A stretch of DNA of 64,000 bases from an uncultured bacterium (GTDB lineage Bacteria > Margulisbacteria > WOR-1 > O2-12-FULL-45-9). The translations under genes were made by a program, and so were the position numbers. The notes beneath the pieces were generated by a model. The model was not told where the DNA came from and did not search any database. It was given only the letters and a program-made list of their open reading frames with translations. The stretch covers positions 306 to 64,305 of the forward strand of contig CAZMPJ010000009.1 in assembly GCA_964568455.1 (NCBI GenBank). The letters run 5' to 3'. Each line of letters opens with the position of its first letter. Position 1 is the stretch's first letter. Of this stretch, positions 1 through 64,000 are shown one piece after another.

Positions 1-519
1 GATTTGTTTGATGTTGACGACGTGATTAAGGGAATATCGAAAAAAATGGTGCGTCGGCATCCCCATGTTTTTGGTGATAAGAAGGCAAAAAATGCTGAGC
101 AAGTTTTGAAGAAATGGGAGAAAATTAAGCGCAAAGAACGCAAAGGTAAAAAGAGTTTAATGGAAGGGGTGCCAAAAAGTTTGCCTGCACTATATCGAGC
201 AGAAAAAGTGCAAAAGAGAGCAGCAAGAGTTGGTTTTGATTGGGATAATGTTGCTGGAGCTTGGGAAAAAGTTCACGAAGAAATCAAAGAAGTTAAATCA
301 GAGAAAAAGAGGCAAAGGATAGAAGAAGAAATAGGGGATTTGTTGTTTGCTGTTACAAATGTGGCTAGAAAATTAGATATTAATGCAGAGCAAGCTTTGC
401 AATCTTCTAATCTTAAGTTTATTAAGCGTTTTTCTGTTATAGAAAAAGAACTGCAAAAGAAGAAACTTACCCTCAGGCAAATGGATGCCCTTTGGGACCA
501 AGCCAAAAAGATGGTATAA
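1..519 (+). CDS. mazG: MazG-family nucleoside triphosphate pyrophosphohydrolase, C-terminal portion (5' end lies outside the window)
   Basis: Frame is open from the window edge. 'RRHPHVFGD' and 'EEIGDLLFAV' are MazG/NTP-PPase-type motifs. Confidence 0.65.
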   Translation, partial: DLFDVDDVIKGISKKMVRRHPHVFGDKKAKNAEQVLKKWEKIKRKERKGKKSLMEGVPKSLPALYRAEKVQKRAARVGFDWDNVAGAWEKVHEEIKEVKSEKKRQRIEEEIGDLLFAVTNVARKLDINAEQALQSSNLKFIKRFSVIEKELQKKKLTLRQMDALWDQAKKMV

Positions 520-2327
520 TAGACTATATGAAGGCTAATTGGAAGAATATTTTCATCTATTTACTGATTGTTTTAGCGGCGGTAGCTATTCTTGCGCCGC
601 TGTTTCCTAGTGAAACCGCTTCTAAAGAAGTGGCTTTTTCCAGTTTTTTAGATTTAGTTGATCAAGGCAAGATTGCTGAAGTTACTATTGCCGGAGATCA
701 GGTTTCTGGCACTTTGAATGATAAAAGCAAATTTCGTACCCGCGCAATCAGCTATCCCAACCTAGTGCCCGAGCTTAGAAATAAAGGTATTTCCATAAAA
801 ATTGATGCTCCGGTTGAAGCCAACTGGATGTGGAACTTAGCTATCCAATTATTAATCCCCATTGCCTTTTTTGGTTTACTTTGGTGGCTTTTGATTCGCC
901 AGGCTCAAGGGGCAAACCAGCAGGCCATGAAATTTGGCCGCTCAAAAGCTAAACCTTTGATTGGCAAAGTTAATGTTACCTTTAAAGATGTAGCTGGGGT
1001 AGATGAAGCCAAAGAAGAGCTGGCCGAGATTGTTGAATTTTTAAAAACCCCAGAAAAATTCCAAAAACTGGGAGCCAAGATCCCCAAAGGCTTACTTTTA
1101 ATGGGTGCACCTGGAACTGGTAAAACTTTGTTAGCCAGAGCAATTGCTGGAGAAGCAGGAGTACCTTTTTTCTCTATGTCAGGCTCTGATTTTGTAGAAA
1201 TGTTTGTGGGTGTTGGCGCTAGCAGGGTTCGCAGTTTGTTCACTGAAGCAAAAAAACAAACTCCTTGTATCATCTTTATGGATGAAATTGATGCAGTAGG
1301 CCGACATCGTGGGGCAGGGGTTGGTGGTGGTCATGATGAAAGAGAACAGACTTTAAATCAGTTATTAGTGGAAATGGACGGGTTTGACCCAAACATTAAC
1401 ATTATAGTAGTAGCGGCAACCAACCGGCCGGATATTTTAGATCCAGCCTTGCTTCGTCCCGGCCGCTTTGACCGCAGAATAATTCTTGATAAACCTGATC
1501 TAAAAGGCCGCGAAGAAATCTTAAAAATCCATGCTAAAAATAAGCCATTAGACAAAAATGTCGACTTAAAAATTGTAGCCAGGCGTACACCTGGATTTAC
1601 TGGAGCAGACCTTGAAAGTGTTTTAAACGAGGCAGCTATTTTAGCCGCGCGAGCAGATAAAAAAGAAGTTTTTATGGCGCAAGTTGAAGAAGCGGTTGAT
1701 CGGGTTATAGCTGGGCCAGAGAAAAAGAGTCGTATAATTTCTGATAAAGAAAAAGATATCATTGCTTATCATGAGGTAGGACATGCTATCCTTTCAAAAG
1801 TTTTACCTAAAGCTGATTCCGTGCATAAAATATCAATTCTTCCTCGAGGAATGGCTCTCGGTTATACCTTGCAGCTGCCAGAAGAAGATAAGCATTTAAT
1901 GAGCAAATCTGAAGTTGTAGATCAAGTTACGGTTTTAATGGGTGGTCGGGTAGCAGAAGAGCTAATTTTTAATGATATTACTTCTGGAGCGCAAAATGAT
2001 TTGCAACGTGCTACTGACTCTGCCAAAAAAATGGTTTGCGAATTTGGTATGAGTAAGCTTGGGCCTAGAACTTATGGCAGAAAAGACCACCAAATCTTTT
2101 TAGGTCGCGATATTGCGGAGACAAAAGATTACAGTGATGAAACCGCGGACAAGATTGATGAGCAAATAACAGCTATTTTAGATTATTGCCATAATCGGGC
2201 TAAAGAAATACTTTCTACTAATAAAGAAAAGCTGGTTTCCATTGCTAAAGTTCTTCGGGAAAAAGAAACTCTGGAAAATCATGACCTCAAAGAAGCACTG
2301 AAGGATCTGAAGCTTCCTAATGCATAA
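492..2327 (+). CDS. ftsH: ATP-dependent zinc metalloprotease FtsH
   Basis: N-terminal TM segments; AAA Walker A 'GAPGTGKT'; second region of homology; zinc site 'HEVGHA'. The length fits FtsH. The start may be the internal 'MKANW' at 528, because 492 overlaps the mazG end. Confidence 0.9.
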
Positions 2328-3129
2328 GATTGTTGAGTGTGTTATCAATTTTTCTGAGGGCAGAGATCTGGCGGTAGTTGATTCCATTGTTGCTGCTGTA
2401 AAATCCACTAAAGTTTTAAATGTTCACTCTGATCCAGACCACAACCGCACTGTAGTTACTTTTATGGGTGAGCCCAAAAAAGCTACTCAAGCTGCCTTTG
2501 AATTAACCGAGCGCGCCATGCAATTATTAGACATTAAAGAGCATCAAGGCGAGCATCCTTTTATTGGCGTCGTAGATGTTATTCCTTTTGTGCCGATTAA
2601 AAATATAACTGTTGAAGAGACGGTTAAGCTAGCTCGTGATTTTGGTAAAAATCTAACCAAAACACTTGCTTTGCCTGTTTATTTTTACGGCGAGATTAAT
2701 AAGAAAGAACTACCATCAGTCCGTAAAGGGAATTTTGATAAAGGCAAACATGTGACCGCTGGTGCAGTAGCTGTTGGAGTTAGAGATTTCTTGATTGCTT
2801 TTAATGTTAATTTAAATACCAGTGATATTGATATTGCGAGATCAATTGCCAAAAATATTCGTGAAAAAAGTGGAGGGCTTGCTGGCATCCGTGCCTTAGG
2901 CATTCAACTTAAAAGCAGAAATATTACCCAAGTTTCAATCAATATTACCAATCACAAGATGACTTCTATGAAAAAAGTTTTTGATCAGGTAAAAATGTGG
3001 GCCAAAGAATATAAAGTTGAAATTATCGAATCTGAATTAGTAGGCATGATCCCTAAAGAAGCTTATTTTGAGGGGATGACAGAATATTTGAAACTGCCGG
3101 GGTTTAGCGAAGGCCTGATTTTGCGCTGA
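2320..3129 (+). CDS. ftcD: Glutamate formimidoyltransferase (formiminotransferase domain only)
   Basis: 'VECVINFSEGRD' matches the hallmark 'ECVPNFSEGR' of the FtcD formiminotransferase N-domain. There is no cyclodeaminase domain. Confidence 0.6.
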   Translation: MHKIVECVINFSEGRDLAVVDSIVAAVKSTKVLNVHSDPDHNRTVVTFMGEPKKATQAAFELTERAMQLLDIKEHQGEHPFIGVVDVIPFVPIKNITVEETVKLARDFGKNLTKTLALPVYFYGEINKKELPSVRKGNFDKGKHVTAGAVAVGVRDFLIAFNVNLNTSDIDIARSIAKNIREKSGGLAGIRALGIQLKSRNITQVSINITNHKMTSMKKVFDQVKMWAKEYKVEIIESELVGMIPKEAYFEGMTEYLKLPGFSEGLILR

Positions 3130-3131
3130 AA

Positions 3132-3986
3132 TTAATTTGTGAGAGAAAAGGCTTCTTCTGTGGTCTTACCAAGGCGAAGCGGTTGTTGGGGCCTGAAGTA
3201 TCTGGCTCTGAATTTAGCCCCATCTCCTTCTATCTGTTGTGGACAATATGCTCGACAAAGAAATTGTTCTCCTGCCAGCCTCATTGCTGTGCTAATTAAA
3301 ATCTGACTTAATGTTGAAAATCCCTTTCCCCCTTTATGGCGATAGGCGGGGGCAATAGAAAAGTTAACAAATGTAAATCCCATGGGGATTTTTTTAGTTC
3401 CTGCTAATTTATGCCTTGTTTGCATGATATCGTGTGATAATTCCCAACTTGAAATTTTAAGGGATTTCAGGAACTCTGTAAAAGCAGGCTGGAAGTCAAA
3501 ATGTGGTGCAAAGCTATCTTTCATAATGCCTTCATGGGGATTAATAGAGGCATTAAAAGTCCCAACCAAATCTTGTGGTGAACTGAAATCAAACACATCC
3601 AAAGCTAACGTAAAACGAAAACGAAAGGTTGACTCGCTTGTTGTATTCTGAAAAGCCAAAGAAAAAATAAGCTCCTGACCGTCATGAAATTGATGTGGCG
3701 TAAATCCATTTTCAACCAGGTGATAAAATTCTTCATCTGGTAATTTTGCTGCAAGCGTGTCAGTAAAAGGGTGGTGATAGCTTGTTTCTATGCCAAGCTG
3801 GCCGTCAGTTGTAAGACCAAGAGTAAAAGGAACATGGTTTGGCCGCTTAACTTCAGCAACTTTCCTTCTTTTGCTGAACAAGCGATCCAAATCACCATCA
3901 ACGCTTTGTAATTTTCTGTTTAAGCCCAGCCTTTTTACGTTACATGTAATAAAGGCCTTTTGTAAAGAAGATATTGGTCTTAACAT
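3132..3986 (-). CDS. GNAT-fold N-acyltransferase-like protein (FemAB/FeeM-like), function unknown
   Basis: C-terminal 'RHKGGKGFSTL' resembles the GNAT acyl-CoA-binding motif (R/Q-x-x-G-x-G/A). The rest has no clear family match by eye. Confidence 0.35.
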   Translation of the reverse strand: MLRPISSLQKAFITCNVKRLGLNRKLQSVDGDLDRLFSKRRKVAEVKRPNHVPFTLGLTTDGQLGIETSYHHPFTDTLAAKLPDEEFYHLVENGFTPHQFHDGQELIFSLAFQNTTSESTFRFRFTLALDVFDFSSPQDLVGTFNASINPHEGIMKDSFAPHFDFQPAFTEFLKSLKISSWELSHDIMQTRHKLAGTKKIPMGFTFVNFSIAPAYRHKGGKGFSTLSQILISTAMRLAGEQFLCRAYCPQQIEGDGAKFRARYFRPQQPLRLGKTTEEAFSLTN

Positions 3987-4054
3987 GTTTTATTATCGGC
4001 TGATTTGGGACAAAATTTCACTAAATTCAGTTTTTATGTTAAAATTAACCAATT

Positions 4055-6688
4055 ATGAGTCAAGAAATCCCAAAAACATATAATCCGACTGAAATTGAGG
4101 CAAAGTGGTATAAATTTTGGGAAGAAAACAAACTTTTTTGTCCCGAAGAAAATTCTTCTAAAAAACCATTCACTATTGTAATTCCTCCACCCAATGTTAC
4201 TGGTAACCTGCACATGGGTCATGCGCTGGATAACTCAATTCAAGATGTTTTGATTCGCTACAAAAAAATGCAAGGCTTTAATACGCTGTGGGTGCCGGGG
4301 ACTGACCATGCAGGCATTGCCACTCAAAATGTGGTGGCTAAAGCTTTGAAAAAAGAGGGTAAAACCAAGGAAGACTTAGGTCGGGAAGAATTTATAAAAC
4401 GAGTTTGGCAGTGGAAAGAAGAGTATGGTGGCAATATTACCAGGCAGCTTAGAAGACTAGGCTGTGCTCTGGATTGGACTCGCGAGCGTTTTACCATGGA
4501 TGAGGGCTTGTCTAAGGCTGTGATTCATGAGTTTGTTACATTATACAAACAAGGCTTAATCTATCGAGGTAAACGTTTAGTTAACTGGTGTCCAAAGTGT
4601 GGCACCGCGATTTCTGATATTGAAGTTGAGCATGAAACCAAGCATGGCAAACTTTGGTGGATCAAATATCCAGTTGATGGAGCCAAAGACTTTGTAAAAG
4701 TTGCAACAACCAGGCCGGAGACAATGTTAGGAGACACAGCAGTTGCTGTTAACCCAAAAGATAATAGATATAAAAAATTAATTGGTAAAATGTTGGTTCT
4801 GCCTTTAGTAGGCAGAAAAATACCAATTGTGGCGGATGATTTTGTTGATCCTGAATTTGGTTCTGGAGCAGTAAAGGTTACTCCTGCGCATGATCCTAAT
4901 GATTTTGAAATAGGAGAGCGGCACGATCTACCTAGAGTAAATATTTTAACCAAAACTGCGAAAATTACCTTGGAAGAATTTGCAGCAAACGAAAAAGAGA
5001 CTTTAAAAGCCTTGGAAGGTTTGGATCGGTTTAAAGCAAGGGGAGAAATTGTAAGATTATTAGGAGAAAAAGGCTATTTAGATAAAATTGAAGATTATGA
5101 AAACTCTGTTGGTGAATGTTATCGTTGTAAATCAATAATTGAACCTTATTTATCAGACCAATGGTATGTAAAAGTGGCAGATTTAGCTAGAGAAGCCATT
5201 AAAGTGGTTGAAGAAGGTAAAATTAAATTTGTTCCTGCGCGCTGGACCAAAATCTACATTAATTGGATGGCCAATTTGAGAGATTGGTGTATTTCAAGAC
5301 AATTGTGGTGGGGTCATCGGATTCCAGTTTGGTATAAAGGTGACGAAATTTATGTTGGAGAAGAGGCGCCAAAAGGAGAGGGCTGGGAGCAAGATCCAGA
5401 TGTGTTTGATACCTGGTTTTCGTCTGCGCTGTGGCCGTTTTCCACTTTAGGTTGGCCAGAGCAAACTAAAGAACTCAAAACTTTTTACCCAACCGATGTT
5501 TTAGTCACTGGCTATGACATTATTACTTTTTGGGTTTCACGTATGATCATGACGGGTACGCATTTTATGAAAAAAGAACCTTTTCATACTGTTTTTATCC
5601 ACGGCTTAGTCCGTGACGCGCAAGGTAAAAAGATGAGCAAGTCTTTTGGCAATGTAATTGACCCAATTAAAATTATTGACGATGTTGGCTCTGATGCACT
5701 TAGATTTGCTTTAATCTCTTTAATTACTGGCCAGGGCCAAGATATTAAGCTGATGAAAGAGAAGATTACAGAGGCTAGAAATTTTACTAATAAGATTTGG
5801 AACGTTACGCGATTTGTTTTAATGACAAGTGAAAGTAAAACGGATGCCGAGAAAAAAGGTTTGGCCGATAAGTGGATTCTAAGTCGATATAATCAAACGA
5901 TTAAAGAAGTTACGAATTTAATTGAATCGTATGATTTTGGAGCGGCTGCCAAGGCAATTTACGACTTTATCTGGGGTGAGTTTTGCGATTGGTATGTGGA
6001 AATATCAAAAGCCGACCTTTATTCGGAAGACGAAAAGCGAAAACAAAAAGTTTTAAATGTTCTCTTGCAAGTTTTAGAAGGCTCCATGAAACTAGCTCAT
6101 CCTTTTATGCCGTTTATTTCAGAGGAAATATGCCAGATATTAAATCCTAATATTCAAACGATAATGAAAGAAGAATGGCCGAAGGTTGAGAAAAAGCAGA
6201 TTGATTTGGATGTTGAGAAAAAGATGGAATTGGTTAAGGAAATCATTGTTAAAGTTAGAAACATTAAGGCGGAAATGGGTGTGCAGACTAAGGATGTGGA
6301 ATTAATATTAGTGGCTTCTAAGAAAAAAGAAAAAGAAACGTTAGAAGCTGGCCAAGAATACATTAAAGCTTTGGCTAAGGCGCCTAAAATTGAAATCGTC
6401 AGCAAACTTAAACAGAAACCAGACCAGTCTGCCACTGGAGTAGTGGGTGATATTGAGTTTTTTGTGCCGCTAAAAGGGATTATTGATATTAATAAAGAAA
6501 TTGAACGACTGAAAAAAGAACAAGGTAAATGCGAACAAGAAATCGCTCACCTTGAAAAACTGCTGGCCAATAAAAACTTTACTGCCAAAGCGCCTAAGGA
6601 TGCAGTACAGAAGAAAAAAGATAGAATTAGCGAGTTAAAAGATAAACAGAAGCTTATGGCGGAACGAATTAAGGATCTTACTGAATAA
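4055..6688 (+). CDS. valS: Valine--tRNA ligase
   Basis: HIGH motif 'PPPNVTGNLHMGHA', 'KMSKS' motif, C-terminal coiled-coil; 877 aa. Confidence 0.95.
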   Translation: MSQEIPKTYNPTEIEAKWYKFWEENKLFCPEENSSKKPFTIVIPPPNVTGNLHMGHALDNSIQDVLIRYKKMQGFNTLWVPGTDHAGIATQNVVAKALKKEGKTKEDLGREEFIKRVWQWKEEYGGNITRQLRRLGCALDWTRERFTMDEGLSKAVIHEFVTLYKQGLIYRGKRLVNWCPKCGTAISDIEVEHETKHGKLWWIKYPVDGAKDFVKVATTRPETMLGDTAVAVNPKDNRYKKLIGKMLVLPLVGRKIPIVADDFVDPEFGSGAVKVTPAHDPNDFEIGERHDLPRVNILTKTAKITLEEFAANEKETLKALEGLDRFKARGEIVRLLGEKGYLDKIEDYENSVGECYRCKSIIEPYLSDQWYVKVADLAREAIKVVEEGKIKFVPARWTKIYINWMANLRDWCISRQLWWGHRIPVWYKGDEIYVGEEAPKGEGWEQDPDVFDTWFSSALWPFSTLGWPEQTKELKTFYPTDVLVTGYDIITFWVSRMIMTGTHFMKKEPFHTVFIHGLVRDAQGKKMSKSFGNVIDPIKIIDDVGSDALRFALISLITGQGQDIKLMKEKITEARNFTNKIWNVTRFVLMTSESKTDAEKKGLADKWILSRYNQTIKEVTNLIESYDFGAAAKAIYDFIWGEFCDWYVEISKADLYSEDEKRKQKVLNVLLQVLEGSMKLAHPFMPFISEEICQILNPNIQTIMKEEWPKVEKKQIDLDVEKKMELVKEIIVKVRNIKAEMGVQTKDVELILVASKKKEKETLEAGQEYIKALAKAPKIEIVSKLKQKPDQSATGVVGDIEFFVPLKGIIDINKEIERLKKEQGKCEQEIAHLEKLLANKNFTAKAPKDAVQKKKDRISELKDKQKLMAERIKDLTE

Positions 6689-7454
6689 TTTTTGTGATCT
6701 TGCTGGCTTTACCACTCTTTTCATCTACTTCAATTAAAACCGCATTAAAAAGTTTAGGACCAGTGTCAGTAGGTTCAAACTTTGCGCTCATGGAAGTTAG
6801 GAAGCGTTTTAGAATTTGCTCTTTGTTCATGCCGATAATAGAATTGCTTCCGCCTACCATACCCACATCAGTAATATAAGCAGTTCCTTTTGGTAAAACT
6901 TGTTCATCTGTAGTCATAACATGAGTGTGAGTGCCTAAAACTACAGAAACTCTGCCGTCTAAATACCAGCCCATGGCATTTTTTTCTGAAGTAGCTTCAG
7001 CATGTATGTCTATTAAGATAATATTGGTTTCCTTTTGAATAGTGGGTAGTAGTTTATCTATAACTTGAAAAGGGCAGTCAATCGGCGGCATAAAAGTGCG
7101 GCCATTAAGATTGGCAATAGCTAGTTTTACGCCGTCCCGCTCAATAATAACAAATCTTTTGCCTGGAACCCCATCAGGATAATTGGCTGGCCGAACCATA
7201 TTGGGAAATTTTTCCATAATTTTAGTGATTTCCCTTTTATCCCACATATGGTTGCCCATGGTAATGGCATCAATCCCCATATCCATTAAACCATTGTAAA
7301 CTTTTTCTGTAATACCATAGCCATGAGCAGAGTTTTCACCGTTGGCGATAATAAAATCTGGCTTAAGCTTTTCCCTTAAGTCAGGAAGCAGCTCCCGGCA
7401 GATCTGCCGACCGTATTTGCCAATTATATCGCCGATAAATAATATTTTTTTCAT
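6678..7454 (-). CDS. ymdB: YmdB-like metallophosphoesterase (2',3'-cyclic-nucleotide phosphodiesterase family, TIGR00282)
   Basis: 'MKKILFIGDIIGK...ANGEN..HG' calcineurin-like metallophosphoesterase pattern typical of YmdB. The likely true start is the internal Met at 7454, not the ORF start at 7487. It lies directly downstream of rny, as in Firmicutes. Confidence 0.8.
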   Translation of the reverse strand: MKKILFIGDIIGKYGRQICRELLPDLREKLKPDFIIANGENSAHGYGITEKVYNGLMDMGIDAITMGNHMWDKREITKIMEKFPNMVRPANYPDGVPGKRFVIIERDGVKLAIANLNGRTFMPPIDCPFQVIDKLLPTIQKETNIILIDIHAEATSEKNAMGWYLDGRVSVVLGTHTHVMTTDEQVLPKGTAYITDVGMVGGSNSIIGMNKEQILKRFLTSMSAKFEPTDTGPKLFNAVLIEVDEKSGKASKITKIIQ

Positions 7455-7455
7455 C

Positions 7456-9003
7456 TTATTTTGCTGTGTCCTGGGCTCGAGTTTCACGGATCACAGTTAC
7501 TTTAACTTCGCCTGGGTACTCAAGCTCTGCTTCGATTTTCTTGGCAATATCGTGCGCTAATTTTATTGCTGCATTATCATCAATTTTTTGTGGTTCAACA
7601 ATTACCCGCACTTCTCGCCCAGCTTGGATAGCATAACTTTTTTCAACTCCTGCAAAGTTTTTGGCTAAAGTTTCCAGTTTTTCCAGACGTTTGATATAAG
7701 CCTCTAATGTATCGCGTCTGGCGCCCGGGCGTGCCGCAGAAATTGCGTCACAAGCCTGCACAATCACAGCTTCAATGGTTTTTGGATCCACATCGCCATG
7801 ATGCGCTTCCATACCATGGATTACTTCTGGTGTTTCCCCGGCTTTTTTAGCCAGCATTACGCCCAGTTTTACGTGAGTGCCTTCGGTTTCTTGGTCAACT
7901 GCTTTTCCAATATCATGCAAGAGGGCAGCGCGCTTAGCCAAATTAACACTGACGCCGAGTTCTCCTGCTAGCATGCCGGCAATTTGAGCCATTTCCACTG
8001 AATGTTGAAGAACATTTTGGCCATAACTGGTTCTAAAATGTAGTCTTCCCAGCAATTGAATTAATACTGGTGGCAGTCCTCTTACCCCGGCTTTCATAGC
8101 AGCCTGTTCACCATACTCAACCAAAGCTACTTTCACTTCGTCTTGAGCTTTTTTAAACATTTCTTCAACTCTAGTGGGGTGGATCCTTCCGTCAGCAATT
8201 AATTTCCGCAAAGTAATTCCAGCGATTTCTCGACGGTAAGGACTAAAATTAGACAGAATAACTGCTTCGGGAGTATCATCAACAATTAAGTCTACGCCGG
8301 TTAGAGTTTCAAACGCGCGGATGTTTCTACCTTCGCGGCCAATAATTCTGCCTTTCATATCATCGCTTGGTAGTTCAACCACACTGGTAGTGGTTTCAAC
8401 CGTGGTATCTGCTGCGCAGCGCTGTATAGCAGTAGTTACAATCTCACGAGCTTTTTTTTCTGCTTCAGCTTTTATCTTTTCTTCATTAGCCTTAATCCTT
8501 TTGCCTGCTTCACTAGCTAATTCAGCGTCAAGCTTTGTCATCAACTCTTTTTTTGCATCTTCTTTTGACAAGCTGGCAGCTTTGGCCAAGGCTTCAATCT
8601 GTTCTTCCCGGGCTTTTTGTAAGTTAGTGCGAATTTTATCCAAGTCCGCCTCAATCTTTTTGATCTGGGATTCTCTTTTATCTGTTTCTTTAGACTTTTC
8701 ATCTAAGCGATCTTCTCGATCTTCCAGTCTTCTTTCTAATTTAGTAAGCTCAGACCTTCTTTCTTTGTTGTTCCTTTCCAATTCAGCTTTTAATTTTAAA
8801 GATTCATCTTTTGCTTCCAGGATCCCTTCTTTTCGGGCTCTTTCTGCTTCCTTTTTTGCGTCTTCCAGCATTCTCTTTGCAGTTTCTTCAGCAATCTTTA
8901 CTTTTTGTTCTGCTTTTCCTCTGCGCATCCCGTAAAAAAGGATAACGCCGATGATAACCGTAGCAATGGGAACCATGATAAATACCATTAATTCAAGTGA
9001 CAT
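7456..9003 (-). CDS. rny: Ribonuclease Y
   Basis: N-terminal TM helix, long Lys/Glu coiled-coil, KH domain ('[29 protein letters not shown]'), HD domain ('LLHDIGKA'). Confidence 0.85.
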
Positions 9004-9015
9004 GCTATTTCCTCC

Positions 9016-10002
9016 TTAATTAGTTATTTTTTTCCTGATTTCAGTTTCAATCTTGTTAGCGATCTTTTTATTCTCTTTTAAATAATTTGTTGCGCCTTCG
9101 AGTCCTTGGCCCAGTTTTTGGCCTTGGTATGAGAACCAGGATCCGCTTTTTTCTACAATCTCAAGATTTACGCCAAGGTCAATTAATTCTGCTTGGTGTA
9201 AAATCCCTTCCCCGTGAATTAAAATGAAGCTGGTAATACGGAAGGGTGGGGCAACTTTGTTTTTAACGACCTTAACTTTTACTCGCGATCCAATAATCCT
9301 GTCTGCTTTTTTAATTTTTTCTGAACTTCTAACATCTAAACGCACTGAAGAATAAAACTTTAATGCTCTTCCTCCGGGAGTGGTTTCCGGGTTGCCAAAC
9401 ATAACTCCGATCTTTTCGCGTAACTGGTTGATAAAGATCATACAAGTTTTAGACTTAGAAATTGCCGCAGTAAGTTTTCTAAGTGCTTGAGACATGAGCC
9501 GGGCTTGCACACCCATCATGCTGTCTCCCATTTCACCTTCGATTTCTCTTTTTGGAACCAGCGCAGCAACTGAATCAACCACAATAACGTCAATGGCTCC
9601 GGAACGAATTAGGGTTTCTGCGATTTCTAAGGCTTGTTCACCATAATCTGGCTGAGAAATTAATAAATTATCAATATCAACTCCAAGCCTTTTCGCGTAA
9701 GTTGGATCAAGTGAATGTTCGGCGTCAATAAAAGCAGCTGTGCCGCCTTTTTTCTGAACCTCGGCAATAGCATGCAAGCTAACCGTGGTTTTTCCGCCGC
9801 CTTCTGGGCCAAAAATCTCAATTACCCTTCCTCGAGGAAGTCCCCCGACGCCTAAAGCGTCATCTAAACCAATTGATCCCGTGGGAATGGTTTCAATTTT
9901 AAATTTAGTATGTTCGCCCATCTTCATGATGGAACCTTTGCCAAAGTTTTTTTCGATCTGTGAAATTGCGAGTCCGAGTGCTTTTGCTTTTCCGTCTGTC
10001 AT
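9016..10002 (-). CDS. recA: Recombinase RecA
   Basis: Walker A 'GPEGGGKTT'; canonical RecA core and L2 region; 328 aa. Confidence 0.95.
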
Positions 10003-10014
10003 CTTTCTTCCTCC

Positions 10015-10572
10015 TTATTTTAAAATATCTTTGCCTCCCAGATGTAGCCAAAGTAATCCAATGGCAGCCTGGGCAGCTTTTTCCCTGATTTCTGTTCTAG
10101 TCCCTTGCAGATTCAATTCTTTCCATTCTGTCCCTTGATCCGAGGCCAGGGCAATATAAATTCTTCCCACTGGAGCTGGTGGCATAGGGCCTGGCCCTGC
10201 TGCTCCGGTAGCGCTAATGCCAATATCTGTTTTAAACCTTTTCCTGATTTCTTCAGCTAAAGACACGGCTACTTCTTTGCTTACTACTCCGTGCTTACTA
10301 ATAATATTGGCTGGGACCCCAACCTGGATTACTTTTGTCCGGTTGTGGTAGCAGACAATTCCGCCCATAAAAAAATCAGAACTGGAAGGTACACTACTTA
10401 AATGGCTGGCGATTAATCCGCCGGTTAATGATTCTGCTACTGAAATAGTTTGTTTAGACTCTTTTAACAAACCAGCAATCTGTTTGTCACTTATCTTGCC
10501 TATATTTGAGAGGACTTTGGTAAAAAAATCCTCTATTTTTATTTCAACAGCAGGTATTTTTTGTTCTGCCAT
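10015..10572 (-). CDS. cinA: CinA C-terminal domain protein / nicotinamide-nucleotide amidohydrolase PncC-like
   Basis: 'ISVAESLTGGLIAS' matches the CinA_C family signature region; 185 aa. It lies downstream of recA, the classic cinA-recA linkage. Confidence 0.7.
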   Translation of the reverse strand: MAEQKIPAVEIKIEDFFTKVLSNIGKISDKQIAGLLKESKQTISVAESLTGGLIASHLSSVPSSSDFFMGGIVCYHNRTKVIQVGVPANIISKHGVVSKEVAVSLAEEIRKRFKTDIGISATGAAGPGPMPPAPVGRIYIALASDQGTEWKELNLQGTRTEIREKAAQAAIGLLWLHLGGKDILK

Positions 10573-11045
10573 AAGTATGCACCACCTGAAATATATCCAA
10601 GCAGCACTGCTAACCAGAGAACTAGAGAGGCCGTGGGTAATTTAAGAATTAACATGAAAACTGCTAAAACTTGTACTACAGTTTTGGTCTTTGCTAATAG
10701 ACTTGCTTCCAGCACTTTGCCGGCGCGAGCTAAGTTTACTCTTAATCCCGAAACCATCAGTTCTCTTGCGACTAGCAGCATTACTGCTACGACACTGGCT
10801 TTGCTTTGCGCTACCAGTGCCAAAAGAATGGTTATTACAAGGAGCTTATCCGCTAAAGGATCTAAAAATTTGCCCAAATCTGATACTTGGTTAAATTTAC
10901 GGGCGATATACCCGTCCAAAGCATCAGAAAAAGAAAGGGCCAAAAACAAAATTGCCGCTAAACCGTTAATTTCGCTTAAAAGCAGGGCGGCTACCAGGGG
11001 GATAAAAGCAATTCGTAATAATGTAATTACATTTGCAAGGGTCAA
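10539..11045 (-). CDS. pgsA: CDP-diacylglycerol--glycerol-3-phosphate 3-phosphatidyltransferase
   Basis: CDP-alcohol phosphatidyltransferase motif 'D..DG..AR' ('DALDGYIARK'); multiple TM helices. Confidence 0.75.
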   Translation of the reverse strand: MTLANVITLLRIAFIPLVAALLLSEINGLAAILFLALSFSDALDGYIARKFNQVSDLGKFLDPLADKLLVITILLALVAQSKASVVAVMLLVARELMVSGLRVNLARAGKVLEASLLAKTKTVVQVLAVFMLILKLPTASLVLWLAVLLGYISGGAYLWQNKKYLLLK

Positions 11046-12241
11046 ACTACTTCCCCGTAGAGATCGTAAGTACCCGCCTTAGTAATGCGGACTTTCACTA
11101 TCTCTCCCGGTGAAATAGATTTTGTTGCTTTTATATGCACTTTGCCATCAATATCAGGAGCATCACATAAAGTTCTGCCGCTGTTTTGATTTTCAATGAT
11201 GGTTTCAAGTGTTTTTCCGACCATGTTTTTGTTTTTTTCTTTTGAAATGCGCTTTGCTAGCCGCATCAATTTATCAAATCGAGCCTGTTTAACTTTTTCG
11301 GAAACCTGCCCCCCTAATTTTGCTGCAGGAGTTCCTTTTTCTCTAGAAAAGGTAAAGACGCCTAGATGGCTAAACTTTACCTGTTTGATAAAAGCATACA
11401 ACTCTTCAAATTCGGTCTTGCCTTCACCGGGGAAACCGACAATAACCGAAGTTCTTAGAGTTATATTAGGTATTTTCCTCCTAATCTTTGATATTAATTT
11501 TTCAAGACCAATGCGCGTATAGCGCCTTTTCATCAGGTGTAAAATTTTATCATATGCGTGCTGGATTGGCAAGTCTAAGTAGGGTACCACCTTCTTTTCT
11601 TTGGCCATTACATTGATTAATTGGTTAGTTATATGAGAAGGGTGGGTGTACATAATGCGGATCCACTTGATCCCTTTTACCTTGGCAGTTTTTCTTATTA
11701 TATCGGCAAATTTTGGATGGGCAGTTGTATCCTGGGCCACAAAAATTATCTCTTTAACCCCTCGCTTGGCCAGCCATTTTACTTCATTTATAACATCAGC
11801 AACCGATCTTGAGCGCAGTTTTCCTCGGATTTTTGGGATCAAACAATATGAGCAGCAATTATTGCAGCCTTCGGCTATTTTGACATAAGCAAACCAGGGT
11901 GGGGTGGCTTTTACTCTTGGTTCATGGTAATCGTAAAGTTGAATGGAATCGATTATACCGTCAACCTTTAATGACGAATTATTCAATGACGAATGACGAA
12001 TTAAATATTTAGGAAAACAACCGGCTAAATAGATTTCTTTCTTATACTTCTCCATTTCTTTGATAACTGCCTTGGCTTCGTCGCGGGCGGATTTTAAAAA
12101 CGCGCAAGTATTTATAATAATAATGTCTGCTTTTGCAGGATTATTGGTTAGGCTGTAACCAGAAGCAACTAGTTTTCCCATGATTACTTCGGTGTCAGTT
12201 AAATTTTTTGCGCAACCGAGTGAAATGATATGTGCTTTCAT
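11042..12241 (-). CDS. rimO: Radical-SAM methylthiotransferase, RimO-like (ribosomal protein S12 methylthiotransferase); MiaB not excluded
   Basis: N-terminal MTTase domain ('ISLGCAKNLTDTE'), radical SAM 'CNNCCSYC', C-terminal TRAM domain. It contains an in-frame partial copy of the AATGACGAA repeat. Confidence 0.8.
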   Translation of the reverse strand: MKAHIISLGCAKNLTDTEVIMGKLVASGYSLTNNPAKADIIIINTCAFLKSARDEAKAVIKEMEKYKKEIYLAGCFPKYLIRHSSLNNSSLKVDGIIDSIQLYDYHEPRVKATPPWFAYVKIAEGCNNCCSYCLIPKIRGKLRSRSVADVINEVKWLAKRGVKEIIFVAQDTTAHPKFADIIRKTAKVKGIKWIRIMYTHPSHITNQLINVMAKEKKVVPYLDLPIQHAYDKILHLMKRRYTRIGLEKLISKIRRKIPNITLRTSVIVGFPGEGKTEFEELYAFIKQVKFSHLGVFTFSREKGTPAAKLGGQVSEKVKQARFDKLMRLAKRISKEKNKNMVGKTLETIIENQNSGRTLCDAPDIDGKVHIKATKSISPGEIVKVRITKAGTYDLYGEVV

Positions 12242-12275
12242 TATCTTACATTATAACATCTGTTATAATAGATTA

Positions 12276-12962
12276 ATGCGCTTACAAAAATATATTGCCG
12301 AATGTGGCATAGTTTCGCGCCGCAAGGCGGAGGAATTTATAGCACAAGGCCGAGTAAAGGTTAATGGTGAAGTTATTACCCAGCCGGGAACAAAAATTGA
12401 TCCTAAAGAAGATCGGGTTTTTGTAAATGGCAAACTAGCCAGCCTGCGCAAGAAGAAACTTTATTTAAAAATTTATAAACCAAGAGGTGTTTTTAGTTCC
12501 TGCTACCATCGTGGAGAAAAAACCATTATTGATTTTGTAAGAGACTTGCCTTATCGTCTCTATCCTGTTGGCCGCTTAGATAAGGATTCAGAAGGCTTAA
12601 TGATTTTAACCAATGATGGTGATTTGGCTAATAAATTAATGCATCCTCGTTACGAGCATGAAAAAGAATATGAAGTTGAAGTAGAAAAGCCAATTAGTCA
12701 AAGATTAATTAAGCGTTTTGAGTATGGGGTAGAGGTTGACGGTAAAAAAACCATGTCAGCAAAAATAAGGTGTGTTGGTTTAAATAAGTTTTTTGTCACT
12801 TTAAAAGAAGGCCGTAAGCGCCAAATAAGGCAAACAGTTAGAGAATCCAGAAACAGGATTGTTAGGCTTAAAAGGATAAGGATTCAAAATATTGAACTGG
12901 GTGATTTGAAGCCTGGTGAGTTTGAGTATATCGCTTCTAAAGATTTGAATATTTTGGTATAA
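12276..12962 (+). CDS. rluB: 23S rRNA pseudouridine synthase (RsuA/RluB family)
   Basis: S4 RNA-binding domain ('LQKYIAECGIVSRRKAEEFI') and catalytic 'GRLDKDSEGL'. The ORF-track start at 12180 overlaps rimO; the likely start is 'MRLQKY' at 12276. Confidence 0.75.
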   Translation: MRLQKYIAECGIVSRRKAEEFIAQGRVKVNGEVITQPGTKIDPKEDRVFVNGKLASLRKKKLYLKIYKPRGVFSSCYHRGEKTIIDFVRDLPYRLYPVGRLDKDSEGLMILTNDGDLANKLMHPRYEHEKEYEVEVEKPISQRLIKRFEYGVEVDGKKTMSAKIRCVGLNKFFVTLKEGRKRQIRQTVRESRNRIVRLKRIRIQNIELGDLKPGEFEYIASKDLNILV

Positions 12963-12972
12963 TTCCAAGGTT

Positions 12973-14196
12973 ATGGCAATCATTGTACACAAGTATGGCG
13001 GGACCTCTGTTGGTACCCCGGAAAAAATAAAGAACGTTGCTAAAAAAGTAAAAGCAGTTAAAGATGACGGCAACGATGTAGTAGTGATTGTTTCTGCAAT
13101 GGGACATACTACTGATGAATTAATTAATCTCATGGATCAAATCACGGATAACCCAGCTCCTCGTGAATACGATATGTTAGTTTCAACCGGTGAGCAGGTT
13201 TCCGCCTCACTTCTCTCCATGGCTTTGCAAGAAATAGGTTGTCCAGCAGTTTCTTTAACCGGAGGCCAGGCTGGAGTTGAGACTGAAGATATTTATAAAA
13301 AAGCCAGAATCAAAAATGTTAAACTTGATCGGCTTAAAAAAGAATTAAAAGCTGGTAAAGTGGTAGTTATTACTGGTTTTCAAGGAATTGATAGTAAAGG
13401 CGATATCATTACTATTGGCCGCGGTGGTTCAGACACTTCTGCTGTCGCTATTGCGGCAGCTTTAAAAGCCGATGTTTGTGATATTTATACTGATGTTGAT
13501 GGTGTTTATACCACAGACCCTCGCATTGAACCTAATGCCAGGAAGTTAAAAACCATTTCTTACGAAGAAATGTTGGAACTAGCCAGTTTGGGAGCGCAAG
13601 TTTTACATCCGCGCTCAATTGAATGCGCTAGTTTTTATAATATTGTAATTCATTTGCGCTCAAGCACTGATCCGGTTAAGGGTACTTATATTAAGGAGGC
13701 AACAAAAATGGAAAAAAAGGAAGCAGTAAGGGGAATTGCTCTTGATGAAAACATTGCTAAAGTAGGAATCTTAAAAATTCCTGATCAACCAGGAGTCGCG
13801 GCAAAAATATTCAATGCTTTGGCAGCAGAAAGTATTAATGTTGACATGATTGTTCAAAGTATACACTCAAAAGGTTCTTTGGCTGATATGGCTTTTACAG
13901 TAGATAGAACAGAAATCAATAAAGCAGTTGAAGTAACCGAAAAAATTGGTAAAGAATTAAAGGCTGAAGGGGTGGCCTCTGATCCAGATGTATGTAAAGT
14001 TTCAATTGTTGGGGTAGGTATGGTTAGTCAAGCTGGAACCGCCGCTAAGATGTTTAAATCTCTTTCTGCGGAAAAGATTAATATTCAAATGATTTCTACT
14101 TCAGAGATCAAAATCTCTTGTGTAGTTAGAAAAGAAGATGGCAAGAAAGCCGTAAAAGTACTGCATAAGGCTTTTGATTTAGATAAACTTGTGTAG
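12973..14196 (+). CDS. lysC: Aspartate kinase
   Basis: 'VHKYGGTSVG' nucleotide-binding motif, amino-acid kinase fold, two C-terminal ACT domains. Confidence 0.9.
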   Translation: MAIIVHKYGGTSVGTPEKIKNVAKKVKAVKDDGNDVVVIVSAMGHTTDELINLMDQITDNPAPREYDMLVSTGEQVSASLLSMALQEIGCPAVSLTGGQAGVETEDIYKKARIKNVKLDRLKKELKAGKVVVITGFQGIDSKGDIITIGRGGSDTSAVAIAAALKADVCDIYTDVDGVYTTDPRIEPNARKLKTISYEEMLELASLGAQVLHPRSIECASFYNIVIHLRSSTDPVKGTYIKEATKMEKKEAVRGIALDENIAKVGILKIPDQPGVAAKIFNALAAESINVDMIVQSIHSKGSLADMAFTVDRTEINKAVEVTEKIGKELKAEGVASDPDVCKVSIVGVGMVSQAGTAAKMFKSLSAEKINIQMISTSEIKISCVVRKEDGKKAVKVLHKAFDLDKLV

Positions 14197-14285
14197 TTAA
14201 TGACGAATTTATCAATGACGAATGACGAATTAATTTGTAAATTAATCAATTGATCATTCTTTCGTCATTCGAATTTCGTCATTGG
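14197..14285. repeat. ~90-bp palindromic repeat element, copy 1 (CAATGACGAATGACGAA ... TTCGTCATTCGAATTTCGTCATTG)
   Basis: Internal imperfect inverted repeat. It is near-identical, in reverse complement, to 17111..17200, and a partial copy lies at 11967..12004. Confidence 0.85.
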
Positions 14286-14294
14286 ATTTTTGTT

Positions 14295-14897
14295 ATGAAC
14301 ATATTTATAGTACTTATAATATCTTATCTCTTAGGTTCCATTCCTTTCAGTCACATCTTTCCCAAGCTAAAAGGTAAGGATGTAAAATCCGCTGGAACCA
14401 AAAATGTTGGAGCAACCAATGCTTTGGTGGTTGCCGGTCCTTTAATGGGAGCTCTGGCTTTAATCGGTGACATTGGCAAAGGCTATCTGGCGGTTTATTT
14501 AGCCACCCAAGCTAGTAATAATCTTTGGATAATTGTTTTTGCCGGTTTACTAGCTATTATTGGCCATGATTTTTCTATATTTTTAAGATTTAAAGGGGGC
14601 AAGGGGGTGGCGACTACGGGCGGGGTATTGTTTGCCCTTGATCCGATTTTAACTATAATTATTTTGCTAATCTGGATTTTAATGATCCTAATTACCCGTT
14701 ATTTTATTCTCTCTACTATTATAATGTTAGGCGCGGTTCCGATTATGATGCTGGTTTTGGCAAAACCAGTGCCAATTGTAGTATTTACTTTGTTAGCTTT
14801 TGTCTTAGCCTTAATCACCCATCGTGATGATGTTTATCGATTTATTACCGGCAAAGAACTTAAAACCTCTGAAGCCATCAACCGCTATATGAAATAA
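14295..14897 (+). CDS. plsY: Glycerol-3-phosphate acyltransferase PlsY
   Basis: 'LLGSIPFS' start and 'GTKNVGATN' motif; 5-TM small membrane protein. True start 'MNIFIV' at 14295. Confidence 0.85.
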   Translation: MNIFIVLIISYLLGSIPFSHIFPKLKGKDVKSAGTKNVGATNALVVAGPLMGALALIGDIGKGYLAVYLATQASNNLWIIVFAGLLAIIGHDFSIFLRFKGGKGVATTGGVLFALDPILTIIILLIWILMILITRYFILSTIIMLGAVPIMMLVLAKPVPIVVFTLLAFVLALITHRDDVYRFITGKELKTSEAINRYMK

Positions 14898-14898
14898 G

Positions 14899-14972
14899 CG
14901 GGGTGTAGCTTAGCTTGGCAGAGCGCTACGTTCGGGACGTAGAGGCCGCTGGTTCGAATCCAGTCACCCCGA
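14899..14972 (+). tRNA. tRNA-Pro (anticodon CGG)
   Basis: Manually folded cloverleaf: acceptor CGGGGTG/CACCCCG, anticodon stem CTACG/CGTAG, loop TTCGGGA, T-arm GCTGG-TTCGAAT-CCAGT, discriminator A; 74 nt. No encoded CCA. Confidence 0.85.
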
Positions 14973-15016
14973 TTCTCTTGACTAGAATCCACTTGCTTGT
15001 TATACTCAATTACGAG

Positions 15017-15901
15017 ATGAAGAAACATTTTACATTCATGATTGTTCCTCATGATGCACAGGGACGTCTTTTTAGTTTTAAAATTTCCAACAAAGTTATC
15101 TACTTTTTAACTGGATTATGCTTGTTTGCTATATTAATTACTGCTTCAGCTGTTGTTTACTCTGCCCATTTATCCAGAAAACTAGTTTATTATTCCAACG
15201 CCATTGCTAAGAACAAGCAACAGCAAAAAATCATTACTAATTATGCCCAAAAGACCGAAGAAGTGAATAAACTTATCGATCAACTGGTTCAAGAAGAAAA
15301 TAGTTTGCGTAAAATGCTGGGTATGAAAAATTGGAAGAGCAAAATTAAACTTTCTTCCAATATAAACCTCCCTTCCGCGGATCAGGCTAAACACAATTTA
15401 AAAATAGCTGACGCAAAACTAGCGGAGAGAAAACAAAGCTTTGAAGAATTAAAAGGCTGGGTCAATACTGTGCGCAGCCGTTTTGTTTCTACTCCTTCGC
15501 GCTGGCCGATTTATGGAAGAATTGTTTCTCGCTATGGTTACCGCACTTATCCTTGGCGGGGTTTTCATAGTGGAGTGGATATTTCTGGCCGCTACGGCGC
15601 GCCAATAAGGGTTACTGCTTCAGGAGTAGTTAAGTCAACTGGGTGGATAAAAGGTTATGGTAAAACTGTAGTTGTCGACCATGGTTATGGCAAATCAACT
15701 CTTTATGCTCATCTATCAAAATATGCGGTAAAAAGAGGGGATAAGGTTGCCAAGGGTCAAGTGATTTGTTATGTAGGTAATACAGGATATAGTACCGGGC
15801 CGCATTTGCATTATGAAGTTAAAAAAGCGGGTAAAGCGGTTAATCCGGTTTCGTATTTGAATCTTAATATTTTATCAGCCAGCAAAATTTGGAGGAAATA
15901 A
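15017..15901 (+). CDS. M23-family metallopeptidase (LytM-like) with N-terminal membrane anchor and coiled-coil
   Basis: 'GVDI...G..V.A.A.G' and 'GNTGYSTGPHLHYEV' M23 zinc motifs. The ORF-track start at 14915 is a spurious extension across the tRNA; the real start is 'MKKHF' at 15017. Confidence 0.85.
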   Translation: MKKHFTFMIVPHDAQGRLFSFKISNKVIYFLTGLCLFAILITASAVVYSAHLSRKLVYYSNAIAKNKQQQKIITNYAQKTEEVNKLIDQLVQEENSLRKMLGMKNWKSKIKLSSNINLPSADQAKHNLKIADAKLAERKQSFEELKGWVNTVRSRFVSTPSRWPIYGRIVSRYGYRTYPWRGFHSGVDISGRYGAPIRVTASGVVKSTGWIKGYGKTVVVDHGYGKSTLYAHLSKYAVKRGDKVAKGQVICYVGNTGYSTGPHLHYEVKKAGKAVNPVSYLNLNILSASKIWRK

Positions 15902-15903
15902 AG

Positions 15904-16380
15904 ATGGGATTTTTGAATTATTTTATAGAAGACAAAGACGGCCATGTTCCTGACGGAATTGACACTATTATCGGCAAAAAAGCTCATTTTAAAGGAGAGC
16001 TTTCAACCAAAGGCTCGGTTTGTGTTAATGGCCGGCTGGAAGGAAAAATTAATACTGATGCGGATTTAATCATTGCTTCCGGCAGTAAGATTGTTGGAAA
16101 TATTTCCGGTGGAAATGTGGTTGTTTCCGGTAACGTAGAAGGAAATATAACTGCGGTGCATAATTTAGAAATTAAAAAATCAGGCAGGGTACACGGAGAT
16201 CTTGAAGGTGGTCGGATTGTAATTGAAGAGGGTTCTTCTTATCGCGGCAGGGTAAAAGTTAAAAGTACGGAACCGGTAATTGAAGAATCCGTAGAAGAGC
16301 CAGCTCCTCCTTCAGAAGAAAATCAAACCGAAGTAAAAGTTGAGCAAGAACCACAAACCCATATGTTTTCGAATGTCTAA
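15904..16380 (+). CDS. Bactofilin (polymer-forming cytoskeletal protein)
   Basis: Repetitive beta-helical 'G.V.G.I.G' bactofilin/DUF583 pattern ('VNGRLEGKINTDADLIIASGSKIVGNISGGNVVVSGNVEGNI'). RBS GGAGGAAATAAAG precedes the ATG at 15904. Confidence 0.8.
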   Translation: MGFLNYFIEDKDGHVPDGIDTIIGKKAHFKGELSTKGSVCVNGRLEGKINTDADLIIASGSKIVGNISGGNVVVSGNVEGNITAVHNLEIKKSGRVHGDLEGGRIVIEEGSSYRGRVKVKSTEPVIEESVEEPAPPSEENQTEVKVEQEPQTHMFSNV

Positions 16381-17071
16381 GCTCTTTGTAGTTGCCACTC
16401 CAATTGGAAATCTGGAAGACATGACTTATCGTGCAGTGCGCATTTTATCTGAAGTTGACTTAATTGCTGCTGAAGACACTCGAAAAACAAAAACCCTCTT
16501 AACCAGATACAATATTAGTACTCCTATGACGTCTTATCATAAATTTAATATTAGAGCTAAGACCGATGGCTTGATTGAGCAAATTAAAAATGGCAAAAAC
16601 ATTGCTTTAGTCTCTGATGCTGGAACTCCGGGGATTTCTGACCCTGGGTGGGAGATTATCAGAGGATCAGTTAATCAGAATATTGGGGTTGAGGTTATTC
16701 CTGGTGCTTGCGCTGCAATCGCGGCATTAGTTGGTTCGGGTTTGTCGACGGATAAATTTGTTTTTGAAGGTTTTTTACCTAAAAAACCGGGCAAAAAGAA
16801 AAAGGCGCTTGAAGCGTTAAAGCTAGATCCAAGAACAATTTTAATTTATGAATCTCCTTACCGGGTTAAAAAAACATTAGCAGACATTTTTGCTATAATG
16901 GGTAACAGGAAAGTTGCTATTTGCCGCGAGTTAACTAAAAAGTTTGAAGAAATTATCCGTGGCAATGTTGAGGAGGTGATGGAGAAAATAAAAGAGCGTA
17001 ATCTTAAGGGGGAAGTGGTGGTGGTTGTTTCAGGGTTCTATCAAGAAGCTCAACGGGAGAGACGTAGTTAA
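16373..17071 (+). CDS. rsmI: 16S rRNA (cytidine1402-2'-O)-methyltransferase
   Basis: Tetrapyrrole-methylase fold 'LFVVATPIGNLEDMTYRAVRIL...AAEDTR'; length and family match RsmI. Confidence 0.85.
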   Translation: MSKLFVVATPIGNLEDMTYRAVRILSEVDLIAAEDTRKTKTLLTRYNISTPMTSYHKFNIRAKTDGLIEQIKNGKNIALVSDAGTPGISDPGWEIIRGSVNQNIGVEVIPGACAAIAALVGSGLSTDKFVFEGFLPKKPGKKKKALEALKLDPRTILIYESPYRVKKTLADIFAIMGNRKVAICRELTKKFEEIIRGNVEEVMEKIKERNLKGEVVVVVSGFYQEAQRERRS

Positions 17072-17110
17072 GTAGTGGGTTCTATTCCCACCTTGGTTTG
17101 AATAAAATGA

Positions 17111-17200
17111 TTCAATGACGAAATTCGAATGACGAAAGAATGATCAATTGATCAATTTTAAAATTAACTCGTCATTCGTCATTGATAAATTTGTCATTAG
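17111..17200. repeat. ~90-bp palindromic repeat element, copy 2 (reverse complement of copy 1)
   Basis: CAATGACGAAATTCGAATGACGAAAGAATGATCAATTGAT...TCGTCATTCGTCATTGATAAATTTGTCATTAG aligns to the reverse complement of 14197..14285 with only a few mismatches. Confidence 0.85.
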
Positions 17201-17251
17201 AAAAAAGGGTTTCCCGAAACTCTGTACTTAATTTATAGGAGGTATAGAGTT

Positions 17252-19141
17252 ATGGATCAGAGTATCAGATTATCAGGTTATCAGATTATCAGGTTTATTA
17301 TAATAGTTTTCCTTCATTTGTCATTTTTAATTTGTCATTTGTCATTAGCAGATCAGGTTTTGCGTTTTTACGGTGAAGAAGTTGTTATTACCGCCTCGCG
17401 ACTGCCGCAGCAGCTAGAAAGATCTCCCTGGAATGTTACGGTCATAAAAGAAGACCAGATAAAAACTTTTAAAGCCGAGACTTTGGGAGAAGTGCTGCGT
17501 TTTGTGCCAGGAATTGATGTTTATGCTACAGGTGGACAGGGTGCTTTGGTTACCGAAAGGATTAAAGGTTCCAATGCTTCCCAGGTTTTAGTTTTAATTG
17601 ACGGCAATCGTATTAATAGTCCGCTTTTAGGAACTGCTGACCTGGGTGATATTATGCTTTCGGATGTGGAGAGGATTGAAGTAGTCTCATCGCCGCTATC
17701 AGCCATGTATGGTTCTGATGCAATTAGCGGGGTAATCAATGTTATTACCAAAAAAGCTGCTACTGATTCTCCTTTTCAAGCAGGTTTAACAGTTGGTAGC
17801 TTTGGTAAGTATAAATTAAATTTTTCAACTGGCAACGATGGTTATGTTTTAAGTGCGGATTATGACAAAACCAATGGTTTCCGCACCAATAGTGATTATC
17901 TAGGCCAGAATTATGCTTTTAGTAAATATTTTGGAGATTTTAGAGCAGGGATTGAATATTATACTGCAGATAAAGGAGTCCCAGGAGTTCCCAATGCTGG
18001 TGATCCTACTTCTGCATCAACTCCCGATAATCGTCAGCAAGATAAGAATACCAATCTTTATGTTGATTATAATAAACAATTTGGCAATTCAAATTTAGCC
18101 ACAAAAGTTTATCAATATTCAACTGAACAGAAGTATCACGAATATAATTTTACTACTACGGCTTTTTCAGATTATACTTATACTACTGGGCAAACTGGAG
18201 TAACTATTCAAGACAGTATTGAACTTCCAAAAAATTCCAGTTTGGTTTTGGGCTTAGAATATCATCGTGATCAGGGTACTAGTTCAAATATTGGCACGCG
18301 CGAAGTTAATTCCTATGCTTTTTATTTAGGAACAGAAACACAAAAAGGACCAGTTACTTTTGATTTTGGGGTAAGGCGCGATTATCATGGCCAAGCTGGT
18401 GAATCAATTTCTCCACGCATGGGATTAAGCATTAAACCTTCTTCAGATCTTAAACTTTTCACTAATTTTTCCACTGCTTTTAGGGCGCCTACTTTAAACG
18501 AGCTTTATTGGAGTGATGCTGTCTGGCTTATGTATGGTAATGCTAATCTTTTGCCGGAAAGAGCAATAGGCATTGAAATGGGCTTGAATAAACATATTGG
18601 TGATGGTTCTGTATTTGGTTTAACCCTGTTTGCCAGAAGAGTGGTTAACCAGATCTTGTGGGAGTTTAATTCCACGACCTTTATAACTCAAGCTAGAAAT
18701 ATTGGTAAAGTAGATGTGACTGGTGCAGAGTTGAAAAACAATATTAGGCTTTCTGAATCAGTAGAATTGTTTGCTAATGCCACTTTTCAAACTGCTTTGG
18801 ATGTAGAAGATACTACTGCGACTAATGTAGGCAATGATATTCCTTATTCACCCCGAGTTAAAGCTAATTTAGGCCTTACTTGTGGAGATTTGGCAATTAT
18901 TGCCAAGCATGTAGGCGAAAGATATTCTAATGCAGCTAATAGTAATAAATTATCTGCTTATACAGTAACAGATTTAACTTATTCAAGAAAAGTTGGCAGA
19001 GTTGATCTGTTTGCTAAAGTTGGCAACCTGTTTAATGCGGACTATGCTGAAGCAGTCGGCTGGCATCCAGTGACTTATGCTATTACTGACTATCCTATGC
19101 CCGGCCGCAACTTTGCTTTCGGCCTAGGATATGAGATATAA
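17252..19141 (+). CDS. TonB-dependent outer-membrane receptor (plug + beta-barrel)
   Basis: Predicted signal peptide, then a plug region ('EEVVITASR...VPGIDV...IDGNRIN') and a long beta-barrel with alternating aromatic/polar pattern. It lies next to a tonB-like gene. Confidence 0.8.
   Translation: MDQSIRLSGYQIIRFIIIVFLHLSFLICHLSLADQVLRFYGEEVVITASRLPQQLERSPWNVTVIKEDQIKTFKAETLGEVLRFVPGIDVYATGGQGALVTERIKGSNASQVLVLIDGNRINSPLLGTADLGDIMLSDVERIEVVSSPLSAMYGSDAISGVINVITKKAATDSPFQAGLTVGSFGKYKLNFSTGNDGYVLSADYDKTNGFRTNSDYLGQNYAFSKYFGDFRAGIEYYTADKGVPGVPNAGDPTSASTPDNRQQDKNTNLYVDYNKQFGNSNLATKVYQYSTEQKYHEYNFTTTAFSDYTYTTGQTGVTIQDSIELPKNSSLVLGLEYHRDQGTSSNIGTREVNSYAFYLGTETQKGPVTFDFGVRRDYHGQAGESISPRMGLSIKPSSDLKLFTNFSTAFRAPTLNELYWSDAVWLMYGNANLLPERAIGIEMGLNKHIGDGSVFGLTLFARRVVNQILWEFNSTTFITQARNIGKVDVTGAELKNNIRLSESVELFANATFQTALDVEDTTATNVGNDIPYSPRVKANLGLTCGDLAIIAKHVGERYSNAANSNKLSAYTVTDLTYSRKVGRVDLFAKVGNLFNADYAEAVGWHPVTYAITDYPMPGRNFAFGLGYEI
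17263..17294 (+). repeat. Perfect tandem duplication of a 16-bp unit (TATCAGATTATCAGGT x2) inside the signal-peptide coding region of the TonB-dependent receptor
   Basis: Direct reading of the sequence. It is followed by three TTTGTCATT repeats at about 17316-17346. Confidence 0.8.
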
Positions 19142-19161
19142 TTAATAAGGAGGACTAGAAA

Positions 19162-19665
19162 ATGAAGACGAATAATTTAGTTTTAGTTTCAATAGGAATC
19201 ATTCTTTTAGCAGCGGTTACTGTTAGCTTTTTAATCGCAAAGCCGGTTGCAATAGTAAAAAGTGAAGCGCCGGTATTTGTGGGAGAAGGAATATGGGTTA
19301 AGAAGGCAGTAGAAGGTGTTAGAGGAGTTGAGATGGCAAAAGAGGGGGTAAGAGGGCAGGAGAAGATAATGAAAGCAACGCCAACTCCAATGCCAATTGT
19401 TCCACCTAGTATTACCTATCGAGTAATGCCGCAGTATCCGGTTAATGCTTTAGAGCAAGGCTTGGAAGGTGCGGTTTTATTGTCAGTTTACGTTGGTTTA
19501 ACAGGTCAACCAGAACAGGTTCAAGTTAAATCATCTTCTGGTTTGGCAGAATTTGATCAATCAGCTATTGCTGCTGTTTCACAGTGGAAATTTAGTCCTG
19601 CTTCTCAAGCTGGAGCAGCGCTATCGAGCTGGTTTGAAATCCCGGTTCGGTTTGAGATTCGTTAA
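19162..19665 (+). CDS. tonB: Energy transducer TonB (N-terminal TM anchor + C-terminal TonB domain)
   Basis: TM helix at the N-terminus. C-terminal 'PQYPVNALEQGLEGAVLLSVYV...G....V..SSG...D..A..AV..WKF.PA' matches the TonB_C fold pattern. RBS AAGGAGG upstream. Confidence 0.65.
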   Translation: MKTNNLVLVSIGIILLAAVTVSFLIAKPVAIVKSEAPVFVGEGIWVKKAVEGVRGVEMAKEGVRGQEKIMKATPTPMPIVPPSITYRVMPQYPVNALEQGLEGAVLLSVYVGLTGQPEQVQVKSSSGLAEFDQSAIAAVSQWKFSPASQAGAALSSWFEIPVRFEIR

Positions 19666-19774
19666 TCGGATACGAAGCCCGTTTCGATATTCGGTAACGT
19701 CATTCGGCCGATAAACGAATAACGTAGCCGATACGGGCATCGTTACCGTAACCGAAAAACAGGAGGGTTTAAAA

Positions 19775-19996
19775 ATGGCAGTAGAATCATTAGGACGTAT
19801 GGTTCTTTACATTGGAATAGTTTTAGTTCTGATTGGGGCTTTTTTCATTCTAGTAGGTAAAGTACCATGGTTTGGGAGGCTTCCTGGTGATATTATTTAT
19901 CGCAGAGAAGGCTTAACCATTTTCCTCCCCATTACCACCATGCTTTTAGTGAGTGTAGTGCTTACTCTCTTACTTAATGTTGTTTGGCGTAGGTAA
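19775..19996 (+). CDS. Small two-TM membrane protein (DUF2905-like)
   Basis: 73 aa; two hydrophobic helices flanking 'GRLPGDIIYRREG', as in DUF2905 family proteins. RBS GGAGGG upstream. Confidence 0.5.
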   Translation: MAVESLGRMVLYIGIVLVLIGAFFILVGKVPWFGRLPGDIIYRREGLTIFLPITTMLLVSVVLTLLLNVVWRR

Positions 19997-20005
19997 AAAT
20001 TCATT

Positions 20006-20081
20006 CGGGACGTGGCCCAGCTTGGACTAAGGCGCTACCTCGGGGAGGTAGAGATCGCTGGTTCGAATCCAGTCGTCCCGA
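20006..20081 (+). tRNA. tRNA-Pro (anticodon GGG)
   Basis: Acceptor CGGGACG/CGTCCCG, anticodon stem CTACC/GGTAG, loop TCGGGGA, T-arm GCTGG-TTCGAAT-CCAGT, discriminator A; 76 nt. Confidence 0.85.
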
Positions 20082-20090
20082 TTTTTAATT

Positions 20091-21077
20091 ATGAAAACTT
20101 CTGATTTTGATTACCAAGTTCCAGAAAAACTAATTGCCCATCACCCGGCTAAAAAGCGTGATCATTCGAGGCTGATGGTCCTTCATCGCAAAACCCAAAC
20201 CATTGAACATAAACATTTTTACGATATTGTTAATTATTTAAACAAAGATGATTTGCTAGTTTTAAACAATACTAAAGTTATTCCAGCCAGACTTTTAGGT
20301 ATTAAAGAAGGTGGCAGCGCGGCAATAGAAGTTTTTTTATTGAATGGAAAAGAAAATGTTTGGAAATGTTTGGTTAAACCAGGGAAACGACTCAAAGTTG
20401 GCTCTCGAGTTATCTTTGGTGATGGAAAACTAACAGGAACTGTGGTTGAAAAACTTGAAACCGGAGAACAGATTATAAAGTTTAGTTCGAAATCGGCAAT
20501 CTTTAAGCTCGGGAAAGTTCCTTTGCCTCCCTATATTAGGCAGAATCCAAAATTAGCAAACCGTTATCAAACTGTTTATGCGGAGAAAGAGGGGGCATCA
20601 GCTGCGCCGACGGCTGGATTGCATTTTACGCCGCAATTATTGAAAAAAGTTAAAGCTAAAAAGGCTTATATTACTCTTCACACAGGTTTAGGGACATTTC
20701 AACCGGTTAGAACAGAAAATATTGAAGATCATCCTATGCATGAGGAGTATTTTGAGATATCGAGAGACGTAGCGGCAAAGCTTGCTTTGCCAAATAAAAG
20801 AGTGGTGGCAGTAGGAACTACTGTGGTTAGAGCTTTGGAGTCATTAACCACTAAGGCACAAAGACACAAAGGATCCACTAATTTATTCATTCGACCGGGA
20901 TATAAATTTAAAACCGTGGATGCAATGATAACTAACTTCCACTGGCCTAGATCAACTTTAATTATGCTGGTTTCTGCGTTTGCGGGTAAAGACTTTATTA
21001 TGCGGGCTTACAGCGAGGCGATTGATAAAAAATACCGCTTTTTCTCCTTTGGTGATGCCATGCTTATTATGGATTAA
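20091..21077 (+). CDS. queA: S-adenosylmethionine:tRNA ribosyltransferase-isomerase
   Basis: 'FDYQVPEKLIAHHPAKKRDHSRLMVL' N-terminus and overall QueA family similarity; 328 aa. Confidence 0.9.
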   Translation: MKTSDFDYQVPEKLIAHHPAKKRDHSRLMVLHRKTQTIEHKHFYDIVNYLNKDDLLVLNNTKVIPARLLGIKEGGSAAIEVFLLNGKENVWKCLVKPGKRLKVGSRVIFGDGKLTGTVVEKLETGEQIIKFSSKSAIFKLGKVPLPPYIRQNPKLANRYQTVYAEKEGASAAPTAGLHFTPQLLKKVKAKKAYITLHTGLGTFQPVRTENIEDHPMHEEYFEISRDVAAKLALPNKRVVAVGTTVVRALESLTTKAQRHKGSTNLFIRPGYKFKTVDAMITNFHWPRSTLIMLVSAFAGKDFIMRAYSEAIDKKYRFFSFGDAMLIMD

Positions 21078-21112
21078 GTGAAATTTCTTATTTTTCCTGC
21101 CGAAAGATAAGT

Positions 21113-22990
21113 ATGCCAGGACAAGTACGATTCGGAATAAAAACTAAGACTTTTAATCGATTGCGTCATGGTCCCGCTTGGGGACTGCGCAAGGCAAGCC
21201 AACAGTTGGCTAATATGGCCAAATCTGGAAATATTGATCAGCTAGAAATTAATGAAGTGCTTGGTCAACATACTAAGCTTACAGATAGATTAATCGCTGT
21301 TAATGTTGGCCTTGTAGAAATAGAGCAAGGCACTTCAGCCAAAGATTTGCGACAATTTTTTAAAGCCTCTTTATATAGCCGCAGAACTGTCTCAACTTTT
21401 AACTTTCTTGGGTTTAAAACTGAAAAAGATTTTGCTCTTGATTTTGGGTCAGTGGCTAGTGCTGGGGATTTGTTGGCTAGTCAGGCTAAAACTCCAGCTT
21501 TAGATTATGTGTTTAAATTTTTTAGCAGCGATGCTTTAACAACCGTGGCTATACTTGGTTTTGCAGTGTTGGGGGGTTATTTGGGCTACGCAAAATGGGA
21601 TATTGTTGAACCTTTGGGCAATTTTGTTAATAATTATTTTCCAAATACAATATCTTTAGGTCCGGCTTCAGATAATAATATTATGGATACAGTAGCTTTA
21701 GTTTTTACCGGCATGATTTCTGGTTTATTACCTACAACTTTTTCTCAATTGCTTTTAAAAAGAGGTAAAGCAAAAAGACTTGCTTTGGCTACAGATCGAG
21801 TTTGGAATAGTTTAGTAGGTTATAGGTTGGGCACTAGAGGGGCTCTACCAGAAACGCTTCAAAAAGCACTTAATCGTTTTAGCGCAAAAGCCAAAAAAAC
21901 TTACTTAGCTTCTCTTAGTCCGGAAAAAATTGAAGCAGTGGCCAAAAACAAAAATGAGGCTTATAGAATCTTAGTTGATCATCTTGATACTCCAAGAGAA
22001 TTTTTGTGGCATATATTAAATGATTCACAAACAACTGCAATGTTGCGCGAGAAAGCCTTTGATAGAATAAAAGCTGGTTTTGATAAAGGGCAATTGAAAT
22101 ATCTGCTTGATCATCAAGATGAGAAAACTAGACGCCATGCTTTTGATAAGCTTAAAAGTCAAATGGACCGATCTGAGTGGATATTATTATTGATGAACGA
22201 TGACAATTTTATCAGAGCAACAGCTTTTGATAGAGTAGCTGACCTGCTTTCTCCAACCGAACTTGAGGCTATAGTTCCAGGATTAATAAATGTTCCTGCG
22301 GCTTTGCTTCGTTCTGATGTTTTTCCTAATGCAAAACTGGCCATGGCTAAAGCTTCGGTAACCGAAGTTGAATGTTCAGAACTTTTAAATATTTTTGTCA
22401 GAAACATGGACAAAGAAACAACAAAAGAATTATTCATGTTTTTGCAAGAGAACTTAAATTCATCTGCAGCAACTGCTAATGCAATGGAGCTTGAAAAGAT
22501 AGCAGTGGCTAATATGGCCAAGGTTTCTCGGGAAATCTTGTTTGAAGTTGCCATGAAGCCTATTAACACTCTTAATGCTAGGATTGCTTTTGATTCTTTG
22601 GTAGGCAGCGGAATAGTAGATTTTAAGCGATTAAGGAGTTCAGAGGTGGATAGCATAGCGCTGAAAGCTTATTTTTATGACCCAAGTTCAACTAAAGAAG
22701 AAATCGCTCAAGCTTTAGTACGCTTATTGCCTAAGAGTGATAAAGTCCAAGTTGGGACTACTACAAAAAAAGAGTGGGGTTATGAGGTTTCTGGCCCTTA
22801 TAATTTTCCGATTGAAGTAGAATCAGAAGTGCCAGTTTATGAGGATAGATATTCTGACGCAGATATTCAAACTGCTGTGAGTTTGATGCATCAACTTACA
22901 GAAGCCCAAAGAAGCGATGTTTATTTTGAATTAGCAGCTTTAGATGAAGCATTTGCTAATCGCTTATTACCTCATTTAGGCTTAAATTAG
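21113..22990 (+). CDS. Hypothetical membrane-associated HEAT/PBS-lyase-like repeat protein
   Basis: Hydrophobic segments near residues 140-210, then recurring '..R..AFDR+..' HEAT-like repeat signatures ('REKAFDRIKAGF', 'TRRHAFDKL', 'IRATAFDRVADLL', 'ARIAFDSLVG'). No catalytic motif is seen. It sits between queA and tgt. Confidence 0.4.
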   Translation: MPGQVRFGIKTKTFNRLRHGPAWGLRKASQQLANMAKSGNIDQLEINEVLGQHTKLTDRLIAVNVGLVEIEQGTSAKDLRQFFKASLYSRRTVSTFNFLGFKTEKDFALDFGSVASAGDLLASQAKTPALDYVFKFFSSDALTTVAILGFAVLGGYLGYAKWDIVEPLGNFVNNYFPNTISLGPASDNNIMDTVALVFTGMISGLLPTTFSQLLLKRGKAKRLALATDRVWNSLVGYRLGTRGALPETLQKALNRFSAKAKKTYLASLSPEKIEAVAKNKNEAYRILVDHLDTPREFLWHILNDSQTTAMLREKAFDRIKAGFDKGQLKYLLDHQDEKTRRHAFDKLKSQMDRSEWILLLMNDDNFIRATAFDRVADLLSPTELEAIVPGLINVPAALLRSDVFPNAKLAMAKASVTEVECSELLNIFVRNMDKETTKELFMFLQENLNSSAATANAMELEKIAVANMAKVSREILFEVAMKPINTLNARIAFDSLVGSGIVDFKRLRSSEVDSIALKAYFYDPSSTKEEIAQALVRLLPKSDKVQVGTTTKKEWGYEVSGPYNFPIEVESEVPVYEDRYSDADIQTAVSLMHQLTEAQRSDVYFELAALDEAFANRLLPHLGLN

Positions 22991-23008
22991 TCTCTATGTT
23001 ATAATTAA

Positions 23009-25244
<2,236 letters not shown>

Positions 25245-25306
25245 AAGTGTATAATTTGACCTAAAGGTGACATTTTTTGTAACCTTTGGGGCATAAGTAT
25301 ATAAAT

Positions 25307-25891
25307 ATGAATAAATCAGACATTTTTAACATTCTTAAATCAGACAAAACCGTGTTTTCTTTTAAGGACATTTTATTAAACAGCGAAGAAGCTGATGAAG
25401 AGCAACTGCGGCGCCGGATTAGTTATTATGTTAGGGAAGGGCAGCTTTATGGTATTCGCAGGGGGATTTATGCCAAAGATAAGAAGTATAATAAATTAGA
25501 ATTGGCGACAAAAATATTAGTGCCGTCTTATGTTAGTTTTGAAACAGTTTTGGCTGAAGCAGGAATAACCTTTCAGCATTACAGTCAAATTTTTGTGGCA
25601 TCTTATAAAAGCAGAGAGATTATTTGTGATGGCCAGGCTTATGTGTTTAAAAAAATTAAAGATGAAATATTAACTAATAATGTTGGCGTGGAAGATAAAA
25701 ACAATTATTCTATTGCCACAAAAGAAAGGGCGTTTCTTGATGTGGCCTATTTAAATAAAGATTATCACTTTGATAATTTAAGGCCTTTGGATTGGGATTT
25801 GGTTTTTGATATTTTACCTATTTATAATAATAAGCGCATGACAAAAACAGTAAATCGATATTATAAAGCGTTTAAGAAGGGCAAAGAGTAA
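25307..25891 (+). CDS. AbiEi-family antitoxin-like transcriptional regulator (type IV TA)
   Basis: N-terminal wHTH-like segment '...LRRRISYYVREGQLYGIRRGIY' is typical of AbiEi antitoxins. It lies immediately upstream of an AbiEii-like nucleotidyltransferase. Confidence 0.6.
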   Translation: MNKSDIFNILKSDKTVFSFKDILLNSEEADEEQLRRRISYYVREGQLYGIRRGIYAKDKKYNKLELATKILVPSYVSFETVLAEAGITFQHYSQIFVASYKSREIICDGQAYVFKKIKDEILTNNVGVEDKNNYSIATKERAFLDVAYLNKDYHFDNLRPLDWDLVFDILPIYNNKRMTKTVNRYYKAFKKGKE

Positions 25892-25895
25892 TTTT

Positions 25896-26600
25896 ATGAT
25901 ATTAGATACGGCAATACACAAAAATATGCTTTTGCGAATTTTAAAAGATATTTTTTCGGATGACAGTGTTGCGCCTTTTTTGGGTTTTAAGGGAGGGACT
26001 GCCGCCTATTTCTTTTATGGTCTTGATCGCTTTTCCGTTGATCTTGATTTTGATTTGCTTGATAACGCTAAAGAAAAACATGTTTTTGAGCAAATCAAAA
26101 AAATATTATCTGTTTATGGGAAATTAAAAGAGGCGGAAGCAAAAAGATATAATTTGTTTTATTTGCTTTCTTATCAGGATAAAGTTGAAGGTGCCCGCAA
26201 TATTAAGGTAGAAATTAACCGCCGGGATTTTGGGTCTAAATATGAGGTCAAGTCCCATCTTGGCATTTCCATGAAAGTAATGGTTAAGGAAGACATGGCG
26301 GCGCATAAAATGGTGGCAATGTTGGAGAGGATTGGCAAGACCAATCGTGATATTTATGATGTTTGTTTTTTTCTTAAAAATAATTGGCCAATAAATAAGA
26401 AAATTATAGAACTGCGTACTAAGGTGTCTTTTAAACAATTTTTACAAAAATGTATTCATTCGCTTGAGAAAATCAGCGATCGCAGCATATTAGCCGGTAT
26501 TGGTGAGTTGTTAAATGCTAAGCAAAAAGCCTGGGTCAAGTCAAAATTAAGAGCGGAGACTATTTTTTCGCTTAAATTGCTTTTAGATAATGAAAAATGA
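25896..26600 (+). CDS. AbiEii/AbiGii-family nucleotidyltransferase toxin (DUF1814)
   Basis: 'LGFKGGTAAYFFYGLDRFSVDLDFDL' matches the nucleotidyltransferase core ('GGTAL..Y...R.S.DLDF') of the AbiEii family. Confidence 0.7.
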   Translation: MILDTAIHKNMLLRILKDIFSDDSVAPFLGFKGGTAAYFFYGLDRFSVDLDFDLLDNAKEKHVFEQIKKILSVYGKLKEAEAKRYNLFYLLSYQDKVEGARNIKVEINRRDFGSKYEVKSHLGISMKVMVKEDMAAHKMVAMLERIGKTNRDIYDVCFFLKNNWPINKKIIELRTKVSFKQFLQKCIHSLEKISDRSILAGIGELLNAKQKAWVKSKLRAETIFSLKLLLDNEK

Positions 26601-26631
26601 TGGGGAGTTTGGGAAGGTGGGGATTATTTAG
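26591..26631. repeat. 41-bp perfect direct repeat, copy A (TGAAAAATGATGGGGAGTTTGGGAAGGTGGGGATTATTTAG)
   Basis: Identical to 31761..31801. It contains the stop codons of AbiEii (+ strand) and of the minus-strand 738-aa ORF. Its core ATGATGGGGAGTTTGGG matches the 3' end of the EndoQ-fragment copy at 30386..30415. Confidence 0.9.
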
Positions 26632-29600
26632 CGCTTTAGGTCTATTTTAGGGCCAGGGATAGGCTCATAAACTTTATCTTGAGGGCTAGAAGGTCTTTCT
26701 TCTGGAAGAACAACCTCTGTAGTAGGCGAAACTTCTCTTATAAAGCATCCGCTAGGAGGCATTCCGCTCATCCCAGCATCAGGATGACAACCACGTTTTA
26801 AAATTCTTCTTTTGACTACTTTTTCTTGTGTTGCATTGCCCACAATTTCTAATGCCTCACCGGTGCTGCTTGTTTCACTTAATTTTTGAAGAGTTCTTAG
26901 ATCGACAGTAATTTTTACTTGTTCCCCAATGTATTCATTCCAATGATCATAATTAATGTTTTCTATGCCAGCCTTAGCTTCTCGATTAACCCAAAGGATA
27001 AGTATTTTCTTTTCAAAACCGGCAGCTAATAAATTGGAGGCATTATCTTCAATGACTTGTAAATGAAAATCAATCTCCTCTGCTATTTTATTGCGCTCAG
27101 CCTCTGTTTTCGCTTCAATGTATTTATCAAAAAGAACATTAAGTTGTAAATAGGCGTTTAGGATGTTTGTTTTAAGGGTGTCAACTTGGGTTGAATTATC
27201 TGTAGAAATGTTCATAATTGGAAAATCGTAAAAAGCTTTGTCTTCGGATTTTATTTCTATCTTTGTTCCTTTTAAATGAGCTATTTGCATTTTATATGAA
27301 GTGATAAAGCTTGGATCATATTGAGCAGCTTCGTAGTAGACAACTAGTCTCTCCATGTAGCTAACCAACTCTTTAATTAATGCTTTGTATTTAGTACTAT
27401 CTTTTTTTGCTTTTCCTAGTTTTATTTTAGTTGCAAGAACTTTGTCTCTTAATTCCAGCACTTTTTTAGCACGCTTGATTTCTGTTTGTTTTTGAGCATT
27501 AAAAGTTGCAGGGTCTTCTATTAATGATAAAAGATATACACCTTCATAGAAATCGCCAACTACCTTAATACTTTGATCTTCATTTACTTTAATGATGGCT
27601 TTGCCAGTTCTATTTTGTAACATTTCGTTTGCTCTGTTGTGCAAATAGATTGTTAAATCTTTAGGAGAGTATTTTTTTAGTTTTGCTAGAGCAGTGATTT
27701 GTACTCCTAAAGTTAGTTTTAGCATTGGATCTTCGGTTTCTAGCCACTGTTTATATTGAGTTAGTATTAATTGAGCCTCTCCTTCGTAAAACATTTTTGC
27801 TGTATGATAGCTTTCAAGTTTTGCATCAATTTGTTCTTTGATTTTTTCTCTCTTGTGTTGTAAGCCTGAAATTACTCCTTTGTTGGCAGTTAACATTGAT
27901 TCAAGTATTACTTTTTGAGACTTAAGGTCAGCTAGAATTGCCTCTGCAGTAAGGATGTCTCCTTGGCTGTAAGCAAGCTGGGCTTCCATAAGCGCTTTTT
28001 CTGCTTTTTCATTGTAAGCTTCAATTTTATCAGTTGCTTTTTTTTGTAAGTCTAACATCTGTTGGGTGAGATTGTCATATTCAGCAATAAGCCCATCTAC
28101 TTGGCTAGAAGTATTTTCATATTCTTTCTTGGTTTCTATAATTTCAGCCCGGTTAGTTTTGACCCTTTCTAATAAGGCAGGCTTTAGATTTTCTCTGAAT
28201 GTTTTTCGAATATAACTATTACGATGATTTAGATAATATTGACCGCCAATTACAACGACAAATTCATTATGTTTAATGTCTGAATCATTAATGAATTTTG
28301 CCCAAACTTTTTCAATATTTTCGTTTTTACCTGAAGCCAGATAGGCTTGATAGTAAACACTGTTTTTATTAATTATGTATGTGTCAGTTTTTTTGTCTTT
28401 TACCACTAATCCAAGATTGATATCCATGTCTGATGCTTTTATTTTTTTCATTGCCAGTAGCTCATATAATCTAGGCATAGCGTAAGTGAAATAAAACAGT
28501 TGTTGAGCCCGGGCCTGTTTAGCTTGTTTTGATTGCTTTTTGATAAAGTTTAGGCCTGAACCTTTGTAATGAATTTCTGGCAGGCTTAATTTTGTGTGTT
28601 TGAGCAGCCACTTAGCAAACCTATAGGCTTTGTCTTTCTTTATAGTTCCTTCGGGCTTGAAATATCCTGCAAAAGCCTTGTTTATATCTGCGACCCTGTC
28701 AAAACTAGCCAAAGCAGGATGCCAGCCTTTTTCTTGTAGCTCTTTTGTTGTAAGAGGTTTAGCGCCAACGGGGTGAATTACTCCGTGTTTAAGATAACCA
28801 GATAGATCTCCCATATCATTTGGGTTTACTGTTAGTATATGCATAATCTGTTCCGGTAATTTCCCCTAAAATCTTTTTGGCTGTTTTTTGTGAGCCATCA
28901 TCTATTTTGGCAATTACGTCTTTGCCGGAAATTGTAGTCTTGTCTCCCATCCATTTTTTAGCTACTTTTTTGGCGTCAGCCGCGATTATCTTATTGGTAT
29001 GAGCATAAGTTTTAATTACATGAGCGCGGTATTCGGCACTGGCGCCATGAGAAACGCGATCAATGTGGCGCTCAAATGCTCTGTTTAAATCATCCCAGTT
29101 AATGGATTCATCGCCTTCGCTATTAATAAACATGCCGCGCGTGCTGGCCCAGTTATAAAAAGCCCGACTTAGGCCCAGTGTTTCCGCTTCCTCACGCGAA
29201 ATTTCGCCATCTTCCCACATTTCTTGATAAACTTTGTATCCATCTCCACTTAACCCCATATCAGTAAATCTATGCCATTGATGATCAACTACTAAGTCAA
29301 CCTCATCTACTGTGCCGTTTTCTGGGGTCTTAACTTCCAATTGATTGCCATCAAGTTCAATTAAATAGCCTTTATAGCCTTCTGATAAAATTTTGTAACT
29401 GCCATTATCCTGTCTTTCAACCAGCATATAGCGGGTTTGTTCTGTGCCCTCAACTTCTTCCTTAAAACTAATGATGCGTTGGTTTTTAGGAAGATTTTTG
29501 GAGATGGCTAATTTTAATTTGGGATCGGAAAGCACATCAAAGTCATCATGTTTAAAAATAGTTCTATCTGTAGTGAGTAGAGCAGGATTTGTTTGAGCTG

Positions 29601-29913
29601 TTTGGATTGCAACTTGAGCTAAAACTTCTGGATCATCCAAATAAACCAATATTTCGCCGGATTGATAATTTTTGTCTCCTATTGAAATTGTTTCCGAGAA
29701 ACTTGTTGAATGAGCATTTGCAATAGCATTTATTTCGCCAACAGTTAAATTTGATATGCTATCTACAAAACCTTGTTTTTTATCCTCTATTTCTGTTAAC
29801 CTTGTTCTAATAGGATCAATGCGATCTTTGAATTCATCTTTGATTTCCTGTTCAGACGCACATTCACCACAAAAATTAGGCCGTGAAGTATGTGTTTTTG
29901 ATACAGAGATGAA
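26628..29913 (-). pseudogene. Degraded paralog of the 959-aa coiled-coil protein: 5'-truncated and split by a frameshift into 277-aa and 738-aa ORFs
   Basis: The 277-aa ORF (28816..29649, TTG start) and the 738-aa ORF (26628..28844) overlap by 29 bp in different frames. Together they are collinear with residues ~100-959 of the 50624..53503 protein (e.g. 'RIISFKEEVEGTEQTRYMLVERQDNGSYKIL' versus 'RIITFTEKVDKKEVTRVILVERQDDGTYKVL'). The frame stays open and homologous upstream of the TTG ('DKKQGFVDSISNLTVGEINA' versus 'GKEQNFIDNIDSISGKEWEANIN') until it meets the EndoQ fragment; no start codon is present. Confidence 0.7.
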
Positions 29914-30415
29914 TTATAAGGCCATGTTTGAAGCAATTAAAACTAAAGATAAATCAAAGTTCCTCTATACGGTTGAGTTTTATCCGGAAGAGGGCAAATA
30001 CCATTATGACGGCCATCGCAAATGTAATGTTTCTTGGAAGCCTAAGCAAACTAAGGCAAATAAAGAAATTTGTTCTGTTTGCGGCAAGAAGGTTACGGTG
30101 GGGGTTATGAGTCGGGTGGATGATTTGGCTGATAGGGAAGAGGGCGTTGTGCCGCAAAATGCTATTCCCTTTAAAAGCATGATTCCTTTGCAAGAGATTA
30201 TTGCTGAAGTAAGGAAAAGAGGAGTTAATACTAAAGGCGTTCAAGAAGAGTATTTTAAGTTGATTGGACAATTTGGTTCAGAATTCAAAATTTTACTGGA
30301 TACACCGATTGCTGATCTGCCCGGCGATATTGGGGGGGCGGTAGAAAAGGTTAGAGCTGGGAAGGTTAAGATTGAGCCGGGGTATGATGGGGAGTTTGGG
30401 GTGGTGGGAATTTAA
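29847..30415 (+). pseudogene. Duplicated 3' fragment (C-terminal ~190 codons) of the EndoQ-like gene
   Basis: About 88% nucleotide identity to 24669..25244, starting at CCTGTTCAGACGCACATTCACC. It has no N-terminal PHP domain or own start. It ends 'GYDGEFGVVGI*' versus 'GYDGEFGRLDIGG*' in the full gene. Confidence 0.85.
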
Positions 30416-31689
30416 TCTTGCTGCCACTTCCAATAAGGGATAAATTTGATTTCATGGCCGTGAAAAGATTCTTGTTTTTCATAATCAAAAGTAATAACCA
30501 AAAGTTGTTCGCATTTTAATTCTTTGCCTGCTTCAATAAGGGCTTTTAATTCGCGAATTTTGATTTTTTCGTTGCCGATTTCGTAACAAGCTTGAACAAG
30601 GGATTCTATTTTGAGTCCTTTTTTTAAAACAAAGTCTACTTCTTTTTTGTTTCTGGTTTTGTAATAAAACAGGCTCTGGTTGGGATGGTATCCTTGGCGG
30701 AGCAGTTTGATAAACACGGCATTCTCAAAAAATTTGCCTATGTTGGAAGTAAATTGGAAGGCTTTTGCCGTGGCAAAGCCGTTATCCGCCAAATAAAGCT
30801 TTTTGGGGGAACGGATTTGTTCTTTTACTTTTAATGAGTATCGGTTGAGGCTGAAGAACAAATAAGTTTCTTCCAGATAATAAAGATATTTTTGTATGGT
30901 GTTTGTGCTGTTGAAATTAAGTGATTTTCTTAAGCGATTAAAAGTATATTCCGAGCAAAAGTTTGATATTAGATAGAGGGCAAGTTCGTATATTTTTTGC
31001 GGAAATCTAATTTTGTATCTTCTTACGATATCTTTTAGGAGTATTGCATCAAGCAGTGTTTCCAGATACATTTTTAGTTCTATATCTTTAGTCGTTATTT
31101 CCGGATATCCGCCGTTTTTAATATAAGAGCGCAATAGGTTTAACAACTCTCCTTTTTTTTCTGGAGAAAGGAAAGAATTTGATTCAATAACCATATTTTT
31201 TGCTCTTAAAAATTCTTGAAAACTAAAGGGTAGTATCTCAATGGGAATATACCTTCCGGTTAACGCGGTGGCCAATTCTTTGCTAAGGAGCTTGGCGTTA
31301 GAGCCGCTTATAACCAGGTTGTAGCCGCGGCGATGGAGCTTGTTGATAAAGTGCTCCCAGTTTTTAAGGTTTTGGATTTCATCAAAAAAGATCCACTTTG
31401 CCTTAGGATAAACTTCAAAAAGGCCCTGTACTATTTCGTCGTAGTTGGTGATTTTTAATAGGTTTTCATCTTCAAAATTGATATAAGCAAAATCCTTATC
31501 CTTAAGCAGTAAAAACGAAAAGACCGATTTGCCGGATCGGCGCGGACCGGTAATGACTTTAATTAAATCGGATTTAACATGGGGTTTGGCAGAGAGGAGC
31601 TGGTCGCGAAAGATATACTCTTTGGCAAGTATTCTTTCTTTTTCCTGTTTATGTTGTTGAATTATGTTATTATTCATATTAAATAGCAC
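30412..31689 (-). CDS. AAA+ ATPase of the AAA_14/DUF4143 family
   Basis: Walker A 'GPRRSGKS', Walker B-like 'IFFDEIQ', and a C-terminal DUF4143-type region; 425 aa. Confidence 0.75.
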   Translation of the reverse strand: MLFNMNNNIIQQHKQEKERILAKEYIFRDQLLSAKPHVKSDLIKVITGPRRSGKSVFSFLLLKDKDFAYINFEDENLLKITNYDEIVQGLFEVYPKAKWIFFDEIQNLKNWEHFINKLHRRGYNLVISGSNAKLLSKELATALTGRYIPIEILPFSFQEFLRAKNMVIESNSFLSPEKKGELLNLLRSYIKNGGYPEITTKDIELKMYLETLLDAILLKDIVRRYKIRFPQKIYELALYLISNFCSEYTFNRLRKSLNFNSTNTIQKYLYYLEETYLFFSLNRYSLKVKEQIRSPKKLYLADNGFATAKAFQFTSNIGKFFENAVFIKLLRQGYHPNQSLFYYKTRNKKEVDFVLKKGLKIESLVQACYEIGNEKIKIRELKALIEAGKELKCEQLLVITFDYEKQESFHGHEIKFIPYWKWQQD

Positions 31690-31760
31690 AAAAAAACCAT
31701 ATATTGTTCAGTACACTGTATATAATGCACATGATAGCATAATTATGGTTAAGCGTCAAG

Positions 31761-31801
31761 TGAAAAATGATGGGGAGTTTGGGAAGGTGGGGATTATTTA
31801 G
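31761..31801. repeat. 41-bp perfect direct repeat, copy B
   Basis: Identical to 26591..26631. It contains the stop codon of the 5,408-aa ORF. Confidence 0.9.
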
Positions 31802-34800
31802 TGCTCAATGCATTCGCCTCTTTTTTCTTCTTCCTGCATAAGTAATAGCTTAGAAGCAGTGACCCAATCTAAAACGTCTTTGTTGGTATAAAAACGTGCT
31901 GGTTTTTTGTCACAGTTTTCACAAGGAATTATTCCTGCGTTTAAATAAATTGCTGCCCATTTGGCAAAATCGTCAGGAATTAAGTCAGGGTGCAATATAT
32001 TTCTTTCCCCGACTTTAGTATATATGCCAGAAAGATCCAACAATTGTCGGGCGGTAGGTCTTTGATTATGAGGAATGTTGAGTAGATCACATAATTTTCT
32101 TCTTTCTTCAAACAAAGGTTTTAATAAATGAGCCCGATAATTTTTAAGCACAGTATCGATTGTTACTTCTGGCGCGCATTTATTACTATGTTCTACTAGA
32201 GATTTAACTAGTTCTAAAGACTCAATATATTTATTGTTATTATCTAAATATTGCTTGAATTCAGTTTTACTTTTGTTAATTTTTGTTTTAAATTGATTTA
32301 TTACAATTGTTTGGATGTAAGATGGATTAATTTCTTCTGGTCCATTGATAGGGACAAGGATAGGCTCTTCCATGCCTCCAATTTTAATAAATAAAGTTCC
32401 CTGACCAGGAACAACTTCCTGATAAGCTACTATAACAGAAACAATTGGTTCTTTGTCTTTAGAGACTAAATAATATACACCACGTTCTTCCCCAGTGATT
32501 ATTTCAAGACTTTCAAGTTCTTTTTCTAATTCTTCTAAGCTCTTTATTTTAGCGGTTATTTTATCTTTGGTTTCTTCTGCTTTGGCTAATTTATCTGATA
32601 AATCTTTAAGAGTTTCAATTCCTTGATTCTTGGTAAAGTCTCTTATGGCAGCTATGTGATTATCAACAGCTTTTTCTTGATCATTAGAAAAAAGCTTATC
32701 AAGCTTTGCTTCGTAATATTTTAAGAGTAAGTCTGGTATAGCGGCATTAAAGCTTGGATATGTTTCTTGTATTTTTTGCCATAGCTCAAAGTAAAGTTCT
32801 AATGGTTTTTGTTGTGGCTTTTCGTGTTTTGAGCCTTTTCTAAAATAAGTTAAACCTTGCATAATTGAACGAACTGTTTTTTTCCTTCTACTGTGAATTA
32901 ATCGGGCATCAGCTTGAGTTAAAGCGCCTCCATTTGTTCCGCCAACTGAATAACCTTTGATTTCTCCGTTAGCTGGTCCATTTAAGCCCATTGTATTAGC
33001 TTCTTCTTCGCTGAGAATTCGCACTGGAAAACCATCAACGTCAATTACATCTATACCAATTTCTCCTGTTTCATGGTCTTTAATATAAGGGATCAGGAAG
33101 GTGCCAAAATATTCATGATAAGCACGAACTATTTCTTGCATTTCCTCTGGTGAAGCATCTTCTAAGGATTTAACCTTGCCATTAAGAGTTAAAGTCTTTA
33201 CTGCTTCAGATTTAGGGTTAATATAACCAAGCTTTGCTAAAGTAAAAATAAGCTCTATCATTAGTAATGGAGAAGTCCAAAATTGAGCTGGGCTAAGAAT
33301 AATATCTTTTTTATCTTTAATTAGGCGACCCAATGATTTGCTTGCTCCCAAAGCTCTAATTGCCATTGTTTTAATGCGTGGTTCATGAATATATTTTTCT
33401 GCTATTTTAAGAGCTTCTGGGTCATATTGATTCCAGGGAATCCCAGCTTGTAATTCAGCTTCCACTAAGAAAGTTACCCAGCACACTAATGCAGCTACGA
33501 CTAAACTTGCTCCTAGTGTTTCTGGTGCGGTAGCAGCAGAGGCACCTAAAAATGTTTCATAAGCAGCTGCTCCATCTAGGGTTGTCATGAGCGTTCCGCC
33601 TGCCATTAACATGGGGTAGGTCACTTTAGTCAGAATAACAATATCTATGAGTGTTGCTGTTGTATCTAGAGCCCAAGCAGTAGCGGTTCCTGGTTTTACT
33701 GCGCCATTTTCACTTAATAAAGTACTATGCAATAATGTGGAAGTAGGGCTCATTGCTACAGCAAAAGGCTTTAAGCCTTGAGCCACAAAGGTAATAGATT
33801 TGCCAAGACCAGTGTCTTTATATTCACCCCAGAATTCTTCTCCCATTTCCCCAGCTAATTCAGCAGCAACCATAGCAATTAACAAGGGCAGATGTTTGGC
33901 AAATTTTACTTTATCAACCATTCTAAGCATAACTGGGCTACCTTGTAAGTATTTCATGGTGAAGATTAGAGCTCCTAAACTGGTCACAGAGCCGAAAGCA
34001 GCATGGCCTTCTTCTCCTGGTTTTGCCACTGCAATTCCTTTAGCAACATCAATTAACATTACTCTATGAATAGCTTGACCTTCACTAATGCCAGCGGTAT
34101 ACATAAACATACCCCGCTTTGCGCCAAAAACACCCCAGTGAAGCATTCCTTGTCCAGCTGCAGTTTGTATTTCATCAGCAGAAGGCATGCCTTTCCCTGA
34201 TAACAGTGAAGCAGCTATTTTAGCTAATGGATCAGCAACCGCACCTAGCAACATTTCTCTAGCGGGAGAATAAGGGCTACTAAAAACTGGGTGTTGTTTG
34301 ATTCTTTTAAACCTACCACCATTTCCACTGCCCTTGCCAAATACTCTGCGTAAAAATTTAGTATAAGTTGGCTTTAAGCCCAGTCCTTCCCAACGACTGA
34401 TAGCTTCTTCAATAAACATCCCTTCCATGGTAGCTTTAACTTCTGCTCTTCCTTCGGGCGTTTCCATTAATTGAGCTTCAGTAAAAACGCCATGATATTT
34501 TTCTAATACTCTTTCTGTAGCACGTTTTTTCAAACCTTCAATGTCAGCTAATTTATCTATTCTTTCCTTAGCTCTTTTTTGCCAGTTACCGCCTTTGGCC
34601 TTTTCTTCGGCTACGATTTGAGCTTTTTCTAAAGTGCTCATAGTTTCAATTAACTGCAGCGCTTTAGTTTGATCCTTTTTAGAAACGTTAGCTAGTAATG
34701 GGATTTCCAGTTTTAATTCTAAACTCTTTCCTTTGTCAGCTTCACCGAGTAAATATTGAATAGCAAAATCAATATTTAAGTGAGGATTGTTTAATTGTAA

Positions 34801-37800
34801 TTGTTTGGCTAATTCTATTAAGGCTTTTTGTCCATCCATAAAAGCGGCTTTATCTGCAGCAGAACCTCTTAGCCCGTCAATTTCACTTTTTTCTACTTTG
34901 GCTAATATTTCCTCTGCTCTTTGAGCATTAATCACTTCAACGCTATATTCTTTGCCACCTTTTCTTTCAATTTTTACTTCTATTGCTCCATTGGCTCTTA
35001 AAAGATTCATTAGCGCGATATCGCCAGCTTTAACTCGATCAACTAATCTAAGATCAACACCTTCTAAAAACATGAAAGTGGTTTCAGTCATTATTTTTGT
35101 GCCTTTAGTAGGTTTTTTTGCTTCGACTTCAGCAGCTTCTGTTAAAGCCTTTTCTTGGATTGCCCTAGATTTTAATTTGCTCATTTCTGTTAAAGTGTCT
35201 ACTTGACTAATACTGCCTGAAACAAGTCTATTTCTTAGGTGTTTTAATTTGAAAATATCTTGATTTGTTTCAGTCGTAGCTGGTTGAGCTTCTAGATTAT
35301 TTAGTCTAATATCAACAGCTAACTTAGCCAATTCCTGAAAGGTAATATTGCTGCTGCTTTTTTCTTTTGCCTCAAGCAATATTCTTCTTTCTTGAGGAGT
35401 TAAATCAAGAGCACTAGAAACTTCTATCAGGCTTTTTAATTCACTAATTCTTGCTTCCCAAGTGGTAAGGTCTGCTTCAGTAACTTTGTGTTTTTTCATG
35501 CGGCTAGCACCGTGGCGGCTGTGTCTAAAGTATTTTATGCGAGCTTCTAAAGAAAGTATTTGTTTTGCTAGTTCAGTAGGAGTATCAATAAAAGTAGTGT
35601 CAGCATTTTCTAGATAATTTAAGAAGTTTTCATGAGCTTTTTTGTCGTTTTGGGCATCAAGATTTACTTTTTTAGCCCCAATTTGTTTAACTTGGTCAAC
35701 TTGGCTGGTTTCAAAGCCCAAATCAATGGCAAAATAATTGCGATAAGCATCTTTGTTGGATCTGCCAAATCTGAACATTTGCCTCCACAGAACTTCAACA
35801 TCTGCTTTTAAGAGCTTGCCCTCAAACAGACCTTTTAATGTTTCAAAGTCAACAATGTTGTGATCAAAATAATAGCCTAATCTTAATAGTTTGCGCCCTT
35901 CAATGAATTTGGCAGGATCCACACCTAGTTTTTCTCTTAAAATCTTTTCAGCTGCCAGATAATCTTTATGTTTTATGGCTTTTTTGCCATTGTAACGAGC
36001 TAGTTTTCTTAAAAGCTTAACTTCTTTTCCGGTTAATTCAGCAAATCTTTCTACTGGCACATCTTTTAAGCAATCTAGTGAATCAAATTTTAACAAGGTA
36101 TTCTTGTTGCGATTTGCTCTTTCAAAAGCAGCACTATCTAAATGAGTAGTTGGTGCATCTTTGTCTGGTTCGATTGCATCAACTTTTCTTTGGCGAGTTT
36201 TTACTAAATCAGTTACTTGTAAAATTAAAGCAGAAACAGGCTCAGCTACAGCGTGAGAAGCGTTAGAGCCAAGTTTTATAAAACTGGCTTTGCCTTGGCT
36301 GTTAAATACTAGATGGCCAACTGTTTTTGTTTTGGCATCATAACACCAGAATTTACCACTGCTGTCAGCCTTGTAAGTATAAACCTCTCCTTTGATTTTA
36401 ACTTTTCCGCTCAAAGGAATTTTTGCTTTGGCAACCTTTACTTTTATTTCGGTTTCAGTTTGTGTCTTGGTTTCTCTTTGAGCATTTTCAAGATCAATTT
36501 CAGTAATACTAATATCATGGCGCAGGTGATGGGCGCTAAAACCAGGGAACATTCGTTTCCAAAGTTTTTCTAAAAGAGAGGCGGTGGCTCTTTTACCAAG
36601 ATTAGCCATTTCTTTTTTCTTAAAATCATCACTTTGATTATCAAGTTGGAGGTTTTGAATAGCATTCATGCCATCAACAACTAAAGCGTAGTGTTCGCCA
36701 ACCAGTTCTCGCAATTCTAACTCTCTTTGACTAAGTTTTCTTACTTGTCCGCCTTCATCGCGATATTCAAATTCGCGATTGCTAAAGCTGTCCAATGACC
36801 CTTCAGTTGTAGTAAGTTTAAAAGAATTAAACAGTTTTTCACCTAGAGCTTTGATTAAGGCTGCGCGGCTAGGAATTTTGCGGCTGATAGTTACTTTGCG
36901 GCCTTTTGTGGTTTCATTTAACTTTCGTTCTAATTCAGTTAATTTAGTTTCGTCTTTTAAGTCTGCATCAGTTTCAATGCCAACTTCTTTAAGTAATAAA
37001 TCAAGGTATGATTCAATGGCTAAGCGGTAAAAAGTGTTAAAGTCAGACAGATTAGCAGATAAATCACTGATAGTTGCTAAGCTGTCATATTTTAAAGCAG
37101 CTCGATCAAATAAGCGTTGCATAGATTCAAAATTTCGCTGATATTCTCTGCGGAAAGCTTCATTAACAAAGTAATTAATAGCTTTGTTGTTTGGATCATA
37201 TAAGTTTACTGGTTTGTCTTCTCCGCCGGCAGCTTCTGCGGCAGCTTTTAGAGCGGGTTTTTCTATTTTTTCGTTTAATTGGTTGAAAACTGCATCTCCA
37301 TCGCCAGTATAAACACTGGAGGTTCCTGGAAAATAGTTTCGAGCACCACGACCAATACTTTGCAGAATCTTGGCTTCGGTTTTAGCGCCAGCTGAAATTA
37401 CATGTAAGCCGCCTTCAGTAAAATTAGTTTCAGCGCCACCTTTAACTAAACTGGCTTCACCAGCACGGGCAATAGCTTCGGTAATACCAGCTTGTACTTG
37501 AATATCAAGACCGCGAGAGAAGTACGTAACAGTAACTGTACCAGCATGTCCAGCTTGAGTGATTTTTGCTTCTCGAATGATTTCTTGAGCGCTGCCTTTA
37601 ACTCGTTGACCTTTTTCATAAGCAACTAGTTTGCCTCTTTTCACTTTAAATTCATAATTTCCTAGTTTGTAAGAACCGTGTTGTCTGACTAGCCCTTTAA
37701 GCCGTTCGATTTCTGCTTTGTTTTCACCATAATCTTCACCTGTAAAGGTTTGAATTAAGACGCCTTCTCGTTGGCCTAATTCTTCAACATATTCTTTAAA

Positions 37801-40800
37801 TTGCTCTGGTGTTTCAAGTACAATAAAGACAGGGCGATTGCTTTTGGCAGTGGCTACAGCTTCTTCAGCAGCAGCTTGTCTGCGGGCGGTTGCGTCAAAG
37901 ATAAAAGTGCGGTCTCTGCGCACAACACTTAATTTTTTACCTTGTAATTTAGGATGTTTAGGTAGAATTTCTTGTTTCCAAATTTGTTTTGCTTCGGCAG
38001 CAGAAAAACCATAAACGTAGATTTTGCCAACGATGTCTTTAGTGTGGGCTCCAGTGTCTTTCAACTCTAGTGTTTCTTCTGCGGCTAAAGCTAGTTGTTC
38101 CAATTTGGCTGTGACTTTAGCTTTGTCTGTGCCAAAATGAAGTTCTGCTCTTGGGATATAAGGAGGAATTTCAACTACTCTAAAGCCCAAGTCAGCATAA
38201 GCATGGGTAATTACTTCGTGAGAAGCTGCCAAAGAGCCAGATAAACCAACTACTTTTCTGTGATGCAGAAAGACTTTTCTAATATCAATATCAGCCACAG
38301 TCATGGTTTCTCGTTCAATTGGCAGGCCGTAGACTAGTCTTAAAGCTTCATCCAAACCATTACCAAAACGCTTATCAGGTGATTCATCGCCACTTTCTTC
38401 TAATGGCACAATTGATTTAGCAGTTACTATCTTTATGGTTCTTTCTTCGCCATCAACAATAATTGTTTTTTCTTTTTCTTTTTTACCTTTGACCTTGAAT
38501 TTAGTTTGATGAGATAAACGTTTTTCTACTCCTTCATATTCTTTTTCCCGGTAAAGCTGATAAGCTTGTTTTAAAGCTTCAAATTGCATTTGAGCAAAAG
38601 CATCGTAACCACCGTATTTTTTCATGCCTTGTTCAATAAACCTAATTCCTGCTTCAGTGTATTCACCAGTTTTTTGATTAAAGCAAAGAGGATTATTAAT
38701 AACTTGTTGGAAGACTTTGTGGGCGTGTTTCCATTTGTTTTTGGTTCTGGCCATTGTAACAGTGTCAACCCACATGTTTTGAGTTTCACCTTTAGGTCCT
38801 GCAATAGTGTAGGTGGTTTCTGCTGTTTCAATACCATATAAATCCCATTCATCAGCAATTACAGCGCCTCGAGGCACTTTTACTTCGCCGCCACCAAGGT
38901 CAAAAGCATGACTGGATACATCAACAACTACTACATTACAAGTGTCATACACTCTTTGTCGTTCTTGAGGAGTATATGATTTGCCAGTATCAGGGTTTTT
39001 GCTATATAAGAAACCTACTTTAAGCCCAGCTCCGGTTAGTAATCTCATTAAAGGATCTTTGGCCATCTGCTCAACTAGCGGATCACCGGTAGTAAAGATA
39101 TATACTTTGTTGTAATGGGCAGATAACTGTACAGCAGTTAAAACGTCAATTAAAGTTTTACCACCACCAGTTTCTAAGTGGATTAAATGATTGCCTGGGG
39201 CAGCAAGAATTTCAGTTGATTGTTGCTGGACTAAACGTACAGTTTTGCCTGGTTTTTTGATTTCTCCCTTTTTGTTTCTTTCTTCAGTAGCAAATCTTGC
39301 AGCAGCAATAGTCCATTTACTCATTTCCAGAGAACCAATTTCTCCGTTGCGATATTGGTTTGCTGCAGTTCTATAATCAGTCCAGAATTCAGCAGGTTTG
39401 TCTTGGTAGCTATCTGCTAATTCAATGCCTTGTTGTCTAGCTGCAAGACTTGAAGGTTTCACTTCATCTAAATGTCTTTGATTCTCTGTGGCGTCAAGTG
39501 GTTGGTTGGTAAGGGTGGGTAGTTTAGTTGTTGATTCTGGCTTAGTTTGTCCATTAGTTCTAGCTTTTTCCTTAAGGTCTTTAAGAATTTGAGCATTATA
39601 ATCTTTTGGTAGAACTAGCCAAATTTTGCAATCAGCATCAGTGGCGCCATAAGGTCGTTCAACAATATAGCCTGGTTCAGCGCCTTCTATTACTCTAACT
39701 TTAGTTATTTCTACCCAGTTGCCGTTCCATTCAATAAAAAAGCCTTTTCTAGCGGGATCATAGTGCAGGATTTCAGCTAATTGACCTTCGCCTTTTTTAG
39801 CTTTTTCAACTTCTCTGGTTAAAGATTTATTGCGGCTGGCTTCTCCAGCACCAGTATTTTTAAGCTTACCATTGCTAAGGCCAATTTCTGCTAGGGTGTC
39901 AGTTGGATTAATATCATGGCTATTAAAAGCTTTGTGTTGTTTTTCTTTGTCAGACAAAGCACGTTTGGTAGCATTAATAGCGCCTTTAATACCAAATCTT
40001 ATAGTTAGATCAACTGTATGGTCTGCGATACCAAAAGCATAGTCCATTGGCCAAGTCCAAACTCTAGCCAAGCTCCTACCTAAGCGACCACCTTCGTGTA
40101 GGGCGGTTCTGGCTTCATGATCAACTACTAACCACGGAGAAATTAAAGTGCCTTTAAAAAATTGGCCAATTCCTCTTCTCCACTTTGAACCAGTTGTTTC
40201 TTTGCCTGTTTCTGAATCAAGTTTTCTATTGAGGGTAGCGTTGTTGATTGATTCTATGACAAAACGGATTAAACCAGCTTCTCTAATGCGGCTGTGAGTA
40301 GTAGAATCAAAAGGTTTGCCACTGAAATCACGGAATAAATCTTGCAGAGCACTAATTGGCCTAGAAAGTGCACCATGTTTCGCAAACCTTCTCATAAAGT
40401 TGGGTGCTTTTTTATGCAGATATTGAAGCATTTTTCTGCCTAGAGGGAATTTATTTAATGCTCCAGCAACTTGAGCATCAAAAGCCATGGTATTAGACCA
40501 AATGCTTCTTTGGCCGCCCATCATAGTCAAATAGTTTATGGCATACCAAATAGCCAAGGCATTACCAAAGTGGCCTTGTTTTACTTCTTCAAAAAATTCG
40601 CGGTACCAGATAAAAGCCATGCTGCGCCAGAAAAAGATATGGAATAAGTATTTGGTCCCACTTAATTTATCCCAACCTTCACCATTGATAAGTTGATCAA
40701 TAACTTCTTTACTTAGATCAACATAGATCCACTTGTACATGAAAAAGCGAAACATTACTTGTTGAAAGATCAATTTCATGGCAACTTCGCCACCAGTGTT

Positions 40801-43800
40801 GGAATTTATAACCTGATTTAATATTTTTGTGCCCCAGTCATCACCAGGTAATTGGGAAAGATTAAATAGGAATTCTTCTCGCCAATCACTGTCAGTAGGC
40901 GGGATTAAATATTCTAAAATGCCTTCACTGCTTTCAATCTCGCCAATAATTTTTCCTTTAGTTCCAACAACATCTTCTTTTCCTTGGGCCATGTTAAGTT
41001 TTCTGCCAATATGTTTTAGGGTAGTGTAGTGTTCTTCTTTTAGAGATCCATCATCATTAAAAGCAGCAGAATTTTTTAATAATGTTTCAAGTTTAGCTAA
41101 TTCTTCTTGTTCGTTTTTAATACCAGATCCAGGCAAGATCTTAGTGAGAATTTCTATATCATGTTTCATGATTACACCTAGGCCAGGGTTATCACCAAAT
41201 AGATAATTGTAATAAGCATCTGGGTCTTGGAATCTTAGGATGGTGTCGTAATAGTTAACTGCCATGAGCTTTAAGCCTTTTACTTCTAAACTTAAATCAT
41301 CTTCTGCAGCAAAACCTGCTTCTTCAGCTACTTCTGCTATATGTTCTGGAGTAATAGCAAGATTAATACTAGCAGCTAAAGCCTGTTTGAAAGATAAAAG
41401 TAAATCTTCGTTATGATCTCCTTCGGCAACAGCATCAAGTGAGAAAATAGTGTCACTTTCTAATGTTGCAAAAACAGCAGCAGCATTTTCTATGACTAAA
41501 TTATGAGCATTATGTTTGCGCATTCTCTGATCAGTTATAAAGTCATAATAGTATTCTTTATAAAGTTCGTCTTTACCTTGAGAAATAACCCATTGCGTAG
41601 CTTCATCAAAAACACCATCTGTTTGGAGATATTTACTATTAATAAACCATTCAACAAATTCTTTGGTTACTGCATCACTTTCAATGATGTTAATAATAGA
41701 ATCAAGTTCTTGCTGAAGAAGCCATCTTTTATAAACAAGCTCTTCTAATTTAGGATCGTCAGGCTTAATTTCCTTGATTTGTTTGGTTAAGCTGTCGATT
41801 TGGGTACGTAATTTTTGAGCTTCCTTGGCTAAGCCATTATCTTTAGCCCATTGCCGTTTTAAGAAAACTAGGTTAGTACGTTGTGGTTTGGCTTGCAAAC
41901 CAGTAGTAATCATATTAGGTGCCATTTCATACCATTTTCTTTGAGCTTCCATAGCGCCTAAACCAACTACTTGTGTTCTTTGCCAAAGGGCTTTTGCTCC
42001 TTTATTATCAGGATTTAGTTTCATGTATTTTGCCAAAAGCTTAGTATCAATAGTGGTGTGTCCTTCAGCTTTTAGCTCCTTAGCCATTATTCTTAAGTCT
42101 TCAATTTCTTCTTGGTTAAAGCTATAAGCATCATCTGGGCGGACACTTTTAACTAATAGAGCTAAATGCTTATCTTTGATTTCTTTTGCTCTTTGTTTAA
42201 GTAGAGCATATTCTTCAGCACTGATATATACTTTCTCTTCTTGTTTACGTTTTTCTTCTAAAGAACGCAGCCAAGCAATATCTTTTTCATCTAGGGCGTT
42301 GTCTTTATCAAACTGAACCCGTTCTGTACCAGATTGGGTAGCCATCATAATGGTTCTGATTAATTGATCTTCATTTTTAAGTAATTTATCTAAAAGCCTA
42401 ATTCTCTTTTTATCTTGTTCGGTTTTTTCTTTTTTGCTTTCTAATTTAGCTTTTTCTTGTTTAAGAATTTCTCTTATGTCTGTGGCAAGTAGTTTTTGAG
42501 CTAAATCATAGAGTGCATCACTTTTTTCTACGCTTAACAAGTAAGTTCTTAGTTCTTTATCTAAGTAAACAGGGTAGTGGACTCTAATATTGGACTTGTT
42601 TTTCTCCATCCATTCAGCTGCTTTTAAAAGATCTGCTGGTGTTAAAGGAGTTAAAACGGTATCTCCAGGATCGCCAGAAGCAAGCGGAATGCCCATTTGC
42701 AGCCATTGTTTCTTAAGAGCTAATAAGCGGTAGATTTTGTAACCATATAATTTGCCTGGAGGCAAATTTCTTAATTGAGCAAAAGTTGGTACAGCTTTAG
42801 CTGCTTCTTTTTCATCAACAGGAATAAAAGAACCATCTACTAAACGAACTGTAGGGACAAAAGCAAAGCCTTGAATTTCTATTTCAGTTTTTTGATAATC
42901 TGTAAAAGCCTGACTGATCAATTCTGGATAAATGTCAATTTTAGCAATGCGCTCACTTAAGGTTTTAAGATCTTCTTTGCTGATGGTTTTGTTGTTTAGG
43001 TAAGCATCTTTTATGCGTTCATAAGTAACTTTGTTTTCTGGGTCTACTTTAATTAAGTAAAGCAGCAAACAAAGCACAAAACCTACATTATTAAACTGAT
43101 TTAATTTATTTTCGTTGTCAGCTAAAGCTCTTTGAGCGTGGGCTTTGAGCATTTGGCCGATTTTGGTTTCTTTTAAAGCGCGGGTTAGATCTAAGTACTT
43201 TTCTGATTCATCTATTTTAATAGTATATTTTAATTTAAATACTTTTGGCAGCTCTTTGTTTCTTTTTAGACCTTCTGGTTTAGGGTTATTTTGGAGCTGT
43301 TTGGTAATTGCGGCTTCATCAATGTTTTTATCATCTAAAGCCGCTCTGTAAAAAAGAACTAAATCTTCGTTTTGTAAAGAGCCTTTTCCAGTCAATCCTT
43401 CACGAATACGTTTATAAGCAGCTTTTTCTTCAGGTTTTTCTGCTCTTTGTTCTAGATAGTAGGCCATCTGATATAAATAATTAGTTGTTTCAAGCGCAAG
43501 GCCTTTGTTGGCATGGAAAGCTAAACCAAGTTTAGTGTACATGAATACATGAGCTAAACTTTGTTTGCCTTTCCAGGTAGCAGCATAAGCCCTAAGCAAG
43601 CTGCCTTCGTCTGTTTCGCTCCAAGAAAGAGCAATGGGCTTTTTCTCGGTTTTGTCATACTTAGTTCGCTTAGGTCCTTGAGTCAGTTGTTTTTCTGTTA
43701 CTTGGGTAGCTTTGCGATTTTTGAAACTATAAAGGGCATTAATAGTGGCTTCATCCATTTGCCCCCATTTAAAAGTAACGCCAGGAATCCCAGATAAATA

Positions 43801-46800
43801 AGGAATACCATTTTTATCTTCAACTTCCATGAGCATGGTTTGAAGATTAAAAATGTAACTTTCTTGATCAATACCTTGGCCAGTATAAGAAAAATATATG
43901 CTTTCTGCTTTAATTTTTTCTGGTTTTTCAAAAGGATCAAGCGGTGAATGTATTTCTACTGTTACTACAAACTGCATTTCTTCAGCAGTCCTTCTGTAAC
44001 GGATATAGCTGTGAGCAGGAGCTAATACCCTTTGAGAAATTTTGCCTTGGGCTTGTAAACTGCCAATTAAAGCAGCAGCTTCAAGAAGTTTATTAGCTGC
44101 TAACAGTTGACATAGTTCAGCATAAATTTCAGGAGAGTCTTGTTTTAAATCTTTTAAAAAGAGATCACTGATTTTCTCTGATTTGAGTTCTTCAAATTTT
44201 GCTTCAACTTTGCCTTCTTCTTTTGAGCCTTCAGAAAGCAAAACTTCGAGCTCAAGTTCAAAGGTTAAAGTTTCAACGTCCATGCCTGCTTTTTTGAGAT
44301 CAGACATGTTGTTATTTAAATATTCTAAAGCCTTGGCGCTACCTTGATCTGAATATACTATTTGGAATTCATATTGTTTTTTTACTGCATCAACGTTTAC
44401 TCCGGCTTCTCGATATTCAGCTTCTTTTTTCTCAACCAGAACTAATATTTCGCGGTAGGCAACATTACCTTTCTCAGCTAATTCACTTATTTCAAGCTGT
44501 GCTTCAAAATATTTTAATTCTTTACTAGTTAATTTATCTTTTCTTTCTGTTACAAAAGCCCTGGCTTCTTTAACGCTGTCTTTGAGCTTTTTGCTGAATT
44601 CAAGACGGGTTAAATATTTATCCAATTCTTTCTTAGTAGTTGCTTTTTCGTATTTTTCTTTAAAATCAGGCTTATTTGCTTCTGCTAATGCTTCTTCAAA
44701 GCCTTTTCTTTCTTGAATATCTTGGATGTAAAGTTGTAAATATTGTTGTTGATAAGAATCTGCTCCTTTTTTGCCACCGCCAAAGGCAATAATAATGGTT
44801 GTTTTGTTGGCTTTTAAATATTCTAGAGCGGTTTTTGCACTGATTTGAGTTTTTTCTTGGATGATTAGGGTTTGTTTGAGTTGTTTAAGCTCTTTTTCAA
44901 TGCCTTTTATCTCAAAACCAAGATCAATTTTCCCCGTTAACACATCTTCAACAAATTGGATGGCTTTTTCTTCTTTGCCAGCATTTTCTTCGATTATCTG
45001 CATGGCTTTGGCACGAACTAGCATGAGCTGAATATTACGTTTGCTATTTGATTTTAAAGGATAGTTTTTGCCATAAGTTTCGTTTGTTAATACAATTTCT
45101 AATTGTTTAATTACTTGATTATATTCTTTTTTAGCAAAAGAAGATTGAATATCTAGCATAAAAAGCTGAAAATTAACGTCCACTTGAACAGCTTCTAATT
45201 CAGCCTGGTGAGTTTCTAAATATTCTTTTGCCTCAGAAGTTACTAGGTCTTCTAGTATTTTGGCTGTTTTTTGAGTATGGAGAATTTCCAGCATACGATC
45301 TAATTCTTTATCTTGGAAATACTCTTTTGCCTTAGCAATAGCTTCATCAAACTTTTCATCTTCAAGCGATTTTTCTACGTCTAATTTTTCCAAAAGATCA
45401 TTTGGTTCAATGCCTAGCTCACGTAGATGCTTTGTATTTGCTTTAATATATGCTTTGGTAGCATCAATACCTTCTAAGGTTTGTTTTGCAGCTAATTTTG
45501 TTTCTTCTACAAACTTTTGATAACGGAAATTGCTACCAAGCAATACTACTAAGGCAGCTTTATTAGTTTCTAATTCAGCTATGCCTGTGTCCCAACCTTT
45601 TTCAAGGCCTGCGTTAACAAAAATATCAACATAGTCTTCTTTAGCCCCGGCAGCCCTAAGGCCGGCTAGCTGAGCTGCCAACCTTAGAACTTCGTTGTCT
45701 TTTAGCGTGATCTCTTTGCCCGTCTCTTTGCCTGTTAAGAAAAGAGAGGTATTAAAAGAGCCGCTAGCCAGGGTATCTTTTAATATCGTTTCTGCTTTGG
45801 AATATTGTTTGTTTGCTACTAATTCTTGGATTTTGATTAGTAAGAGATAGAAGTAAACATTAACATCATATTTAGTATATTCTTCTGCGTGTTCTTTTAT
45901 ATAAGCTTTTGCCTGCTTAAGGCTCATATCTTCCAGTTTTTTAATCAGCTTTTGGCCATAAATACTTTCCATCATTGAGTCATAAGCGCCTTCTTCATAA
46001 CCGGCTTCGGTGTGGAAATATTTTTTGGCTAGTTTTTCTGCTTTAGTAAACTTTTCTTGTTTAAGTAAGGCTTCAATTTCTTGTGATTGCCAGAAAAGCT
46101 CCATTTCTTCTTCAATATCTTTAGCTTCCCATCTGGCTTTAACATCGTCTCTGGCAATATATTTCTTGACAGCCTCAATGCCTTGACCTTTTTCATCCAT
46201 CATTACAGAAATAATGACTTTGTCATAATTAGCCTCACCGATGAGCTTGATATGATCTTCTTTATTAGCTTCAAATTCTTTTAAAGCAGCTTCAAAGCCC
46301 TTTTCTTCAACAGCAGTTTTAAAGGCATCTTTAATTTTAGCCATGCGGGCGTTAAGTAAGAGGTTGAGTAAAACAGATACTTTTCTAGGGTCAGTTTCAG
46401 GTGTTTTTTCTTTGTCTTCGGGTTGCAATATTTCTTTGATTTGTTTTTCAACTATATCGTATTCTTTGGCTTCTATCAGTTCTTTCCAGCCAAGGACTTG
46501 AAGCTCAAAAGAAGCAATTAGATCAAAGTCTTCTTGGTCTTTTGCTTTATTTAGCCAAGTTTCCGCATCATCAAAGCCTAAAGTGGCCTGCCAGGCAAGG
46601 GCAACCCTTTCATCGTGTTCATCAACCTGCTTTTTGACATTTTTAAGCATGCCAACTTCGCTTCTGGTTAAGCGAGCACCGTTTTCCAACTCGCCTTTTT
46701 CAAGCAAACTTTCAATTTTATCTTTTGCTTCAGCATACTTATTGTCTTGGAGTAATCCCTGGATTTCAAAGTAAGTAATGTAAAAATCAACATTAACGCC

Positions 46801-48024
46801 TTTTGCCTCATATTCTTCTTTATGAATTTTTAAATAAGCAATGGCAGCTTCAGGATCAAGCTTGCCAGCTTCGTCCATGAGTTTGGCTGTGTAGATTTTT
46901 TCTGTTTCTTGATCAAGCTTACTTTTCGGTGCTTTATCATAATATTCTTTAGCAAGTGCTTCGTCCTTTTTCCTATACTTAGGAGCTTTTTGGTAATATT
47001 TTTTTGCTTTTGTTTCTGCATCAACATATTCTTTTTCTTTTAAAAGGTGAGATATTTCGTATTCTTGCTTGATTTCTTCTTTTGAAGCAGAGGGCAATTT
47101 AGAATCAGTTTCCAGATACGCGATAACACCTTTAATGCCCTTTTCTGAAAAAATAAAAGCAATAATAATCCTTTCATACATTTCTCTGCTGATTTTCTTT
47201 TCGTAAAATTCTCTTTTGCTGTCAGCCTTGAAAACCTCTAATGCCTTGTCAAAGCCTTCAAGTTTTGCTAAAGAAGTAAGTTGATATTGCGCTTGGGCAG
47301 CTTCAAGCATTTTTTGTTTGCCTTCAAGCGTTTCTTTGGCTGATGATTTAAGCCGGACTGTTTGTTTTTTGCCATTAGAATCTGTATAAGTATACTTATA
47401 TATTTTCTTTTCTTTTTTGCCCTTTTTAATTATTTCCGGGGTAAGAGTTTCCTCTATGCGGGCCAGGGCTTTTTCATATTCATTTTGTTGTTGCAAAGAA
47501 GCTATTTCCAGCAGAAAGAGTTGAAATGCCGGGTCAATGCCTTTTTTCTTCAGCTTGTTCCAATTTTCAAAGATGTATTTTTGGGCATCAGCAATGCTAA
47601 GCTCTGAAATTATTTGGGTAAACGCATTATTGCGGATATAGCCTCTTACTTTTTTGGGGGTCGAGTCTTCGTCATCTGTAGTGTCTTCTATGCCAAGGTC
47701 AACCTTGCCAAAGTATTTATCGGCCTTTTCAAGGGCCTCTGTGTAGCGTCCGTCGCCAATGAGTTTGTTGATTTTTTCAAAGGCGGATTTTTTCTTGGTA
47801 GGGATTCTATCAGCTGCGCTGCGGATTTCCAGATCTTCTAATCCGTCTGAATCCAGCCCGTCAAGACCAGCCTCTTCTGAAGAATCTAGATCGTCCAATC
47901 CCTCAAGGCCTGGATCATCATCGTCAGGGATTGAGGCCTTAGGCCCTTTGACCGCTCCTTGTATTAAAAATGATGCTAATTTTTCTATGCCCATTTTACT
48001 TCTTTTTACCTGTTTTAAAAACAA
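31798..48024 (-). CDS. Giant multidomain protein (5,408 aa): acidic N-terminus, at least nine ~100-aa helical repeats, SecA-like SF2 ATPase motor, Gly/Ala-rich hydrophobic region, Cys-rich C-terminus
   Basis: Uninterrupted 16,227-nt ORF. The track start is TTG at 48024; an ATG ('MGIEK') with an AAGAAG purine tract lies at 47994. SF2 motor motifs: 'LETGGGKT' (Walker A), 'AVIADEWDLYGIETAETTYTIAGP' (DEAD-like, collinear with SecA '[22 protein letters not shown]'), 'TYFSRGLDIQ' and 'QSIGRGARN' (motif VI), at about plus coordinates 37300-39200. The repeat module (consensus ~'A+.Y+K.H.EEYE..GV.V.FY....EIQ.L....+Y..A...IE..L') covers about 44100-47600. Confidence 0.85.
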   Translation of the reverse strand: MFLKQVKRSKMGIEKLASFLIQGAVKGPKASIPDDDDPGLEGLDDLDSSEEAGLDGLDSDGLEDLEIRSAADRIPTKKKSAFEKINKLIGDGRYTEALEKADKYFGKVDLGIEDTTDDEDSTPKKVRGYIRNNAFTQIISELSIADAQKYIFENWNKLKKKGIDPAFQLFLLEIASLQQQNEYEKALARIEETLTPEIIKKGKKEKKIYKYTYTDSNGKKQTVRLKSSAKETLEGKQKMLEAAQAQYQLTSLAKLEGFDKALEVFKADSKREFYEKKISREMYERIIIAFIFSEKGIKGVIAYLETDSKLPSASKEEIKQEYEISHLLKEKEYVDAETKAKKYYQKAPKYRKKDEALAKEYYDKAPKSKLDQETEKIYTAKLMDEAGKLDPEAAIAYLKIHKEEYEAKGVNVDFYITYFEIQGLLQDNKYAEAKDKIESLLEKGELENGARLTRSEVGMLKNVKKQVDEHDERVALAWQATLGFDDAETWLNKAKDQEDFDLIASFELQVLGWKELIEAKEYDIVEKQIKEILQPEDKEKTPETDPRKVSVLLNLLLNARMAKIKDAFKTAVEEKGFEAALKEFEANKEDHIKLIGEANYDKVIISVMMDEKGQGIEAVKKYIARDDVKARWEAKDIEEEMELFWQSQEIEALLKQEKFTKAEKLAKKYFHTEAGYEEGAYDSMMESIYGQKLIKKLEDMSLKQAKAYIKEHAEEYTKYDVNVYFYLLLIKIQELVANKQYSKAETILKDTLASGSFNTSLFLTGKETGKEITLKDNEVLRLAAQLAGLRAAGAKEDYVDIFVNAGLEKGWDTGIAELETNKAALVVLLGSNFRYQKFVEETKLAAKQTLEGIDATKAYIKANTKHLRELGIEPNDLLEKLDVEKSLEDEKFDEAIAKAKEYFQDKELDRMLEILHTQKTAKILEDLVTSEAKEYLETHQAELEAVQVDVNFQLFMLDIQSSFAKKEYNQVIKQLEIVLTNETYGKNYPLKSNSKRNIQLMLVRAKAMQIIEENAGKEEKAIQFVEDVLTGKIDLGFEIKGIEKELKQLKQTLIIQEKTQISAKTALEYLKANKTTIIIAFGGGKKGADSYQQQYLQLYIQDIQERKGFEEALAEANKPDFKEKYEKATTKKELDKYLTRLEFSKKLKDSVKEARAFVTERKDKLTSKELKYFEAQLEISELAEKGNVAYREILVLVEKKEAEYREAGVNVDAVKKQYEFQIVYSDQGSAKALEYLNNNMSDLKKAGMDVETLTFELELEVLLSEGSKEEGKVEAKFEELKSEKISDLFLKDLKQDSPEIYAELCQLLAANKLLEAAALIGSLQAQGKISQRVLAPAHSYIRYRRTAEEMQFVVTVEIHSPLDPFEKPEKIKAESIYFSYTGQGIDQESYIFNLQTMLMEVEDKNGIPYLSGIPGVTFKWGQMDEATINALYSFKNRKATQVTEKQLTQGPKRTKYDKTEKKPIALSWSETDEGSLLRAYAATWKGKQSLAHVFMYTKLGLAFHANKGLALETTNYLYQMAYYLEQRAEKPEEKAAYKRIREGLTGKGSLQNEDLVLFYRAALDDKNIDEAAITKQLQNNPKPEGLKRNKELPKVFKLKYTIKIDESEKYLDLTRALKETKIGQMLKAHAQRALADNENKLNQFNNVGFVLCLLLYLIKVDPENKVTYERIKDAYLNNKTISKEDLKTLSERIAKIDIYPELISQAFTDYQKTEIEIQGFAFVPTVRLVDGSFIPVDEKEAAKAVPTFAQLRNLPPGKLYGYKIYRLLALKKQWLQMGIPLASGDPGDTVLTPLTPADLLKAAEWMEKNKSNIRVHYPVYLDKELRTYLLSVEKSDALYDLAQKLLATDIREILKQEKAKLESKKEKTEQDKKRIRLLDKLLKNEDQLIRTIMMATQSGTERVQFDKDNALDEKDIAWLRSLEEKRKQEEKVYISAEEYALLKQRAKEIKDKHLALLVKSVRPDDAYSFNQEEIEDLRIMAKELKAEGHTTIDTKLLAKYMKLNPDNKGAKALWQRTQVVGLGAMEAQRKWYEMAPNMITTGLQAKPQRTNLVFLKRQWAKDNGLAKEAQKLRTQIDSLTKQIKEIKPDDPKLEELVYKRWLLQQELDSIINIIESDAVTKEFVEWFINSKYLQTDGVFDEATQWVISQGKDELYKEYYYDFITDQRMRKHNAHNLVIENAAAVFATLESDTIFSLDAVAEGDHNEDLLLSFKQALAASINLAITPEHIAEVAEEAGFAAEDDLSLEVKGLKLMAVNYYDTILRFQDPDAYYNYLFGDNPGLGVIMKHDIEILTKILPGSGIKNEQEELAKLETLLKNSAAFNDDGSLKEEHYTTLKHIGRKLNMAQGKEDVVGTKGKIIGEIESSEGILEYLIPPTDSDWREEFLFNLSQLPGDDWGTKILNQVINSNTGGEVAMKLIFQQVMFRFFMYKWIYVDLSKEVIDQLINGEGWDKLSGTKYLFHIFFWRSMAFIWYREFFEEVKQGHFGNALAIWYAINYLTMMGGQRSIWSNTMAFDAQVAGALNKFPLGRKMLQYLHKKAPNFMRRFAKHGALSRPISALQDLFRDFSGKPFDSTTHSRIREAGLIRFVIESINNATLNRKLDSETGKETTGSKWRRGIGQFFKGTLISPWLVVDHEARTALHEGGRLGRSLARVWTWPMDYAFGIADHTVDLTIRFGIKGAINATKRALSDKEKQHKAFNSHDINPTDTLAEIGLSNGKLKNTGAGEASRNKSLTREVEKAKKGEGQLAEILHYDPARKGFFIEWNGNWVEITKVRVIEGAEPGYIVERPYGATDADCKIWLVLPKDYNAQILKDLKEKARTNGQTKPESTTKLPTLTNQPLDATENQRHLDEVKPSSLAARQQGIELADSYQDKPAEFWTDYRTAANQYRNGEIGSLEMSKWTIAAARFATEERNKKGEIKKPGKTVRLVQQQSTEILAAPGNHLIHLETGGGKTLIDVLTAVQLSAHYNKVYIFTTGDPLVEQMAKDPLMRLLTGAGLKVGFLYSKNPDTGKSYTPQERQRVYDTCNVVVVDVSSHAFDLGGGEVKVPRGAVIADEWDLYGIETAETTYTIAGPKGETQNMWVDTVTMARTKNKWKHAHKVFQQVINNPLCFNQKTGEYTEAGIRFIEQGMKKYGGYDAFAQMQFEALKQAYQLYREKEYEGVEKRLSHQTKFKVKGKKEKEKTIIVDGEERTIKIVTAKSIVPLEESGDESPDKRFGNGLDEALRLVYGLPIERETMTVADIDIRKVFLHHRKVVGLSGSLAASHEVITHAYADLGFRVVEIPPYIPRAELHFGTDKAKVTAKLEQLALAAEETLELKDTGAHTKDIVGKIYVYGFSAAEAKQIWKQEILPKHPKLQGKKLSVVRRDRTFIFDATARRQAAAEEAVATAKSNRPVFIVLETPEQFKEYVEELGQREGVLIQTFTGEDYGENKAEIERLKGLVRQHGSYKLGNYEFKVKRGKLVAYEKGQRVKGSAQEIIREAKITQAGHAGTVTVTYFSRGLDIQVQAGITEAIARAGEASLVKGGAETNFTEGGLHVISAGAKTEAKILQSIGRGARNYFPGTSSVYTGDGDAVFNQLNEKIEKPALKAAAEAAGGEDKPVNLYDPNNKAINYFVNEAFRREYQRNFESMQRLFDRAALKYDSLATISDLSANLSDFNTFYRLAIESYLDLLLKEVGIETDADLKDETKLTELERKLNETTKGRKVTISRKIPSRAALIKALGEKLFNSFKLTTTEGSLDSFSNREFEYRDEGGQVRKLSQRELELRELVGEHYALVVDGMNAIQNLQLDNQSDDFKKKEMANLGKRATASLLEKLWKRMFPGFSAHHLRHDISITEIDLENAQRETKTQTETEIKVKVAKAKIPLSGKVKIKGEVYTYKADSSGKFWCYDAKTKTVGHLVFNSQGKASFIKLGSNASHAVAEPVSALILQVTDLVKTRQRKVDAIEPDKDAPTTHLDSAAFERANRNKNTLLKFDSLDCLKDVPVERFAELTGKEVKLLRKLARYNGKKAIKHKDYLAAEKILREKLGVDPAKFIEGRKLLRLGYYFDHNIVDFETLKGLFEGKLLKADVEVLWRQMFRFGRSNKDAYRNYFAIDLGFETSQVDQVKQIGAKKVNLDAQNDKKAHENFLNYLENADTTFIDTPTELAKQILSLEARIKYFRHSRHGASRMKKHKVTEADLTTWEARISELKSLIEVSSALDLTPQERRILLEAKEKSSSNITFQELAKLAVDIRLNNLEAQPATTETNQDIFKLKHLRNRLVSGSISQVDTLTEMSKLKSRAIQEKALTEAAEVEAKKPTKGTKIMTETTFMFLEGVDLRLVDRVKAGDIALMNLLRANGAIEVKIERKGGKEYSVEVINAQRAEEILAKVEKSEIDGLRGSAADKAAFMDGQKALIELAKQLQLNNPHLNIDFAIQYLLGEADKGKSLELKLEIPLLANVSKKDQTKALQLIETMSTLEKAQIVAEEKAKGGNWQKRAKERIDKLADIEGLKKRATERVLEKYHGVFTEAQLMETPEGRAEVKATMEGMFIEEAISRWEGLGLKPTYTKFLRRVFGKGSGNGGRFKRIKQHPVFSSPYSPAREMLLGAVADPLAKIAASLLSGKGMPSADEIQTAAGQGMLHWGVFGAKRGMFMYTAGISEGQAIHRVMLIDVAKGIAVAKPGEEGHAAFGSVTSLGALIFTMKYLQGSPVMLRMVDKVKFAKHLPLLIAMVAAELAGEMGEEFWGEYKDTGLGKSITFVAQGLKPFAVAMSPTSTLLHSTLLSENGAVKPGTATAWALDTTATLIDIVILTKVTYPMLMAGGTLMTTLDGAAAYETFLGASAATAPETLGASLVVAALVCWVTFLVEAELQAGIPWNQYDPEALKIAEKYIHEPRIKTMAIRALGASKSLGRLIKDKKDIILSPAQFWTSPLLMIELIFTLAKLGYINPKSEAVKTLTLNGKVKSLEDASPEEMQEIVRAYHEYFGTFLIPYIKDHETGEIGIDVIDVDGFPVRILSEEEANTMGLNGPANGEIKGYSVGGTNGGALTQADARLIHSRRKKTVRSIMQGLTYFRKGSKHEKPQQKPLELYFELWQKIQETYPSFNAAIPDLLLKYYEAKLDKLFSNDQEKAVDNHIAAIRDFTKNQGIETLKDLSDKLAKAEETKDKITAKIKSLEELEKELESLEIITGEERGVYYLVSKDKEPIVSVIVAYQEVVPGQGTLFIKIGGMEEPILVPINGPEEINPSYIQTIVINQFKTKINKSKTEFKQYLDNNNKYIESLELVKSLVEHSNKCAPEVTIDTVLKNYRAHLLKPLFEERRKLCDLLNIPHNQRPTARQLLDLSGIYTKVGERNILHPDLIPDDFAKWAAIYLNAGIIPCENCDKKPARFYTNKDVLDWVTASKLLLMQEEEKRGECIEH

Positions 48025-48027
48025 AAA

Positions 48028-48056
48028 AGACCATGCCTGTTAGCATATGGTCTTTT
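48028..48056. terminator. Bidirectional intrinsic-terminator-like hairpin (AAAAAAGACCAT-GCCTGTTAGCAT-ATGGTCTTTTT)
   Basis: 7-bp GC-containing stem AGACCAT/ATGGTCT flanked by an A-run and a T-run. It lies between the 313-aa gene and the giant gene start. Confidence 0.45.
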
Positions 48057-48159
48057 TAAAAATATAAGAGTCGATTAAATAACAGGCAATTTATATCGCT
48101 CTTGTTCCTACACTATATATATCGGGTTAACTAGGGGATTTCTTGCATGATTTTTGGGG

Positions 48160-48222
48160 AAAATTGAGGCTGGTACTAGGTCAGTAGAGGCTGGTTAAGA
48201 GGCTGGATGCTGGTGATGGGAT
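48160..48222. repeat. ~60-bp repeat, copy 1 (AAATTGAGGCTGGTACTAGGTCAGTAGAGGCTGGTTAAGAGGCTGGATGCTGGTGATGGG)
   Basis: About 80% identical to 50401..50461. It lies about 140-200 bp upstream of the giant gene start on the coding side and overlaps the last codons of the 313-aa ORF. Confidence 0.7.
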
Positions 48223-49136
48223 GCTGGTAAAACAGCCAAAACCTGCTTTTTCTGTTTTGAGGAAATTGCGGTAATTTGCGGAATTGGCTCCCATTGGATG
48301 AACTTAATGCTATCTGGCCTTGATTCTTTTAATTCTTCGAATCTAATTGCGGCCAAAGATATGATTGGCCCTACATCGACGTCGTCCATGCCTTTTAAGG
48401 TGTTTAGAACTTCTTCGCTATTCTGGAATTCAAAAGGGATGTTTTTTTCTGCCAAGGCTAAAGCCATTAACGCCGCAGTTGGGCGCCACCCAAGTGAATC
48501 AACCCATAAAATATAATTCCAGCCTTTTTCTCTGTTGTAATGGGGCGCAAGCATGATTCCCAGGGGAAGTCCGGGAACGATTTCCCAGGGATGGCAGCCT
48601 GACCATTGTTTCCCATGATACCACTTTTCAAACGCCGCAGGGTCATTTTGAGCCAGGTCTAATAAGCCCCCGTGCCGGCCATCCGCTCTTTTTTGATATT
48701 TTTCCAAAGGAGAAAAAGGATGTAATTCTTTAAACACTGCATTGTAAGCTGTAGCTGCTGTGTCAAGATACATAGAAAGTGTCATTTTTTTCAGGTAAGG
48801 TAGTTTTCTGGATTTTTCCAGCATTTTTTCAATATGCGAAATCTTTCTCACGGGAAGGATGCTCTTCATCCCTTTTTTCCATGTGTAATGACCCCAACCT
48901 TGTTCAAATTTTACTTCATCATTGCCAACCTGCCAGGAGAGGTTGTAGTCGGTTCCTTCTATCATTAGCTGGCAATAAAGACGGCCGGCGTATAATGTAA
49001 AACTGGATGGATACCAGTGACGGGGTTGGGGGATAAAATAGGGCCCAGGCCAGATAATGTCATATTTATCCTGAATAGGTTCTGTTTGCAAAAGCAACTT
49101 AAAAACCTTCTTAATAATAGCTGCGGTTTTTTTCAT
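48195..49136 (-). CDS. Hypothetical protein (313 aa), island-specific
   Basis: ORF with reasonable codon usage and no recognisable motif. The C-terminal ~10 codons are encoded by the 60-bp repeat, so the 3' boundary is uncertain. Confidence 0.45.
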   Translation of the reverse strand: MKKTAAIIKKVFKLLLQTEPIQDKYDIIWPGPYFIPQPRHWYPSSFTLYAGRLYCQLMIEGTDYNLSWQVGNDEVKFEQGWGHYTWKKGMKSILPVRKISHIEKMLEKSRKLPYLKKMTLSMYLDTAATAYNAVFKELHPFSPLEKYQKRADGRHGGLLDLAQNDPAAFEKWYHGKQWSGCHPWEIVPGLPLGIMLAPHYNREKGWNYILWVDSLGWRPTAALMALALAEKNIPFEFQNSEEVLNTLKGMDDVDVGPIISLAAIRFEELKESRPDSIKFIQWEPIPQITAISSKQKKQVLAVLPASHHQHPAS

Positions 49137-49203
49137 TTTTTATGTACTCCAATTATGCCGTGTAAAATTGGAATGCCAACACCAAAAACCCCAAAGGCTA
49201 CGG

Positions 49204-50358
49204 TTAGATAATTTTACCTTGCCATAGCTTTTCACAAAATGTGCGCCAGGGGAAAATCTCAATGCCGTCTTGTGTTATTCGGGTCTTTTTATCCAGGCTG
49301 ACAATGATTAATCGGTCAACTTTCTGGTCATCTTTCAGAGCCTTTAGGCCTTTTAAATGACGATTGTCAACAGATGGAGTGGCCTTAAACTCGATTGCCA
49401 ATTCCATATTGCCAACGATAAGATCAACTTCCATTCCAGTGCTTGTTTTCCAATAGGCAAGAGAAAGGTTTTTTTCTTTATAAGACAAAAAAGCTCTGAT
49501 TTCCTCAATCATAAAATGCTCAAAATATTGCCCAAATTCTTCGGTCCCAGATTGAATCTTGCGGAAACCAGATAAGGCCCTTACCACACCGGGATCAAAA
49601 AGGTAGAATTTTGCTGTTTCAATCAGCCGGCGTTTTTTCCTTTTTTTCCAGGGTTGAAGTTCATGGCCTAATAAAGTATCTTTCAGAATCTGATAATATT
49701 CCCGCACCGTTTTAGGCGAGACCCCGCAGTCTCTAGCGATATTAGCATAATTAATAAGCTGGCCATGGGTTAATGATACTGCGTCAAGAAAACGCGCAAA
49801 AGAAGGGATATTTCTAACCAATGCTTCTGCTCTGATTTCTTCTTCAAGATAATCAAAAACATAACTTTTTAGGCTGCGGTCTACTTTTTCCTCTAAATAA
49901 TGTTTTGGGATAAGTCCATGATTTAATATTCTTAAAAGATCAGCGTTGCCGATTTCTTTTGTGGTTAAAGGAAAAAGCTCAAAGCGCCAGGCACGCCCAC
50001 CGAGCAGATTAGCCGAGCCCCTTTTTAGTTTGCGGGCGCTGGAGCCGCACATGATAAATTTGGTTTTTGTGTTTTCCAGGCACCAGTGAATTTCATCCAT
50101 GAGGGCTGGCACCTTTTGTACTTCATCAATAATTACCAGCGCTGGTTTTTGTGCTAAAACCTCTTCTCTTAAAATTGAAGGCTTTAGTGTTAGCTGGGTT
50201 TTAAGCTCGGAGTTTAACAGATCATAATATTTTGCCTGGGGAAATTTTTGGTGGAGCAAGGTAGTTTTGCCAACTTTACGTGGCCCCCACAAAAAAGCCG
50301 CATTATTGCCTTCCAGATCGATTTCTAGTATTCTTTGGTATTCGGATAATATGGACAT
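49204..50358 (-). CDS. AAA+ ATPase of the AAA_14/DUF4143 family (second copy)
   Basis: Walker A 'GPRKVGKTTLL', Walker B 'LVIIDEVQ', DUF4143-like C-terminus; paralogous to 30412..31689. Confidence 0.75.
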   Translation of the reverse strand: MSILSEYQRILEIDLEGNNAAFLWGPRKVGKTTLLHQKFPQAKYYDLLNSELKTQLTLKPSILREEVLAQKPALVIIDEVQKVPALMDEIHWCLENTKTKFIMCGSSARKLKRGSANLLGGRAWRFELFPLTTKEIGNADLLRILNHGLIPKHYLEEKVDRSLKSYVFDYLEEEIRAEALVRNIPSFARFLDAVSLTHGQLINYANIARDCGVSPKTVREYYQILKDTLLGHELQPWKKRKKRRLIETAKFYLFDPGVVRALSGFRKIQSGTEEFGQYFEHFMIEEIRAFLSYKEKNLSLAYWKTSTGMEVDLIVGNMELAIEFKATPSVDNRHLKGLKALKDDQKVDRLIIVSLDKKTRITQDGIEIFPWRTFCEKLWQGKII

Positions 50359-50400
50359 GACTCCATATAGTCTAGATTATGTGGAGTTGGATGTCAAGTC

Positions 50401-50461
50401 TAAATTGGGAAACTGGTACTAGGTCTATAGAAGCTAGTTAGGAAGATGGATGCTAGTGATT
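50401..50461. repeat. ~60-bp repeat, copy 2 (AAATTGGGAAACTGGTACTAGGTCTATAGAAGCTAGTTAGGAAGATGGATGCTAGTGATTAG)
   Basis: Aligns with 48160..48222. It lies about 45-105 bp upstream of the start of the ATPase gene 49204..50358. Confidence 0.7.
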
Positions 50462-50623
50462 AGAGTAGATTGGGGCGATTTGAGATTTCCTCATTCGAGG
50501 CCAGCGATTCGGGTTGATTCGCGGCCCAAAAATTCGTGATAACAAAAAAGGAGCGGGCTACAACATGCCTGTTAAATGCTGTTCCCACTCCTTTTTTGCG
50601 CAGGCGGATTAAATGCCACTCCG

Positions 50624-53503
50624 TTATTTGTATGTCTTGAGCATGCTTGTTACGAATTTTATGGCTTTATCAAGTGTTTTAACCTTACTTTTAGGATCAA
50701 GCCTATCTGGTAAAGTTTTATTGCGTTTCTTTTTGTATTGTTTATTAAGAATTTTGGAGAATCTTTGCGACCACTTATCTAATCCTTTAAAGAACTTCTT
50801 ATTGTTTTTGTATTTATTTAATATAATAGCCAATTGCATAGCCATGTTTTCAGCCTCTGCCGGGCTAATTTTCTGTTTTTTGTCTCCAATTTCTTTTCTC
50901 TTGTACATTAATTGTTCAAGCATTTTTCCGGTTACATCTAGATCATAATCTAATTCAGAGCAACCTCTTTTATGCTTCATTTTGGCTTTTGTTATTTGTA
51001 TGATTTGATCTTTTGTAATTGCTTCTTTTGTTATTGTGAGCTCTGTTTCTCCTGTTTTTTTGCAATATTTAGCGAATAATCTTGTGGCGAGATTGCCAGA
51101 ATATAATCCTCCTGATATGAGGCTTAAAATAGCGGACTGTATTATTTGTTTAGCTCTGGTTTGCAGATAAGGAGGAAGAGAACCATAAGCATCCAGCAGC
51201 GCAAAGGATACGGTTTCCAATTCAGTATAATCCATAGTTATACTTAGTAATTTTATGTATTCTAATTGTATTCTTGCTTTTTGTTCGTTATTTGCTGTTT
51301 CTAGAGACTTTTTTAATCTTGCCGCATAAGTTATTGATGCTTCTACCTTTTTTCCTACAGTTGACTTGGACTCTTTCATCACTTTCTCATATTCTTCTTG
51401 GCCCGTTAAAGGCGGTGCAGCGAGCTCTATTAAGCTATCTATTTCGGCCTGCACTTGTTCTAATTTGATTTCTGTGTCTAATTCTGTCTTGCCTTTAGAT
51501 CTAAGCTGTTCATTTAGTTTTTCTGTTTTTTCTTTATAATTAGTTTTTACTCTTTGGGCAAAAGTCTCTCTATTCTTGATTAAATAAGTTCTTATTTCTA
51601 ATGCCAAAGCAGCTTCGTCTTTTTTTGTTCTATCAATGTTATCAAAAAATTCTTTTGTTGCTTGCATGAATAGTCCAGCTGCTTGATCTTTTAATTTGTC
51701 ATTTTGGCTATATTTTTGTTCCACTATTAATGCTTGTTTAGCTGCTTCTTTATATTGTTTTTCTTTTAATAATGTGCCTATTAATGATTGGCGTAGCTGG
51801 AAGGCTTTTTTGGTACTGCTTATGCCCGTATGTTGTTCTTCGAAAACTTTAATTTGTGCAATAGCTTCTTCATATCTTTCTTCTTTCAGGAGTTTTAAAA
51901 TTAAATTGTATCTTATTGTTTCATGTTTGTGATTTTTTAGATAATCCGTGGCTTGTTTAATAAACTCGTCAGGGTTTGATTTTGCTAAGCTGTTTATTTC
52001 ATATTCCTTTTTAAGATCAGAACCAGAAGTTTTTTCAGATTCACTCTTTTCCTCCACTTCCTCCCCCTTCAACCATGCTAAAAACTTATCCGTATCTTTA
52101 AGCTGTTTTGGGCTGTCAAGCTTGCTAGTATCCACCCAATAGTGCTCCAGAGAGGCACCTTTATCAAAGTATTTTTGCGGTAATTGAGCCAAAAATCCCA
52201 TGGTGAAGACAAAGTCCTGGACTTGGCCAGCCTTAGAAGGGGCGAGGTGGACCTGATATTTGTCTTCTAGGATAAGCAGAAAAGATTCGCGAATCGATAA
52301 TTCGTCGTCAATTAGCACGTGTTCAGCCTTAAACTCAAAATCCTTGGTATATGTAAGCCCAAGTAAATTACAAATAACCCTGGTAGCTGTTTCTTTATTT
52401 TCAGAACCAACTTTAGAAAGTAGGGCAGTAGCGCTAATTTCTTTTTTGCCAGCCATTAGTTTTTTGGTGGTTTTTGAAGTATAAACATAAACCCAGCGCT
52501 TGCTTTGCAGAGCAACTTTGAATAAAGTTGCATCATTTATGTTTAAGCCCCTTGAAACCATGTCAAGATGGGCTGCCATATCAACAAAGTCGTCTCCAGT
52601 AATTGCGTTGTCTCCATTTGAAATAACCCCGCCCATACTAAAGACGTTATAAGCTTGGTCAGAGGCTGCTGGATCAATCTTTTTAAACTCTTCTCTGGTA
52701 ATTAATCCATCAGCAAAAATTTGCTGGTAAAGCTCAAGACTCATGCCGGTTCTTTGAAAATGTGCCCAATAACCGTCGACAACCAGTTCTGCTTCATCAC
52801 CATTAACTTCTAGCTTTTCGCCGTCAACCTCAACTTTATACTTTTCAAAACCTTTGGACAGGACTTTATATGTGCCATCATCTTGTCTTTCAACTAAAAT
52901 TACTCTAGTAACTTCTTTTTTATCTACTTTTTCTGTAAAGGTGATAATGCGTTGGTTAGGTTCTAAGTTAGAACTTACTTTTGCAGAATGTTTTTTTAAT
53001 AGGCTTAATCCTTCCCCATTAATTACTTGAGGAGCGGCCTTAATGATAGCAATTATCATTTTCGTGCCAATTTCTGGATCGCGAAAATAAGCAGCTAAAT
53101 CATCAAAAGTATATTCTATATCATTAATAATTATTGATTCTTTCTTATCTGGATTAATGTTTGCTTCCCATTCTTTCCCACTAATCGAATCAATATTGTC
53201 GATAAAATTTTGTTCTTTCCCTGTTGATTTTATTAATGAGTCAGCTTCACGCCCAAGTTTAGCGAATTTTTTCTCAAGATCAGATCCTCTAATTTGTGTT
53301 AAGCAGATTTGATAGGCATCATTAGCATTGGCTCTTGCTTGGTTTAGATTTGCTAAAGTAGTTGAGGTGGGGGTTGTCTTATAAGCCTTGGTTGCTTTTT
53401 CAAGAGCACCAAGTCGAGTTTTTAATTTTTTTACTTGAGGACTCTCATCAGCAGGTCTAGCTGTGCTACGAGCTGACGATGCTCCTCCAACAGGCCTTAC
53501 CAT
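50624..53503 (-). CDS. Large coiled-coil/helical-repeat protein (959 aa), intact paralog of the 26628..29913 pseudogene
   Basis: ATG start with RBS GGAGGAAAC. The N-terminal ~400 aa are shared with the degraded paralog. The centre has a helical repeat resembling the giant protein's module ('YLKNHKHETIRYNLILKLLKEERYEEAIAQIKVFEE' versus 'AYLKIHKEEYEAKGVNVDFYITYFEIQGLLQDNKYAEAKDKIESLL'). Lys-rich C-terminus. Confidence 0.8.
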   Translation of the reverse strand: MVRPVGGASSARSTARPADESPQVKKLKTRLGALEKATKAYKTTPTSTTLANLNQARANANDAYQICLTQIRGSDLEKKFAKLGREADSLIKSTGKEQNFIDNIDSISGKEWEANINPDKKESIIINDIEYTFDDLAAYFRDPEIGTKMIIAIIKAAPQVINGEGLSLLKKHSAKVSSNLEPNQRIITFTEKVDKKEVTRVILVERQDDGTYKVLSKGFEKYKVEVDGEKLEVNGDEAELVVDGYWAHFQRTGMSLELYQQIFADGLITREEFKKIDPAASDQAYNVFSMGGVISNGDNAITGDDFVDMAAHLDMVSRGLNINDATLFKVALQSKRWVYVYTSKTTKKLMAGKKEISATALLSKVGSENKETATRVICNLLGLTYTKDFEFKAEHVLIDDELSIRESFLLILEDKYQVHLAPSKAGQVQDFVFTMGFLAQLPQKYFDKGASLEHYWVDTSKLDSPKQLKDTDKFLAWLKGEEVEEKSESEKTSGSDLKKEYEINSLAKSNPDEFIKQATDYLKNHKHETIRYNLILKLLKEERYEEAIAQIKVFEEQHTGISSTKKAFQLRQSLIGTLLKEKQYKEAAKQALIVEQKYSQNDKLKDQAAGLFMQATKEFFDNIDRTKKDEAALALEIRTYLIKNRETFAQRVKTNYKEKTEKLNEQLRSKGKTELDTEIKLEQVQAEIDSLIELAAPPLTGQEEYEKVMKESKSTVGKKVEASITYAARLKKSLETANNEQKARIQLEYIKLLSITMDYTELETVSFALLDAYGSLPPYLQTRAKQIIQSAILSLISGGLYSGNLATRLFAKYCKKTGETELTITKEAITKDQIIQITKAKMKHKRGCSELDYDLDVTGKMLEQLMYKRKEIGDKKQKISPAEAENMAMQLAIILNKYKNNKKFFKGLDKWSQRFSKILNKQYKKKRNKTLPDRLDPKSKVKTLDKAIKFVTSMLKTYK

Positions 53504-53664
53504 TGTTTCCTCCTATACAAACTACAAAACCCGCCTTAAACAGGCCATGCCTACCGGCAGGCAGGCAATCCGGTCCGGGTTCAATATATATATCGTAATA
53601 AGATGCGGAAAACTTGCATGAAAAAAGTGAAATTTCCCCCAGAACCACCCGATAAATAACTACC

Positions 53665-54285
53665 ATGGTAACAATGTGTGGACAACCACCAGTAAAAGGC
53701 GGTAAAATAGTACAAAGATTTTTTCCTATGAGAAAATTTACTACTTTAAGCCGAAATCCAGGACAAGAAACTGCTTATCGCGCATTAATGTCAAAATTAA
53801 ATGCCGCGCATGGATCAAGCCAAGAAAATATTAAGCACATCAATGATCTTGGTAGATTGTTAACCATGGTTGGGCAGGAAGTAAAAGATTGGTTCCCGGG
53901 ATCAGAAGTTTCGTTTCAAGGATCGCCTTCTTCTTCTCCCATTGAAAAAGCTGCTTCTGCATCAAAGCGCCTAATTTATATTCCTTCCCGCACAACAGAT
54001 ACAATTTATGTTTCTGGCAATACTGGCTCTGATTCAATTACTATGTTTTCCGCTATCCCGCCTCAACTAGGTTTAACGAACTTAGATTTTAATCCGGATG
54101 CCGGTTGTCTTGTGATTTGTCCCATGCTTTCTGGCGATGGCAATCCTGATTTTGAAGTCCAAGGTTTAATGTTGGTGACCAGAACCGCACCCGAAGCTTT
54201 TGACCCTCTAGTTGACCTGCCAATTTTGCGCATGTTGGCCAATGATACTGCTATTGTTATGGCGCAGAGCGAGTTAACTTTATAG
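53665..54285 (+). CDS. Hypothetical protein (206 aa), island-specific; start uncertain
   Basis: ORF divergent from the 959-aa gene, with no recognisable motif. The alternative start 'MRKF' is at 53731. Confidence 0.4.
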   Translation: MVTMCGQPPVKGGKIVQRFFPMRKFTTLSRNPGQETAYRALMSKLNAAHGSSQENIKHINDLGRLLTMVGQEVKDWFPGSEVSFQGSPSSSPIEKAASASKRLIYIPSRTTDTIYVSGNTGSDSITMFSAIPPQLGLTNLDFNPDAGCLVICPMLSGDGNPDFEVQGLMLVTRTAPEAFDPLVDLPILRMLANDTAIVMAQSELTL

Positions 54286-54598
54286 AAGAACCTTGCTCTA
54301 ATTAACCCATATTTTATCTCAAATCATCAGTTATCCCTAATTATCCCAAATAACATGCCACGAATTGAAGAATTCTCTTATTGCCCCAAATCTTCACAAA
54401 TTTAATTCTTCGTGATTATTCGTTAGATAAGAGAGTCTATTCGAGTATTCCGATTCGGATTAATTTGGGATTGTTGATACGGGATAAAATTTGGATTATT
54501 CGAGAAGCCAAACCTTAGCGCAAGATTTACCCCATTTAATTCGATTATACTACTGTAGCCCCTTATATTAATAGTGTAATGGGAAAAAGGAGAGTCCT

Positions 54599-57500
54599 GT
54601 GGGAGGACCAGTACGTTTTTTTACAAATGTAAATAGATCTCTGCCTACGCAAGGGCCAAAAGCAACCCCTGCGCTAAACGTATCTCAACAAAAAAGTACT
54701 CTGGCAGACCTGCGCAATGTTGGTTCTTCAAAACCAATGGGGTATTTGCCTACCTGGGCGATTGTTGCACAAGGAAGCACTGTTCCAGGTTTAACCGCAG
54801 AATTACAAGCTAAGGGGCTTAAAACAATTTATCTTCCTAGTGAAGGTGGTTGGCTTTTTGCTTATGATGAAGCCTCTCTTTCTGACCATTTAGATCGCAA
54901 TAGCGCAGTATTAGAAAAAGCTGGGTGGCCGACAACTGCAAGAGAATTTGTGCGTACTGTTTCAAAAGGAGGGGCACCGCATAAAACCAAGCTTTATGAT
55001 GTGGTTGCCGATGCCTTTGGAGACAGTAAAAACCCTGGCCGGTTGGACAATGTGCATACTAGTGATGTGGATTGGGAGTCAACCATAAAATATTATGAAG
55101 ACAGCGGTAATCAGCCGGAAGTAGATAGATTAAAAAAATTGCGTAGTGTTCAGCGCTTACAAAGAGGTGCGGCTGCATCTGGGCTTCCTGGACTTTTTGA
55201 TAATTATGCTGAAGCCCTTGAAGCAAAATCGGTTCCAGAAGTAACTCCAAAGCCAGCCCCACAACCCCAACCCAAAACTTTTGTTGAAATAACCAGAATG
55301 GATTTAAACTCTGGCAAGCCTTCGCGCTGGGCAGTGGTTAATTTTTCCGGTTTAAAATATGTTAATGATAACTATACCGGTGGTCACGTTGCCGGTGATG
55401 CTTATCTTGAGGCAGCAGAAAGCAAAATCAGGGAAATTGCCGGGCAAGCCGGCATAAAAGAAATCTTTATTGTGCGCGATGGCCCCAACTTTTCTATTCA
55501 TTTGCCGGAAGGCGTTAGAAGTAATTTTGCTATGAGTCAGATAGAAGCTGCTTTTGCTCAAGGCATAACTTTTCAATATGAATATAAAGGTCAAACCTTA
55601 ATCAAAACTTATACACCAGCTACAGAGGGCAGGGCAAAAATTGCTACTGCTGGAATTCTCGCTTTTGATGTGTCAGCCAAAGAGATGTCGTCCGAGGCAA
55701 TGGGAAGGGCGCGCTCGCAAGAGATTTATTATTTAAACCGGCCAGAAGCAGGCCGCCGGGCTGGGGAAATATTTGTGGTTGATGCCAAGTATGGCGAATA
55801 TCTTGAAACCTTAACCTTGAAAAACCGTTTGATTGATAGAAATCCCCGTGTAACAGCAACAGGTCCTAATGTTGAGCCGCGCAGCCAGCTGCACAATGTT
55901 GACCAGCTAAAACTTGATGCTGAAAACATGATGAAAAAAGGCAAATCAGTTCGTTTTGCTTTTTTTGATGGCAATGCCATTGGGTCTTGGCGTACCTTTG
56001 GTTTTGTTGGCGAGCTTTTCATGGACGCTATTATTGAGCAACGTATTGCTGAAGCAGCTACTGTTTTGCCCAAAGGAGTAACTATTTATCGCCATGGGCC
56101 AGGCTCCGAAGAATTTTATTTATTAGCAGATGGTGAACAATATTCTGAAGCGCAAATGCAGGAAATGGCAAAAGAATTTATGCGCTCCTTGAATGAAAAG
56201 CCTTTAAGATTAAAAGTTGAAAGTAACACCTTAGAAGCAACCGAAATGGGCCGGCGCTATCTGGAAGCATGGCAGAAAAAAAATCCCGGCAAAGCTGTGC
56301 CAGAAACATTAGAGGTAGATGTTACCAAAGCAGTGAGAGGTAGGGGTGGGGTTTATCATCAAGGTATAACAGTTACGATGGGAGTTGGAACTATTAAGCC
56401 TGATTCTGGCTCTGCCCAAGAAGCTTTTGAAAAAGGATTTCATAAAATCGTTGAACAAGGTGAGGCAGCGAAAAAGCTTAATCCAAAACGTAGAAATTTC
56501 TTGGTGCAGGTTGATGGAGATCAAGCCAAAGTAATTCCTTTAGAAATAGATGGGCGTGATTTCTTGGAAGTTAATCGAGATAATATCCGTTTTGTTGATA
56601 GTCGAATAAATTCGAATTTTTCAGTTAATGATTTAATGCGTTTAAATCTTGGACCCAAAAGTACTTTTAAATATAAAGGCTGTATTTATAAAGTGTCTGC
56701 CTCTTTTGATTTTAAAGGCCGCACAGCTATGATTCTTTATTTTGCTAATGGTGACGGAATTTATCAGGCGCGCATGGTTTACAAGAGCAATTCTCACTTG
56801 ACCCAGCGCGCTATTCCAAATACTGCAATGGGCTGGGCTGGCAAGGGAGTTGGTTCCAGTGAGTCTGTTGCTTATCCGCATGAAGTGCAAAGATTTTTAG
56901 AAGAAAATGCTCAAAAGCATAAAGTGAATCTTTCCGAGGCTCACAGCGAGGCTCTTGGTGAAGGAATATTAAGGTTTGGAACTGAACCCGAAAAAACTTA
57001 TGTTGGTGGAATGAGAAAAGCTACGGCTCCTTTGGATATAGGAGAATTTACCGGTACTACACCAGATAGCTTTAAATTTAAGCCTGGTTTTGAGCCGGAA
57101 ATCCCAAAGAATATTAAACCTTCCTATCAAGTTGCCGACTCTGCTACCGGACAATATTTGGATGCTTATGTTGTTTTGTCTAAAAATAAAAAAGTTTCAT
57201 ATCTATTTTTCTGTGATCAAAAAGGCAATGGAGCTTTAGTTTCTTATCAGGCAACAGACTTTTATCCTAATGAATATGGGGTTAATCAGCTGCAGGTTTT
57301 AGGTAAAAGCGAAAAATTGATTATGCCTATCAGGGAAAGAGCGCATAATATTCCGGCTGGCTACACAGGGAAAAAAGCAGGGGTATATACAGATGCCACT
57401 CCTTGGACTAATCAGCTTCCCCCAGTAAAAGAATTACTAAGGAAGGTGCGCGGACAGGAAAACTCAAAAGTTATCAGGATTAAACTTTCTGCTCAAGAAG

Positions 57501-59824
57501 AAGCAGCGTTAACCAGGGAAAAATTGGTGATTAAGCAATACCGCGGAAAAGCTTTAGTTGTAATTGAGCTTAAGCCAGGGGAGAGGAAAGCTTTTTATTT
57601 TTCTGAAAATTTAGATGTTAAAACAAATGGAAAAACTATAATAGTTTCTAAAAAGGGTCTTTCTAATATCGCACATATGGAAGGATCTGTTTTTGTTTAT
57701 CAAAGTCCAGCTGAAATGGTGGAAAGTTTAACCAAAAAGCCTAAATTGTTTGGCGAAGAAGTAAGAAGCCAGACTTTTGTTTTAGATGAAGGCAGCTGGA
57801 AGGCTAGAGGGGTTGCGATGAATGCGGGGATTAACCCTCTTCAAAAACCCGTTTTTACTGATGACCGCCTGGTGGTTGAAACTAAGCCGAGCCGAGCAAA
57901 AAAGTTGGCAGCTAAATATGATGTCCCAGTGAAGATTGCAAAAAGAGCGTTAGCTATAAGCCAAGATTCAAAGGCAAGATTAAAAGCGGCAAAAACTCAA
58001 GCCATGAAAAGGATTGACCGACTAAATAAAAGCGCCCAGGAAAAAGCCAGGATGAAAGCCGAAGCAGCTAAGGGTTGGGATGCAGCTATTGCAGAAGTGG
58101 AAGAAGCTTCAGTTAAAAAAGCTGTAATTGATCAATTAAAAAAAGAAAGAAAAGTACTTAGAAAAGAAGTAAAAACTCTTAAAAAACAAAGAGCGCCAAA
58201 ATCAGAGATTAGAGCCAAGGCAAAAAGATTGGCAGAGTTAGACAATGTTTTAGACGGTAAAGTTAAAAAATTTGCTAAAGCCCACGGTCAAATGCTGGCT
58301 TTGCTTTTAACTATGGATGTGATTCGTCATTGGTCTGAAGTTAAAACCGGAAACTTAGGCGGTGTTGTGCAAACAGGAGTTGGTTCTGTGGCAGGATACG
58401 GTATGTTTGTGGGTACAGAAAAAACAATTGGAGTTTTGACTGGAATATCAAAAAGCAGTGCACTTACAGGAGCAGGAACCATTATTCCTGCGGCACACTC
58501 TGCTTATGCGCATAGAAATCATTTTACTTCAGTTGATAGCGATGCAGCCATGTTAGCCGGAATTGATGTGGTTAAAGAGGGTATTGCTGGCTATCTTTCT
58601 ACTAAAGCTATGATTGCGGTTACTGCTGCTACTGCTGAAACCGGTCCTTTTTCATTATTGTTTGGGCTGGGAGCTGCTTCAGTTACTTATATTGCAACAG
58701 GTAAATTAGCCGAGGTTTTAGGTTATGATCAGTTTTTAGAAAAAAGATTTACTCGGGCAGAGATTAAAGATGCTTTTAGGGACTTAAGTTATGGTGGAAC
58801 CAAATTAGTGGTTAAACGAGGCCGTACTAATACTCCTTATTTTAATAATAAAGATGTTGAAATTGCTAAGGATGTAAAAATTTCCCGAGCCCAGCAAACC
58901 TTGATGATGTTAACCGCTATGAAAAATTATTTTAATATGTCAACAACAGAAAGACTGGCTTTTGCTGCTGATAAGAATAACCATGCTATTATTACTGCTT
59001 TTAATACTCTTTTTGCAGTAGAAGAATTGCACATTGATGATTATAGTGATCTTTCTCCAGAAGCCTTTGATGCTATTGTTAAATCTGTGGGTAGATTTTA
59101 TCAGCAAGACAAATCTCCTGGTCAGTATAGAAAAGTAAAAGTAAGGCTTAGAACTAAACAAGAAAAAATTTATCATCCTTTAACCAATGAAATTGTAGGA
59201 CTTAGGACTGTTTATCGAGTAACGGTTGTTGGTCAAAAGCATCAGGCTACCTTGGGTTGGAATGGAGTGGAGTGGGAGCCAATAGAGGGGACAAAGCGAA
59301 AAAAGACTTTTAAAACAAAAGGAGAGATTGTTCCTGTCGGTGACCCAAATAAACTAGTAGAAGCGCAGGTATTGCAAAAAGGAATGGTGGCTAATGTATT
59401 TACGATTTCCTTGCCAGAAATGATAGGTTTAGGTATAAGCATTCCTTTTGATCAGTTGAAGCGTTTCCCGGTAGTTATGGAAGGCTTAGCTAAAAATCTA
59501 AGCATGTTGGGTTATAAAGTAGAAGATGAGTTTTTACATAAAGTAACTCCTGGCAGCCGTGCAGTAACTCCCGGTAGTCTTTATAAAGCCTATTATCAGT
59601 TTTGTAAAGACCAAGGTTTTCCTTTTGAAGGGCAAGAAAATTACAATCCTGATTTTGCACTTTTGCCTAGTAATAAAACGCCTAAACTTGATTATAGGGG
59701 TGCAGCCTGGATATTAATTGAGCTTGATCCAGAGGCCAAAGCTCAAGTTGAAGTAGTAAGACAAGAAATGCAGCGCAAAAGAGAAATTAAGAAAATTACA
59801 GATATGTTTAAGGTTTCTAATTGA
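54599..59824 (+). CDS. Giant protein (1,741 aa) with two tandem degenerate GGDEF-like domains, a central coiled-coil and a Gly-rich hydrophobic segment
   Basis: GTG start 6 nt after RBS AAAGGAGAG. First GGDEF-like unit: 'VVNFSGLKYVNDNYTGGHVAGDAYLEAAESKI...IVRDGPNFSIHLPEG'. Second unit: 'FAFFDGNAIGSWRTFGFVGELFMDAII...IYRHGPGSEEFYLLADGE'. Both are collinear with the diguanylate-cyclase consensus '(D-x-D)FK.+ND.+GH..GD.VL...A..L ... RYGGEEF', but GG(D/E)EF is replaced by DGPNFS or GPGSEEF. Hydrophobic 'GGVVQTGVGSVAGYGMFVG...LLFGLGAASVTYIATG' at about 58350-58740. Confidence 0.85.
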   Translation: MGGPVRFFTNVNRSLPTQGPKATPALNVSQQKSTLADLRNVGSSKPMGYLPTWAIVAQGSTVPGLTAELQAKGLKTIYLPSEGGWLFAYDEASLSDHLDRNSAVLEKAGWPTTAREFVRTVSKGGAPHKTKLYDVVADAFGDSKNPGRLDNVHTSDVDWESTIKYYEDSGNQPEVDRLKKLRSVQRLQRGAAASGLPGLFDNYAEALEAKSVPEVTPKPAPQPQPKTFVEITRMDLNSGKPSRWAVVNFSGLKYVNDNYTGGHVAGDAYLEAAESKIREIAGQAGIKEIFIVRDGPNFSIHLPEGVRSNFAMSQIEAAFAQGITFQYEYKGQTLIKTYTPATEGRAKIATAGILAFDVSAKEMSSEAMGRARSQEIYYLNRPEAGRRAGEIFVVDAKYGEYLETLTLKNRLIDRNPRVTATGPNVEPRSQLHNVDQLKLDAENMMKKGKSVRFAFFDGNAIGSWRTFGFVGELFMDAIIEQRIAEAATVLPKGVTIYRHGPGSEEFYLLADGEQYSEAQMQEMAKEFMRSLNEKPLRLKVESNTLEATEMGRRYLEAWQKKNPGKAVPETLEVDVTKAVRGRGGVYHQGITVTMGVGTIKPDSGSAQEAFEKGFHKIVEQGEAAKKLNPKRRNFLVQVDGDQAKVIPLEIDGRDFLEVNRDNIRFVDSRINSNFSVNDLMRLNLGPKSTFKYKGCIYKVSASFDFKGRTAMILYFANGDGIYQARMVYKSNSHLTQRAIPNTAMGWAGKGVGSSESVAYPHEVQRFLEENAQKHKVNLSEAHSEALGEGILRFGTEPEKTYVGGMRKATAPLDIGEFTGTTPDSFKFKPGFEPEIPKNIKPSYQVADSATGQYLDAYVVLSKNKKVSYLFFCDQKGNGALVSYQATDFYPNEYGVNQLQVLGKSEKLIMPIRERAHNIPAGYTGKKAGVYTDATPWTNQLPPVKELLRKVRGQENSKVIRIKLSAQEEAALTREKLVIKQYRGKALVVIELKPGERKAFYFSENLDVKTNGKTIIVSKKGLSNIAHMEGSVFVYQSPAEMVESLTKKPKLFGEEVRSQTFVLDEGSWKARGVAMNAGINPLQKPVFTDDRLVVETKPSRAKKLAAKYDVPVKIAKRALAISQDSKARLKAAKTQAMKRIDRLNKSAQEKARMKAEAAKGWDAAIAEVEEASVKKAVIDQLKKERKVLRKEVKTLKKQRAPKSEIRAKAKRLAELDNVLDGKVKKFAKAHGQMLALLLTMDVIRHWSEVKTGNLGGVVQTGVGSVAGYGMFVGTEKTIGVLTGISKSSALTGAGTIIPAAHSAYAHRNHFTSVDSDAAMLAGIDVVKEGIAGYLSTKAMIAVTAATAETGPFSLLFGLGAASVTYIATGKLAEVLGYDQFLEKRFTRAEIKDAFRDLSYGGTKLVVKRGRTNTPYFNNKDVEIAKDVKISRAQQTLMMLTAMKNYFNMSTTERLAFAADKNNHAIITAFNTLFAVEELHIDDYSDLSPEAFDAIVKSVGRFYQQDKSPGQYRKVKVRLRTKQEKIYHPLTNEIVGLRTVYRVTVVGQKHQATLGWNGVEWEPIEGTKRKKTFKTKGEIVPVGDPNKLVEAQVLQKGMVANVFTISLPEMIGLGISIPFDQLKRFPVVMEGLAKNLSMLGYKVEDEFLHKVTPGSRAVTPGSLYKAYYQFCKDQGFPFEGQENYNPDFALLPSNKTPKLDYRGAAWILIELDPEAKAQVEVVRQEMQRKREIKKITDMFKVSN

Positions 59825-59858
59825 GATTCCCCTCGCATTGTGCTATATTATAGCCTCT

Positions 59859-60797
59859 ATGGGAAAGCTACGTCATAAAGATCTTATTTCAATTCACGAC
59901 TTAAGTCCTTTAGAAATAAAGGATATATTTGACCTTGCGGCAAAGCTCAAAAAAATGCAAAAGGACAACGAAAAACACGAGTATCTTTGGGCAAAATCCT
60001 TGGCCATGATTTTTGAAAAACCATCCACCCGCACTCGAGTTTCTTTTGAAATCGGTATGTGGCAGTTGGGCGGTTTAGCCATTAATCTTGATCAAGAGGC
60101 AATTGGCTTGGGTGTGCGTGAGTCAATCGGCGATGTAGCCAAAACTTTGTCCCGCTTTGCTGATGCGCTATTAGTACGCACTTTTGAACATAACACAGTT
60201 ATTGAGCTGGCAAAGTATTCTACTGTTCCAGTGATAAACGGGCTTTCAGATTTACTTCATCCTTGCCAGGCTTTAGCTGATTTGTTTACCATTCAAGAAA
60301 GTAAAGGCAAACTTAAAGGTTTAAAACTTAGCTATATTGGCGACGGTAATAATGTTTGCCATAGTTTAATGTTAGCTGCCGCTAAAACAGGCTTAAATAT
60401 GACCGTGGCTTGTCCCAAAGGCTATGAGCCTAAGGAAAAAATTGCCAAACTGGCTTTTAGCGATGCTAAAAAATCGGGAGCTGAAATCAACATTTTAAAC
60501 GATCCAATAGTAGCAGTTAAGGATGCGGATGTGGTTTATACCGATGTCTGGGCGTCAATGGGCCAAGAAAAGCAAAAAGCTCAGCGCGCAAAAATTTTCC
60601 AAAAATACCAAGTTAATAAACAATTAATGAAACTGGCAAAACCAGATGCCATTGTTATGCATTGTCTGCCTGCTCATCGTGGTGAAGAGATTACCAATGA
60701 TGTGGTAGATGGCAAGCAATCTGTGGTGTTTGACCAGGCTGAAAATCGCTTACATGTGCAAAAGTCCATCCTTACATTATTACTGGGGGGAATATAA
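59859..60797 (+). CDS. argF: Ornithine carbamoyltransferase
   Basis: '[11 protein letters not shown]' carbamoyl-phosphate-binding motif, '[10 protein letters not shown]', '[12 protein letters not shown]'. Likely start 'MGKLRHKDL'. Confidence 0.9.
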
Positions 60798-61993
60798 TGA
60801 TAAAAAAGGTAGTTCTAGCTTATTCTGGCGGTCTTGATACCTCGGTTATGATCCCCTGGCTAAAAGAAAATTATAATTGCGAAGTAATTGCTTTTGCGGC
60901 TGACGTTGGCCAAGAAGAAGAATTAAAAGGCCTGCGTGGTAAAGCTTTAAAAACCGGAGCGTCAAAAATCTATGTTGAAGATTTAACCAAAGAATTTGCC
61001 GAAGATTTTCTCTGGCCCATGCTTAAATCTGGCGCGATTTATGAAGGTAATTATCTATTGGGAACCTCGATTGCTCGTCCTTTAATTGCTAAAAAACAAG
61101 TAGAAATCGCTAAACGAGAAAAAGCTGATGCAGTTGCCCATGGTGCCACTGGCAAAGGCAATGATCAAGTTCGATTTGAGTTAACTTTTAAAGCTTTGGC
61201 GCCTGAACTAAAAATTGTAGCTCCTTGGCGGGAGTGGGATATTAAGGGGCGGATTGAAGCAATGGAATATGCGAAAGAGCGAAAAATTCCAGTTCCAGTT
61301 ACAGTGGAAAAACCTTATTCATCTGACCGTAACCTTTGGCACATTAGTTATGAGGGTGGCATACTTGAAGATCCTTGGTTTGAACCTAAAGAAGAGATGT
61401 TTATCTTAACCAAATCACCAGATAAAGCTTCTAGCCGGCCAACTTATGTTGAAATTGAATTTGAAAAAGGCATTCCTAAAAAGTTAAATGGTAAAAAACT
61501 GGACGCAGTTAAATTAATTAAAAAATTAAATGCTCTTGGCGGTAAAAATGGAGTAGGCCGAGTGGATGTGGTAGAAAATCGCTTAGTAGGAATTAAATCC
61601 CGAGGGGTTTATGAAACTCCGGGCGGAACTATTCTTTATAAAGCGCATCAAGCACTTGAAACCATAACGCTTGATCGTGATGTCATGCACTATAAGCAGT
61701 TAATCTCTCAGAAATACGCAGAATTAATTTATAATGGCCAATGGTTTACTCCTTTGCGCGAAGCTTTGGATAAATTCATTGATAAAGTAGCGGAAAACGT
61801 TAGCGGAGTTGTGCGTTTAAAACTTTATAAGGGCAATTGCACTGTGGTAGGCCGAAAAGCGCCTAAATCACTTTATCGACCTGATTTAGCTACATTTGAA
61901 AGCGAAGAAATTTATAATCAAAAAGACGCCGAAGGGTTTATTAACCTTTTTGGTTTGCCAATTAAAGTTGAGGCCCAATTAAGGAGGAAATAG
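60797..61993 (+). CDS. argG: Argininosuccinate synthase
   Basis: 'AYSGGLDTS' PP-loop motif; canonical ArgG core; 398 aa. Confidence 0.95.
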
Positions 61994-62041
61994 TTAATGG
62001 CGAAGAAGAAAAAGAAAGCTAAGACCAAGAAAGCGCGTAAG

Positions 62042-63427
62042 ATGAAAAAAGCATGGGCCGGCAGGTTTCGCGAGCCTATGGCAAAATCAGCTGAAGCATT
62101 TTCCAGTTCAGTGCATTATGATGTTCGTCTTTATAAACAGGATATTGTCCAGAGCATGGCTTACGCCCAAATTCTGGTTAAAGCTAATATTTTAACTGCT
62201 AAAGAAGCTAAAAAAATCATTAAAGCCTTAGAAGCTATTTTGGTTGGTATTGAAAAGGGCAAAATTAAATTAAAACCAGAACTTGAAGACGTCCATATGA
62301 ATGTTGAATCATTATTAATTGAAAAAGTGGGGGATATGGGGAAGAAGTTACATACTGGCCGTTCTCGCAATGACCAGATTTCAACTGATCTGCGCATGTA
62401 TTTAAAATATGAAACCACTGAAATATTGCTTTTAATCAGGAAACTACAAGATACCCTGCTTGATTTAGCGGAAAATAATATCGAAATAATTATGCCTGGC
62501 TATACCCATCTACAAAGGGCTCAACCCATACTTTTTTCTCATCATATGATGGCTTATATTGAAATGCTGGAAAGGGATAAAACGCGGCTTTTAAATGTGG
62601 CTGAAGAAGTAGATGTATTGCCGCTTGGTTCCGCGGCTCTGGCAGGATCCAATATAAAGCTTGACCGGCAAGCCTTGGCTGACGAACTGGGTTTTTCTAA
62701 AATATCCAACAACAGCATGGATGCTGTTTCTGATCGTGATTTTGTGATTGATTTTAATTCTGCCTGTGCGGTCTTGATGATGCATTTATCCAGGTTTTGC
62801 GAAGAGTTAGTGATTTGGTCAACTTATGAATTTAGCTTTATTGAGCTTTCCGATAAATATAGTACTGGCTCATCCATTATGCCGCAAAAAAAGAATCCTG
62901 ATATTGCTGAACTTATTCGAGGTAAAACCGGTCGGGTTTACGGCAATTTAATGGCCTTGTTAACCATTATGAAGGGGACGCCTTTAACCTATAACCGTGA
63001 TATGCAGGAAGATAAGGAAGCAATTTTTGACAGTGTTGATACCGTAAGATCAGTGCTGTCAATTTTTGAAGAAATGATAGCTACTGTCAAAATTAATGGT
63101 GAACAAATGGAAAAAGACGCTAAAAAAGGCTTTTTAACTGCTACAGATTTAGCTTACTATTTAGTTGGCAGGGGAGTTGCTTTCCGAGAAGCCCATGCTA
63201 TTGTGGGCGAAGTTGTGGCTTATTGCGAAGATTCTAATATGCAGATTGAATATCTTTCTTTAAAGCAGCTTAAACAATTTTCAAGCGCATTTACTTATGA
63301 TGTTACTCGTATCCTTTCTTCCGAAAGTTCAGTCCAAAGCAAAGATTTATTAGGCGGCACATCGCCAAAAAGAGTAAAGGAAGCAATTAAGCGTGCTCGA
63401 AAACACTTACTTCATGATAAAGCCTGA
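62042..63427 (+). CDS. argH: Argininosuccinate lyase
   Basis: 'WAGRF' N-terminus and fumarate-lyase signature 'GSSIMPQKKNPD'. The Lys-rich 5' extension in the ORF track (61997) is probably not translated. Confidence 0.9.
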   Translation: MKKAWAGRFREPMAKSAEAFSSSVHYDVRLYKQDIVQSMAYAQILVKANILTAKEAKKIIKALEAILVGIEKGKIKLKPELEDVHMNVESLLIEKVGDMGKKLHTGRSRNDQISTDLRMYLKYETTEILLLIRKLQDTLLDLAENNIEIIMPGYTHLQRAQPILFSHHMMAYIEMLERDKTRLLNVAEEVDVLPLGSAALAGSNIKLDRQALADELGFSKISNNSMDAVSDRDFVIDFNSACAVLMMHLSRFCEELVIWSTYEFSFIELSDKYSTGSSIMPQKKNPDIAELIRGKTGRVYGNLMALLTIMKGTPLTYNRDMQEDKEAIFDSVDTVRSVLSIFEEMIATVKINGEQMEKDAKKGFLTATDLAYYLVGRGVAFREAHAIVGEVVAYCEDSNMQIEYLSLKQLKQFSSAFTYDVTRILSSESSVQSKDLLGGTSPKRVKEAIKRARKHLLHDKA

Positions 63428-63821
63428 CGGGGTTGCCCGTGGGTTAGATCAAGAAATCATTAAAAGAGTTGAAACAGCCGGTTTAAAAATAGTAGAGAAG
63501 AAAAAACTGGAAATTACTAAAGAACTGGCGGAAGATATCTATTCTCCACACAAAGGTAAACCATTTTATAATGGCCTTTTAAAATTTATCACTTCCGGAC
63601 CAGTGATTGCTACAGTAGTTCAAGGAGACAATGCTATTCAAAGACTGCGAGATCTTATGGGTGCTACTGATCCAGAAGAGGCGGCGCCAGGCACGATTCG
63701 CGGAGATTTAAAAGAAGAAAACATTCGTACTGCCGAGGGCACGATTAAAAATCTGGTGCATGGTTCAGATAGTTTGGAATCCGCAAAAAGAGAATCCAAG
63801 ATATTTTTTAAGGGGGTTTGA
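63393..63821 (+). CDS. ndk: Nucleoside diphosphate kinase
   Basis: 'TYFMIKPDGV' start and 'NLVHGSDS' active-site His motif; 142 aa. Confidence 0.9.
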   Translation: MLENTYFMIKPDGVARGLDQEIIKRVETAGLKIVEKKKLEITKELAEDIYSPHKGKPFYNGLLKFITSGPVIATVVQGDNAIQRLRDLMGATDPEEAAPGTIRGDLKEENIRTAEGTIKNLVHGSDSLESAKRESKIFFKGV

Positions 63822-63822
63822 A

Positions 63823-64000
63823 ATGAAAATCAAAGTTAAAAAAGCCTCGATTATTGATATTAAATGTGATCTTTTGACCGTTAATATTTTCGAGGGAGTA
63901 GAAACTCCCGGTGGGGCCACGGCTGCTGTTAATAAGAAGTTAAACAATGCTATTACCGATTTAATTAAAAGTGGAGAAATTACCGGAAAACTAGAAGAAG
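63823..64000 (+). CDS. pepA: Probable leucyl aminopeptidase, N-terminal portion (truncated by window end)
   Basis: 'MKIKVKKASIIDIKCDLLTVNIFEG' resembles the PepA N-terminal domain start. RBS AGGGGG upstream. Partial. Confidence 0.45.
   Translation, partial: MKIKVKKASIIDIKCDLLTVNIFEGVETPGGATAAVNKKLNNAITDLIKSGEITGKLEE

What the first reader, a model, noticed from the sequence alone, without database searches (positions are those of the whole stretch)
11967..17200. Palindromic ~90-bp AATGACGAA repeat family: inverted copies flank plsY-tRNA-M23-bactofilin-rsmI, and a partial copy is in-frame inside rimO
Copy 1 (14197-14285) and copy 2 (17111-17200) are near-perfect reverse complements. Each is itself an imperfect palindrome (CAATGACGAATGACGAA ... 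TTCGTCATTCGAATTTCGTCATTG). They bracket a 2.8-kb co-directional block: plsY, tRNA-Pro, M23 peptidase, bactofilin, rsmI. A 38-bp partial copy (TTAATGACGAATTATTCAATGACGAATGACGAATTAAAT, ~36/39 identical to the left arm of copy 1) lies inside the rimO reading frame on the opposite strand. There it encodes the low-complexity stretch 'LIRHSSLNNSSLKV' between the MTTase N-domain and the radical-SAM domain. The family could be a MITE-like mobile palindrome, bidirectional terminator/operator sites, or inverted repeats that enable inversion of the enclosed block. Related TTTGTCATT repeats continue into the start of the TonB-dependent receptor gene.
Basis: seen in the sequence. Interest (0 to 1): 0.55.

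Follow-up and report, generated by a model that had tools for sequence, protein, structure and literature searches.

The report
Heptamer-built palindromic repeats in Margulisbacteria
The two 90-base palindromes are recent insertions of a hairpin element made of inverted runs of a 7-base unit (TCGTCAT); the same unit also encodes part of two proteins here, and the element type, apparently undescribed, is abundant across many bacterial phyla.

Summary
Two 90-nt copies (14198-14287 and 17110-17199) are 93% reverse-complementary. A 37-nt arm lies in-frame in rimO, and a degenerate array lies in the signal peptide of the TonB-dependent receptor (TBDR).

The sequences are runs of a 7-nt unit (TCGTCAT) and come in two forms.

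1. **Single-orientation arrays in coding DNA.** These are old. Distant Margulisbacteria/Saganbacteria carry four units at the same rimO linker position and in the same TBDR signal peptide. The units are homogenised within each lineage (TTCGTCA, TTTGTCA, TTGGTCA, TTTTTCA).

2. **The 90-nt palindromes.** These are derived insertions. Relatives have aspartokinase and plsY abutting or overlapping, and an rsmI-TBDR spacer about 90 nt shorter.

The same architecture, an (AATGACG)n arm followed by a (CGTCATT)n arm, saturated the scans of genomes and metagenomes (Verrucomicrobia, Planctomycetes, Chloroflexi, Cyanobacteria and others). Arm order is 187:3. Close strains differ by 7- and 21-nt indels and by presence or absence of the element at a stop|start junction.

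No inversion appears in nine assemblies. Rfam has no match and the searchable literature does not contain the sequence. The closest known kinds are cyanobacterial STRR and TAACTGA heptamer repeats. Function and mode of spread remain inferred.

The parts
11968..12004 (-). Single-orientation heptamer array inside rimO. On the sense strand it reads TTAAT TCGTCAT TCGTCAT TGAATAAT TCGTCAT TAA, and it encodes residues 80-92 (LIRHSSLNNSSLK) of the inter-domain linker.
   Evidence: It is 95% identical to the left arm of copy 1. Four units occupy the same position in L010, L253 and L254.
14197..14287 (.). Palindromic copy 1. AATGACGAA boxes sit at 14199, 14214 and 14221. The centre is ATCAATTGATCA at 14245-14256. 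TTCGTCATT boxes sit at 14261 and 14275. The copy is inserted exactly between the aspartokinase stop (TAG, 14194-14196) and the plsY start (ATG, 14295).
   Evidence: The two genes abut in L011 and overlap by 4 nt in L010, L253, L254 and L256.
17110..17199 (.). Palindromic copy 2, inverted relative to copy 1. It is inserted in the conserved rsmI-TBDR leader, between a tRNA-like element and the helix that encloses the Shine-Dalgarno (SD) sequence.
   Evidence: The spacer is 180 nt here but 85-90 nt in L010 and L011 and 78 nt in L255.
17314..17346 (+). Degenerate four-unit heptamer array (TTGTCAT TTTTAAT TTGTCAT TTGTCAT). It encodes the hydrophobic core and cleavage region of the TBDR signal peptide (HLSFLICHLSLA).
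   Evidence: Orthologs have four units at the same place, with lineage-specific unit types.
17256..17292 (+). Octamer array (ATCAGATT/ATCAGGTT, 4.6 copies). It encodes the N-terminal region of the TBDR signal peptide (IRLSGYQIIR).
   Evidence: The peptide recurs in more than 20 TBDR orthologs.
11042..12241 (-). rimO (UPF0004 + Radical_SAM + TRAM), host of the coding array.
12973..14196 (+). Aspartokinase. Its stop codon abuts copy 1.
14295..14897 (+). plsY. Its ATG lies 11 nt after the last TTCGTCATT box of copy 1, with no good SD in between.
17252..19141 (+). TonB-dependent receptor. Sources annotate orthologs as cobalamin receptor. It is the first gene of the TBDR-TonB_C-DUF2905-queA-tgt row.

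Best explanation
The repeats are built from a 7-nt unit, TCGTCAT (reverse complement ATGACGA). They occur here in two forms.

**Form A: single-orientation arrays inside genes.** These sit in the rimO linker and the TBDR signal peptide. They are long-lived residents shared across Margulisbacteria and Saganbacteria. Only the TCGTCAT orientation can be coding. It reads as the cyclic peptide FVIRHSS with no start or stop in any frame, whereas (AATGACG)n has ATG and TGA in every frame. The arrays keep their unit count (four) but are homogenised within each lineage, which points to repeated slippage or gene conversion.

**Form B: the 90-nt palindromes.** Each has a 5' arm (AATGACG)n, a short centre and a 3' arm (CGTCATT)n. 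These are derived insertions in this lineage. One lies exactly at a stop|start gene junction and one in an intergenic leader. The long arm of the element (the left arm of copy 1) shares a lineage-specific quirk with the rimO array: an 8-nt third unit. Sequence has therefore passed recently between the resident array and the element.

**Inferred mode of action.** The element self-folds. Its entering arm stops translation in all three frames, and its exiting arm offers a leader free of start and stop codons. The stem brings the upstream stop codon and the downstream start codon together, so the element can sit between translationally coupled genes with little harm. It is probably a near-neutral, selfish or weakly regulatory hairpin.

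**Inferred mode of change.** Slippage in 7-nt steps and recombination between arrays both occur. How whole elements move to new sites is not known.

**Shown:** the anatomy, the derived-insertion status, phylum-wide conservation with concerted evolution, the cross-phylum architecture and arm-order rule, and 7n-nt indels and presence/absence between close strains.

**Inferred:** translational insulation and coupling, and the mechanism of spread.
For: **Anatomy and statistics.**

**Derived insertions.**
- Aspartokinase and plsY abut (L011) or overlap by 4 nt (L010, L253, L254, L256), against a 98-nt gap here.
- The rsmI-TBDR spacer is about 90 nt shorter in L010, L011 and L255.

**Old coding arrays.**
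- The rimO linker DNA has four units at the same position in L010, L253 and L254.
- The TBDR arrays are L010 (TCGTCAT)x4, L256 (TTGTCAT)x4, L255 TGGTCAT-type x4, L257 TTTTCAT-type x4 and L011 TCGTCAT-type x4.
- Matching peptides LSFVICHLSFA, NSSFVIRHSSFA, NWSLVIGYWSFA and FSFFIFHFSFA appear among about 85 orthologs.
- L010 has the same 36 nt, in the same reading frame, in both genes.

**Cross-phylum family.**
- Arm order AATGACGA..TCGTCATT against the reverse order is 60:1, 89:1 and 38:1. The median span is 88-122 nt.

**Dynamics between strains 92-99.8% identical.**
- Array indels of 7, 21, 21 and 21 nt.
- A 137-nt presence/absence of a whole element at a stop|start junction, where the arm supplies the stop codon.
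- A 467-nt indel bounded by arrays.

**Position relative to genes.** Long-ORF start codons are enriched 0-10 nt after arrays (11% against 3.3%). A further 17% of arrays lie in the 5' part of ORFs, for example a sulfatase and an outer-membrane efflux protein (OEP) signal peptide.
Against: - No copy of the 90-nt element was found outside a 5.4-kb stretch of the 64-kb window. Genome-wide mobility in this species is therefore unproven. The metagenome scan meant to test this was swamped by other phyla.
- No target-site duplication and no transposase were identified.
- The nearest rimO relatives (89% and 75% identical) carry a different, G+C-rich hairpin in the linker. The window's rimO array may have been re-acquired rather than inherited.
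- In viral contigs the pattern is only 2-7.5 times commoner than permuted controls (113 against 56 and 15). The special status of this heptamer among heptamers is not quantified.
- The association with start codons is partial: 56% of arrays fall in neither class.
- There is no expression or structure-probing data.
Confidence: 0.6

Rival explanations
1. Classical MITE: a non-autonomous element with terminal inverted repeats, moved in trans by a transposase encoded elsewhere in the genome.
For: There are two derived insertions of a 90-nt unit, 93% identical. The termini are inverted (AATGACGAA..TTCGTCATT). In soil strains a whole element is present or absent at one site. Some genomes have several elements per few kb.
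Against: No target-site duplication appears at either insertion or at the L145/L172 site. No partner insertion sequence was seen. The arms are tandem 7-nt arrays that vary by 7n nt, which is slippage behaviour and not that of fixed transposase-binding ends. The same unit is shared across more than 10 phyla, which is unusual for MITE termini.
Confidence: 0.2
2. Cis-regulatory sites: the 7-nt arrays bind a protein (a post-transcriptional regulator such as S1 or a cold-shock protein, or a DNA-binding factor) that controls translation or transcription of the adjacent gene.
For: Arrays in the sense orientation are enriched just upstream of start codons, often with no SD in between. Copy 1 ends 11 nt before the plsY ATG. 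The same proposal was made for TAACTGA and for Nostoc heptamers (PMC4679880; bioRxiv 10.1101/2022.06.06.494920).
Against: The downstream genes have no common function: TsaD, sulfatase, an outer-membrane efflux protein (OEP), M20 peptidase and HEAT-repeat proteins. Unit sequence drifts in concert between lineages (C, T, G and TT types), which a fixed binding site would resist. Relatives lack boxes upstream of plsY and the TBDR gene.
Confidence: 0.15
3. Phase-variation switch: 7-nt slippage in the TBDR signal-peptide array (and the 8-nt array before it) turns the receptor gene on and off, as in contingency loci.
For: A repeat whose unit is not a multiple of 3 sits in the 5' coding region of an outer-membrane receptor gene. 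Concerted evolution of the four units in each lineage implies repeated contraction and expansion. A 7-nt indel is seen between near-identical soil strains.
Against: Only four units are present, which is few for frequent slippage. All of about 85 orthologs are in frame with four units. Eight or nine contigs of this species are identical. This explanation does not account for the palindromes or for the rimO and tgt arrays.
Confidence: 0.12
4. Inverted repeats that mediate inversion of the plsY-rsmI block, or of the larger rimO-TBDR interval.
For: The 90-nt inverted repeats flank 2.8 kb. The rimO and TBDR arrays are also mutually inverted, and in L010 they are identical over 36 nt in the same frame.
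Against: Nine assemblies from different samples are collinear. Gene order is the same in L010, L011, L253, L254 and L256. The block holds no recombinase gene. Inversion between the coding arrays would wreck both genes.
Confidence: 0.03
5. Bidirectional intrinsic terminators or mRNA 3'-end stabilisers, as REP elements can be.
For: The hairpins are stable. Copy 1 is followed by a TTTTT run on the plus strand. STRR hairpins have been proposed to stabilise transcripts (PMC2670836).
Against: The stems are A+U-rich and the terminator scan calls neither copy. Copy 2 has no U-run on the transcribed strand. Copy 1 lies between genes that are translationally coupled in relatives, so an efficient terminator there would cut off plsY.
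Confidence: 0.1

Closest known systems
Cyanobacterial STRR (short tandemly repeated repetitive) heptanucleotide repeats
   Same: These are 7-nt tandem units that can form hairpins, lie in intergenic regions and in genes, and have no known function (PMC2670836). From memory, one STRR unit is TTGGTCA. That is one of the unit types found here in a TBDR signal peptide (L255). Cyanobacterial hits mix TCGTCAT, TGGTCAT and TTGTCAT units (L040, L065). Cyanobacteria are, from general knowledge, the sister phylum of Margulisbacteria.
   Different: STRR were described for heterocystous cyanobacteria. The inverted-array palindrome with a fixed arm order, the TTCGTCA unit, the spread over PVC (Planctomycetes-Verrucomicrobia-Chlamydiae group) bacteria, Chloroflexi and Acidobacteria, and the orthologous coding arrays are not part of that description, as far as I could find.
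TAACTGA heptamer direct repeats of Beggiatoaceae, Cyanobacteria and Bacteroidetes (MacGregor 2015, PMC4679880)
   Same: Heptamer arrays lie within a few nt of start codons. One orientation has stops in all frames and the other is translatable. The phylogenetic distribution is patchy across phyla. Strains differ by 7-nt indels. Downstream gene functions show no pattern. SD sequences are rare near the repeats. L010 has a TAACTTA-like array abutting the ymdB ATG.
   Different: The unit is different. In TAACTGA repeats the stop-containing orientation faces the start codon, whereas here the stop-free orientation does. Only one indirect repeat was reported there, whereas here the inverted-array palindrome is the dominant form.
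Nostoc PCC 7120 heptamers at recO and recF (bioRxiv 10.1101/2022.06.06.494920)
   Same: (GAC(C/T)AAT)x8 is (AATGACC)n, one base from (AATGACG)n. It abuts and overlaps a start codon, and a modest effect on reporter expression was reported.
   Different: It is a direct array only, in one organism, and in the opposite orientation relative to the start codon.
REP/BIME/REPIN elements of Proteobacteria (from memory: Bertels and Rainey 2011)
   Same: These are pairs of inverted short repeats forming hairpins of about 70-110 nt. They are intergenic, high in copy number in some genomes, and non-coding.
   Different: REPINs are tied to a RAYT (REP-associated tyrosine transposase) and are species-specific in sequence. 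They are not built of tandem 7-nt units. They mostly sit at 3' ends of genes. No RAYT association was tested here.
Rickettsia palindromic elements (RPE) inserted in-frame in genes (from memory: Ogata et al. 2000)
   Same: Repeat-derived sequence is translated as part of conserved proteins, in permissive segments.
   Different: RPEs insert as whole palindromes and lengthen the protein. Here only one arm orientation can be coding, the rimO linker is not lengthened, and the array is positionally conserved across a phylum.
Simple-sequence-repeat contingency loci (from memory: Neisseria opa CTCTT in the signal-peptide codons, Haemophilus tetranucleotides)
   Same: A repeat whose unit is not a multiple of 3 lies in the 5' coding region of an outer-membrane protein gene.
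   Different: Only four units are present, and no length variation was seen in this species or among about 85 orthologs.

Membership tests
Heptanucleotide tandem repeats (STRR / long simple sequence repeats) | Head-to-tail copies of a 7-nt unit, at least 2-3 units | tested here: met
   Tandem Repeats Finder reports period 7 at 11985-12001, 14214-14230, 17169-17183 and 17314-17346. L010 and L256 have 4.4-4.7 perfect units.
Heptanucleotide tandem repeats (STRR / long simple sequence repeats) | Length changes in steps of the unit between related genomes | tested here: met
   Indels of 7, 21, 21 and 21 nt lie inside arrays of strain pairs that are 97-99.8% identical. This was not seen within the window's own species.
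Heptanucleotide tandem repeats (STRR / long simple sequence repeats) | Homogenisation of units within an array (concerted evolution) | tested here: met
   The four TBDR units are all C-type, all T-type, G-type or TTTTCAT-type, depending on lineage.
MITE | Short non-coding element with terminal inverted repeats | tested here: met
   The element is 90 nt with termini AATGACGAA..TTCGTCATT.
MITE | Target-site duplication flanking the insertion | tested here: not met
   No duplication appears at either window insertion when compared with the empty sites of L011, or at the L172/L145 site. The flanks are somewhat diverged, so a 2-nt duplication cannot be excluded.
MITE | Dispersed copies in the genome and a related autonomous element | tested here: inconclusive
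   There are only two full copies, both within 3 kb, in 64 kb. No transposase search was done.
REPIN / REP | Inverted pair of short repeats forming a hairpin | tested here: met
   Folds. Arm-order rule.
REPIN / REP | Associated RAYT (Y1 transposase) gene; hundreds of copies per genome | not tested
   No RAYT search was possible on whole genomes. Density is high in some soil contigs (2-3 elements per 4-9 kb) but low in the window.
In-frame palindromic insertion (RPE-like) | The whole palindrome is inserted in an ORF, adding a peptide segment absent from orthologs | tested here: not met
   Only one arm is present, because the other orientation has stops in all frames. The linker length equals that of orthologs, and distant orthologs have the array at the same site.
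Invertible DNA segment | Both orientations present in the population; a recombinase nearby | tested here: not met
   Nine collinear assemblies. Synteny is kept in relatives. The block holds only housekeeping genes. Read-level data were not available.
Intrinsic terminator | G+C-rich stem followed by a U-run | tested here: not met
   The scan calls neither copy. The stems are A+U-rich. Only copy 1 has a following TTTTT run on the plus strand.
Contingency locus (phase variation by repeat slippage) | Repeat with a unit not divisible by 3 in the 5' coding region of a surface-protein gene | tested here: met
   A heptamer array and an octamer array lie in the TBDR signal-peptide codons.
Contingency locus (phase variation by repeat slippage) | Out-of-frame and in-frame alleles coexisting | tested here: not met
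   All contigs are identical. About 85 orthologs are all in frame. Read-level heterogeneity was not testable.
Any Rfam RNA family | Match to a curated covariance model | tested here: not met
   There is no match on the repeats in the window, at the gathering threshold or at E<=5. There is none on 18 cross-phylum loci either.

The most novel reading that the evidence does not exclude
Inverted arrays of the TTCGTCA heptamer form an unnamed class of small hairpin elements found across many phyla, related to STRR. Their sequence makes them translationally insulated: stops in all frames on entry, a leader free of start and stop codons on exit, and a stem that juxtaposes stop and start codons. That design would let them colonise stop|start junctions and 5' ends of genes in Verrucomicrobia, Planctomycetes, Chloroflexi, Cyanobacteria, Margulisbacteria and others. 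They would be propagated or bound by a conserved factor that is still unknown. Their single-orientation arrays would be a recurrent raw material for new coding sequence: signal peptides of secreted and outer-membrane proteins, and loops of housekeeping enzymes such as RimO, Tgt and ValRS.
Probability: 0.3. Interest if true: 0.8.

Novelty: new variant of a known kind. Interest (0 to 1): 0.58.

Why it matters
Heptanucleotide repeats are the commonest long simple repeats in bacteria, yet their function and spread are unexplained (PMC4679880).

This locus offers a tractable case. The same 7-nt unit is seen at once as a mobile-looking palindrome, as a signal peptide conserved across a phylum but evolving in concert, and as an enzyme linker.

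The arm-order rule (187:3), the landing at stop|start junctions in two unrelated phyla, and the 7n-nt indels between strains can all be tested directly. They bear on:
- how operons tolerate insertions;
- how translation starts without an SD sequence in these phyla;
- how repeat DNA becomes coding sequence.

On the practical side, these elements break assemblies, since arrays sit at contig ends. They also mislead start-codon calling: P0153 and P0242 are the same gene with different start calls.

Tried and rejected
- **Rfam.** Gathering-threshold and permissive searches on the window, plus gathering-threshold searches on 18 cross-phylum loci, found nothing on the repeats.
- **Promoter and terminator scan.** Counts were at shuffle level and neither copy was called.
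- **Metagenome scan for further copies in the same species.** A 20-mer from the left arm was used.
- **Inversion.** Rejected.
- **Target-site duplications.** None seen.
- **Is the G+C-rich hairpin in the rimO linker of L011 and L252 another dispersed repeat?** No other copy exists in 254 loci or in the window.
- **Literature.** Neither the tandem unit as a 14-16-mer nor the encoded peptides occur in about 8 million full texts.
- **Cluster look-up for frameshifted TBDR alleles.** Only a start-call difference turned up.
- **Operator for a TBDR regulator.** Rejected, because relatives have no boxes in the leader.
- **Chance.** Rejected.
- **Strand-specific RNA function.** This was considered because the rimO and TBDR arrays are both in the sense orientation. 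It is explained more simply by stop codons in the other orientation.

Full report
**1.

The repeat finder gives arms 14198-14287 and 17110-17199. They are 90 nt long, 93% complementary and 2822 nt apart. A third copy of 37 nt at 11968-12004 is 95% identical to the left arm of copy 1.

AATGACGAA occurs 12 times in the 64-kb window against 0.54 expected by shuffling. Eleven of these lie in 11970-17183. The variant TTTGTCATT occurs at 17190, 17317, 17331 and 17338.

Each 90-nt copy folds on itself. Energies are -24 to -28 kcal/mol, with z-scores of -2.5 to -4.5.

- rimO, 11042-12241, minus strand
- a pseudouridine synthase
- aspartokinase, 12973-14196
- plsY, 14295-14897
- tRNA-Pro
- M23 peptidase
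- bactofilin
- rsmI, 16373-17071
- a TonB-dependent receptor (TBDR), 17252-19141
- a TonB_C protein

The rimO copy encodes residues 80-92, between UPF0004 (residues 2-79) and Radical_SAM (residues 121-285).

**2. Source organism and population**

The exact RimO protein is encoded on at least 16 metagenome contigs, the longest 232 kb. Its homologs are named Candidatus Margulisbacteria, Saganbacteria or WOR-1 by their sources.

Nine contigs of the same species, from different samples and assemblers, are 99.94-100% identical to the window and collinear with it. There is no inversion and no indel in the repeats.

**3. The unit is a 7-nt tandem repeat**

Tandem Repeats Finder reports period 7 at each site.

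Because 7 and 3 share no factor, (TTCGTCA)n reads as the same cyclic peptide, FVIRHSS, in all three frames. It has no start and no stop codon. The other strand, (AATGACG)n, has ATG and TGA in every frame. This follows directly from the sequence.

It explains why both coding copies (rimO on the minus strand, the TBDR gene on the plus strand) carry the TCGTCAT orientation in the sense strand. No RNA-level function needs to be assumed.

**4. The coding arrays are old and evolve in concert**

In the RimO alignment the linker is the most variable segment, and the window protein is not longer there. Distant orthologs (57-62% identical) show NSSFVIRHSSL, NSSFAIRNSSF and NSSLGISHSSL.

Their DNA has four heptamer units at the same position:

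| Locus | rimO linker DNA |
|---|---|
| L010 | CTTAAT (TCGTCAT)x4 |
| L253 | TCGTCAT TCGCAAT TCGTAAT TCGTCAT |
| L254 | TCGTCAT TAGGAAT TAGTCAT TCGTCAT |
| window | TCGTCAT TCGTCAT TGAATAAT TCGTCAT |

The two nearest relatives (L011 at 89% and L252 at 75%) have instead a G+C-rich hairpin, GGAACCGAGACGTTCAGTCTCAGGTTCC, which encodes 'NRDVQSQV'. This hairpin is not a dispersed repeat. The window's array is therefore either inherited, with several losses elsewhere, or re-acquired by conversion. I cannot decide between these.

The TBDR signal peptide tells the same story more clearly. Six loci all have exactly four units between TTCCTT(A/C)AT and TTGC. The unit differs by lineage:

| Locus | Unit type |
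|---|---|
| L010 | TCGTCAT x4 |
| L256 | TTGTCAT x4 |
| L255 | TGGTCAT-type |
| L257 | TTTTCAT-type |
| L011 | TCGTCAT-type |
| window | TTGTCAT-type |

Among about 85 orthologs the matching peptides recur: LSFVICHLSFA, NSSFVIRHSSFA, NWSLVIGYWSFA, FSFFIFHFSFA and CSLFIVHFSFA.

The same substitution in all four units of a lineage is the signature of homogenisation by slippage or conversion. It is not what independent point mutation under protein-level selection would produce.

In L010 the rimO and TBDR arrays share 36 identical nt in the same reading frame.

**5. The 90-nt palindromes are derived insertions**

*Copy 1.* Aspartokinase and plsY abut in L011 (TAA|ATG). They overlap by 4 nt in L010, L253, L254 and L256. 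In the window, 98 nt lie between TAG (14194-14196) and ATG (14295), and copy 1 fills that gap.

*Copy 2.* The rsmI-TBDR spacer is 85-90 nt in L010 and L011 and 78 nt in L255. It is 180 nt in the window, and the extra 90 nt are copy 2.

Copy 2 sits between two conserved leader structures that remain intact. L257 has an unrelated palindrome at the same spot.

No target-site duplication is visible.

The long arm of the element shares with the rimO array the odd 8-nt third unit: TGATAAAT in the element against TGAATAAT in rimO. The short arm begins with TTCTTTCGTCATTCG, as the TBDR array of L011 does. Sequence has therefore passed recently between resident arrays and palindromes. The direction is unknown.

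**6. The same architecture is widespread**

Hits came from Verrucomicrobia, Planctomycetes, Kiritimatiellae, Chloroflexi, Acidobacteria, Bacteroidota, Cyanobacteria, Nitrospira, Omnitrophota, WOR-3 and Saganbacteria. Many of these genomes are 55-72% G+C.

A 20-mer from the window's left arm also saturated the metagenome scan. Most hits were soil contigs of about 55% G+C, with up to three elements in 4-9 kb.

Among clusters that contain both orientations, the order AATGACGA..TCGTCATT outnumbers the reverse order 60:1, 89:1 and 38:1. The median span is 88-122 nt. The window's copies obey this rule.

In viral contigs the pattern gives 113 stretches, against 56 and 15 for two permuted controls. 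Enrichment over other heptamers is therefore real but modest in that collection. It is unquantified in the other collections.

**7. Dynamics in other phyla**

Strain pairs that are 92-99.8% identical differ in several ways:
- indels of 7, 21, 21 and 21 nt inside arrays;
- a 467-nt indel bounded by arrays in the same orientation;
- a 137-nt whole element present in L172 and absent in L145.

That last element lies between two co-directional genes whose stop and start are 1 nt apart in the empty allele (TAAAATG). In the filled allele the entering arm supplies the stop codon. This is the same geometry as copy 1 in the window.

**8. Position relative to genes**

Start codons of long ORFs are enriched 0-10 nt after the last sense box: 11% against 3.3% in controls. 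They are also enriched within 50 nt: 27% against 14%. A further 17% of arrays lie in the 5' part of an ORF.

Array-bearing ORFs include a sulfatase and an outer-membrane efflux protein, where the array falls in the signal peptide. They also include TsaD, an M20 peptidase and a HEAT-repeat protein, with no common function.

Palindromes between divergent genes present the sense arm to both genes.

**9. How it most likely works (inference)**

With the observed arm order, any ribosome reading into the element meets stop codons in all frames. Any gene leaving the element is preceded by a stretch with no start or stop codon. The stem also brings the upstream stop and the downstream start side by side.

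Such an element can split tightly coupled genes with little polar effect. That would explain both where it is found and why the reverse arm order is almost never seen.

Whether it is merely tolerated or does something useful is open. Possible roles are transcript stabilisation, coupling, or leaders that work without an SD.

Arrays change by slippage and recombination, which is shown for other phyla. How a whole palindrome reaches a new site is unknown.

**10. Comparison with what is known**

The closest descriptions are these:
- cyanobacterial 7-bp STRR repeats that form hairpins (PMC2670836);
- TAACTGA heptamer repeats next to start codons in Beggiatoaceae, Cyanobacteria and Bacteroidetes (PMC4679880);
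- Nostoc (GACCAAT)n at the recO start codon (bioRxiv 10.1101/2022.06.06.494920).

Neither the tandem unit, searched as 14-16-mers, nor its peptides occur in the searchable literature. Rfam has no model for the element.

I therefore file this as a new variant of a known kind, heptanucleotide tandem repeats. The new features are a distinctive inverted-array form, a cross-phylum range and positionally conserved coding arrays.

The literature search covers open-access text only. An earlier description elsewhere cannot be excluded.

**11. Verdict**

The MITE-like reading is partly right for the two palindromes. The inversion and operator readings are not supported. The rimO copy is a resident array, not a stray fragment.

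Interest is moderate to fairly high. The local feature is probably near-neutral, but it opens onto a widespread, dynamic element class that appears to be unnamed.

Noticed in passing
window 17040-17097; L255 109-169: A tRNA-like element straddles the rsmI stop codon. It has an acceptor stem (ATCAAG/CTTGGT), a D-arm (GCTCAACGGGAGAG) and a T-arm (GTGGGTTCTATTCCCAC, 17075-17091). The stop codon sits where the anticodon arm would be. In L255 it scores 29.7 bits on the Rfam tRNA model (gathering score 29). The T-arm shows three covarying pairs in six sequences. It may be a processing signal between rsmI and the TBDR operon.
   Followed up: partly
window 17205-17251: The TBDR leader is conserved. 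A hairpin (AGGGTTTCCCGAAACTCT) overlaps a second helix (CTCTGTAC 17220-17227 / GTATAGAG 17242-17249) that encloses the SD sequence AGGAGG. L011 has one compensatory change. The gene row is TBDR-TonB_C-DUF2905-queA-tgt. This looks like a riboswitch expression platform, but Rfam gives no hit.
   Followed up: partly
window 23528-23562 (in tgt, 23012-24079); L256 14093-14126: Another in-frame heptamer array, (AAATTAA)x5, encodes [12 protein letters not shown] in a variable loop of tRNA-guanine transglycosylase. L256 has a different stretch with 7-nt periodicity in the same loop. rimO is therefore not the only housekeeping gene with such a site.
   Followed up: partly
L010 14952-14978, 17184-17214 and 147-201: The Saganbacteria relative has a TAACTTA-like array x4 abutting the ymdB start codon. 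This resembles the published TAACTGA repeats. It also has (GTCAAAA)x4.4 in-frame in valS, and (AAAGTCA)x7.9 encoding the lysine-rich start of the TBDR signal peptide.
   Followed up: no
window 17256-17292: An octamer array (ATCAGATT/ATCAGGTT, 4.6 copies) encodes IRLSGYQIIR. The peptide recurs in more than 20 TBDR orthologs. TTATCAG is the reverse complement of a rotation of TAACTGA.
   Followed up: partly
L011 10244-10290; L252 1534-1561: The rimO linker of the nearest relatives holds a G+C-rich hairpin (GGAACCGAGACGTTCAGTCTCAGGTTCC). In L011 an extra palindrome is inserted in its loop. The hairpin encodes the 'NRDVQSQV' peptide seen in many orthologs. Fifteen nt are identical between genomes whose RimO proteins are 75% identical.
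   Followed up: partly
L011 3101-7426: In the closest relative, two extra genes lie between plsY and the M23 peptidase gene. One encodes a 1022-aa protein with sigma-70 regions 3 and 4, and the other a 343-aa protein.
   Followed up: no
window about 21113-22990 (L001 1-1129): One assembly (L001) differs from the window by a single 1-nt indel. The indel splits a 625-aa ORF into products of 469 and 165 aa. It may be an assembly error or a real frameshift variant.
   Followed up: no
L258-L370 (IMG/VR contigs): The two-box pattern occurs in 113 stretches of predicted viral contigs, 38 of them as outward palindromes. Phages or prophage flanks may carry the element between hosts.
   Followed up: no

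What the first reader, a model, noticed from the sequence alone, without database searches (positions are those of the whole stretch)
26591..31801. att-like 41-bp repeats and a duplicated EndoQ 3' fragment mark serial cassette boundaries
Directly visible in the sequence. (a) TGAAAAATGATGGGGAGTTTGGGAAGGTGGGGATTATTTAG occurs identically at 26591-26631 and 31761-31801. Each copy contains the stop codon of a minus-strand gene (the degraded paralog and the 5,408-aa gene). Copy A also contains the AbiEii stop. (b) The last ~570 bp of the EndoQ-like gene (24669-25244) are duplicated at 29847-30415 at ~88% identity. (c) The end of that fragment, TATGATGGGGAGTTTGGGGTGGTGGGAATTTAA, shares a 17-bp identical core (ATGATGGGGAGTTTGGG) with the 41-bp repeats. 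The ATPase gene 30412-31689 terminates exactly at that fragment end. The EndoQ 3' terminus, or diverged copies of it, therefore recurs at four successive module junctions: EndoQ | AbiE cassette | repeat | paralog pseudogene | EndoQ fragment | ATPase | repeat | giant gene. This is the pattern expected when elements integrate site-specifically into the 3' end of a gene and regenerate it as attL/attR, as integrative elements do at tRNA or tmRNA 3' ends. Here the target would be a protein-coding gene, and the pattern is iterated several times. The 5' truncation of the paralog where it meets the EndoQ fragment fits recombination at this site.
Basis: seen in the sequence. Interest (0 to 1): 0.8.

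Follow-up and report, generated by a model that had tools for sequence, protein, structure and literature searches.

The report
Defence-cassette slot at EndoQ gene end
The repeats are leftover copies of the last ten codons of a DNA-repair gene (EndoQ); they mark a small slot that holds different anti-phage cassettes in related bacteria, and this genome carries two versions of the slot in tandem, which is a neat example of a gene-end insertion hotspot rather than a new kind of system.

Summary
The 41-mer occurs exactly twice, and the 17-nt core occurs four times against none expected by chance. The last 576 bp of EndoQ are duplicated at 87% identity. Read in frame, each 41-mer encodes KNDGEFGKVGII*, a 13-codon relic of an EndoQ 3' end. 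Its first 10 nt are the last codons and stop of AbiEii.

Relatives clarify the structure.
- One species (L096) has EndoQ abutting the giant gene with nothing in between.
- Another (L098) has EndoQ, AbiEi/AbiEii, relic, giant gene, with a 27/29 direct repeat flanking the cassette.
- In the window a second cassette, a PADLOC PDC-S01 ATPase, sits between repeats with the same boundaries (26/29).

This is therefore a clade-specific slot for small defence cassettes, bounded by 29-nt repeats of the EndoQ terminus.

The serial pattern is not four integrations. It is two alleles of the slot joined at a non-repeat junction (about 29838). The EndoQ fragment evolved as a functional gene in a diverged relative (dS 0.72, dN/dS 0.07).

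I found no recombinase, no dyad symmetry or hairpin in the repeat, and no comparable repeat in the other 77 EndoQ loci tested. The att-like reading is partly supported, and the insertion mechanism remains inferred.

The parts
24063..25244 (+). Resident full-length EndoQ-family gene (EndoQ_X, 393 aa). It ends [12 protein letters not shown], and its last codons are supplied by the AbiE cassette.
   Evidence: ORF. Precomputed Pfam PF27218 MJ0043_C. Homologues at 68-70% identity are named 'endonuclease Q family protein'. Synteny QueA-TGT-EndoQ is conserved in L096, L098 and L101.
25207..25235 (+). Left repeat of the AbiE slot (decayed). The first 17 nt match the core at 15/17. It is 6 nt shorter than the L098 counterpart.
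   Evidence: 21/29 identity to the relic.
25228..25255 (+). AbiE cassette promoter, TTGACA-16-TATAAT (12/12). The -35 box lies inside the last EndoQ_X codons. It is followed by the inverted repeat AAAGGTGACA..TGTAACCTTT, which is also present in L098.
   Evidence: sequences.
25286..25891 (+). AbiEi antitoxin/regulator gene (the gene call starts at 25307).
   Evidence: PADLOC AbiEi, E 3.9e-61. 75% aa identity to the L098 counterpart.
25896..26600 (+). AbiEii nucleotidyltransferase toxin gene. Its last codons and stop (..AAT GAA AAA TGA) form the first 10 nt of the 41-mer.
   Evidence: Pfam PF08843, E 1.4e-18. PADLOC, E 2e-76..
26591..26631 (+). 41-mer copy A. It consists of the AbiEii tail (TGAAAA), a 29-nt relic of the EndoQ terminus (26597-26625) and ATTTAG. 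It encodes KNDGEFGKVGII* and contains the stop of the minus-strand ORF 26628..28844.
26628..29838 (-). 5'-truncated minus-strand gene split into two ORFs (738 aa at 26628-28844; 277 aa at 28816-29649, open upstream to the junction). The N-terminal part is related to ORF 50624..53503, and the C-terminal part has no convincing relatives.
   Evidence: 33-34% identity to residues 96-385 of the 959-aa ORF.
29838..29843 (.). Illegitimate junction between the truncated minus-strand gene and the truncated EndoQ_Y gene. It does not lie at a repeat.
   Evidence: End of homology. Present in independent assemblies.
29838..30415 (+). 3' 576 bp of a diverged EndoQ orthologue (EndoQ_Y). The reading frame is intact and it ends YDGEFGVVGI*, like the unoccupied-site gene of L096.
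   Evidence: 87% nt identity to EndoQ_X, dS 0.72, dN 0.05, dN/dS 0.07. P0002 and L096 have the same terminus.
30384..30412 (+). Left repeat of the ATPase slot (the live-type EndoQ_Y terminus).
   Evidence: 26/29 identity to the relic and 27/29 to the L096 terminus.
30412..31689 (-). AAA_14 + DUF4143 ATPase, matching the PADLOC candidate defence family PDC-S01 (gene call 30412-31677). Its stop overlaps the EndoQ_Y stop.
   Evidence: Pfam. PADLOC PDC-S01, E 6.7e-108.
31731..31759 (-). Promoter-like site for the ATPase (TTGACG-17-TATCAT, with TG before the second hexamer). It abuts copy B of the 41-mer.
31761..31801 (+). 41-mer copy B. It is identical to copy A, including the AbiEii-tail nucleotides TGAAAA even though no AbiEii precedes it. 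It contains the stop of the 5,408-aa gene.
31798..48024 (-). Giant gene (5,408 aa, with a SecA_DEAD/helicase-like segment), convergent with EndoQ. Its C-terminal ~1,370 aa (31798 to about 35920) are unrelated to the orthologous C-termini of L096 and L098.

Best explanation
In a small clade of uncultivated bacteria (the window organism, L096 and L098), EndoQ has lost its usual C-terminal tail. Its stop abuts the stop of a convergent giant gene. The last ~10 codons of EndoQ (29 nt, ATGATGGGGARTTTGGnnGGTGGGrrTT) form a slot that takes compact cassettes of about 1.35 kb, each a promoter plus one or two defence genes.

The slot is empty in L096. It holds AbiEi/AbiEii in L098 and in the window. In a diverged relative 'Y', a piece of which now lies in the window, it held a PDC-S01-type ATPase. 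Each occupied slot has the live EndoQ terminus on the left and a 13-codon relic of the old terminus on the right. The 41-mer is that relic plus the last codons of AbiEii.

The window contains two alleles of the slot in tandem:
- [EndoQ_X - AbiE - relic - truncated minus-strand gene]
- [3' third of EndoQ_Y - ATPase - relic - giant gene]

Most likely about 5.2 kb of DNA from relative Y was joined in by one illegitimate junction (about 29838) plus one recombination. The recombination was either a single crossover at the relic by a circularised fragment (Campbell-type, which automatically duplicates the 41-45 nt of shared homology), or homology-facilitated illegitimate recombination anchored upstream.

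Shown: the anatomy, the empty and occupied states, the foreign and formerly functional origin of the fragment, and the age of the AbiE cassette.

Inferred: how cassettes first entered (att-type recombination by an enzyme acting in trans is my preferred guess, at about 35-40%), and which recombination route produced the tandem.
For: - The repeats exist and exceed chance.
- In frame the 41-mers encode an EndoQ C-terminus, and their first 10 nt are the AbiEii end.
- Empty site: in L096/L097, EndoQ (87% aa identity, ends ..VVGI*) is followed at once by a convergent gene of at least 1,808 aa.
- Occupied site: L098 has EndoQ-AbiEi-AbiEii-relic-giant gene and is collinear with window 23570-26625 at 72.8% nt identity.
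- Repeat identities are 27/29 (L098) and 26/29 (window ATPase slot). The start (ATGATGG), the end (..TT) and the TGAAAA on the left of the relic are the same in all cases.
- Both cargos are defence-type: AbiEi 3.9e-61, AbiEii 2e-76, PDC-S01 6.7e-108. Each has its own promoter at the cassette edge.
- The fragment differs from EndoQ_X by 75 substitutions in 557 nt with no indel or stop: dS 0.72, dN 0.05.
- The AbiE cassette is as diverged as the core genes (pS 0.72-0.75 for EndoQ, AbiEi and AbiEii).
- The relic evolves far more slowly than neutral sequence: 5 differences in 25 non-coding nt against pS about 0.72, P about 1e-7. This indicates gene conversion with the live terminus or nucleotide-level constraint.
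- More distant relatives (L101, L107) have no giant gene, and EndoQ is followed by an HhH-GPD gene; L101's EndoQ keeps the long tail, whereas L107's (395 aa, ending ..KISITKSL*) does not.
- The architecture is identical in independent assemblies.
Against: - No donor 'Y' genome was found, so the predicted Y locus (EndoQ_Y - ATPase - relic - 959-like gene) is hypothetical.
- Only three lineages carry the slot, so the 'slot' rests on three states.
- Copy B carries TGAAAA, the AbiEii tail. That requires either that Y once held AbiE or that TGAAAA belongs to a shared recombination site. Neither is shown.
- Identity of 41/41 (44/45) between the two relics is somewhat surprising for lineages with dS 0.72 (P = 0.003 at the 13.5% nt divergence of the EndoQ copies). 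It needs conservation, gene conversion or a very recent event.
- Phylogeny ((window, L096), L098) means AbiE was either lost precisely in L096 or gained twice.
- No recombinase, circular form or excision product has been observed.
Confidence: 0.6

Rival explanations
1. All four EndoQ-terminus copies are attL/attR sites made by repeated site-specific integration (tandem accretion) of recombinase-less cassettes. An integrase encoded elsewhere in the genome would act in trans.
For: - Direct repeats of the target gene's 3' end flank each cassette, and an empty site exists.
- Repeat boundaries are identical for two unrelated cargos, and both have a shared TGAAAA next to the right-hand repeat. This resembles the conserved element-side motif next to the ssrA repeats of Dehalococcoides islands (PMC3146451).
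- The relic is conserved far beyond neutral expectation.
- The CIME/accretion precedent (PMC5704250).
Against: - The junction at about 29838 is not at a repeat.
- The segment between copy A and the ATPase slot consists of two truncated genes, one of them a 576-bp piece of a diverged functional EndoQ. Site-specific events alone cannot make this.
- No recombinase is encoded in 64 kb.
- The repeat has no hairpin and no dyad symmetry by eye.
- The AbiE cassette has saturated synonymous divergence from L098, like the core genes.
- No viral contig carries an extended match to the site.
- Of 79 EndoQ loci tested, only the window and L098 have a significant tail repeat.
Confidence: 0.2
2. The repeat is maintained as a functional element. 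It could be a 3'-UTR or termination signal for the minus-strand genes, since its complement is C-rich and G-poor directly after their stop codons. It recurs because each large minus-strand gene carries it, and it has nothing to do with cassette insertion.
For: - Both copies start exactly at the stop of a minus-strand gene.
- Nucleotide-level conservation is higher than neutral in live and relic copies alike.
Against: - The sequence is plainly an in-frame EndoQ terminus, and it is the live EndoQ end in L096.
- No terminator-like structure and no Rfam match.
- It does not explain the AbiEii-tail nucleotides in copy B or the flanking of cassettes.
Confidence: 0.1
3. An in-situ tandem duplication of [EndoQ 3' part - cassette - relic - downstream gene 3' part], followed by divergence and cargo replacement inside this genome. 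No foreign DNA would be involved.
For: The overall order A-B-C-R-D | B-C-R-D has the topology of a tandem duplication.
Against: - dN/dS of 0.07 with dS 0.72 means both EndoQ copies diverged as functional genes.
- The cargos (AbiE versus ATPase) and the downstream genes are unrelated.
- The relics are nonetheless identical.
Confidence: 0.05
4. An assembly chimera of two co-existing strains, one carrying AbiE and the other the ATPase in the slot.
For: Several short contigs break at the repeats.
Against: Contigs from JGI, ENA and Logan assemblies of different samples cover the junction at 29838 and both 41-mers at 99.96-100% identity. The junction lies in unique sequence.
Confidence: 0.02

Closest known systems
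Cis-mobilizable elements (CIMEs) and tandem accretion of integrative elements at the 3' end of a gene (streptococcal ICESt1/IME systems; review PMC5704250)
   Same: Direct repeats of the target gene's 3' end flank cargo that has no integrase. The target gene is regenerated. Tandem arrays are separated by att-like repeats. Toxin-antitoxin or defence cargo is typical.
   Different: No related integrase-bearing element or integrase was found. The cassettes are only ~1.35 kb and consist of a promoter plus gene(s) with no decayed backbone. The tandem contains an illegitimate junction and truncated genes, which accretion alone does not produce.
Dehalococcoides ssrA genomic islands (PMC3146451)
   Same: Serial direct repeats of a gene's 3' end downstream of that gene. 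A short conserved element-side motif lies next to each repeat (compare TGAAAA here). Some islands lack integration genes.
   Different: There the target is tmRNA, the repeats are 20 bp, there are up to dozens of islands, and many carry a serine-recombinase module (dsiB). Here the target is a protein-coding gene, there are two cassettes, and there is no recombinase.
Prophage integration into the 3' end of a protein-coding gene with a substitute gene end (phage 21 and e14 in E. coli icd; from my own knowledge, not checked here)
   Same: The inserted DNA supplies an alternative 3' end, so the host gene stays intact. The displaced original end remains as a relic on the far side.
   Different: Those are complete or defective prophages with their own integrases. 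Here the substitute end is only 4-7 codons and overlaps the cassette promoter.
Defence-system hotspots between conserved core genes (from my own knowledge of the general concept)
   Same: Alternative defence cargos (AbiE, PDC-S01, none) occupy the same position between the same flanking genes in related genomes.
   Different: The slot is tiny, lies inside the last codons of a gene, and is bounded by 29-nt direct repeats rather than by intact flanking genes alone.
Homology-facilitated illegitimate recombination and Campbell-type integration of foreign DNA (from my own knowledge: described in naturally transformable bacteria)
   Same: One homologous event plus one illegitimate junction explains the circularly permuted foreign segment and, in the Campbell version, the duplicated 41-45 nt.
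   Different: Not demonstrated here. The donor is unsampled.
Integron gene cassettes and Xer-dependent dif modules
   Same: Small promoter-or-gene-sized cassettes without their own recombinase, bounded by short repeats.
   Different: No attC-like hairpin, no dif-like dyad symmetry, and no intI in the window.

Membership tests
Integrase-mediated integrative element / CIME at a gene 3' end | Cargo flanked by direct repeats, one of which is the 3' end of the target gene | tested here: met
   L098 27/29, window ATPase slot 26/29, window AbiE slot 21/29 (decayed).
Integrase-mediated integrative element / CIME at a gene 3' end | Unoccupied target site in a related genome | tested here: met
   In L096/L097, the EndoQ stop is followed at once by the stop of the convergent giant gene.
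Integrase-mediated integrative element / CIME at a gene 3' end | A tyrosine or serine recombinase in the element, next to it, or in a related element that targets the same site | tested here: not met
   No recombinase domain in any sizeable ORF scanned across the 64-kb window. None next to the slot in L096, L098 or the same-population contigs. No viral contig has an extended site match. The rest of the genome could not be searched.
Integrase-mediated integrative element / CIME at a gene 3' end | Excision to a circular form and restoration of the empty site | not testable with these tools
   Needs the raw reads of the source metagenomes or an experiment.
Integrase-mediated integrative element / CIME at a gene 3' end | The target site is used repeatedly across hosts that carry the target gene | tested here: not met
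   Of 79 EndoQ loci tested for a downstream repeat of the EndoQ tail, only the window (E 1.8e-12) and L098 (E 1.1e-7) are significant.
Integron cassette | attC site with imperfect inverted repeats that fold as a hairpin, and an adjacent intI/attI platform | tested here: not met
   The 61-nt windows around both copies fold at 0 to -0.9 kcal/mol, no better than shuffles. No integrase in the window.
Xer-dependent element (IMEX / dif module) | 28-nt dif-like site made of two inverted 11-nt arms around a 6-nt spacer | tested here: not met
   The repeat is G-rich with internal direct, not inverted, similarity. No self-complementarity (sequence).
AbiE (type IV toxin-antitoxin / abortive infection) | Adjacent AbiEi (wHTH antitoxin) and AbiEii (nucleotidyltransferase) genes, with an operator inverted repeat in the promoter | tested here: met
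   PADLOC AbiEi 3.9e-61 and AbiEii 2e-76. Pfam PF08843. Promoter 12/12, followed by the inverted repeat AAAGGTGACA/TGTAACCTTT, which is conserved in L098. Activity was not tested.
PADLOC PDC-S01 candidate defence ATPase | Match to the family profile (AAA_14 + DUF4143 architecture) | tested here: met
   E 6.7e-108, covering profile positions 6-406 of 412. Pfam AAA_14 and DUF4143. A defence function is only a candidate annotation.
EndoQ family | Full-length similarity to proteins annotated as endonuclease Q / TIGR00375 / PF27218 | tested here: met
   Homologues at 68-70% identity are named 'endonuclease Q family protein'. PF27218 on the gene call. TIGR00375 scores 196 bits, below its 326.6 cutoff.
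EndoQ family | C-terminal clamp-binding (PIP-like / Q..LF) tail, as in archaeal EndoQ (PMC4858679) and most bacterial homologues | tested here: not met
   Most bacterial homologues whose terminus was displayed end ..DGE[FY]GKIKIF + 15-20 aa + [SG]LF*. The window, L096 and L098 proteins stop 4-7 residues after DGEFG.

The most novel reading that the evidence does not exclude
The 29-nt EndoQ terminus is the recognition site of an unidentified recombination system that acts in trans. The system would insert and exchange minimal, recombinase-less defence cassettes (promoter plus one or two genes, ~1.35 kb) at the end of a protein-coding gene. That would be an integron-like cassette economy without attC hairpins. 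On this reading the 'dead' relic is kept intact because it is a working site, and TGAAAA is part of the cassette-side site.
Probability: 0.15. Interest if true: 0.7.

Novelty: new variant of a known kind. Interest (0 to 1): 0.4.

Why it matters
This is a clean, fully resolved example of how a defence hotspot can sit inside the last codons of a housekeeping DNA-repair gene in an uncultivated marine bacterium. Empty, AbiE-occupied and ATPase-occupied states are all visible, together with a tandem of two alleles that records a recent acquisition from a related lineage.

If the repeats prove to be active sites, it would extend cassette-type gene exchange to a recombinase-less, hairpin-less format at a protein-gene terminus. 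It also shows that this clade's EndoQ has lost its clamp-binding tail at the point where the giant gene abuts it, which may matter for EndoQ function.

Tried and rejected
- An exact search for the relic (36 nt) in 185,579 species genomes found nothing.
- The junction motif GAAAAATGATGGGGARTTTGG in metagenome contigs gave two unrelated soil hits.
- Site motifs in IMG/VR gave 0 hits for the 25-nt pattern. The 16-mer gave 77 hits, none extending by more than 10 of the next 19 nt, which is consistent with chance matches.
- tblastn of EndoQ against 80 loci from other phyla found no second EndoQ fragment anywhere. A tail-repeat test across 79 loci was significant only for the window and L098.
- The idea that the truncated minus-strand gene is a displaced C-terminus of the giant gene was rejected. 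It has no similarity to any giant gene, and its N-terminal part matches the stand-alone 959-aa ORF.
- Homologues of the 738-aa ORF: only itself in the first library, and itself plus one marginal hit (E 1.6e-4) in the second.
- The closest ATPase homologues (72% and 67% identity) lie in unrelated contexts with no convincing flanking repeats. These ATPase genes therefore do not generally travel with such repeats.
- Rfam search of 24-33 kb found nothing. Folding of the repeat found no structure.
- Looking for cassette-free or alternative variants in the same population: all contigs are at least 99.96% identical and show the same architecture wherever they overlap it.

Full report
**Observation**

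The 41-mer occurs exactly twice in the window (26591-26631 and 31761-31801). No further copy exists with up to three mismatches, and none appeared in shuffled controls. Identity runs to 45 nt with one mismatch. The 17-nt core ATGATGGGGAGTTTGGG is also present at 30384 (exact) and 25207 (two mismatches), against zero expected.

The 3' part of the EndoQ-family gene (24063-25244) is duplicated. 24661-25222 matches 29838-30399 at 482/557 identical positions with no gaps. Contigs from several samples and three assembly sources are 99.96-100% identical; those that span it carry the junction at 29838 and both 41-mers. The structure is therefore real and fixed in this population.

**What the repeats are**

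In one frame both 41-mers read KNDGEFGKVGII*. The resident gene ends [12 protein letters not shown] and the fragment ends YDGEFGVVGI*. The 41-mer is thus a 13-codon relic of an EndoQ 3' end. Its first 10 nt (T GAA AAA TGA) are the last codons and stop of AbiEii. Its last bases hold the stop of the convergent minus-strand gene.

**Gene content**

QueA, TGT and EndoQ are followed by AbiEi/AbiEii (PADLOC E 3.9e-61 and 2e-76). Next come a minus-strand gene split into 738-aa and 277-aa ORFs, the EndoQ fragment, an AAA_14/DUF4143 ATPase on the minus strand that matches the PADLOC candidate family PDC-S01 (E 6.7e-108), and the 5,408-aa gene. No recombinase domain was found in any sizeable ORF scanned across the 64-kb window.

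**Relatives**

The protein search gave two close EndoQ relatives.

- P0002 (87% identity, ending ..VVGI*) lies on L096/L097. There TGT-EndoQ is followed at once by a convergent gene of at least 1,808 aa, with no cassette and no relic.
- P0003 (75% identity) lies on L098, which has EndoQ - AbiEi - AbiEii - TGAAAAATGATGGGGAATTTGGACGGGTGGGGGTTTAA - a 5,954-aa gene. L098 is collinear with window 23570-26625 at 72.8% nt identity.

In L098 the live EndoQ terminus and the relic match at 27/29. In the window the EndoQ_Y terminus and copy B match at 26/29. The resident EndoQ_X terminus has decayed to 21/29 and is 6 nt shorter. The repeat starts at ATGATGG and ends at ..TT in every case, and the right-hand copy is always preceded by TGAAAA.

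Each cassette carries its own promoter at its edge. For AbiE this is TTGACA-16-TATAAT, with the -35 box inside the last EndoQ_X codons. For the ATPase it is TTGACG-17-TATCAT, abutting copy B. Repeat-to-repeat periods are 1,390, 1,383 and 1,364 bp.

More distant relatives (L101 at 72%, L107 at 73%) have no giant gene, and EndoQ is followed by an HhH-GPD gene. L101's EndoQ has the long tail. Most bacterial homologues whose terminus was displayed end in a Q..[SG]LF motif. This resembles the clamp-binding box shown for archaeal EndoQ (PMC4858679). The window clade has lost that tail where the giant gene abuts.

**Age and origin**

Between the window and L098, synonymous sites are saturated for EndoQ, AbiEi and AbiEii alike (pS 0.72-0.75). 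The AbiE cassette is therefore old and has co-diverged with the core genes.

The EndoQ fragment differs from the resident gene mainly at synonymous sites (dS 0.72, dN 0.05, dN/dS 0.07) and has no indel or stop. It spent its divergence as a working gene in another lineage ('Y') and was truncated recently. It is closer to the resident gene than to L096, at 86.5% versus 80% nt identity.

The relic evolves far more slowly than neutral sequence. It shows 5 differences in 25 non-coding nt between the window and L098, P about 1e-7 at pS 0.72. L098's two copies also share lineage-specific bases. This points to gene conversion with the live terminus, to repeated recombination at the site, or to nucleotide-level constraint.

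**The tandem**

The order is EndoQ_X - AbiE - relic A - truncated gene | EndoQ_Y 3' third - ATPase - relic B - giant gene. This is two alleles of one slot placed head to tail. The joint at about 29838 lies in unique sequence, not at a repeat.

The truncated gene is not related to the giant gene. Its N-terminal part is 33% identical to residues 96-385 of the 959-aa ORF at 50624-53503, so it lacks roughly its first 80-95 codons.

One illegitimate junction plus one recombination explains the layout. There are two candidate routes:
- A circularised ~5.2-kb fragment of Y DNA crossed over at the relic, which duplicates exactly the shared 41-45 nt.
- Homology-facilitated illegitimate recombination, anchored in the conserved genes upstream.

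I cannot separate these two routes. An in-situ duplication is disfavoured by the dN/dS value and by the unrelated cargos.

**How cassettes entered**

The evidence points in two directions.

- For att-type recombination: a direct repeat of the target end, a regenerated gene, an empty site and identical boundaries for two cargos. This is the pattern described for CIMEs and tandem accretion (PMC5704250) and for the Dehalococcoides ssrA islands, which also carry a conserved element-side motif next to each repeat (PMC3146451).
- Against it: I found no recombinase. The repeat has no hairpin, no dyad symmetry by eye and no Rfam match. No viral contig carries the site. Of 79 EndoQ loci tested, only the window and L098 have a significant downstream tail repeat.

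The closest ATPase homologues sit in unrelated contexts without convincing flanking repeats.

**Verdict**

The idea of four iterated site-specific integrations does not hold. The locus is best described as a clade-specific slot for small defence cassettes at the EndoQ/giant-gene junction, present here as a hetero-allelic tandem.

It works like an att-flanked, recombinase-less island but fails the recombinase criterion for membership. I rate it a new variant of a known kind, of moderate interest.

Noticed in passing
window 48170-48217 and 50413-50460: A second pair of direct repeats (48 nt, 83% identity) flanks a 2,243-bp unit made of another AAA_14/DUF4143 (PDC-S01-type) ATPase (49204-50358, minus strand) and a 313-aa ORF. 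Copy 1 is the 3' end of the 313-aa ORF plus 25 nt. Copy 2 is a degenerate relic just upstream of the ATPase. The layout (relic - promoter - ATPase - gene ending in the repeat) parallels copy B - ATPase ... copy A.
   Followed up: partly
window 31798 to about 35920 (C-terminal ~1,370 aa of the 5,408-aa gene): The giant gene is orthologous to the L096 and L098 giant genes only up to about residue 3,940-4,034. The C-terminal regions of L096 and L098 match each other (69% over 1,185 aa) but not the window gene. The C-terminal third has therefore been replaced in this lineage.
   Followed up: partly
window 25224-25244; L096 3500-3515; L098 1700-1724: EndoQ in this clade stops 4-7 residues after the DGEFG motif and lacks the ~20-aa tail ending Q..[SG]LF* that most displayed bacterial homologues have. 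That tail resembles a sliding-clamp-binding motif (archaeal PIP box in PMC4858679).
   Followed up: partly
window 31742-31766: The 25 nt left of copy B match the EndoQ sequence in the same register at 11/25, including a contiguous GGTTAAG. The 25 nt left of copy A match at 2-3/25. This may be a longer, more decayed EndoQ relic under the ATPase promoter, or it may be chance.
   Followed up: partly
window 11968-12004, 14197-14287, 17110-17199: A separate intergenic repeat family built on AATGACGAAT/ATTCGTCATT. It includes 90-nt inverted copies (93% complementary) that bracket a 2.8-kb block holding tRNA-Pro(CGG) and the plsY-like, M23 peptidase, bactofilin and methylase genes.
   Followed up: no
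window 28816-28844: The 277-aa and 738-aa minus-strand ORFs overlap by 29 nt in different frames, whereas the related 959-aa ORF is continuous. This is probably a frameshifted pseudogene. One strain variant calls the second ORF at 728 aa.
   Followed up: no
window 14899-14972 and 20005-20082: Two tRNA-Pro genes (CGG and GGG anticodons) lie 5.1 kb apart and share a 52-nt 3' segment at 85% identity. No island features were noted next to them.
   Followed up: no
window 26601-26625 versus L098 3052-3076; all 29-nt copies: The 29-nt EndoQ terminus is conserved at the nucleotide level (24-27/29) in both live and relic copies across species whose synonymous sites are saturated. The cause is unresolved: gene conversion, site function, or constraint from the antisense gene end.
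   Followed up: partly

What the first reader, a model, noticed from the sequence alone, without database searches (positions are those of the whole stretch)
26628..29913. Paralog pair: intact 959-aa gene versus a 5'-truncated, frameshifted copy; both share the giant protein's helical repeat
The 277-aa and 738-aa minus-strand ORFs overlap by 29 bp (28816-28844) in different frames. Concatenated, they align along the 959-aa protein of 50624-53503. The frame upstream of the 277-aa ORF's TTG remains open and homologous but has no start codon before it meets the EndoQ fragment. This copy is therefore a decaying duplicate, unless the frameshift is a sequencing error. The 959-aa protein also contains at least one copy of the helical module that is repeated at least nine times in the 5,408-aa protein ('YLKNHKHETIRYNLILKLLKEERYEEAIAQIKVFEE'). 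This links the large proteins of the island evolutionarily and hints that they interact or share a scaffold.
Basis: seen in the sequence. Interest (0 to 1): 0.6.

Follow-up and report, generated by a model that had tools for sequence, protein, structure and literature searches.

The report
Recombination-truncated remnant of orphan large gene
The two overlapping reading frames are the leftover of a divergent version of the 959-residue gene, beheaded by a recombination event that also duplicated half of a neighbouring repair gene and brought in an anti-phage toxin-antitoxin pair; it is an ordinary gene remnant in a variable island, not a fresh duplicate.

Summary
The sequence facts hold. ORFs 26628-28844 (738 aa) and 28816-29649 (277 aa) overlap by 29 bp in different frames. 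The 277-aa frame stays open to 29841 and then abuts a duplicated EndoQ-like 3' fragment at 29843. Only the upstream part is homologous to the 959-aa protein (residues 96-385, 33% identity, E 9e-42). The 738-aa part does not align with it. The frame break is identical in 10 checked contigs from JGI, ENA and Logan assemblies, so it is not a chance sequencing error. The copy is not a recent duplicate of the 959-aa gene. Its nearest relative (54%) is a 1032-aa protein from another metagenome that sits at the locus corresponding to the 959-aa gene. The two EndoQ-like 3' copies differ with dN/dS 0.085, so they diverged as working genes in separate lineages. Best reading: recombination between diverged genomes, with one end joined at a 2-5 nt microhomology. 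It placed EndoQ-3'/AbiEi-AbiEii/45-bp element/truncated gene next to EndoQ-3'/PDC-S01/45-bp element/giant gene. Whether the frame break is a point frameshift, a second junction or a natural gene boundary is unresolved. The proposed link to the giant protein's helical repeat is weak (7-9 bits). Ordinary, low interest.

The parts
28816..29842 (-). Upstream piece of the remnant. The conserved core of the family is open from the junction and corresponds to residues ~176-520 of P0002 and 96-385 of the 959-aa protein. The listed 277-aa ORF (TTG at 29649) is its downstream part.
   Evidence: (core HMM 245 bits, HMM positions 1-246 of 321)
26628..28844 (-). Downstream piece, a 738-aa ORF in the +1 frame. 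Its residues 3-216 are homologous to residues 211-421 of P0014, and the rest is an orphan helical sequence.
   Evidence: (E 1e-12 pairwise, 8e-4 library-wide)
28819..28865 (-). Interval within which the reading frame must switch by +1. It is bounded by TAG 28868-28866 in the downstream frame and TGA 28818-28816 in the upstream frame. The longest homopolymer is G4/A3.
   Evidence: identical in 10 independent contigs
29838..29847 (.). Novel junction between the interior of the family gene and the interior of the EndoQ-like gene, with 2-5 nt of shared bases (GGAAAT).
29843..30415 (+). Orphan 3' fragment of an EndoQ-like (TIGR00375/MJ0043) gene, 191 codons with no stops or gaps, 89% aa identity to the full copy.
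   Evidence: (dN/dS 0.085, dS 0.77)
24063..25244 (+). Full-length EndoQ-like gene. Its 3' part, 24666-25222, is the other copy of the 557-bp direct repeat.
25286..26600 (+). AbiEi/AbiEii toxin-antitoxin (abortive infection) pair. It is the cargo between the EndoQ-like 3' end and the 45-bp element in unit 1.
26591..26635 (.). 45-bp element directly 3' of the stop codon of the 738-aa ORF. It is 97.8% identical to the copy behind the giant gene.
31761..31805 (.). Second copy of the 45-bp element, directly 3' of the stop codon of the 5408-aa gene.
30412..31689 (-). AAA_14/DUF4143 ATPase (PADLOC candidate defence gene PDC-S01). It is the cargo between the EndoQ-like 3' fragment and the 45-bp element in unit 2.
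50624..53503 (-). Intact 959-aa family member at the locus shared with P0002 and P0004 (next to the 206-aa gene) and with P0013 (next to the arginine genes).

Best explanation
Region 26628-29842 is the non-functional remnant of a second, strongly divergent version of the 959-aa gene. It derives from an allele or xenologue, not from an in-genome duplication. A recombination event between two diverged genomes of the same lineage joined the interior of that gene (about codon 176) to the interior of an EndoQ-like gene (about codon 202) at a few bases of microhomology.

Both parental arrangements had the same backbone: EndoQ-like gene, a slot with defence cargo, a conserved 45-bp element, then the 3' end of a large minus-strand gene. 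One parent carried AbiEi/AbiEii followed by the family gene. The other carried a PDC-S01 ATPase followed by the 5408-aa gene. The product carries both units in tandem, about 5.17 kb apart. It has one complete EndoQ-like gene, one orphan EndoQ-like 3' fragment, and a family gene without its first ~175 codons, start codon and promoter.

The likely mechanism is homology-facilitated illegitimate recombination: one end anchored by homology and the other joined illegitimately. Integration of a circularised fragment by a crossover within the EndoQ-like gene is an alternative. The likely selected cargo is the defence module, with the gene fragment as a passenger.

Shown: the junction, the repeats, the truncation, the homologies, and that the frame break reproduces across assemblies. 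Inferred: the direction and mechanism of the event, and that the +1 frame break lies in what was once one ORF. All ten full-length relatives are single ORFs of 690-1180 aa, and the P0014 homology to the 738-aa ORF is internal to P0014.
For: Truncation and junction. Alignment to P0002 starts at the very first codon after the junction (P0002 residue ~176-179).

Foreign or allelic origin: the EndoQ-like 3' copies have dS 0.77 and dN/dS 0.085, with no indels or stops. That pattern is expected for two functional genes that diverged apart, not for a live gene and a dead in-situ copy. The remnant is 54% identical to P0002 but 33% identical to the 959-aa protein.

Locus correspondence: the P0002 and P0004 contigs carry a homologue of the 206-aa gene upstream, as the 959-aa gene does. 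L001 207-489 matches window 53813-53562 at 70%. P0013 lies next to OTCase/ArgG at 66% and 75% aa identity.

Parallel units: the 557-bp and 45-bp direct repeats have offsets of 5177 and 5170 bp. The cargo between them is defence-type in both units (AbiE and PDC-S01).

Not an error: the sequence is identical in 10 contigs from JGI, ENA and Logan.

Single-ORF architecture of the family. Homology to P0014 begins at 28853, upstream of the ATG, and is internal in P0014.
Against: No contig with either un-rearranged parental arrangement was found, so donor, recipient and mechanism are inferred from one product.

The near-equal length of the two unrelated cargo segments (1368 and 1361 bp) is unexplained and may be coincidence.

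Both pieces are long intact ORFs in 38% G+C DNA. So either the event is very recent or at least the 738-aa ORF is kept by selection.

The second ATG at 28814 lies one base after the TGA of the 277-aa ORF (TGAtATG), a normal coupled-gene spacing. Several gene callers annotate 277 + 728 aa as adjacent genes.

Continuity of homology across the frame break could not be shown statistically.
Confidence: 0.68

Rival explanations
1. Two genuine cistrons. In the donor lineage the family core and a P0014-like module were already separate genes that overlapped or were translationally coupled. Here they may still be expressed, by read-through from the PDC-S01/giant-gene transcription unit and initiation at TTG 29649 and ATG 28844 or 28814.
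For: Both ORFs are uninterrupted. TGA and the second ATG are one base apart, and some gene callers annotate 277 + 728 aa. The 738-aa part belongs to a different homology group than the family tail. All upstream genes are on the same strand, so read-through is possible.
Against: None of ten full-length relatives ends near 'ITG..Y'; all continue for 400-600 aa in the same frame. The P0014 homology starts upstream of both ATGs and is internal in P0014, preceded by 210 in-frame residues. The upstream piece has in any case lost ~175 codons, its start and its promoter.
Confidence: 0.2
2. The frame break is a second illegitimate junction. A fragment of a P0002-like gene was joined out of frame to a fragment of a P0014-like gene, so the two pieces were never one ORF.
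For: Similarity to P0002 ends and similarity to P0014 begins within the same ~50 nt. The family's conserved MGFLAQ...FLAWLKGEE segment, present in 9 of 10 relatives, is absent. In L006, P0014 sits upstream of OTCase, the position of the 1741-aa gene and not of the family gene.
Against: It requires an extra rearrangement. The family's C-terminal regions are variable anyway. No repeat or microhomology signature was identified at the break.
Confidence: 0.15
3. In-situ tandem duplication of a ~5.2-kb unit followed by divergence and cargo replacement.
For: Two direct repeats with nearly the same offset, 5177 and 5170 bp.
Against: The EndoQ-like fragment evolved under strong purifying selection (dN/dS 0.085), which a dead fragment would not. 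The cargo genes are unrelated and on opposite strands. The remnant shows no similarity to the 3' end of the giant gene.
Confidence: 0.04
4. Sequencing or assembly error, or a programmed +1 ribosomal frameshift, so that the gene body downstream of the truncation is really one ORF.
For: A single +1 shift in a 47-nt interval restores one frame.
Against: The sequence is identical in 10 contigs from three assembly sources. There is no long homopolymer. I saw no stop-codon shift site of the prfB type (CUU UGA C with upstream Shine-Dalgarno, from my own knowledge). The 5' truncation remains whatever happens at the break.
Confidence: 0.04
5. Silent cassette: the promoterless copy is kept as a donor for recombinational replacement of the expressed 959-aa gene, as with pilS, or with Rhs/CdiA orphan modules.
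For: It is a promoterless 5'-truncated copy in the same island with a shared core and a different C-terminal region. The family is hypervariable between close relatives.
Against: There is no DNA-level similarity to the expressed gene that could support homologous recombination. There is only one copy, it carries a frame break, and its junction is explained by the EndoQ-like duplication.
Confidence: 0.05

Closest known systems
Gene remnants left by homology-facilitated illegitimate recombination (described for natural transformation in Acinetobacter and Streptococcus pneumoniae; from my own knowledge, not checked in the papers library)
   Same: There is a stretch of homology on one side (the EndoQ-like gene). 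There is a sharp novel joint with a few bases of microhomology on the other side. Foreign DNA was inserted, part of the anchor gene was duplicated, and a truncated passenger gene was left.
   Different: The mechanism is inferred from a single product. Neither parent was recovered, and a Campbell-type integration of a circularised fragment fits equally well.
Defence-island hotspots with strain-specific cargo between conserved flanks
   Same: Two versions of one slot, bounded by the EndoQ-like 3' end and the 45-bp element, hold different defence genes: AbiEi/AbiEii and PDC-S01.
   Different: Both versions are present in tandem in one genome. No integrase or transposase is present in the 5.2-kb unit.
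Orphan C-terminal modules of polymorphic toxin genes (Rhs, CdiA) and silent pilS-type cassettes
   Same: A 5'-truncated, promoterless copy has a shared conserved region and a different C-terminal part, near a full-length gene.
   Different: There is no high-identity DNA shared with the expressed gene (33% aa, no blastn hit). No toxin or immunity domains were found, there is a single copy, and its frame is broken.
The uncharacterised protein family defined here (959-aa protein, P0002, P0004, P0006, P0007, P0009-P0013)
   Same: The remnant's upstream piece matches the family core at 245 bits. It has the NQRIISF/LVERQ beta domain and the two EF-hand-like 'DG.IT.EEF' and 'GD..IT..DF' motifs.
   Different: It lacks the N-terminal ~175 residues and the conserved MGFLAQ...FLAWLKGEE segment. 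A P0014-like module follows in another frame.

Membership tests
959-aa protein family (orphan family, no Pfam/NCBIfam/PADLOC model) | Conserved core: beta domain with NQRIISF...LVERQ...VVD..W, two EF-hand-like motifs, and AKKLMG...TA..VI.NI.G | tested here: met
   The core HMM scores 245 bits over HMM positions 1-246 of 321. blastp gives E 9e-42 to the 959-aa protein and E 1.6e-104 to P0002.
959-aa protein family (orphan family, no Pfam/NCBIfam/PADLOC model) | Segment F.ATMGFLAQ...Y.VDT...FLAWLKGEE directly after the core, in the same ORF (9 of 10 members) | tested here: not met
   An HMM of this segment gives no positive score in any frame of 26500-29950, nor on the 738-aa ORF.
959-aa protein family (orphan family, no Pfam/NCBIfam/PADLOC model) | Single ORF of 690-1180 aa with a long helical C-terminal region | tested here: not met
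   It is split into 277(+64)-aa and 738-aa frames and lacks ~175 N-terminal codons.
Pseudogene / gene remnant | Loss of 5' end, start codon and promoter relative to intact homologues | tested here: met
   Alignment to P0002 begins at its residue ~176, at the junction. There is no start codon between 29841 and 29649. No strong promoter-like site lies upstream on the minus strand (weak evidence).
Pseudogene / gene remnant | Disrupted reading frame that is real, not an error | tested here: met
   The +1 break lies within 28819-28865 and is identical in 10 contigs from three sources.
Pseudogene / gene remnant | Relaxed selection (dN/dS near 1, accumulating stops) | not testable with these tools
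   All available copies are at least 99.7% identical, with one nonsynonymous difference in L090. There are no internal stops in either piece.
Programmed +1 ribosomal frameshift (prfB type) | Shift-prone codon before a slow or stop codon, plus an upstream stimulatory element | tested here: not met
   The sequence ...AGT AAA CCC AAA TGA TAT... has no re-pairing site for tRNA-Lys and no recognisable stimulator. This was judged by eye against the known motif, from my own knowledge.
Silent-cassette / orphan-module variation systems | High-identity DNA shared with the expressed gene, allowing homologous recombination | tested here: not met
   Self-blastn of the window finds no match between 26628-29842 and 50624-53503 at E 1e-5.
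Site-specific integrative element that restores its target gene's 3' end | Integrase or recombinase within the inserted segment, and short att repeats | tested here: not met
   The segment 24666-29842 holds only the EndoQ-like 3' part, AbiEi, AbiEii and the remnant. The repeat is 557 bp at 86.5% identity, not an att-sized core.
Giant-protein helical repeat module | Significant match to the ~60-aa repeat of residues 142-1285 of the 5408-aa protein | tested here: inconclusive
   [not shown]

The most novel reading that the evidence does not exclude
The truncated copy is not junk. The lineage keeps promoterless alternative versions of a hypervariable partner protein of its giant gene. The 738-aa P0014-like module (or both pieces) is expressed by read-through, or is recruited by recombination to change the specificity of the giant-protein system. 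The EndoQ-like/45-bp backbone would then be a dedicated exchange site for such modules and defence cargo.
Probability: 0.06. Interest if true: 0.6.

Novelty: new member of a known kind. Interest (0 to 1): 0.28.

Why it matters
As a gene remnant it matters little. Its value is as a clean, datable scar. It shows that this uncultured lineage exchanges kilobase segments between diverged relatives at a hotspot that carries defence genes. It also shows that the 959-aa-type gene differs enormously between genomes whose neighbouring EndoQ-like gene is still 89% identical: 33% identity in the core and unrelated tails. That pattern points to rapid turnover of an orphan protein family that sits next to very large genes. 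This is a lead for anyone studying giant-gene loci in uncultured bacteria.

Tried and rejected
(1) 738-aa ORF against the C-terminus of the 959-aa protein, P0002, P0004 and the giant protein by blastp: nothing significant.

(2) HMM of the family's post-core segment against all frames of the region, the 738-aa ORF and P0014: no positive score. My by-eye match of 'RFAKWLLK' to 'FLAWLKGEE' is therefore not supported and was dropped.

(3) The N-terminal 215 residues of P0014 against family members gave only colinear weak hits (E 2-8) at the AKKLMG region. These are not usable.

(4) Self-blastp of the giant protein for repeats found none at 1e-3. The repeats were recovered only by motif search and HMM.

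(5) Word-indexed protein searches returned only near-self hits plus P0002 and P0004.

(6) Genome-contig scan for the family found none. An EndoQ-like scan gave at best 59-61% identity in Omnitrophota and Patescibacteria MAGs, so the taxon was not established.

(7) Metagenome-contig scan with the 45-bp element gave 0 hits. Even the source contig was not found, so that collection evidently lacks it. A family scan recovered only the known P0004 contig.

(8) Viral-contig scans for the family and for the 738-aa ORF found none.

(9) Pfam, NCBIfam, PADLOC and PDB sequence searches on the family gave nothing above threshold.

(11) The apparent extra disruption in L093 is a run of N from scaffolding.

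(12) Downstream large genes in L088 and L089 are not similar to the window's giant protein and lack its repeat.
Full report
**1. The observation**

The ORF listing confirms two minus-strand ORFs: 26628-28844 (738 aa, ATG) and 28816-29649 (277 aa, TTG). They overlap by 29 bp in different frames. Three-frame translation shows that the 277-aa frame stays open upstream to 29841 without any ATG, GTG or TTG. The downstream frame is open only from 28865 (TAG at 28868-28866), and the upstream frame closes at TGA 28818-28816. A single +1 switch inside 28819-28865 would therefore join them.

The extended upstream frame aligns with residues 96-385 of the 959-aa protein (50624-53503): 33% identity over 315 columns, E 9e-42. 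The 738-aa ORF does not align with the rest of that protein. The paralogy is real but covers only the first third of the 'concatenated' product.

**2. The break is not an error**

The 738-aa protein and its near-identical cluster members occur on contigs from JGI, ENA and Logan assemblies. I aligned ten of them (L002, L003, L090-L097). All are at least 99.7% identical to the window and identical across the frame-switch interval. The one apparent extra disruption, in L093, is a run of N. These are the same population, so the break is a fixed feature of that genome.

**3. The family**

An exhaustive phmmer search of 1.84 billion representatives with the joined sequence found only 13 proteins. 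Ten of them form a family: the 959-aa protein, P0002, P0004, P0006, P0007 and P0009-P0013.
- All are single ORFs of 690-1180 aa.
- They share a core: an NQRIISF/LVERQ beta domain, two EF-hand-like motifs, and AKKLMG...NI.G.
- In nine of ten the core is followed by F.ATMGFLAQ...Y.VDT...FLAWLKGEE, and then by 400-600 residues of poorly conserved helical sequence.
- No Pfam, NCBIfam, PADLOC or PDB-sequence match exists.

The remnant's upstream piece matches the core HMM at 245 bits, but only up to HMM position 246 of 321. The conserved segment after 'ITG..Y' is not found in any frame.

**4. The 738-aa part**

Its only relative is P0014, a 600-aa partial protein. Residues 3-216 match P0014 211-421 at 26% identity, with E 1e-12 pairwise and 8e-4 library-wide. 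By tblastn the match starts at 28853, three codons upstream of the ATG. It is internal in P0014, where 210 in-frame residues precede it.

In its contig P0014 lies directly upstream of an OTCase gene, the position that the unrelated 1741-aa gene holds in the window. So a 738-like module normally sits inside a longer ORF. I could not show statistically that the family core continues into it.

Three readings remain:
- one ORF broken by a point frameshift (favoured);
- an out-of-frame junction of two gene fragments;
- two natural cistrons. The second ATG at 28814 lies one base after the TGA, and several gene callers annotate 277 + 728 aa.

**5. Origin of the truncation**

Self-blastn shows a 557-bp direct repeat, 24666-25222 against 29843-30399, at 86.5% identity with no gaps. 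It is the 3' part of the complete EndoQ-like gene (TIGR00375/MJ0043 family) and an orphan fragment.

The left edge of the orphan fragment coincides with the upstream end of the remnant. In minus-strand view, the EndoQ-like homology runs through ...GAACAGGA, and the homology to the P0002 contig starts at GAAATCAAAG. They share 2-5 bases.

The two EndoQ-like 3' copies are 89% identical in protein, with dS 0.77 and dN/dS 0.085. They therefore diverged as functional genes in different lineages and were juxtaposed later. A dead fragment produced in situ would not show this pattern.

A second direct repeat of 45 bp (97.8% identity; the 35-nt pattern I searched, 26597-26631, is identical in both copies) lies immediately 3' of the stop codons of the 738-aa ORF and of the 5408-aa gene. 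Its offset is 5170 bp, against 5177 bp for the EndoQ-like repeat. Between the EndoQ-like 3' end and the 45-bp element, the first unit carries AbiEi/AbiEii and the second a PDC-S01-type AAA_14/DUF4143 ATPase.

The simplest account is that two versions of one variable locus, from diverged relatives, were joined in tandem by one illegitimate joint. The other end was resolved by homology. That means either homology-facilitated illegitimate recombination or integration of a circularised fragment.

**6. Not a duplicate of the 959-aa gene**

The remnant is 54% identical to P0002 and 33% identical to the 959-aa protein.

The P0002 contig carries a homologue of the 206-aa gene divergently upstream. Its DNA matches window 53813-53562 at 70%, which is the upstream region of the 959-aa gene. 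P0004 shows the same neighbour. P0013 lies next to OTCase/ArgG homologues at 66% and 75% identity.

So the 959-aa gene occupies the family's usual locus. The remnant derives from a different version of that locus. The contrast between 89% identity in the EndoQ-like protein and 33% in the family core shows that the family turns over very fast.

**7. The helical module**

The giant protein has a ~60-aa helical repeat between residues 142 and 1285. Six copies score 21-53 bits in leave-one-out tests, and a seventh scores 7.4 bits.

A positional association of family genes with very large genes does exist. P0007 is followed by a 2510-aa gene. The 959-aa gene is followed by the 5408-aa gene after two inserted genes.

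**8. Verdict**

This is a recombination scar. A divergent allele or xenologue of an orphan large-protein gene was 5'-truncated at 29842|29843 and has a broken frame at 28819-28865. It travelled with an AbiE module. It is an ordinary kind of object.

What remains unexplained:
- the exact nature of the frame break;
- the high conservation of the 45-bp element;
- the function of the family.

The taxon was not established. EndoQ-like relatives reach at most 59-61% identity, in Omnitrophota and Patescibacteria MAGs.

Noticed in passing
window 26591-26635 and 31761-31805: A 45-bp element (GAAAAATGATGGGGAGTTTGGGAAGGTGGGGATTATTTAG[C/T]GCT) occurs twice. Each copy starts 5 nt inside the end of a large minus-strand gene (the 738-aa ORF and the 5408-aa gene) and is C-rich on the coding strand. 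At 97.8% identity it is far better conserved than the adjacent EndoQ-like coding repeat (86.5%). Its function is unknown; possibilities are a terminator or rut-like site, a recombination boundary, or gene conversion.
   Followed up: partly
window 24666-25222 and 29843-30399: The 557-bp direct repeat of the EndoQ-like 3' half has dS 0.77 and dN/dS 0.085. The orphan fragment is still a clean open frame of 191 codons.
   Followed up: yes
window 25286-26600, 30412-31689, 49204-50358: Defence-type genes are interspersed in the island. There is an AbiEi/AbiEii pair (PADLOC E 4e-61 and 2e-76) and two AAA_14/DUF4143 ATPases matching the PADLOC candidate system PDC-S01 (E 8e-108 and 3e-60). The two ATPases are only 22% identical to each other.
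   Followed up: partly
L005 4595-4640 (window ~51633-51640): In one ENA scaffold the 'intact' 959-aa gene carries a 20-bp insertion with clustered mismatches and a shorter A-run (5 instead of 7). This splits it into 641-aa and 327-aa ORFs. It is probably a local scaffolding or assembly artefact, since the same project produced the N-run in L093. If real, the gene is also disrupted in some populations.
   Followed up: partly
window 31798-48024 (5408-aa protein): The giant protein has a SecA_DEAD/DEAD-box helicase-like domain at about residues 2940-3265 (Pfam E 1e-11). It also has 6-7 copies of a ~60-aa helical repeat at residues 142-1285. No other Pfam domain was found.
   Followed up: partly
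L006 (P0014 contig) 7-1809 and 2000-2110: A protein with a 738-like module lies directly upstream of an OTCase gene in another metagenome. That is the position of the unrelated 1741-aa gene of the window, which suggests module exchange among the large genes of these islands.
   Followed up: partly
window 14198-14287 and 17110-17199; also 11968-12004 and 14197-14233: A 90-bp inverted repeat (93% identity) brackets a housekeeping block (PlsY, M23 peptidase, bactofilin, TP_methylase). A 37-bp direct repeat shares one of these sites. They are probably intergenic repeat elements.
   Followed up: partly
window 14899-14972 and 20005-20082: There are two tRNA-Pro genes (CGG and GGG anticodons), which explains the 52-bp repeat 14923-14974 / 20032-20083. 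The listed TTG start of ORF 14915-15901 overlaps the first tRNA and is therefore probably wrong.
   Followed up: yes
window 48170-48217 and 50413-50460: A 48-bp direct repeat (83% identity). The first copy spans the 3' end of the 313-aa gene (stop at 48195). The second lies in the intergenic region between the 959-aa gene and the 384-aa ATPase gene, 164-211 nt downstream of the 959-aa gene's stop (50624). Not examined further.
   Followed up: no
[not shown]
   Followed up: partly
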